Part shown: in pieces, positions 1 to 20,978 of the stretch | How the letters are laid out: each line of letters opens with the position of its first letter | Numbering within the stretch: the first letter of the stretch is position 1 | Origin: an uncultured Candidatus Bathyarchaeia archaeon | GTDB lineage: Archaea > Thermoproteota > Bathyarchaeia > Bathyarchaeales > Bathycorpusculaceae | Assembly: GCA_964450845.1 (NCBI GenBank) | Contig: CAYVGZ010000020.1 | Coordinates: 1-20,978 of the forward strand | Direction of reading: 5' to 3' | Length of the DNA stretch: 20,978 nucleotides | Notes under the pieces: model-generated | Told to the model about the DNA's origin: nothing | Databases searched by the model: none | What the model saw: the letters and a program-made list of their open reading frames with translations, nothing else | Made by a program: the position numbers and the translations under genes

Positions 1-1
1 A

Positions 2-160
2 GCCGTAGGCATGAAAACAGTTTTTGTTCCTTCACAGTTTTACTCACTTGAAAACCTGCAGGAAAGCCAACAGAAACCAGACATAATTATGAAAGACACA
101 CTAGAACTATACAAAAACTTCCAATCTTTCTTGAATAACTTAACGATTTATGGTTTATGA
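2..160 (+). CDS. C-terminal fragment of a probable HAD-family hydrolase (5' truncated by window edge)
   Basis: My translation from position 2: AVGMKTVFVPSQFYSLENLQESQQKPDIIMKDTLELYKNFQSFLNNLTIYGL*, with TGA at 158-160. 'A.GMKTV.V ... PD.I' resembles the end of HAD-like hydrolases. Not in the ORF track because it has no start in the window. Confidence 0.5.
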   Translation, partial: AVGMKTVFVPSQFYSLENLQESQQKPDIIMKDTLELYKNFQSFLNNLTIYGL

Positions 161-174
161 TGCGGTCGCCGGGA
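161..174 (-). repeat. Duplicated 3' end of tRNA-Gly (att-like direct repeat, left copy)
   Basis: TGCGGTCGCCGGGA at 161-174 is identical to 4635-4648, the last 14 nt of the tRNA-Gly gene. It ends exactly at the discriminator base. Confidence 0.8.
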
Positions 175-240
175 CTAATACCCAAATGGGTTCAAGTCCA
201 CCATTCTGGCAATTGAAAAAACTTGAACGTCTGCAAAGCC

Positions 241-268
241 GAGGGTTCGAATCTCTCCCGGGCTACCA
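241..268 (+). other. tRNA 3' fragment (T-arm + acceptor 3' strand + ACCA), tRNA-Gln-like
   Basis: GAGGG-TTCGAAT-CTCTC-CCGGGCT-ACCA gives a 5-bp T stem (one G:U), a canonical T loop, a 7-nt acceptor strand and ACCA. The ...GGGCT-ACCA end resembles archaeal tRNA-Gln (5' AGCCC..). No D arm or anticodon arm can be folded upstream. Confidence 0.65.
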
Positions 269-322
269 TGACACCCTAGTTAGACATTCTTTCGAACACT
301 CGGTTTAACGATGGTAGACAGA

Positions 323-348
323 AGGGCGGGGTGGGATTTGCACCCCAC
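323..348 (-). other. Degenerate tRNA-like 3' fragment
   Basis: Minus strand reads GTGGG-GTGCAAAT-CCCAC-CCCGCCC-T: a T-arm-like hairpin with an 8-nt loop followed by a 7-nt GC-rich acceptor-like strand. Isotype not assignable. Confidence 0.4.
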
Positions 349-480
349 ATCAAGTGGAGACATCTTCCAAAGTCCTTACAAGCAGCTGGCTTTCTGCTAT
401 TATTGATATACCATACAAAACAAAGGCAAACCTGCACACAAATGTTGTTCTGCTTCCTAAAGGAAGGCGGCGAGAGCATA

Positions 481-520
481 TTTATAAAGGTCAAATGCTA
501 TACTTATAGCTAAATGGTGA
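481..520 (+). promoter_or_regulatory. TATA box and ribosome-binding site upstream of the YegP gene
   Basis: TTTATAAA at 481-488. GGTGA at 516-520, 6 nt before ATG 527. Confidence 0.55.
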
Positions 521-526
521 ACATAA

Positions 527-721
527 ATGTCCGCAACACCAAAGTTTGAGATCTACAAGGATACAGCAGAGAAATTCCGATTCAGACTGAAGGCAGCGAA
601 CGGCGAGGTCATAGCGTCTGGTGAAGCTTATGAGTCGAAAGACGGCTGCAAGAATGGCATTGAATCGGTAAAAACGAACGCTCCGATAGCAGAAATCGTC
701 GATCTGACACAATCGCAATAA
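527..721 (+). CDS. YegP/DUF1508 family protein (single domain)
   Basis: KFEIYKD..EKFRFRLKAANGEVIASGEAYESKDGCKNGIESVKTNA matches the DUF1508 pattern closely. TATA and RBS present. Confidence 0.9.
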   Translation: MSATPKFEIYKDTAEKFRFRLKAANGEVIASGEAYESKDGCKNGIESVKTNAPIAEIVDLTQSQ

Positions 722-767
722 GAACACGGTTCTTCATAGGAAACTCCCAACTTCCCTTTTTTGTGAC

Positions 768-1838
768 ATGCAATTAGAGGAGGAGAATACTTTGGAGAGT
801 GAATCAACCTTCCGTACAAAAGCCGAGAGAATGTTAAAAGACAAAAGGCTGATATTCGTTATTGTCGCTGCCGTTCCGACGCTTGTAGTCGGCTTGATTC
901 TTGCGTTCGAAGCCACGGTTGGCATCAGTTTCCTGATCATTGGGCTGGCCCTTCTGGCGATTTCGGCGGAGAGAGCAGTCGCGCATTCCATAGGCTTTGC
1001 GACCGCGTTGAAACTATCTCCCCTGATGATAGGTCTCGTAGTAGTGTCGCTGGGCACTGACTTCCCGGAAATCGTGAACTCGATCGTATCGTCAGCGATG
1101 GGCCATGTTGACATAAATGTGGGCGATTCGTTTGGCTCCATACTCACGCAAATGACTCTGGTTCTAGGCCTGCTTTCCTTTGTTGGGGGAGCCTTCAAAG
1201 TCAAAAGAGAGGAAATTGCAGTCATGGGCTCATGTGAAATTCTAGCATTCATAGCTTCGGTTTCAATGGTCGAGAAGGGCTACATTTCAAGGATGAACGC
1301 CTTTTTCCTTGTGGCCAGCTGGCCCCTTCTCATGCTGATAACACGAAGCATGATGAAGAGTCCTCCTTCACTGAACAAGACAAACAGAAGATGGTCTCAC
1401 CATCTTCTCCTCTCCATTCTCGGTTTCATCGGAGTGGCTGGAGGAGCATACATTACGGTGCAATCCGTGATCGCGCTCTCAGCCACTCTTTCAATACCTG
1501 AATATTTGGTCAGCTTCTTCATTGTCGCCTTCGGAACATCCTTGCCGGAGATCGTGGTGGACCTGGCAGCCATTAGAAAGAAGCAGTACGAAATCGCAAT
1601 AGGTGACGCTATAGGAAGCAGCATAATAGACGCCGGTTTCTCAATAGGGATTGGAACCCTGTTTTTCCCAGGCACTGTAACCGCGTCGCTCGCCGAGAAA
1701 ACTGGTCTGTACGCCCTGATGTGTTCAATAGTGGTTGTGACGATGCTTGCTCTGCGTCAGAAGCACGACAGAAAGTCGGGGCTGCTTCTCATTATGCTCT
1801 ACGCACTGGCTTATCTTGCGATATTCGCATTGTTCTGA
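768..1838 (+). CDS. Ca2+/cation antiporter (CaCA superfamily, YrbG/NCX_Mj-like)
   Basis: About 10 hydrophobic segments in two internal repeats. Alpha-1 is GTDFPE...GDSFGSILTQ and alpha-2 is GTSLPE...GDAIGSSIID. Confidence 0.9.
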   Translation: MQLEEENTLESESTFRTKAERMLKDKRLIFVIVAAVPTLVVGLILAFEATVGISFLIIGLALLAISAERAVAHSIGFATALKLSPLMIGLVVVSLGTDFPEIVNSIVSSAMGHVDINVGDSFGSILTQMTLVLGLLSFVGGAFKVKREEIAVMGSCEILAFIASVSMVEKGYISRMNAFFLVASWPLLMLITRSMMKSPPSLNKTNRRWSHHLLLSILGFIGVAGGAYITVQSVIALSATLSIPEYLVSFFIVAFGTSLPEIVVDLAAIRKKQYEIAIGDAIGSSIIDAGFSIGIGTLFFPGTVTASLAEKTGLYALMCSIVVVTMLALRQKHDRKSGLLLIMLYALAYLAIFALF

Positions 1839-1846
1839 GAACCGTT

Positions 1847-2404
1847 TCAAGTGTACTCGTCGGTGGCGCTCACTTCTTCTTCGTCAGACTCTTGTTCCGC
1901 TGCTCCAGAGCGTTCCAGATACATTGCCGTGATCTTGTCCACATGTTCGCCTTTCTTGGCTTTTCTCCTTGCTTGAATGTCTATTGCCAGCATGAACAGA
2001 TAGGGCACTGACAGATAAACCACCGCCAAGAGCGGATTGCCGAGCAAAAACGCGACACCTAGCAGAACCGGGGATTGGCCGCTTAAGTAGACGCTCATGG
2101 AATCTTGGATGATAAAGGCGAACAGTACTAACGTTAAGCACACGAAGAACTGCACGAGTACGCTTCATTTCTTGCCAAGCAGTAGAGATGGGATTACAGA
2201 CGACAAAACGAAAACCCATGCAAAGGCGTGTACAAAGATAATTATGTGCATCCTGAGAAGTAGCCATTCACCCAGAGCTGGCCACAGCATGTTGAAGGAA
2301 TTCAGCACTGTCGATACTGCCGTCTGGGTGAAGATTTGATAGGTAACCATCACGGTCCAGGCAACAGAAACATACAACGGCGTCATCAAAGTTGCCTTAC
2401 TCAT
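1847..2404 (-). pseudogene. Multi-pass membrane protein interrupted by an in-frame TGA (2165-2167)
   Basis: Track ORFs 2165..2443 and 1847..2155 are in the same frame: ...CTT GGC AAG AAA TGA AGC GTA CTC GTG CAG TTC (LGKK*SVLVQF). Likely start is ATG 2404 (MSKATLMTPLY), which overlaps the upstream stop as ATGA. Confidence 0.7.
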
Positions 2405-2598
2405 TCTAGGTGCACTCCAATCGAAAAGATGCCCAAAACCCATGAAAGCCGTACTGCTTTGGCGAACGCCAAAAGTTTCATTTTGCCGTTGTCAAAAAAA
2501 GAGAGTTGTTCTTTTGATCCTTGCCTAGCTTTTCTTCTCTGTTTCCTACGGGCACGTTGCCGACGTTTCTTCTTCTTAGACCTCTTCTTGAACGGCAA
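2401..2598 (-). CDS. Small Lys/Arg-rich protein with hydrophobic C-terminal part
   Basis: TTG at 2598 is preceded by GAGG and by TTTTAAAT about 30 nt upstream. Sequence is (M)PFKKRSKKKKRRQRARRKQRRKARQGSK...VLGIFSIGVHLE*. Its stop overlaps the next ATG (ATGA). Confidence 0.5.
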   Translation of the reverse strand: MPFKKRSKKKKRRQRARRKQRRKARQGSKEQLSFFDNGKMKLLAFAKAVRLSWVLGIFSIGVHLE

Positions 2599-3084
2599 AT
2601 TTCCTCGCTTTATACTCCACGGGAGCATTTAAAAGGTTTGCTAATTACCTATAACAATAGCAAATCACTAATGCCAAATCGTTGGGAATTCCAAACCGGA
2701 GCCTGCGATGGTTCTGACAAGAGTAGGCGTGTTAGAAACTCATTAGTCATAGAGCTATTTAAATAGTCATTCTACTATACCATTAGCAATCAACCCAAAC
2801 AAGAACGCAAAGAACTTAGAAGAGTGGAGAAATGAAGAAAAAGCAGAAGAAGAAAACCGAACTTCCAAAGAGGTACAGGAAGAACAAGAAGTAGTCGCAT
2901 GCGCAGCACTAGTGTTTGCAGCATACTCTGCAGCTCCTTCTTTTATCGCGGATCTTCCAAGGAAACAAACCGTTTTGTTATGTAATCGATTCTCCAAGGC
3001 TGCACAAGATCATAATTGGCTATAACTATAGACAGCATCTATAATAATCCAATTCGTCTATACCCATCGTCTTTTCACAAATAT

Positions 3085-3110
3085 TATAAGAGGGTTGTTG
3101 ATTTCTTATA
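3085..3110 (+). promoter_or_regulatory. 7-bp inverted repeat overlapping the TATA box of the ArsR gene (candidate operator)
   Basis: TATAAGA (3085-3091), 12-nt spacer, TCTTATA (3104-3110). TATA-like TATTATAA at 3082-3089. Confidence 0.4.
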
Positions 3111-3413
3111 TTGAACAGAGGTTCTTGCTTGACTCTAGAAGAGATCGTTGCAACAGGCGAAGCAGCCTTAAAGATTGCTGACGCCTTAACCTCGACAAGT
3201 CTCAGAATACTGCAATTGGTTTCTCAGAAGCGTTTAGATGTTTCAACAATCGCCAGAAAATTAGACTTGAGTGAGGCTTACATGAGCGAACAGGTCCGCA
3301 TGCTTGAAGAAGCCAAGCTAATCAAAGTAAGCTATGAACGAGGGAAAAGAGGAATCAGAAAGCTGTGTGAATTGGCAGTCTCCAGAATAATCATAGTGAT
3401 CAAGCCTAACTAG
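3111..3413 (+). CDS. ArsR-like winged helix-turn-helix transcriptional regulator
   Basis: ALKIADALTSTSLRILQLV...LDVSTIARKLDLSEAYMSEQVRMLEEAKLIKVSYERG is an HTH plus wing. The true start may be TTG near 3129 (MTLEEIV). Confidence 0.85.
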   Translation: MNRGSCLTLEEIVATGEAALKIADALTSTSLRILQLVSQKRLDVSTIARKLDLSEAYMSEQVRMLEEAKLIKVSYERGKRGIRKLCELAVSRIIIVIKPN

Positions 3414-3511
3414 AATGGTGACACCGTAGACCCTCCGAGTCGCAGAGAAATATGAAGCACGCTTCACTCCAAGATGCATCAGGCAATCGATCATGATGCT
3501 CTGATCAGGAG

Positions 3512-3574
3512 ATGGACACTATACCAGAAAAGAAAGGGAAGAAAAAGAAGGGTTCAGCCAAGAAGTCTAAGTGA
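3512..3574 (+). CDS. Possible 20-aa Lys-rich micro-ORF
   Basis: AGGAG immediately upstream of ATG 3512; MDTIPEKKGKKKKGSAKKSK*. Very short, and could be a remnant or chance. Confidence 0.25.
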   Translation: MDTIPEKKGKKKKGSAKKSK

Positions 3575-3665
3575 CTTCCAAACATAGAATCCTTCGCCTC
3601 TTTTGCTACGTTCGCATTCACTCCGTTCTTTTTTCTGCAATTCCTTTCACAATATGATGGCAGTC

Positions 3666-4243
3666 CTATTTCTTAGATCGTTTGCTTTGGAAGTCACGCT
3701 TCAGGCACGGGCAGTATCGGTCTTCGATTCGATCATAATATCCTACTTCCCAGTGTTCTGTGTTCAGAATGCCATATTCTGTGCAGCCGAGCATCGAAGA
3801 TATGGTGTGGGCTATCTCAACTCTGTCATTGGATTCAAAGTATCTCTTCGAGCCATCTGCAAAACCAGTTTGCTCAGTTTACTGAGAAGATCACAGAAAT
3901 CCATGAATTTCTTTGGTCCGTACTTCGCAATTCTTTCATCAGGAGACCATGCAACGTATTTCTCAAGAGGATCTTTAGTATCTGGATCGACTGCAAACCG
4001 GCCACTAGCCATCAGTGTTCCAAGCTTGTAGTTGATCTTGCTCTTAACGATCTGCTTGTCTTTCGAATCGACTAATACACGAAAGCTGAAGATAACATCG
4101 TCTTCCAGATGGTCTCTTATTATGAAATGCAGACTCCTAACACCTTCAAGATCCTTCACAAATCCATAAAAACTAACAAGTACTCGTCGGACATCAGCAG
4201 GCTTGCATCTGAAGACTACCACACACCAGTCATCATCCGCCAT
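3666..4243 (-). pseudogene. Frameshifted hypothetical protein (one base apparently missing near 3840-3880)
   Basis: The track ORF 3812..4243 ends ...QMARRDTLNPMTELR*. The -1 frame continues open as (KR)YFESNDRVEIAHTISSMLGCTEYGILNTEHWEVGYYDRIEDRYCPCLKRDFQSKRSKK* to TAG at 3666-3668. Confidence 0.7.
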
Positions 4244-4546
4244 AAGGGATCCCTTAACAACAATTGATACGTGTTCTTCGTATTTATTCCCTTAGCGCAC
4301 GAGCCACAGGCAACTGCGTACCTGAGAAATCGGAAAGCTTTTAGCATTAGTCGAGTGATGCGCGCTATAACATGACGGGCGAAACACGACGAGCTCTCGG
4401 GTGAATAGCAAAAATGCGAGTAAAACCTAACTGTTTTGATAGCAATATTGCTAGTTTTTACTCGCAAAATAATAGTAAGCGAAAAATGTTTGAAGCGAGA
4501 GTTTGAAGCTACCTGCATTGCAGAAACAAGTACTTTTACCGGTAAA
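4243..4546. repeat. Cluster of perfect palindromes and an 11-bp inverted repeat
   Basis: TAAGGGATCCCTTA 4243-4256; TGCGAGTAAAA 4415-4425 / TTTTACTCGCA 4456-4466; TAGCAATATTGCTA 4440-4453; CTGCA-T-TGCAG 4513-4523; TTTACCGGTAAA 4535-4546. Confidence 0.85.
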
Positions 4547-4634
4547 CGTGTGTTCAAATTTCAACCCCCACTTACAACGTCCTAAATTGAGTTTCTTTAG
4601 CTGAAATAAGCTCAAATTATGCCTAAATTTAGAG

Positions 4635-4708
4635 TGCGGTCGCCGGGATTTGAACCCGGGTCGTCAGCGTGGGAGGCTGATGTCCTAGCCAAACTAGACT
4701 ACGACCGC
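4635..4708 (-). tRNA. tRNA-Gly (anticodon CCC), intronless, CCA not encoded
   Basis: GCGGTCG-TA-GTCTAGTTTGGCTAGGAC-A-TCAGC-CTCCCAC-GCTGA-CGAC-CCGGG-TTCAAAT-CCCGG-CGACCGC-A folds into a full cloverleaf of 74 nt. Confidence 0.97.
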
Positions 4709-4760
4709 TACTGCTACAGTAACATCTGACAGAAAATTAGCATAAAGTTTGCGTTCTAAC

Positions 4761-4781
4761 AAAAAAAGAAAGAAGAGGTTT
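4761..4781 (-). terminator. T-rich archaeal-type terminator downstream of pmbA
   Basis: Minus strand right after the TAG stop reads AAACCTCTTCTTTCTTTTTTT. Confidence 0.4.
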
Positions 4782-6107
4782 CTATTTGGATTTTGTTATG
4801 TGCACGTCTTTGATTAGAACGTAAGGCGATAACGATGGCGGATCTGCTTCGCCCCACCAATGTACATGTTGCCTTTCCTTCGAAATTCCAGCAATGTTGC
4901 CCAGTAAGCTCAAAGCATTGTCACTTACGCGTAAGTCCTTCAACGATTGCTTTATTTCTCCATTCTCGATTAAGAAAATGCCATCCCTAGGAATTGTTGA
5001 AAAGTCACCCTTCGCATAGTTTTGGAAACGCGTATACCAAGTGTTTGTCAGATAAAGCCCTCTCTTTACTTGTTTGAAGAGTTCCTCTCTATGCATGTCT
5101 CCAGAGTCCATTTCAATACTCCATGCATTCGGCGCAACCAACCCAGCATTAGCCGTGGTTTCAGTTTTGAATATTTTAGCTGTTGAGGTGTTATGAAGAT
5201 ATGTTTTAAGCACACCATGGTCAATGAAGACATTCTCCCTCGTTGAAACACCCTCATCGTCAAAAATGCGGTTAGCCATAGAATAGGCAGATGGAACATC
5301 TTTCAATGTCACGTTTTCAGGCGCTACTTTTTGGCCAAGTTTGTTGATGAAAACTGAAAGCTGAATTAGAATATTGAAAGCTGAAACCATTGAACCCCAA
5401 ACGCCAAGTAGTGAACCAAAAATCAAAGGATCATAGATAACATCATATACGCCCTCTTCACCAACTTTCGGATTCTTGGCTAACTTTGCAATTTCCCCAG
5501 CTTTACTCCCAGCTCTTGAAGGTTTAAAATCTTTCAGTGTTGAACTACATTCGACACCATGACCAGAAGCTTCTCTTTCCGAGAAAGCCCTTATTGAAAG
5601 CTCAATTGCTGATCGACTGTCAACACCAGCAGGTCCTTCAGAAGAAACCAAATAAACATCTTCGAATTTGGTAAAGAGTATGCCTCCGCTGTCAATTTGA
5701 GACCCAACTTCTTTTTCCGCAGCACCCATCGCTTCAAAGACATACTCACTGGGATCTTCTAAATCTTGAAGTTTCTTATCAGCATTACTTTTTGCATAGT
5801 GAAAACTGCCTTTTGCAAAACCTCCAAACATTGGGTTTTCCTTAGAAACCTTTGCCAACTCAAATAGTCTTTTAATGCTTGCATCAACTTTTTGAAAATT
5901 GTGTATCTGTGTAGCGACCACACGTTTTTTCCAAGCCAAATTAACATCTGTGACATAATCATTCCATGCAACAGTGATATCCATCTGGTTATTGCTGAAA
6001 CGCGCCTGCCTATATTTGCCAAAAGTAGTTCTAGCAATGACTTCGTCTGCGCCTAAGGCTTTCGCTTTCTTAACTATCTCTTCGGTTTTGTTGAGTATGT
6101 CATTCAT
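4782..6107 (-). CDS. pmbA: TldD/PmbA family protein, PmbA(TldE)-like non-catalytic subunit
   Basis: 441 aa with FDDEGV, TYLHN, TAN A G, G.FS and IENGEI motifs; lacks HExxGH. ATGA overlap with tldD. Confidence 0.88.
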   Translation of the reverse strand: MNDILNKTEEIVKKAKALGADEVIARTTFGKYRQARFSNNQMDITVAWNDYVTDVNLAWKKRVVATQIHNFQKVDASIKRLFELAKVSKENPMFGGFAKGSFHYAKSNADKKLQDLEDPSEYVFEAMGAAEKEVGSQIDSGGILFTKFEDVYLVSSEGPAGVDSRSAIELSIRAFSEREASGHGVECSSTLKDFKPSRAGSKAGEIAKLAKNPKVGEEGVYDVIYDPLIFGSLLGVWGSMVSAFNILIQLSVFINKLGQKVAPENVTLKDVPSAYSMANRIFDDEGVSTRENVFIDHGVLKTYLHNTSTAKIFKTETTANAGLVAPNAWSIEMDSGDMHREELFKQVKRGLYLTNTWYTRFQNYAKGDFSTIPRDGIFLIENGEIKQSLKDLRVSDNALSLLGNIAGISKERQHVHWWGEADPPSLSPYVLIKDVHITKSK

Positions 6108-7522
6108 TTTATGTACACTCCTCTAAGCCTAATACATGGACCACCAGTAGAAACAGGAACGCCTTGCATAGGATCACCTTTTCCGCAGGTTGCAGCATCA
6201 AATTTAATATTTTTAGAAACTGCGTCCACTGCTGTCCAAAACTTTTGAGTCGTGGTCTCGATTATTGGTCTCGCAACAGGATGTTTCAATTCTCCATTTT
6301 CTATCAGGTAAGCTTCTCTGCCAACGTAACGTTGGTTGAAACGTTTATCATCTATGTTCCATTCTGTGAACGATTTCATGTAAACCCCGTTCTTAACGCC
6401 TTCAATGAGCTCCTCTTCCGCCGTTTCGCCTGGTAAAACAAATGTGTTAGCCATGCGAACAATTGCTTCTCTGTCGTAGTTGACTGACCTTGAAGAAGCG
6501 TTACTCTTTGTTCCCAGTTTTGCAGCAGTTTCTCTATTGTGCAAGAACTCGTTTATTACACCATTTTTGTACATGTATCTGCGCCTTGCCTTAACACCCT
6601 CATCGTCATAAGCGTAATAGCCGTAACTGTGCTCTATTGTAGGATCATCAACTACCGTTACAACATCGCTTCCAATCTTTGTGCCAATCCAATAGGGACC
6701 GCCTTTGAATATGAAAGATCTTCCAGCTTGACTCATTTCTCGCCCTAAGATTCTATCAGCTTCCATTGGATGACCGCAAGATTCATGCGCTGCTATTCCT
6801 GTGACCTCAGAACCGCAAATGAGATCCATGGTTCCAGGTTTTATGGCTTTTCCCTTCGTTATGACATCCTTAAGAACCTTGGCGTTGTGAATCATTTTTT
6901 CGGTGGCGTTCCATTCTTGAAATGCTTCCCATCCGCCGCTATAACCAAATTGCTCGTAGGCTTGCTCGGTTTTTCCTTGCTCAGCAACTGTGATAAAGAC
7001 GAAAGCGGCTATTTTTGGGACAAATGAAGAAATGCGGGAACCTTCAGAGTTGACATAATATTTTGATGTTAAATCTGTTGAACACGAAGATGTTGTTGCA
7101 GCGATGTTTACTCCACATGAAGCCAAGGACTTGTCAATTTCCACAAATTTTGATATTTTTTCTTCGGGTGAAACGTTCTCTATTTTTTCTTTCTGATTGA
7201 CAGTCCACTTTGTTTCAATCCCTTTTTCTTCAGCAAACCTTATTTTGTCTTTTCTATTGGCTGCCTTAGCGTACTTGAACGCTAAATCCACTATTTCTTT
7301 TGCCTCTTCCTTTGTCCATTTGTTGGTTGAAGCAAAGCCTATTCCACCGTTGGCTATAACTCGCACACAGAACCCGCTGTCAACCGCAGACGCATAAGTC
7401 TCTAGAATACCACTTCTTAGTAAAAGCCTCTCTTGGATTTGGTTCTGCGCTCTCACTTCTGCATATTCAACGTTTTTGCTTTTCGCGTACTCCAAAGTAT
7501 AATCGACAATGTCTTCTTCCAT
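6104..7522 (-). CDS. tldD: TldD metalloprotease subunit
   Basis: HESCGHPMEADR zinc motif (HExxGH), YDDEGV, MANTF, C-terminal CGKG..Q.VPVSTGGP. RBS GGTGA. Confidence 0.92.
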   Translation of the reverse strand: MEEDIVDYTLEYAKSKNVEYAEVRAQNQIQERLLLRSGILETYASAVDSGFCVRVIANGGIGFASTNKWTKEEAKEIVDLAFKYAKAANRKDKIRFAEEKGIETKWTVNQKEKIENVSPEEKISKFVEIDKSLASCGVNIAATTSSCSTDLTSKYYVNSEGSRISSFVPKIAAFVFITVAEQGKTEQAYEQFGYSGGWEAFQEWNATEKMIHNAKVLKDVITKGKAIKPGTMDLICGSEVTGIAAHESCGHPMEADRILGREMSQAGRSFIFKGGPYWIGTKIGSDVVTVVDDPTIEHSYGYYAYDDEGVKARRRYMYKNGVINEFLHNRETAAKLGTKSNASSRSVNYDREAIVRMANTFVLPGETAEEELIEGVKNGVYMKSFTEWNIDDKRFNQRYVGREAYLIENGELKHPVARPIIETTTQKFWTAVDAVSKNIKFDAATCGKGDPMQGVPVSTGGPCIRLRGVYIK

Positions 7523-7629
7523 CTCTATTTCACCCTTTTAGAAGTTACAGTTGCATGAAACAAAAGATAAAACCTTTTAGGTTAAAGCTGAGATTTTCAA
7601 TGAAGCCCAAACAACAGAGGAGAAACCCG

Positions 7630-8778
7630 TTGAAAAAGTTTCCAGAGGTAAACACATACTTTTGGCAAGGAAGCGAAGCATGCGCTGAAGCAGCACTAGC
7701 CACAGGATGCCGATTCTTTGCTGGATATCCAATAACACCCGCAAGCGAAATAGCAGAATGCCTCTCGAAAAGGCTTCCACAAGTTGGAGGAATAGCCATT
7801 CAAATGGAAGACGAATTGGCTTCTATAGGGGCAGTTGTAGGCGCAAGTTGGACAGGCAATAAAGCAATGACCGCCACTTCTGGACCAGGTTTTGACCTAA
7901 TGCAAGAAACCATAGGCTGGGCATTTATGACAGAAACTCCATGCGTCATAGTTGACGTCCAAAGGACAGGCCCAAGCACAGGCCAAGCAACCAAATGCGG
8001 ACAAGGCGACGTCATGCAGTCACGATGGGGCACTCACGGTGATTATTCAGCAGTTGTCCTCTCGCCGAATTCCGTACAGGAAATGTTCGAATTAACAATC
8101 AGAGCATTTAACCTAGCCGAAAAATATCGCACGCCAGTTATACTTTTGGCAGACGAAGTCGTCGCACATATGAGAGAAAGAATAATCGTGCCTTCGTCAG
8201 AAAGTATAGAGATAATCAATAGAAGAAAACCAAAATCAGGTGAAAAAGCATTTTTTGGTTTGGAAGAAATCCCGCCGATGCCATCTGTTGGTGAAGGATT
8301 CAACATAGCTGTTACAGGATCAACGCATAACGAATATGGGATACGTTTCACAGCAGACCCTATAGTACATAGGCAACTTGTAGAGAGACTCAATAACAAA
8401 ATACAGAAGCATGCAGAAGAAATAGCTGAAGTGGAAACTTACAATATTGATGACTGCCAAATAGGCATTATTTCCTTCGGCTGTACTTCACGAGCAATCT
8501 ATGAAGCTGTTGAAATTGCAGAAGCAAAAGGAATAAAGGTGGGATACGTCCGCCTAAAAACCATCTGGCCTTTTCCAGAAAAAACTGTTAGGCAACTGGC
8601 GGAAACAGCAGAGAAGATTATTGTTCCTGAAATGAATCTGAAACAAATATTCTACGAAGTTCAGCGAGTTACAAACGGCTTGACAGAAGTGATTCCCCTC
8701 AACAAGATTGGTGGCGGAGAATTAATTACTCCGGAAGAATTGTTTGAAAAAATTCAGGGAAGTACCAGAAATGAGTGA
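7630..8778 (+). CDS. korA: 2-oxoacid:ferredoxin oxidoreductase alpha subunit
   Basis: FFAGYPITP, QMEDE, TATSGPGF, VDVQRTGPSTG motifs. Start refined to TTG 7630 (GAGGAG upstream); the track gives 7555. Substrate specificity is not determinable. Confidence 0.92.
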   Translation: MKKFPEVNTYFWQGSEACAEAALATGCRFFAGYPITPASEIAECLSKRLPQVGGIAIQMEDELASIGAVVGASWTGNKAMTATSGPGFDLMQETIGWAFMTETPCVIVDVQRTGPSTGQATKCGQGDVMQSRWGTHGDYSAVVLSPNSVQEMFELTIRAFNLAEKYRTPVILLADEVVAHMRERIIVPSSESIEIINRRKPKSGEKAFFGLEEIPPMPSVGEGFNIAVTGSTHNEYGIRFTADPIVHRQLVERLNNKIQKHAEEIAEVETYNIDDCQIGIISFGCTSRAIYEAVEIAEAKGIKVGYVRLKTIWPFPEKTVRQLAETAEKIIVPEMNLKQIFYEVQRVTNGLTEVIPLNKIGGGELITPEELFEKIQGSTRNE

Positions 8779-9604
8779 AACCTTTTCTATTCGACAATAT
8801 TTAAGACCCATACCCTTGCCTTTCTGTCCAGGTTGCGGTGGACTAACAGTTATGAGTGAATTTCTAAGGGCAGTTCACGAATTAGGCCACGAAAATCTGA
8901 ACAATTTTGTTTTCTGTAGTGGAATTGGCTGCTCCTCATGGATTCCATCACCACATTTTATGGCAGACTCTGTTCATACTCTGCATGGAAGAAGCATACC
9001 TGTGGCAACCGGAATTAAACTTCTGCGCCCAGGTTTGGATGTTGTTGTTTTCGGGGGAGACGGTGACATTGTTGGAATAGGTTTAAGCCACTTCATACAC
9101 GCAGCGAGGAGAAACTTGGACATTTTAGTTATAATGGTTAACAATATGGTTTACGGAATGACTGGTGGACAAGTTGCCCCAACAACACCATTTGAAGCAA
9201 AAACAACAACAACACCATACGGAAGCTTTGAACATCCATTAGACGCTGCGAAACTAGCTGTTGCAGCAGGAGCCTGTTATGTTTCACGTTGGACAACAGC
9301 TCACCCAAACGAACTCAAAAATTCCATAAAAAAGGCACTAAAAATACAGGGCTTCAGATTTGTAGAAGCTGTAAGCCAATGCCCAACAGCCTTCGGAAGA
9401 AGAGTGGGGCTAAAAGACGCTGGAGAAATGTTGAAATGGCTCAAAGAAAACGCCATTACAGTTAAGCAAGCAGAAAACTTGAACGAAGAAGATTTAACGG
9501 GAAAAATCGTTGTAGGCGAATTTGTCCAGAGACAGCGACCCACACTCGCAGAAGCCATATACAAAATAATTAGGGAGGCACAGAAAAAAGTTGAACAAAA
9601 CTGA
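8771..9604 (+). CDS. korB: 2-oxoacid:ferredoxin oxidoreductase beta subunit
   Basis: FCPGCG, SGIGCS, HTLHGR, TPP motif GDGD-X-NN (GDGDIVGIG...MVNNMVYGMTGGQ), SQCPT. Start refined to ATG 8771. Confidence 0.92.
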   Translation: MSETFSIRQYLRPIPLPFCPGCGGLTVMSEFLRAVHELGHENLNNFVFCSGIGCSSWIPSPHFMADSVHTLHGRSIPVATGIKLLRPGLDVVVFGGDGDIVGIGLSHFIHAARRNLDILVIMVNNMVYGMTGGQVAPTTPFEAKTTTTPYGSFEHPLDAAKLAVAAGACYVSRWTTAHPNELKNSIKKALKIQGFRFVEAVSQCPTAFGRRVGLKDAGEMLKWLKENAITVKQAENLNEEDLTGKIVVGEFVQRQRPTLAEAIYKIIREAQKKVEQN

Positions 9605-10133
9605 AGTGAGAATAAGTGGACTCGGCGGACAAGGCGTAGTTTTAGCAGGGCAAATATTAGGCAGAGCAGCAGTCTACGATGGAAAAAACGTTGTTCAAAC
9701 CCAAAGTTACGGAGCCGAAGCAAGAGGAAGTGCAGCTAAAAGCGAAGTAATAATATCAGAAGGCAAGATAGGTTTTCCAGCAGTCAGAAAATGCGACATA
9801 TTAATTGCGATGAACCAAAATGCTCTTGATAGACACTTTAAGGATTTGAAAGAAGACGGCGTACTGATAATTGATAGCACCGATCTAAACAAGATCCCGA
9901 GGACTAAAGCAAAAATATTCAAGTTTCCAGCAACAGAAATTGCCGAAAAAACGTTTGGAGCAAAAATCTATGCAAACATGTTTATGCTTGGTGCATTAAC
10001 GAAAATAACAAATATAGTGAGTGAAAAAGCCATAGAGAGAGCGATAGAAGATACAATTGGAAAAAAAGCCACAGATACAAATAGGCAAGCCTATAAAAAG
10101 GGGCAAGAGCTAATCCAAAAAGCCGTTCCATAG
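9591..10133 (+). CDS. korC: 2-oxoacid:ferredoxin oxidoreductase gamma subunit
   Basis: EVRISGLGGQGVVLAG, QTQSYGAEARGSAAKSEV, NMFMLGAL. TTG start overlaps the korB end. Confidence 0.92.
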   Translation: MNKTEVRISGLGGQGVVLAGQILGRAAVYDGKNVVQTQSYGAEARGSAAKSEVIISEGKIGFPAVRKCDILIAMNQNALDRHFKDLKEDGVLIIDSTDLNKIPRTKAKIFKFPATEIAEKTFGAKIYANMFMLGALTKITNIVSEKAIERAIEDTIGKKATDTNRQAYKKGQELIQKAVP

Positions 10134-10233
10134 AATCATCCAAGTGACGCACATAGAAACATGTGCCATAAACAGTTTCTTAAGGTATAACCAAGGCAAT
10201 ATGCAAGAACAAAATTTCTGCCGAAATGCAGCA

Positions 10234-11985
10234 TTATCTCTCTTCGATTGCCTTGATCTTTATTGTTGGACTTGCATGCACACGTTTTGACAAGTAAAAA
10301 GTCACAATTATGAAGATTGCTGTTGTGGCTATAAATATGTATACCAAGTTTCGAATATTTTCTATTTGCTCAGAATAATCTAACAGATGCTCCTGATAGG
10401 AATTGTTCAACTCGTCGAAGCTTAGTTTGAGCTGGTTATAATCAACTAAAAGGGTGGCATAGTTATTAATAAGAACGGCGTACGTTTGGTTCAAGCTATA
10501 AAGCGTCTGATAGGACACGTTCAATTCTTCAAGATTTTTCTGAAGCAGACTGTAATTACCTAAAAGAACGCTATAGTTGTCGCTAAGGCTATTATACATC
10601 TCATTCAAAATATCCAAATCAAACTGCAAAGCTGTGAAGTCAGCTAGAAGCCCTTGATACGCATCATTCAAGTTAGAGAACGATTGGTTTAGCGTGTTAT
10701 ACATACCAAGCAATTCATAGTATTGACGCAACGATGCAGAAGAGATTATTGTGACAACGCAATTATGTGAATAAGTGAAATATAAGCAAGCGAATGTCTC
10801 GTTTGAAGCATCAAACTCAGTTGGATCAGCCTCCTCATTATCGACTAATATGATATTCGGATGTTCCATTAACGCTGCAGGAATTTTGATTCTGCAGAAA
10901 CCAACTGCCCCATTTACAAGGGAGATATTAAAACTTATTATTTTGTTGCCCGTTTCTTTGCCAACTTGAAACTTAAAATCAGAAATTGTTGAATTGCTAA
11001 TAGTAGTAACACTATACTTTTCGTTTTCCCAAACGATTTTGAAATCAGAGAATGGTCCCATTAGAGGATAGTTATCTTGAACGTACGAGTTCATAGTGTA
11101 AGGAGTGTCTCCAATTCCATCTCCACCAAGGTCTTGCCCTTCGTAATCGTTCCAGTAGTTGCCTTCACCTTCATAATCCCAAACATTCATAGCATCACTT
11201 TCGACATTCTTTGTATTGTTAACGTTGTTGTGATAGAAAGTGTTATTGGCACTATCGAAGGAACAATACATTCCAACGTTTAAGTTGGCTGACACGTTAT
11301 TACCAGAAATTACGTTCTTGCTAGAAGAGTACAGATGAAATCCGTTATAGTTAGAGTATATGATGTTGTCTGAAACCATATTGCCATCAGAAGAATAGAG
11401 ATAGACTCCGTATTGGTTAGAGGAAAAAATGTTACTTGCAATCACGTTGTTGCTAGAAGAATAAAGAACGACTCCACTGTAGGAGTAGGTGGATATGACG
11501 TTACTTGAAATCGTAATGTTGCTTGAATAATATAGGCTGATTCCATCGTTGGTGGGGCTTAAGATCTTATTGTCGCTTATATCGCTGCCTACAGAATGGT
11601 CTACGAATATACCGCTGTCGTATGGGTTCACACCACTATTTCTTATAGTGAAGCCATTAATGTTTACATAGCTAACATTTATGTAAATAACAGTGCCAGT
11701 TCCTTCGGATCCTTTGCCATCAATGATGGTTAAGTTCACATCTTCTCCAATGAGTGACACAGTCTTGTTAACAACAACATTCTCAGTGTATATTCCTTTT
11801 TCCACAAAAATAGTACATCCTGAGCTTGCGTTATTTATGGCGTCTTGGATTGTTGGATAATCCGTTGGAACATAGATTATGCAAGTACTTGCTTTTACAG
11901 GGATTTTACATTTCGTTAAAAACATAAGAGACAACAAACAAACGATAGTTAATAAAACCAAAACTGTTTTCTTCAATTTAATCAC
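10234..11985 (-). CDS. Membrane-anchored surface protein: signal peptide, NosD/PbH1-type right-handed beta-helix, beta-rich domain, coiled-coil stalk, C-terminal TM
   Basis: Basic-hydrophobic N-terminus; VPTDYPTIQDAINNA; repeated G..LY.SSNN.I..N units; YWNDY.G.D..GDGIGDTPY; Leu/Tyr heptads; LVYIFIATTAIFIIVTFYL followed by a basic tail. Confidence 0.85.
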   Translation of the reverse strand: MIKLKKTVLVLLTIVCLLSLMFLTKCKIPVKASTCIIYVPTDYPTIQDAINNASSGCTIFVEKGIYTENVVVNKTVSLIGEDVNLTIIDGKGSEGTGTVIYINVSYVNINGFTIRNSGVNPYDSGIFVDHSVGSDISDNKILSPTNDGISLYYSSNITISSNVISTYSYSGVVLYSSSNNVIASNIFSSNQYGVYLYSSDGNMVSDNIIYSNYNGFHLYSSSKNVISGNNVSANLNVGMYCSFDSANNTFYHNNVNNTKNVESDAMNVWDYEGEGNYWNDYEGQDLGGDGIGDTPYTMNSYVQDNYPLMGPFSDFKIVWENEKYSVTTISNSTISDFKFQVGKETGNKIISFNISLVNGAVGFCRIKIPAALMEHPNIILVDNEEADPTEFDASNETFACLYFTYSHNCVVTIISSASLRQYYELLGMYNTLNQSFSNLNDAYQGLLADFTALQFDLDILNEMYNSLSDNYSVLLGNYSLLQKNLEELNVSYQTLYSLNQTYAVLINNYATLLVDYNQLKLSFDELNNSYQEHLLDYSEQIENIRNLVYIFIATTAIFIIVTFYLSKRVHASPTIKIKAIEER

Positions 11986-12037
11986 GTTTTCTTTTGTTAG
12001 ATTATAGAATTATTAAACGTTATGGGATGCGAAACAA

Positions 12038-12649
12038 TCAGCTCCGTGAGAGCATTTTCCCTAATATAATAGAACAAGCAACCGAAATGGAAAAGGCAAA
12101 AATGAAAATGATTGGATTAATAGTGGATTGCACGAGAGACCATACACCTGCTACGTATGATGCAACTGCCATCAAAACCAGTATGCAAATTTTGATAATA
12201 TTATTGCGTAGTTTAGCTGCGGATGTTTCTTTTTGGCTGGATATAGAGTGCAACATATTTTTTGCTTCTTTTATTTCCTCGTCTGTCGCAAGAATTACAA
12301 GATTTTTGTCAACATCTTGGAACTTGAAACTTGAAAGCGCATATCGCTGTAGATCCCAAGGTTTCTTCTTTGGCAAGATCCTAACAATATCGCTCTTTTC
12401 CATTTTTTTTAAAATTGTCTGAATTTTACGAATAAACTGTACGTCATTTGTCCTTTCTTCCCCGAATAATCTTTGTGTTAGGTTTTTGACGTCTGGAAAA
12501 TGCAGTTCCAATTGAAATGACGCAATTGCCTTGGCAAGATTATACTGATATTCGCCTTCTCGCAAACGTATATTGCTTACTTTATAGTTGGCATTCATAG
12601 TTTCTTCTAAAAATCGTATTTCACTCGGCGTTAGTCTACTTTGAGACAA
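12038..12649 (-). CDS. Putative membrane-tethered winged-helix protein (two C-terminal TM helices)
   Basis: PDVKNLTQRLF...FIRKIQTILKKMEKSDIVRILPKKKPWDLQRYALS resembles an HTH plus wing; two hydrophobic segments at the C-terminus. Start refined to TTG 12649 (GGAG upstream); the track gives 12688. Confidence 0.6.
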   Translation of the reverse strand: MSQSRLTPSEIRFLEETMNANYKVSNIRLREGEYQYNLAKAIASFQLELHFPDVKNLTQRLFGEERTNDVQFIRKIQTILKKMEKSDIVRILPKKKPWDLQRYALSSFKFQDVDKNLVILATDEEIKEAKNMLHSISSQKETSAAKLRNNIIKICILVLMAVASYVAGVWSLVQSTINPIIFIFAFSISVACSIILGKMLSRS

Positions 12650-12785
12650 GCTGTCTTCTCCATTCAATAGTGTCAATTGAAAATACATAAATGCTTCCGT
12701 TTTAACCTTTTACTTTTTCAATAAAGTCTACGGAAAAAACCCGTAATTTATTCAACGTTCACATTATAATAGGAGGAGGACGGTC

Positions 12786-13232
12786 ATGGCAAATTACATC
12801 AAAGGAATCGGTTTAAGTCGTCCGTTTCTGAGTGAGAAATGCAAGACTACTAAATTTCCCAATTTGCACAAGAAATATAGAAGTCACTTCGAGATCTTAG
12901 CTTTGGTGCTTGAGGCTATAAATCACAACGGGGCATCTCCATCGTCTATTGTGAGATACACGGGAATGAACTACAAGCAGCTTAAGAAATACCTAGGATC
13001 TCTTACCGACATCGGTTTTGTTGATGCGAATGCTATCGACGGCCAGATTTCATATAGGGTTAATGAAAAAGGACTAGCCTTTCTGAGACAGTATTATGTT
13101 TTACTGATGATGCTGTTAGGTGTATGCACAGAAAACAACCAATTAACATTGTTTATGAACATGAACAAGAACCTTGCAAACAAAAGCGTTCGTCAATATG
13201 CTTTGCAACATGATTTGCAACGCATGCCATGA
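12786..13232 (+). CDS. Winged helix-turn-helix transcriptional regulator (archaeal, HTH_45-like)
   Basis: YRSHFEILALVLEAI...IVRYTGMNYKQLKKYLGSLTDIGFV...YRVNEKGLAFLRQY. Strong RBS AGGAGGAGG upstream. Confidence 0.8.
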   Translation: MANYIKGIGLSRPFLSEKCKTTKFPNLHKKYRSHFEILALVLEAINHNGASPSSIVRYTGMNYKQLKKYLGSLTDIGFVDANAIDGQISYRVNEKGLAFLRQYYVLLMMLLGVCTENNQLTLFMNMNKNLANKSVRQYALQHDLQRMP

Positions 13233-13245
13233 TTAATGAAATACG

Positions 13246-13329
13246 GCGGAAAGGCAAGCGGAATGGTAGATTTCATGCTTTTGTTTCTCCGTTCTCTCTC
13301 GGCTCTTAAGCATGTTCCGCTTGCCCCGC
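13246..13329. other. Long bulged hairpin in intergenic DNA (candidate structured RNA or terminator-like element)
   Basis: GGCAAGCGGAA 13253-13263 pairs with TTCCGCTTGCC 13315-13325; CATGCTT 13274-13280 pairs with AAGCATG 13308-13314; outer GCGG/CCGC pair. 10-nt bulge and 27-nt pyrimidine-rich loop. Confidence 0.6.
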
Positions 13330-13536
13330 AAATGGAAAAGATTAAATCAAAAATAATCAAGTCCATAATGCTTTTTTACAAGCTCGGGACTTTTTGAAAA
13401 CGCATTTTTACTTAAAGCCGTTTCTTCAGCTTTTAATAAGAACTTAAACCCGATTGACGAATATATGATGGCAACACGTAGATATTTAACTGAAGCGCGA
13501 AACCATTTCATAAAATCAGTCACAATATTTAAGGAA

Positions 13537-13583
13537 AACCGTTACTTCAATAAAACTTGAAAACGGTTAATGCACTTTATAAG
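13537..13583 (+). promoter_or_regulatory. Nested inverted repeat immediately upstream of the purM TATA box
   Basis: AACCGTT-ac-TTCAA-taaaac-TTGAA-AACGGTT at 13537-13568. TTTATAAG at 13576-13583. Confidence 0.5.
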
Positions 13584-13616
13584 GGAATAATTAACCACTA
13601 AATGTGGGGGAAATCG

Positions 13617-14696
13617 TTGACTCGAAAAGTTACCTATGCAAATGCTGGTGTTGATCGAGAGTTAAGGGCTGCATCTAAAAAGGCTCTTCATATTTTGAAG
13701 GAAACTTACAAGTTTAGTTACTGTGGTGAAGTTATTCAGCTTCCTTATGGGAATATTTTTGCTTTTGAGAAAAATCGTTATTTGGATTTGGTGATTGAAG
13801 GTGTAGGTACAAAGGTTCTTGTTGCGCAGTTAGCTGAAAAATATGACACGATAGGGATTGATGGGGTGGCGCTGGCTGTTAATGATGTTATAAGGTCTGG
13901 CGCCAAGCCTTTAGCGATTGCAGATAATATTCATGCACAAATTTCAGACCCCGTCTTGGTTGGGGAATGGATGAAGGGCATAGTGAAAGGGGCAGTTGAA
14001 TCTGAATGTGTTGTGCCAAGCGGGGAAATAGGCGACGTAGCAGAAGTGATAAAGGGTTTAGTAGAGGGCAAAGGCTTTGACATGATCGTTGCGACAATAG
14101 GTGAAGTTACTGGGGACAAAATAATTTTTGGAAGAGACATAGAAGCTGGCGATGTTGTAATAGGCTTGCGGAGCTCTGGAATCCACAGCAACGGCGTATC
14201 CCTAGCAAGAAAAATCCTCTTCAAAAAATGGGGTGGAAAATACGAGCCTTATGATATTCCTGATGGGTTGAACAGGGAAATAGTATATGAAGTTTTGGAG
14301 CCGATGAGGATATATGTTAAGCCGCTGCTTGCCGTTGCGGACGAGCTTAAAGTTAAGGCTGCAGTGCACATTACTGGTGATGCATATTTGAAGTTTGACA
14401 ATTTAACACGGTTTTCTAAAGGTATAGGTTTTGAATTTGACAATTTCAATCCACAGCCTATCTTTGAATTGGTTCAGAAAACTGCTTCTGAACTCGGCGG
14501 CGAGATAATTGACGAGGAAATGTTTAAGACGTTTAATATGGGATGGGGCTTCGCAGTGATAGTGGACAAGGCAGTGAGAGACAAAGCAATAGATGTTTTC
14601 GGAAAAACTGGGGTGCAAGCTGAACAAATAGGCGTTGTAACGGATTCTGAAGGAATTAAGATTCATTATAAAAACAGGAAAATCATTTTGAAATAG
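13617..14696 (+). CDS. purM: Phosphoribosylformylglycinamidine cyclo-ligase (AIR synthetase)
   Basis: TYANAGVD, GVGTK, VNDV, GIHSNGVSLARK, VHITG, MFKTFNMGWG; next to purS/L/Q. Start refined to TTG 13617. Confidence 0.9.
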   Translation: MTRKVTYANAGVDRELRAASKKALHILKETYKFSYCGEVIQLPYGNIFAFEKNRYLDLVIEGVGTKVLVAQLAEKYDTIGIDGVALAVNDVIRSGAKPLAIADNIHAQISDPVLVGEWMKGIVKGAVESECVVPSGEIGDVAEVIKGLVEGKGFDMIVATIGEVTGDKIIFGRDIEAGDVVIGLRSSGIHSNGVSLARKILFKKWGGKYEPYDIPDGLNREIVYEVLEPMRIYVKPLLAVADELKVKAAVHITGDAYLKFDNLTRFSKGIGFEFDNFNPQPIFELVQKTASELGGEIIDEEMFKTFNMGWGFAVIVDKAVRDKAIDVFGKTGVQAEQIGVVTDSEGIKIHYKNRKIILK

Positions 14697-14716
14697 CAGT
14701 TTGCTTTGTTACTGAT

Positions 14717-14731
14717 GAAAGTGTTTAAATT
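14717..14731 (+). promoter_or_regulatory. BRE/TATA-like element before purS (possible leaderless internal promoter)
   Basis: Purine-rich GAAAGTG followed by TTTAAAT at 14724-14730; ATG at 14754. Confidence 0.4.
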
Positions 14732-14753
14732 TCTTAAAACTTAGACTTAACCT

Positions 14754-15005
14754 ATGAAATATCGCCTAAAAATTGAAGTTAGTTTGAAGCCGGGTCACAG
14801 CGACCCTGAAGGTGAAACAACAGCACGCTTGTTGAAAGAACTTGGCTATAGAGTTGAAACTGTAAATGTTGGTAAGGTCTACAGTGTGGTTCTTGATGCT
14901 GAATCTAGGAAAGAGGCTGAAACTAGAGCCGAAGAGATGTGTAAGAGGCTTCTTGCAAATCCAACGAAGGACAATTATGCAATCTTGATTGAGGAGGAAA
15001 AATGA
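14754..15005 (+). CDS. purS: Phosphoribosylformylglycinamidine synthase subunit PurS
   Basis: V.LKPG..DPEGET, VGKVY, MCKRLLANP motifs; 83 aa; ATGA overlap with purL. Confidence 0.95.
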   Translation: MKYRLKIEVSLKPGHSDPEGETTARLLKELGYRVETVNVGKVYSVVLDAESRKEAETRAEEMCKRLLANPTKDNYAILIEEEK

Positions 15006-17383
15006 CCGCAAGCTTCTACATTCGCAGAAAAACGCCATTTGCAATCTTTGAAATAAACTTGCATGAAGCTACAGATCGGCAGCTTCTGGACATAAGCAAC
15101 GAACTGGGTGTAGGTTTAAACCTGCAGGAAATGAAGGCTGTTCAAGAGTATTTTAGGAATAGGAAGCGAAACCCAACGGATGTTGAGCTTCAAACCATTG
15201 GGCAAACGTGGTCTGAACATTGCTTTCACAAAACTTTCAAAAGCAAAATAAGAATGAATGGGGAGGAAATTGATGGACTCTTCGAAACCTATATTGTAAA
15301 GGCTTCTGAGGAAATTAATCCTCAGTGGTGTTTCTCTGTTTTTGAAGACAACGCCGGGATAGTCCGCTTTAACAAAGACTACGGGATAGCGGTTAAAGTT
15401 GAAACGCATAACCATCCATCGGCTGTGGAGCCTTTTGGCGGTGCGGCTACTGGCGTGGGTGGAGTAATCCGCGACATTCTAGGCGTGTGGGCAGACCCCA
15501 TTGCTTGTACTGACGTTTTGGGCTTCGGTCCATTAGATTTTGACTATGAAAAACTTTCACTAGGCATAAAGCATCCGAAATACGTTTACATGGGCGTCGT
15601 AGCCGGAATAGGAAGCTATGGCAATAACATGGGAATCCCAACGGTTAATGGAGCGATATACTTTGATGAAAGTTACGTGGGAAACGTTGTTGTTTACTGT
15701 GGCTGCATTGGTTTGCTTCCGCTTAAAAAGTTCAGGAAAAGCGTCAAACCAAACGACATAGTTGTTCTGGCTGGAGGAAAAACGGGTCGTGACGGCATCC
15801 ATGGCGTGACCTTTGCGTCTGCGGAATTAACGGAAAAATCGGAAGAGGTTTCTAGACCAGCAGTTCAGATTGCAAACCCAATCGAGGAAGAGAAACTGAA
15901 AAGAGCCATAATTGAGATTCGAGAACTTGAACTTGCATCGGCAATAACAGATTTGGGCGGTGGCGGCTTATCATCTGCTGTCGGCGAAACAGCAAAAAGG
16001 TTTGGTTGCGGCACCGTTGTGGAGCTTGAAAAAGTCCCGCTGAAATATCCGGGTTTGGCTCCGTGGGAGATTTATGTTTCCGAATCGCAGGAAAGAATGC
16101 TTTTGGCTGTGCCCCCTGAAAATTTTGAAAGGGTTCTGGAGATTTTTAGAAGTGAAGATGTTGAGGCTACTGCTATTGGAAGATACACTTCAGATAATGT
16201 GTTAACGATTTATCATCAAGGTGAAAAAGTTGCGGAGATGGACATTCCATTCCTTTTTAAACCGCCAAAAGCCACGAAAACAGCAGAGTACAGACCTGCA
16301 AATTTTGAAGAGCCTTCTTTTTCAGAGCCACAAAACCTAACTGAGACGCTTTTGCAGATTTTATCTTCACCTAACGTTGCAAGCAAAGAAAGCGTGATAC
16401 GCACTTATGACCATGAGGTGAAGGGAAATACTGCGCTTAAGCCACTTCATGGCGAGTATAGTGGACCCAACGATGCGGCTATAATAAAGCCTTTGAAAGA
16501 TTCTTGGAAAGGCATAGTAGTTTCGTGCGGAATGAACCCGAATTATGGTAAAATAGACGCTTATTGGATGACTGCGTCCGCAATAGACGAAGCAATAAGA
16601 AACAATGTTGCCGTTGGCGGCAGAAGAATAGCCTTGCTTGACAATTTCACGTGGGGCAACCCTGAAAAGCCAGAAAGGTTGGGTAGTCTTGTAAGGGCTT
16701 GTGAAGCATGCTACGATTCTGCAGTTGCTTTTAAAACGCCATTTATCTCAGGAAAGGACAGCCTCTATAATGAGTCCCCACTTGGACCAGTAACGCCAAC
16801 CCTTTTGATCACGGCTTTAGGCATAGTTCCTGATGTTCGTTCAGCAGTTTCGATGGATGTTAAAGCTCCAAGCAACTCTGTTTATGTTGTTGGGCAGACT
16901 TTCAAAGAGCTTGGCGGCTCGGAATATTATAAGCTGAAGGGCTTCATAGGGAAAAGCGCGCCGAAGGCGCGTCCTAACAACGCCATAAAAACGTTTAGGG
17001 CTGTTACTAGGGCTATTGATTTGGGGCTGGTTAAGGCTTGCCATGATTTGTCTGACGGTGGCTTGGCTGTTGCTGCTGCGGAGATGGCTTTTGCAGGCGG
17101 ATATGGCATGGAGTTGCATTTACAGAAAGTTCCAACAAGATATGCAAACCGCAATGATTTCGTCTTGTTCTCAGAATCAAACAGCCGCTTTTTAGTAGAA
17201 GTTTCACAGGAAGCGAAGGAAGAATTTGATGCGTTAATGAAAGGAAAGATCTATGCAGAAATAGGCAGGGTTACGAAGACTCCGCAGTTATGCATCTATG
17301 GATTAAAAGGTGAAGTTACTGTAGACATTGCGATTAGCGATTTGTTGGCGAGTTGGAAGCGAACATTCAGTGGCGAGGTCTAA
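15002..17383 (+). CDS. purL: Phosphoribosylformylglycinamidine synthase subunit PurL
   Basis: QTWSEHCFHK, KVETHNHPSAVEPFGGAATGVGG, DLGGGG, SESQERM, ISGKDSLYN, HDLSDGG. Confidence 0.97.
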   Translation: MTASFYIRRKTPFAIFEINLHEATDRQLLDISNELGVGLNLQEMKAVQEYFRNRKRNPTDVELQTIGQTWSEHCFHKTFKSKIRMNGEEIDGLFETYIVKASEEINPQWCFSVFEDNAGIVRFNKDYGIAVKVETHNHPSAVEPFGGAATGVGGVIRDILGVWADPIACTDVLGFGPLDFDYEKLSLGIKHPKYVYMGVVAGIGSYGNNMGIPTVNGAIYFDESYVGNVVVYCGCIGLLPLKKFRKSVKPNDIVVLAGGKTGRDGIHGVTFASAELTEKSEEVSRPAVQIANPIEEEKLKRAIIEIRELELASAITDLGGGGLSSAVGETAKRFGCGTVVELEKVPLKYPGLAPWEIYVSESQERMLLAVPPENFERVLEIFRSEDVEATAIGRYTSDNVLTIYHQGEKVAEMDIPFLFKPPKATKTAEYRPANFEEPSFSEPQNLTETLLQILSSPNVASKESVIRTYDHEVKGNTALKPLHGEYSGPNDAAIIKPLKDSWKGIVVSCGMNPNYGKIDAYWMTASAIDEAIRNNVAVGGRRIALLDNFTWGNPEKPERLGSLVRACEACYDSAVAFKTPFISGKDSLYNESPLGPVTPTLLITALGIVPDVRSAVSMDVKAPSNSVYVVGQTFKELGGSEYYKLKGFIGKSAPKARPNNAIKTFRAVTRAIDLGLVKACHDLSDGGLAVAAAEMAFAGGYGMELHLQKVPTRYANRNDFVLFSESNSRFLVEVSQEAKEEFDALMKGKIYAEIGRVTKTPQLCIYGLKGEVTVDIAISDLLASWKRTFSGEV

Positions 17384-17386
17384 GCC

Positions 17387-18205
17387 ATGAAACGAGAAGA
17401 GATTAAAGTTTGCGTCTTGCGTGTAGGCGGAACAAACTGCGATGCAGAGACCAAACGTGCCTTTGAGGAGCTAGGCACTCAAGCTGAAATTTTGCACATA
17501 AACCAACTAGTCAAACGCCGAAACCTTCTAGATTACCATGTTCTAGTTTTTCCAGGCGGATTCGCTTATGGCGATTATGTGCGTGCGGGGGCTATATGGG
17601 CTAAATGGATGTTAGCCAAAGTGGGCAGAGAACTGAAAGCCTTTGTTGATGAAAATCGGCCAGTCCTTGGCATTTGCAATGGTTTTCAGGTGCTTGTTGA
17701 AGCTGGTTTGCTTCCAAGTTTTAAGGGAATGAGCCCGTATCCAGAGGCTGCGTTAGCAACTAATTTTCCGCCTGGCTACAATTGTCGTTGGATTTATCTT
17801 AGACATGAAAACGATGGAAAATGCATGTTCACGTGGAAAATTCCGAAGGGAAAAGTCCTGCGAATACCAGTTGCGCATTCGGAGGGCAGATTTATGTTTG
17901 CAAAAGAAAAGGAAAAACAGTTTTTAGAAAGGCTTTACGAGAATAACCAGCTCGTCTTCCGCTACTGCAACAAAGACGGTGAATACGCAGAAGGACGCTT
18001 TCCGATGAACCCGAATGGTTCTTTCCACGACATAGCAGGAATATGTAACCCAGAAGGAACAATATTTGGTTTGATGCCGCATCCTGAAAGAGCCTTCTAC
18101 TGGTGGCAACAGCCAGACTGGACAAGACAAACGCACATGCCAGAATATGGAGATGGAAAGCTAATCTTCGAAAGTCTAATCGAGCATCTACAAAAGAGGT
18201 TTTAA
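17387..18205 (+). CDS. purQ: Phosphoribosylformylglycinamidine synthase glutaminase subunit PurQ
   Basis: GTNCD.ET, PGGFAYGDY, GICNGFQ (catalytic Cys), HSEG, NPNGS, MPHPER. Confidence 0.97.
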   Translation: MKREEIKVCVLRVGGTNCDAETKRAFEELGTQAEILHINQLVKRRNLLDYHVLVFPGGFAYGDYVRAGAIWAKWMLAKVGRELKAFVDENRPVLGICNGFQVLVEAGLLPSFKGMSPYPEAALATNFPPGYNCRWIYLRHENDGKCMFTWKIPKGKVLRIPVAHSEGRFMFAKEKEKQFLERLYENNQLVFRYCNKDGEYAEGRFPMNPNGSFHDIAGICNPEGTIFGLMPHPERAFYWWQQPDWTRQTHMPEYGDGKLIFESLIEHLQKRF

Positions 18206-19099
18206 ATCTTTGAGATACGGAAGCCCTGGTCTGGCGCCCATTTTCATTATGCATCTTGAAGCGACAAAATTGCCAAGTCTTCCACATTCATAGAGGCTTT
18301 TGCCAGAAATCAAACCATAAAGAAAACCAGCACAAAAAGCGTCACCAGCGCCTGTCGTGTCAACAACTTTCACTTTAAAGGCATCTATAAGGTGATTTTC
18401 TCTTCCATCCGTTACATAGCACCCTTTGCTGCCCAATTTTACAGCAACTATTTCCACGCCTTTTTTTAGCAGAACATCAGCACCTTTTCTGTAATCAGCC
18501 GTCTTGGTTAACAGCTCAAGTTCGCTAAGATTCGGCATCAAAACAAACGTTTTTTCTATAATTTGTTCCAACATCGCGCCCTTTCTTGCATACAATTCTC
18601 CCGGGTCAAGGCTCAACTTGACGTTTTGAGGAAGCACATTAACGAGTTTTTTCTGAGTTTGAAACGATTTTTCTCCAATAAAGGATGTTAGATGCAGAAA
18701 GCGTGTCTGAAACGCATATTCCATGCTTATTTCATTAAATTCTATCGTGTCATTCACGCCAGGATTAACATATAATGCCCGATCGCCTTTTTCGTCCACA
18801 AAACCCATAACCGTACCGCTTCTGCCACGTTTTGAATTTATTATGCCGTTTGTGTCTACGCCTTCTCTACGAAAATCTTCAACTAACATTTTGCCTTCTC
18901 TATCATCAGCAACCTTTCCAATAAAGCCCACCTTGCAACCAAGCTTTGCCAAGCCTACGATTGTGTTGGCTGCTGAACCTCCGCAAGCCTCTTCACAATT
19001 TTTTATGTAGTTTTCTCCTTCTGCCTTGGCTATTTTATTTACTTTGAAAAGCCTGTCAACGTTTAAGCCGCCGAATCCGACAGCATCAAAAACGGTCAT
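18188..19099 (-). CDS. PfkB/ribokinase-family carbohydrate or nucleoside kinase (EhaT-like context)
   Basis: GGSAANT...LAKLG and [13 protein letters not shown] signatures. Start refined to ATG 19099 (ATGA overlap with the ftr-like stop). The 3' end overlaps purQ by 18 bp. Confidence 0.92.
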
Positions 19100-20010
19100 G
19101 GAAACAACTCGCACAAGTAAATTTTATAATCGCCCAGTTTTCCACCGTAATTTCCAGCAGAAATCTTCACCACATCATCAACTTTCAGCGTTGCCTCTAT
19201 GCCAGCTTTCATGGCTTCTTTAACAGCTTGCAACGAAACGCCATTAATCACTATTTCTGGAATGTAGTTAACGCCTTCAGGCACCATCGAGTCTTTGCCC
19301 AGTTTCTTTTTCAGCGAAGGACAGTAGGGATGGTTTGTTGTTGGTCCTATTAGCGGAAACTTTGTTTCAGTTTTTGAACCAGCAGAACAAACGTCAAATG
19401 GCGTTATTACACCTTCAACTTGGCTTATGGCTTCTAATGCTTTTTTCCCAGCGTCCATTACCGCCTTTTTTGTTTTACACATGTACCAAAAGTTGCCGCC
19501 AGATATTCCACGAGCATAACCAATATACCGCTCTATGAGAAAGTCGGGCACCATTATTGGAACAACAATCATATCACGCCCATAAAGCTGTTTTTCCCAC
19601 TCGAACCCGTCTCCACAATGTCCAACTCTTTCCATCATGTCAATTTTTCCTTCAATTTTCGCAGATAAAGCATCAAAGATAGCCGTAAAAGGTTTAACCA
19701 GAATGTCTTGACGAATCCGATAAGAAAACTCTTTTTCAAAACGCTTAACCAAGTCTTCTAAAGGCTTTCCTTTGTCTAAACCTTTCCAGAATTGTAAAAT
19801 TGCTCCTTTTCGCTTGTCGGGTGTTTCTCTTTCACTTAGCCATCTTTCGATTCCACTGTCAAGTCTACCTATGACTCCTGATGGCGTTGCGGTGGCGTCT
19901 TCTGCTGCCTTCTTTAATGTTTCTTCGTCATCTGCAGTGACGATGACTCGGCAGTAGAGACCGTCAAAAGCTTCTGCATACGTATCTTCAACTTCAGCTT
20001 TTTTAACCAT
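19096..20010 (-). CDS. ftr: Formylmethanofuran:tetrahydromethanopterin formyltransferase-like protein (divergent Ftr paralogue, EhaS-like)
   Basis: [53 protein letters not shown] are recognisably Ftr, but the N-terminal substrate-side motifs are divergent. Confidence 0.85.
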
Positions 20011-20978
20011 TTATCCCAGTCTCCCTATGACTGCTCCTCTGACTTTTTTTCTGAATTCGGTACTTTCTTTTGCCAGAATCTCCATATTTTTATTCGTTAT
20101 TATTTTAGTTTTAGGCAATTCTCTGGGATACAAACTGAAAAGATTGCTGAGCAAAGTTTGGTTTATTGTGCTTTTCTTTAAAGCTTCGCTGTTCCAATTT
20201 TCGACAAGACTTAGGGCTTGCTTCTTTCCAAATCTGCTAAAAACATCTGCAACCACAGCGGTTACTATGCTATTTTCCGATAACACAGCAATTTCAGCGG
20301 CTTTTATTGCGTATTGATTACCGTTAAAAGAGACTGTTAAGCCACCGTTATCTCTTACAAGCCTAAAGGCTTCAACATCTGTTATGCTGTCGCCAACATA
20401 CATAACGTCAGCCAAAGCCACGTTTACCTTTTGAACGACGTCTTTTATAGATTCAGCCTTTTCGCTACCGCCCACTGGATTAACTTCAGAAAAAATTCTT
20501 CCACAATCAGTACATGCTATTTCCTTCCAGAAAATCTTGTCCAATCGCCGAATTGTTTCTTGATCTTTTTCTGGAAAATCTGTTATGGATTTTGCATTTG
20601 GTGGGATTTCAATTATTGGCATTTGTGATATTTCTTTGGCGGTTTCCTTCAGCTTGGTTTTTTCTCCTTCCGACATGTGGTATTTGTCGATGCTTACTCT
20701 CGTGCAATAGGTGTTTTCGTAAGGGAAACCTAGGGCTTTGCATAATGCCTTCATGTAGTGTTCGTAACTTGTACTCACAATAAAGGCATAAGCCACACTC
20801 TTAACGTGCCGCAATGTATCGTTTATGTTTGAGATCAGAACTAGGTTTTGAGCTGAAAATTCCCGCATTTTAGTGTCTGTAACATCATAAGCTTTGAGGA
20901 AGGACAAGATTAGCTTTAAGGTTGAGCCAGCCTTGTGATTCGGTCTTTTTAAAACATCTGCCAACACATCATCATATT
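20011..20978 (-). CDS. EhaR-like HAD-superfamily protein (5' truncated by window edge)
   Basis: The frame is open to the edge (..YDDVLAD..). K.GSTLKLILSFL, IVSTSYEHY (HAD motif II-like), GGSEK (motif III), YVGDSITD (motif IV), SFNGNQYA. TAA abuts the ftr ATG. Confidence 0.8.
   Translation of the reverse strand, partial: YDDVLADVLKRPNHKAGSTLKLILSFLKAYDVTDTKMREFSAQNLVLISNINDTLRHVKSVAYAFIVSTSYEHYMKALCKALGFPYENTYCTRVSIDKYHMSEGEKTKLKETAKEISQMPIIEIPPNAKSITDFPEKDQETIRRLDKIFWKEIACTDCGRIFSEVNPVGGSEKAESIKDVVQKVNVALADVMYVGDSITDVEAFRLVRDNGGLTVSFNGNQYAIKAAEIAVLSENSIVTAVVADVFSRFGKKQALSLVENWNSEALKKSTINQTLLSNLFSLYPRELPKTKIITNKNMEILAKESTEFRKKVRGAVIGRLG

Follow-up and report, generated by a model that had tools for sequence, protein, structure and literature searches.

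According to accounts that reportedly include Reiter (1989), Williams (2002) and the Islander database, elements carrying a tyrosine recombinase integrate in tRNA genes, where attL holds the restored tRNA and attR a partial copy of its 3' part. When the same tRNA site is used again, successive integrations push the older att copies downstream and give tandem or nested arrays. In the SSV-type integration of archaea attP lies inside the integrase gene, which is split by integration into Int(N) and Int(C), and at the 3' ends of tRNA genes casposons produce duplications of roughly 14-15 bp. Partial tRNA genes found at the borders of islands have served to mark rearrangements, with examples in the Thermococcaceae (PMC9897764), and split tRNA genes have been described in Nanoarchaeum equitans and Caldivirga maquilingensis (PMC3218864).

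The window analysed here, 20,978 nucleotides long, is the whole of contig C20 of a MAG from an uncultured Bathyarchaeia archaeon (G000; 120 contigs, 93% complete). Its sole tRNA gene is tRNA-Gly(CCC), at 4634-4708 on the minus strand, and four tRNA-like pieces are clustered within 190 bp at 161-348, starting 160 bp from the contig end. We compared this region with two congeners of G000 (G001 and G002) and with other relatives, among them G021, G049, G003, G064, G110 and G107. The original prediction had described in the cluster a Gly 3' end, a Gln-like 3' part with CCA, a third, degenerate T-arm with its acceptor strand and a weak T-loop, all of them devoid of D and anticodon arms. We found the four pieces where they had been placed. 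ARAGORN calls no tRNA at the cluster and the Rfam tRNA model has no match in positions 1-800, even at E<=10. The only Rfam matches obtained in 1-800 at that threshold were to microRNAs, at chance level, and merely reflect a hairpin at 236-306 that is described below.

These tRNA-like pieces are recombination-site leftovers at the far end of an island, a feature of an ordinary kind that is here unusually dense and mixed. We estimate at roughly three in four the probability that 161-348 is the attR junction of an integrase-less island of ~4.46 kb (175-4633), inserted in the 3' end of tRNA-Gly(CCC), and that this junction is a decayed composite. The features to which we refer are the following:

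1-160, plus strand: HAD-family hydrolase gene of the host, 3' end (codon-wise conservation when aligned to 7 relatives; tblastn identity 58-69%)
134-160, minus strand: native tRNA-Gly(CCC) trailer, which overlaps the HAD gene at its end; its CCA is now TCA
161-174, minus strand: probable attR core, the displaced last 14 nt of tRNA-Gly(CCC), an exact direct repeat of 4634-4647
175-205, plus strand: element-side arm of attR ("fragA"), recurrent in relatives, which includes the T-loop-like motif at 189-199
240-268, plus strand: tRNA-Gln 3' half with T-arm, acceptor strand, discriminator and CCA (28/29 to tRNA-Gln(CTG) of contig C76)
269-320, plus strand: trailer "Y" (~50 nt), found after tRNA-Gln genes and Gln fragments in many relatives
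323-348, minus strand: 3' end of tRNA-Arg(CCT), its T-loop aberrant, which forms the terminal core of the cargo block (match to tRNA-Arg(CCT) of G001)
349-4511, no strand: cargo block, horizontally mobile to judge from its cross-genus identity, without integrase
527-721, strand not stated: DUF1508 gene (Pfam)
768-1838, strand not stated: Na/Ca exchanger (CaCA antiporter) gene (Pfam)
3111-3413, strand not stated: ArsR-type wHTH gene (Pfam)
3812-4243, minus strand: ORF of 143 aa in the cargo block, no family given
4495-4511, plus strand: Gln T-arm remnant at the end of the cargo block, where G049 has a full Gln 3' half with CCA
4512-4633, minus strand: tRNA-proximal arm "LE", 122 nt, with copies elsewhere after Leu tRNA 3' ends
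4535-4546, within the LE arm: perfect palindrome TTTACCGGTAAA
4634-4708, minus strand: intact tRNA-Gly(CCC), probable attL site, core copy at 4634-4647 (ARAGORN; Rfam, 67.6 bits)

The locus bears the standard signature of integration in a tRNA gene. It shares with the known islands an intact tRNA on one border and, on the opposite border, a direct repeat of that tRNA's 3' end; close relatives lack the insertion, the cargo passes from lineage to lineage, a relative's island that has a homologous arm encodes a tyrosine recombinase next to attL, and partial tRNA copies are markers of rearrangement as well. What is unusual is the absence of an integrase from the island, the length of the repeat, 14 nt compared with 40-60 nt in the cited archaeal cases, the presence on the attR side of extra cores of two other isotypes, which brings three isotypes into 190 bp, and the conservation of the block across genera. 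With tandem arrays the locus shares repeated cores separated by short remnants, seen here in the Gln-like units and elsewhere in the Leu fragments of contig C72 and the arms of G021, but the cores of the cluster are of different isotypes and in both orientations. Such a mixture requires recombination between elements with different targets, or the capture of foreign att sites, rather than the repeated use of one site. The archaeal host, the target in a tRNA 3' half and the integrase-less look of the islands recall SSV-type integration, whereas neither Int(N) nor Int(C) nor any integrase-like coding sequence was found at either border of the island, and the G021 recombinase is a whole gene beside attL, not split by it.

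The insertion in tRNA-Gly(CCC)

The Gly piece (161-174, minus strand) is a 14/14 copy of the 3' end of tRNA-Gly(CCC), from the last T-loop base to the discriminator, and a likeness to the gene, with a degenerate T-loop, extends over 154-183 (23/30 positions). The two 14-nt copies have the same orientation and enclose ~4.46 kb. Beyond the displaced copy lies the end of the HAD gene, which adjoins tRNA-Gly in G010, G022, G011 and G002 and is, in several genera of the family, the native neighbour downstream of a tRNA-Gly gene. The TCA at 158-160 reads TGA on the complementary strand, where it also serves the HAD gene as its stop codon.

The empty site was found in both congeners. In G002, contig C136 carries the same two TldD/PmbA genes followed by tRNA-Gly(CCC) and ends in the T-arm, and contig C128 begins with the 14-mer and CCA, followed by a trailer resembling 134-160, a nitroreductase gene and HAD; this empty site is made of two contigs both broken inside the T-arm, whose adjacency we infer. 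In G001 (contig C24), TldD is followed by tRNA-Gly(CCC) with its CCA, and a convergent tRNA-Arg(CCT) lies 57 nt further on. Positions 134-174 match the start of C128 of G002 at 83%, and 154-174 match the sequence downstream of tRNA-Gly(CCC) in G001 at 20 of 21 positions; G001 and G002 are unlike each other downstream of this gene. Window positions 355-4360 were found in neither congener. Since both congeners have tRNA-Gly(CCC) with its CCA and native trailer but without 175-4633, this segment is an insertion. The original prediction had seen in the cluster stacked att scars of an element that had visited or captured several tRNA sites, and its main idea holds for the Gly piece, which is the attR core of an insertion that the congeners lack. 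The layout of G001 also suggested a simple inversion between convergent tRNA-Arg and tRNA-Gly elements, but the Gly core is still in its native orientation and beside its native flank, and we rejected the inversion on that account.

When attL, attR and attB were compared, we observed that attL is identical to attB through the discriminator and the next base, and attR from the 14-mer onward, except for the old CCA, which has become TCA. Both sites depart from attB only outside the 14-mer, as expected of a site-specific exchange, and the three-site comparison indicates that the exchange fell within TCCCGGCGACCGCA.

The same insertion explains why tRNA-Gly(CCC) has no encoded CCA in G000 and has one in G001 and G002, since everything after the discriminator was replaced. 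It had been proposed that the contrast between the Gln-like piece, which encodes CCA, and the local tRNA-Gly, which does not, may point to a different donor. This clue fails on two grounds: the tRNA-Gln gene of G000 and all those seen in the family encode CCA, and tRNA-Gly(CCC), which encodes it in both congeners, lost it through the insertion.

In G011 (contig C85, locus L010), the 3' part of tRNA-Gly(CCC) (gene at 1501-1575) is repeated in direct orientation over 63 nt, at 2345-2407, ~770 bp downstream; this att duplication is far longer than 14 nt and encloses a very small insert.

On the side of the tRNA the island ends with the LE arm. Copies of this arm stand directly after tRNA-Leu(GAG/CAG/TAG) genes and Leu 3' fragments, both in G000 (C72, 2399-2531 and 4036-4197; C64, 1380-1466) and in relatives. 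The palindrome of the arm, TTTACCGGTAAA, has three exact copies in G000 compared with 0.16 expected, and occurs there only at such tRNA-core sites. A Leu fragment of C72 is in the same 14-nt register as the Gly piece. On this contig two Leu 3' fragments come after tRNA-Leu(GAG), both bearing an LE arm, which gives it the look of a tandem array.

Arms, cores and cargo in related genomes

The arm at 175-205 recurs beside Gly or other tRNA cores in G110, G107, G064 (twice), G135 and G049 (contig C9), as well as on contig C64 of G000. Its T-loop-like motif at 189-199 matches the T-loops of two or three tRNAs at 11/11 positions and lies within a motif of 19-25 nt (178-202) that is found again elsewhere, for example on C64 of G000 (21/22). 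The weak T-loop previously noticed here is thus present, and it is part of a conserved element arm, not necessarily a scar of its own.

Positions 158-194 are 95% identical to the right end of a 14.3-kb island from another genus, on a 372-kb contig of G021 (C24). This island starts at tRNA-Gly(TCC) with a divergent tyrosine recombinase of 445 aa and, 14.3 kb further on, closes with the arm and a 17-nt repeat; the 14-mer of the Gly piece, in an identical register, marks its borders. The recombinase (P0001), first gene beside attL, has a match to NF040815 (NCBIfam, archaeal XerA-type) that is weak though significant, with E = 4e-7, below the cut-off, and searches of PHROGs and PDB sequences with this candidate returned nothing useful. 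The G021 island (1488-15909 of locus L064, G021:C24:97500-115500) contains several copies of the arm. An ArsR-type regulator, a Mutator-like transposase, a Schlafen/AlbA_2 protein and a UvrD-PD-(D/E)XK helicase-nuclease are also encoded there, and these genes look like defence-type cargo.

The identity of the Gln piece to tRNA-Gln(CTG) of G000 rises to 29/30 when the base after CCA is counted, and the piece also matches tRNA-Gln(TTG) of G011 and G049 at 28/29 positions. In a survey of the sequences downstream of Gln cores, trailer Y was found behind intact tRNA-Gln genes in G000, G011, G049 and G170, and not behind those of G195, G010 and G100, which have other flanks. In G170, a complete genome, Y follows both tRNA-Gln genes, with no further Gln core. 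The trailer is either the native trailer of tRNA-Gln or an element arm. On contig C3 of G100 (L058, L057), the tRNA-Gln genes for CTG and TTG have a different downstream sequence, similar between the two over >70 nt, as would result from related elements inserted in each of them or from concerted evolution of the flanks.

The second half of Y and the arm at 180-216 each align as a decayed Gln 3' end, and from these alignments the cluster appears to hold three Gln-type units ~50-54 nt apart, of which the first and third are degenerate. The arrangement of a Gln core, ~54 nt and an inverted core recurs with different inverted cores. Positions 236-306 form a hairpin with z = -2.8 on both strands, which contains a 13-bp inverted repeat formed by the trailer and the Gln T-arm on its 5' side; by eye we saw no convincing covariation in it. 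Longer folds, of 155-300 on the plus strand and of 205-350 on the minus strand, were no better than those of shuffled sequences (z = 0.08 and -1.0, respectively). We considered an inverted copy of the Gln T-arm in 236-306 and set it aside, as an alignment that treats the segment as a decayed Gln 3' end in direct orientation is just as good. In the precursors of intact tRNA-Gln genes that have trailer Y, this hairpin could compete with the folding of the tRNA.

The third piece, previously described as a degenerate T-arm and acceptor without a named isotype, is present and can now be assigned to Arg(CCT): 324-345 match tRNA-Arg(CCT) of G001 (L009, c1643-1718) at 21/22 positions, the T-loop having an extra base. 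The same aberrant T-loop occurs in G064 (C223). In G000 itself the tRNA-Arg(CCT) gene is represented by nt 1-54 alone, with which contig C68 begins. Together with the adjacent 20-30 nt (324-376), the Arg core recurs in at least 10 genomes, and in G107 the same Arg-side arm is accompanied by a Leu-like core and by a C-terminal tyrosine-recombinase remnant of 135 aa. The comparison of the fragments with the tRNAs of the host and its relatives, asked for at the outset, has therefore provided matching Gly, Gln and Arg(CCT) genes, and the reading as att scars extends to the Gln and Arg pieces, which are joined to arms that recur beside the same cores in many genomes of the family.

From 355 onward the cargo is 93% and 87% identical to contig C3 of G049, and 91-93% identical to contig C54 of G003. 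The backbone genes, on the other hand, are only 71-75% identical to those of G049 and G003 and 88-89% identical to those of the congeners, from which we conclude that the 4.2-kb block at 349-4511 moved recently between genera. Besides this cross-genus identity, its horizontal mobility is indicated by G064 (C223), where a Gln remnant and a partial Arg core connect the last part of the block with its first, in a circularly permuted junction. The block bears different cores at its ends, Arg on the left and the Gln remnant and tRNA-Gly on the right, so that the order of events is not recoverable.

No Pfam integrase was detected among the ORFs of the island, and tblastn with two integrases of G000 gave nothing there. 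At the junction loci of relatives (G110:C43, G020:C2 and G064:C223) only cargo-type genes were found in the search for an integrase, and the G000 integrase on contig C11 has no tRNA fragments nearby. Since the island contains neither an integrase gene nor a remnant of one, we infer its integrase-mediated origin from the relatives.

The Gly core, the arm and the Gln core occur together at 77-79% identity in G110, G049 (C9) and G064 (C44). This conservation in other genera indicates that most of the stack arrived with the island, and it contradicts the idea that the stack was built in place by successive integrations. The insertion has displaced the original 14-nt 3' end of the Gly gene, which still borders on its native trailer and HAD, and the intact tRNA-Gly now ends in sequence supplied by the island. 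The inverted T-arm-like arm, the near-intact Gln 3' half with its trailer and the inverted Arg(CCT) end that caps the cargo entered together with the island. In the scenario that we propose, the pieces would be cores and arms of att sites for tyrosine-recombinase integrative elements whose crossover would fall within the final ~14 nt of a tRNA gene. Elements related to one another but directed at different tRNAs would have integrated into or beside one another, recombined and decayed, and any remaining mobility would depend on an integrase acting in trans. Probably no piece of the cluster is a working part of a tRNA.

Other contigs of G000 also carry tRNA fragments. A diverged Gln 3' half with trailer lies on C19 (13122-13190) and a 53-nt 3' fragment of tRNA-Gly(GCC) on C32 (16128-16180); both are probably borders of other islands. 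Contigs C52, C60, C61, C68, C74, C76, C83 and C48 have ends in or beside tRNA genes, and some of these contig-end tRNAs have long identical stretches in common, for example Met and Val(CAC) on C52 and C60, which suggests that tRNA-linked repeats or population variation break up the G000 assembly. Outside the window, the longest contig of G000 (C1, 196.6 kb) has at least 15 tRNA genes on one strand at ~167-186.4 kb, of bacterial or phage type and nearly all with an encoded CCA, unlike the archaeal tRNAs elsewhere in the MAG; a large phage or virus is one possible explanation for C1, mis-binning another. A promoter scan of the window used a bacterial-type consensus and is uninformative for an archaeon.

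Alternative readings of the cluster

Chance was assessed by a census of the 3'-terminal 20-mers of 27 archaeal tRNAs, with up to 3 mismatches, in 1.44 Mb outside the tRNAs called by ARAGORN. This census gave ~20 loci, several of which are intron-bearing tRNAs that ARAGORN missed, and two of the loci are 77 bp apart in the window. By arithmetic from these numbers, ~0.003 matches are expected per 190 bp. The clustering exceeds this expectation, and chance does not explain it.

The cluster could instead be a working attP with several targets, its Gly, Gln and Arg cores in alternating orientation being kept by selection so that the element enters several tRNA genes. The unit of Gly core, arm and Gln core persists in other genera at an identity where ordinary intergenic DNA no longer aligns, the spacing of Gln core and inverted core is kept while the inverted core varies, and the same arms are found beside different tRNA cores. 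The junction on C223 of G064 links cargo ends through a Gln remnant and an Arg core, and the islands downstream of tRNAs in relatives look like one- or two-gene units parted by such junctions. However, two of the cores are visibly decayed, the Arg core by the insertion in its T-loop and the Gln core in its degenerate first and third units, and the conservation could just reflect the recent spread of one composite. We found no case of one element in two tRNA genes by way of two of its own cores, and no integrase is linked to the island of the window. For these reasons we consider a working multi-target site unlikely. If it were true, a multi-core attP would let a trans-acting integrase place small integrase-less cassettes, a loosely integron-like stacking in Bathyarchaeia; the likeness to integron attC cassettes is an impression gained from the cassette-like runs in relatives.

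An assembly chimera, in which reads were mis-joined at a T-arm sequence in common near the end of a contig, would fit the position of the cluster 160-350 bp from the contig start in a MAG whose contigs often end at tRNAs. The same order of pieces was nevertheless recovered in independent assemblies from other genera (G110:C43, G049:C9, G064:C44, G107:C76 and G021:C24), and the T-loop words in common are only ~11 nt long, which makes a mis-join very improbable.

A further suggestion saw in the pieces the 3' halves of split or trans-spliced tRNAs such as those known from Nanoarchaeum and Caldivirga. The resemblance lies in stand-alone tRNA 3' portions, one of them the nearly perfect Gln piece with its CCA; in addition, the MAG has no assembled tRNA-Gln(TTG) and its tRNA-Arg(CCT) is truncated at the start of C68. 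This truncation is accounted for by the many contigs of the MAG that break at tRNAs sharing sequence, and intact genes for tRNA-Gly(CCC) and tRNA-Gln(CTG) are present in G000. Relatives with the same Gln/Arg junctions have full-length tRNA-Gln and tRNA-Arg(CCT) as well. Both a 5' half and a complementary leader forming a bulge-helix-bulge junction were looked for, and neither was found: BLAST of the full tRNA-Gln against the MAG returned the intact gene on C76 and two 3' fragments, with no free-standing 5' half, and the sole reverse match to 200-240 is a chance-level stretch of 15 nt on C4 (E = 0.66) with no tRNA-like neighbour. Moreover, the pieces start in the T-arm, not in the anticodon region as in the split tRNAs, and two are decayed; the Gly piece is just 14 nt long, the T-loop of the Arg piece is broken, and the Rfam tRNA model, as mentioned above, does not recognise the cluster. 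The split-tRNA alternative thus receives no support, and we hold it to be extremely unlikely.

Finally, a target-site duplication made by a transposase or casposase aiming at tRNA 3' ends, instead of a recombinase core, would agree with the fixed length and register of the 14-nt repeat at Gly and Leu sites, but we give this next to no credence, since no terminal inverted repeats pair the sequence from 175 onward with that up to 4633, no Cas1, polymerase or transposase gene is present in the island, the G021 island with the same arm has its tyrosine recombinase beside attL and a repeat of 17 nt, and the three-site comparison confines the departures from attB to positions outside the 14-mer.

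Mobile DNA beside tRNA genes in Bathyarchaeia

The attR reading of 161-348 delimits a recently acquired island with a CaCA antiporter, a DUF1508 gene and an ArsR-type regulator in the genome of an uncultured member of the Bathyarchaeia, and it accounts for the missing encoded CCA of tRNA-Gly(CCC) in G000. Fragments such as these should not be annotated as tRNA halves or as pseudogenes of unknown origin. Across the family, the arms and cores, namely the palindrome-bearing arm, the T-arm-like arm and the tRNA-Gln trailer, mark mobile DNA beside tRNA genes; they could help to map islands in these MAGs and to explain why assemblies break at tRNAs.

Follow-up and report, generated by a model that had tools for sequence, protein, structure and literature searches.

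We propose that three adjacent genes in an uncultured Bathyarchaeia archaeon, which encode a HAD-superfamily protein, a divergent paralogue of formylmethanofuran:H4MPT formyltransferase ("Ftr2") and a PfkB-family kinase, probably constitute a purine module for step 3 of the pathway (GAR to FGAR) in archaea without PurN and PurT. De novo purine synthesis is among the best-known pathways, yet the enzyme for this step is reported to be lacking from several archaeal groups; the absence of a GAR formyltransferase in Archaeoglobi, Methanobacteria and M. kandleri has been on record since 2011 (PMC3261824). The trio is the best candidate for that archaeal step. Directly observed are the arrangement of the genes, which is conserved, the lack of PurN and PurT, the coupled phyletic distribution, the equivalence of the slot in related operons and the retained catalytic motifs. 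A literature search (GAR with formylmethanofuran/H4MPT, and EhaR/S/T) found no paper that ties Ftr2 to the GAR-formylation gap.

The window, the whole 20,978-nucleotide stretch of DNA that was analyzed, is an entire contig (Table 1). Looking beyond its edge, as the earlier note had advised, we find the adjoining sequence on contig C113, which overlaps the window contig at its final 55 nt and supplies purF, purD and the HAD N-terminus on the same strand as the trio; the first ~40 HAD codons, including motif I (S-D-C-E-G-P), lie there, outside the window. The reconstructed unit reads purF-purD-HAD-Ftr2-PfkB, opposing purM-S-L-Q. The purD and HAD genes overlap at a GTGA, the ATG of Ftr2 abuts the HAD stop TAA, and the Ftr2 stop TGA shares an ATGA with a kinase ATG at 19099, which is the likely kinase start. 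At the other end, purQ (stop TAA 18203-18205) and the kinase (stop TAG 18188-18190) are convergent and share 18 bp at their 3' ends. The three coupled minus-strand genes, the abutment and both of the overlaps that the earlier note had reported can all be read in the DNA, and profile matches bear out its identification of purM-S-L-Q. Its caveat that the adjacency might be coincidental is excluded by the presence of purD and purF upstream on the same strand, by the GTGA overlap of purD and HAD, and by the conservation of the arrangement. No eha hydrogenase genes lie near the trio, which is flanked on its upstream side by purD and purF and downstream by purQ-L-S-M.

Table 1 Features of the window (positions from its first nucleotide)
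Feature	Positions	Strand	Basis
purM, AIR synthase	13602..14696	+	profile match
purS	14754..15005	+	profile match
purL, FGAM synthase large subunit, consumes FGAR	15002..17383	+	profile match
purQ, FGAM synthase glutaminase subunit	17387..18205	+	GATase_5, 228.9 bits
PfkB-family kinase, ribokinase/adenosine-kinase-like	18188..19114	-	308 aa from 19114, 303 aa from 19099; PfkB
Ftr2, divergent paralogue of formylmethanofuran:H4MPT formyltransferase, candidate formyl-transferring enzyme	19096..20010	-	304 aa; FTR + FTR_C
HAD-superfamily protein, EhaR/AF1437 type	20011..20978 (ORF 20976..20011)	-	HAD matches; 5' end cut at contig end

ORF 1 has HAD-type matches in both Pfam and NCBIfam, and superfamily motifs I-IV (nucleophile Asp, Ser/Thr, Lys and acidic pair) are all in place. 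Among 26 homologues, with identity down to 31%, the residues D8-x-E10-G-P, T108, K212 and G-D235-x-x-x-D239 are invariant; motif I carries a Glu in place of the usual second Asp. The closest solved relative is AF1437 from A. fulgidus (1Y8A, E 1e-25), and a look-alike is an Atlas cluster named EhaR (score 0.98, TM 0.93), a lead that comes from the cluster name and not from a Methanothermobacter sequence. ORF 3 matches PfkB at 187.8 bits and has the hallmarks of that family, namely the GG dipeptide, the NxxE motif and the TGAGD anion hole with its catalytic Asp; N13, D15, G40-G41, N45, E193 and D247-x-T-G-A-G-D253 are invariant. Among solved structures it comes closest to adenosine kinase and ribokinases (about 85-104 bits), and it scores 175 with the ribokinase equivalog TIGR02152, under the cut-off of 299.65.

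Ftr2 matches both lobes of its family over the full length (distal lobe PF01913, FTR, 151.7 bits; proximal lobe PF02741, FTR_C, 198.2 bits) and the solved Ftr structures 1M5S and 1M5H at E 3e-55. It scores above the cut-off of the subfamily model NF002554 (352 versus 297 bits) and under that of the equivalog TIGR03119 (241.7 versus 292.6). In a tree, the Ftr2 clade is separate from Ftr1/FhcD with a branch support of 99. The catalytic Glu, which is Glu245 in M. kandleri Ftr and Glu252 in FhcD (PMC6926001), is kept as E252 and is invariant in 35 of 35 Ftr2 sequences. Invariant residues specific to Ftr2 are R49, R100, C132 and G222-P223, for which the Ftr1 counterparts are P/D, G, F and x-A. The motifs that the earlier note had quoted from this protein, RIRQDILV included, are all in the translation. 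No fusion of Ftr2 to HAD, PfkB or PurD was found: the long proteins with an Ftr part are of the Ftr1/FhcD type, fused to segments that resemble FwdA or FwdC, and a further search for longer proteins returned one unrelated match. Prediction of a complex of the three proteins from alignments gave a score of 0.00, which is no verdict and counts neither way.

The assembly, 93% complete, contains zero matches to PF00551 (the PurN fold) and no PurT (best score 41 bits versus a cut-off of 502), so that the absence of purN and purT remarked on for the window holds for the whole assembly. The genome does encode PurP, the formate-dependent AICAR formyltransferase, which means that the second formylation is covered; PurH1 was not found in it. 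The canonical ftr that had been suggested as a check is on contig C19 (Ftr1, P0124). FwdA and Mch are also present, and both candidate formyl donors therefore exist. What the earlier note had listed as counting against its reading is thus found in one respect, the presence of purP; PurN and PurT are absent, linkage to pur genes recurs elsewhere, and Ftr2 does not group with canonical Ftr.

A search with a five-sequence Ftr2 alignment returned related loci that were all Bathyarchaeia-like. The order purD-HAD-Ftr2-PfkB is kept in 64 of these 80 loci and the convergent purQ in 55 of 80. Counted by genome, with the proviso that relatives are not independent samples, Ftr2 occurs in 93 of 251 Bathyarchaeia genomes and HAD in 101, including all 93 with Ftr2. 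The module is found in none of the 13 genomes with PurT-like genes and in none of the 35 with a strong PurN (110 bits or more). Only four families (f11, f15, f17 and f20) are without module, PurT and PurN, and purD is absent there too. In several relatives, the slot after purD is held by another enzyme: a PurT-like gene in purF-purF'-purD-(PurT-like) opposing purM-S-L-Q, the architecture of our own locus (G006); PurN directly after purD (205.9 bits versus a cut-off of 150.1) in three others (G052, G037, G063); and a divergent PurN-like gene (51-75 bits versus a cut-off of 150) in purF-purD-(PurN-like)-HAD-PfkB-FolD at G028 and L136. This sharing of a slot, together with the mutual exclusion with PurN and PurT, suggests the same pathway step. 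In the largest Ftr2-free family (f19), there are solely weak PF00551 proteins, distant from pur genes, and purD is followed by ScpB, not by pur genes; the GAR formyltransferase of this family is not securely identified. Two loci (L082, L088) have Ftr2 among unrelated neighbors. At another (L039), an extra gene with no informative family match lies between HAD and Ftr2.

Across two phyla, many genomes have the trio beside pur genes. In the sample of the second phylum (111 genomes, its center labelled 'Thorarchaeota'), HAD is found in 17 genomes, 17 of 17 with Ftr2, and in 0 of 91 without it; purD is present in 19 of 20 Ftr2-positive genomes, and Ftr2 in 14 of 19 purD-positive genomes that have neither PurN nor PurT. 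PfkB scores in this sample leave no clean gap between module kinases and paralogues, and kinase membership was assigned by adjacency. Operons include purF-purD-HAD-Ftr2-PfkB-purL-purQ-purM and purQ-purL-purF-purD-Ftr2, and HAD stays tied to purD even in genomes where Ftr2 is elsewhere. Five genomes combine Ftr2, from a lower-scoring sub-clade, with a good PurN. An uncharacterized Ftr2 clade has been described in Archaeoglobales, M. kandleri, Methanothermobacter and ANME-1, of which ANME-1 is without PurN and PurT, and ANME-2a/2b are reported to have both Ftr2 and PurN (PMC9012536). Because of the latter and the five genomes above, complementarity is not strict.

From these patterns we infer the reaction, its donor and acceptor, and the roles of HAD and PfkB. 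Ftr2, which retains the fold of Ftr and its catalytic Glu, would be the formyl-transferring enzyme, drawing formyl from the methanofuran/H4MPT C1 pool (formyl-MFR or N5-formyl-H4MPT) and delivering it to GAR, or a close derivative, at the glycyl amine. HAD and the kinase would work on the ribosyl acceptor side and not on the C1 carrier, as both remain when a folate-type formyltransferase replaces Ftr2. The suggestion of the earlier note that a phosphatase, a formyltransferase and a kinase act on a ribosyl substrate, for instance in GAR formylation via H4MPT or methanofuran, is supported by these patterns. Counting against the reading are the second-phylum genomes in which Ftr2 follows purD and HAD is lacking, the genomes with Ftr2 as well as PurN, the Ftr2 genes among unrelated neighbors, the eha and not pur setting of the Methanothermobacter trio, the doubtful case of family f19, and the fact that formyl transfer has no obvious need of a phosphatase-like protein or a kinase.

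A more detailed version, which we put forward tentatively and consider doubtful, is that step 3 runs as an ATP-driven shunt through ribosides, with the three enzymes acting in turn. HAD would dephosphorylate GAR to glycinamide riboside; Ftr2 (or, in folate users, the divergent PurN-like enzyme) would formylate the riboside, Ftr2 with formyl-MFR or N5-formyl-H4MPT as donor; and the ribokinase-like PfkB would re-phosphorylate the 5'-OH to give FGAR. The cost would be one ATP, equal to that of PurT, and a nearly isoenergetic transamidation would be made irreversible. Leads in this direction are that the catalytic motifs of HAD and PfkB are complete, that the 5'-OH of ribose is a phosphorylation target of this kinase family, that both partners are kept when the formyltransferase is swapped, and that canonical PurN has no need of them. 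In addition, the PurN-like enzymes associated with HAD/PfkB have G-R-D-x-A-A in place of G-R-G-S-N, the loop with which canonical PurN binds the GAR phosphate. A point against the shunt is that three second-phylum genomes have Ftr2 directly after purD and no HAD-like gene.

The alternative that survives best is that Ftr2 is an ordinary formyl-MFR:H4MPT formyltransferase isoenzyme that tunes the C1 pool for biosynthesis, the true GAR formyltransferase being another protein. The shared fold and catalytic Glu, the NF002554 score, the Ftr2 genes that lie away from pur genes and the five genomes with PurN alongside are consistent with this reading. We nevertheless judge it unlikely, since the genome already has a canonical Ftr1, Ftr2 forms a clade apart and has invariant residues of its own close to conserved motifs, its in-situ replacement is a PurN-like enzyme and not another Ftr, and its slot is held by PurT or PurN in relatives. 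Quite improbable, in our view, is that the trio serves in salvage or repair of dephosphorylated purine intermediates (GAR, FGAR or AICAR ribosides) and is not the main step-3 enzyme: this would fit a ribokinase/adenosine-kinase-like protein with its ribose-binding residues retained, the bacterial PfkB-formyltransferase pairs found outside pur operons, and the PfkB kinase for aminoimidazole riboside known in Salmonella, but it gives no reason for the mutual exclusion with PurT and strong PurN or for the close tracking of purD, and it leaves module-bearing genomes without any step-3 enzyme.

Formylation of AICAR (step 9) or of another ribosyl amine, the former an alternative in the earlier note, is very unlikely; although PurH1 is absent from our genome and a PurH2-type gene lies between HAD and Ftr2 at one locus (L030), PurP is present, L136 has the module alongside PurH1 and PurH2, and the enzymes that fill the slot in relatives, PurT and PurN, are specific for GAR. 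That the trio makes or recycles methanofuran/H4MPT, its pur linkage reflecting co-regulation only (the earlier note had also mentioned cofactor salvage), is barely credible even though the Ftr family binds both cofactors and one distant Ftr2 has an MfnB-type gene some 5 kb away, because HAD and PfkB also partner a folate-type formyltransferase plus FolD, and HAD adjoins purD even in genomes that have Ftr2 at another site.

If the module does act in step 3, it would be a third, non-homologous solution for GAR formylation, and there would be a direct link between purine synthesis and the methanofuran/H4MPT C1 pool. EhaS and EhaT, long without explanation in the eha operons of methanogens, would gain a function, and Eha itself might then make good the C1 intermediates that biosynthesis drains away. 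Metagenome genomes of archaea and bacteria would need corrections to thousands of 'Ftr' and 'PurN' annotations.

Compared with Ftr1 (EC 2.3.1.101; PDB 1FTR/2FHJ, 1M5H, 1M5S) and bacterial FhcD (6S6Y), Ftr2 has the same two-lobe FTR + FTR_C architecture and keeps the E-I-V-I-N-G motif with the catalytic Glu as well as SAGSK and GNYGGKLG, but it has ~9 additional residues ahead of the R-I-R-Q motif, and its gene, unlike that of Ftr1, follows purD in the company of HAD and PfkB genes and is not beside fwd/mch genes. The likeness to EhaR-EhaS-EhaT, which the earlier note had drawn, stands in part. EhaS is Ftr-like and EhaT ribokinase-like, and both are co-transcribed with ehaA-R at the end of the Methanothermobacter ehaA-T hydrogenase operon, not in a pur operon (PMC3087415); the HAD protein is likened to EhaR through the cluster of that name, not through the Methanothermobacter proteins themselves, and the trio described here is embedded in a purine cluster instead of an eha operon. 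The divergent PurN-like formyltransferases (~280 aa) of bacteria and some archaea share the logic of the module in being coupled to PfkB, with or without HAD, and on bacterial contigs the PfkB gene overlaps theirs; they have the Formyl_trans_N fold, are probably folate-dependent, and are annotated as PurN by pipelines despite scores of 51-75 versus a cut-off of 150 bits. With PurN (10-formyl-THF GAR transformylase) and PurT (formate/ATP GAR transformylase), the module has the post-purD slot in common and is mutually exclusive in Bathyarchaeia, yet Ftr2 is unrelated to either in sequence and fold, having neither the Formyl_trans_N fold of PurN with its N-H-D triad nor the ATP-grasp fold of PurT. 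Each of those enzymes works alone, whereas the module consists of three proteins that stay associated, and the C1 donor would be the archaeal MFR/H4MPT carrier.

The trio at the right end of the window, a HAD protein of the EhaR/AF1437 type, a divergent Ftr paralogue (Ftr2) and a PfkB kinase, is real. The window is the whole of contig C20 (20,978 bp) of a 1.64-Mb assembly in 120 contigs that is rated 93% complete. Homologues with 94% identity carry the name Candidatus Bathyarchaeota. Each junction described in the earlier note can be read in the DNA: the HAD/Ftr2 TAA-ATG abutment, the ATGA overlap and the 18-bp tail-to-tail overlap with purQ. Between positions 2000 and 4600 of the window, we found neither a protein family match nor an Rfam match.

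Features of the window with their positions and the basis of assignment
Feature	Position	Strand	Basis or remark
Na/Ca exchanger	768-1838		
tRNA-Gly(CCC)	4634-4708		
TldD/PmbA pair	4782-7522		
2-oxoacid:ferredoxin oxidoreductase alpha, beta, gamma subunits	7555-10133		
NosD-like beta-helix protein	10234-11985		
Winged-helix protein	12786-13232		
purM, purS, purL, purQ	13602-18205	+	Family matches
PfkB kinase	19114 or 19099..18188	-	Pfam/NCBIfam
Ftr2	20010..19096	-	304 aa, both Ftr lobes; Pfam/NCBIfam
HAD-type protein	20976..20011	-	ORF, open at contig end; Pfam/NCBIfam

A comparison of contig ends extends the trio beyond the window. Contig C20 ends in exactly the 55 nt with which contig C113 begins, and no other contig of the assembly matches them. 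Across this join, the HAD frame runs on into an N-terminus with the motif I sequence S-D-C-E-G-P, and upstream on the same strand of C113 lie purD, whose stop overlaps the HAD start (GTGA), and then a purF-type amidotransferase. Related genomes bear the join out: the order purD-HAD-Ftr2-PfkB occurs in 64 of 80 Bathyarchaeia-like loci, with purQ convergent just downstream in 55 of the 80. The whole unit thus reads purF-purD-HAD-Ftr2-PfkB and faces purM-S-L-Q. Its conservation in relatives removes the worry of the earlier note that the convergent adjacency could be a coincidence.

Two features of the C113 genes deserve mention. At ~3100-3138 of C113 (minus strand), the purF-type ORF, counted from its first ATG/GTG/TTG, begins M-R-A-Q, after an in-frame G-C-G-V-F-G segment that is expected to hold the catalytic N-terminal Cys and has no canonical start codon ahead of it; the gene may use a non-canonical start or may be mis-started. 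The PurD proteins of module-bearing Bathyarchaeia (including G000:C113:170-1582) match GARS_A at ~118-135 bits over profile positions 19-193, lower than the 140-252 bits of PurD in PurN/PurT-type relatives, and identity between the two types is only ~30%. The lineage may simply have drifted, or PurD may have co-adapted with the module.

The same genome has a matching gap in purine synthesis. Profile searches found no Formyl_trans_N domain anywhere in the assembly and no PurT (best ATP-grasp match 41 bits versus a cut-off of 502), so the gap at GAR formylation coincides exactly with the location of the trio; at 93% completeness, every single absence is provisional. PurP was found, and PurH1, PurO and MGS-type PurH2 were not found in the assembly, which makes the IMP cyclohydrolase step likewise an apparent gap. 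In the PurP-type ORF (G000:C52:5748-6512; 491 aa), the match to the DUF1297 profile is split in two, as ~130 nt of additional sequence separate profile positions 130 and 135. In the related Bathyarchaeota BA2, a PurH2-type gene lies between HAD and Ftr2 (L030:9256-9912). A search for a canonical ftr elsewhere in the genome, as the earlier note had proposed, located Ftr1 on contig C19, which has the S-P-A-E-A-G-I-E and R-I-G-Q-C motifs typical of canonical Ftr1. FwdA and Mch are on contig C21, and formyl-MFR and formyl-H4MPT are thus both part of this metabolism. Despite FwdA, Ftr1 and Mch, MfnB (4HFCP synthase, PF04476) has no match in the whole assembly; methanofuran may be made by another route, or the gene may lie in the missing 7%.

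We profiled Ftr2 and HAD against purN, purT and purD across 251 Bathyarchaeia genomes, whose counts come from relatives and hence are not independent samples. Scores against the Ftr2 profile are bimodal (at least 340 bits for Ftr2, ~250-277 for Ftr1), and by this measure Ftr2 is present in 93 genomes; HAD is found in 101, comprising all 93 and eight others. Thirteen genomes have PurT-like genes, which score 225-303 bits and are most similar to formate-dependent GAR formyltransferase; the module is absent from all 13. PF00551 is matched in 101 genomes, only one of them with Ftr2 (a 79-bit match on a different contig), and the 35 strong matches are all in module-free genomes. purD is present in 207 genomes, and the four families in which both the module and PurN/PurT are missing (f11, f15, f17, f20) lack purD too. 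In the largest module-free family (f19), the PF00551 proteins are all weak matches and are encoded apart from pur genes. Switches occur within families: f12 includes two genomes with the module and eight with a PurT-like gene, and f22 includes three with Ftr2 and two with a PF00551 protein.

Relatives that lack the module have a known GAR formyltransferase as the next gene after purD. One genome (G006) has purF-purF'-purD-PurT-like opposite purM-S-L-Q and so shares the architecture of the window; G016 has purQ-L-F-F'-D-PurT-like, and in G052, G037 and G063 PurN comes after purD, that of G052 exceeding the PurN cut-off. PurN/PurT-type clusters (L092, L093, L100, L101) carry two tandem purF homologues, purF and purF', a pair known in Crenarchaeota (PMC3261824), whereas module-type clusters have one.

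The formyltransferase can also be exchanged inside the module. The G028 operon reads purF-purD-[330-aa Formyl_trans_N protein]-HAD-PfkB-FolD, in which the 330-aa protein has no similarity to Ftr2; a 474-kb metagenome contig has the same arrangement, after which come PurH1 and PurH2 genes in convergent orientation, and in family f9 HAD is likewise paired with a PF00551 protein. Since HAD and PfkB stay when the formyltransferase is swapped, both would act on the acceptor side of the reaction, regardless of the C1 carrier. The PurN-like proteins of swapped modules belong to a large, mostly bacterial family of ~280 aa, score 51-75 bits versus the PurN cut-off of 150, and keep the N-H-D catalytic residues, with G-R-D-x-A-A in place of the G-R-G-S-N of the canonical G052 PurN. 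On bacterial contigs, the PurN-like gene overlaps the PfkB gene: in L134/L135 (7001-7798) and the P0354 contig (one labelled Poribacteria), the gene of a ~265-aa PurN-like formyltransferase overlaps a PfkB gene upstream of it, and these pairs lie far from pur genes and without HAD.

A second sample, for a second phylum, comprised 111 genomes around one labelled Thorarchaeota. Ftr2 is present in 20 (19 with purD), HAD in 17, all of them Ftr2-bearing (0 of the 91 others), PurN in 44, PurT-like genes in 3 and purD in 62. The purD-bearing genomes divide into those with PurN only (35/62), Ftr2 only (14/62), Ftr2 and PurN (5/62), a PurT-like gene (3/62) and none of the three (5/62); redundancy of Ftr2 with PurN exists. 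Gene contexts include a co-directional purF-purD-HAD-Ftr2-PfkB-purL-purQ-purM, purQ-purL-purF-purD-HAD-PfkB-x-purM with Ftr2 at another site of the genome, and purD-x-HAD with Ftr2 and PurN elsewhere. Three loci (L122, L123, L127; genomes G275, G264, G286) carry purQ-purL-purF-purD-Ftr2, with a high-scoring module-type PfkB elsewhere and no HAD-like gene anywhere in the genome, which suggests that Ftr2 can work without HAD. The tie of the module to purine synthesis is robust, and its composition is not fixed.

Ftr2 is a distinct clade by sequence. In a tree of representatives drawn from a 1.8-billion-protein library, sequences with the G-R-x-E-x-G-I-E and S-x-R-I-R-Q motifs cluster together, and a branch supported at 99% splits them from Ftr1 and its bacterial counterpart FhcD. 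A third Ftr-like clade (P0145 with P0195, P0219, P0228, P0246 and P0259) stands apart from both Ftr1 and Ftr2. The catalytic Glu of Ftr and FhcD (PMC6926001) is invariant in the aligned Ftr2 sequences, and Ftr2-specific invariant residues include R49, R100, C132 and G222-P223; the corresponding residues of Ftr1 are P/D, G, F and x-A. Even a distant Ftr2 (44% identical) adjoins PfkB and a 30%-identical HAD homologue. All four HAD catalytic motifs, including a family-specific motif I (D-x-E-G-P), are kept across 26 sequences down to 31% identity. The only relative of HAD with a solved structure is AF1437 from A. fulgidus, itself uncharacterised; the look-alike clusters include one named EhaR as well as bacterial ones. 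The kinase retains the residues that ribokinases use for ribose binding and catalysis, and its nearest structures are adenosine kinase and ribokinase.

The pur operon, the absence of PurN/PurT, the slot after purD and the distribution support the main interpretation of the earlier note, a phosphatase, a formyltransferase and a kinase acting on a ribosyl substrate, with GAR formylation as the candidate role. We consider it probable that the module provides this step, with Ftr2 as the putative transferase. An ATP-driven shunt, in which the substrate would be dephosphorylated, formylated and rephosphorylated, is hypothetical and rather unlikely. Our literature search found no paper that connects the Ftr family with GAR formylation. 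Both purN and purT are reported to be absent from the two Archaeoglobi, four Methanobacteria and M. kandleri, whose pathways are otherwise intact (PMC3261824). An uncharacterised Ftr2 clade has been described in ANME-1, ANME-2a/b, Archaeoglobales, M. kandleri and Methanothermobacter (PMC9012536); a separate section of that study, not connected there to Ftr2, reports that ANME-1, Archaeoglobales and Methanobacteriales lack PurN and PurT. In the eha system, EhaS is Ftr-like and EhaT ribokinase-like, and co-transcription with eha has been reported (PMC3087415).
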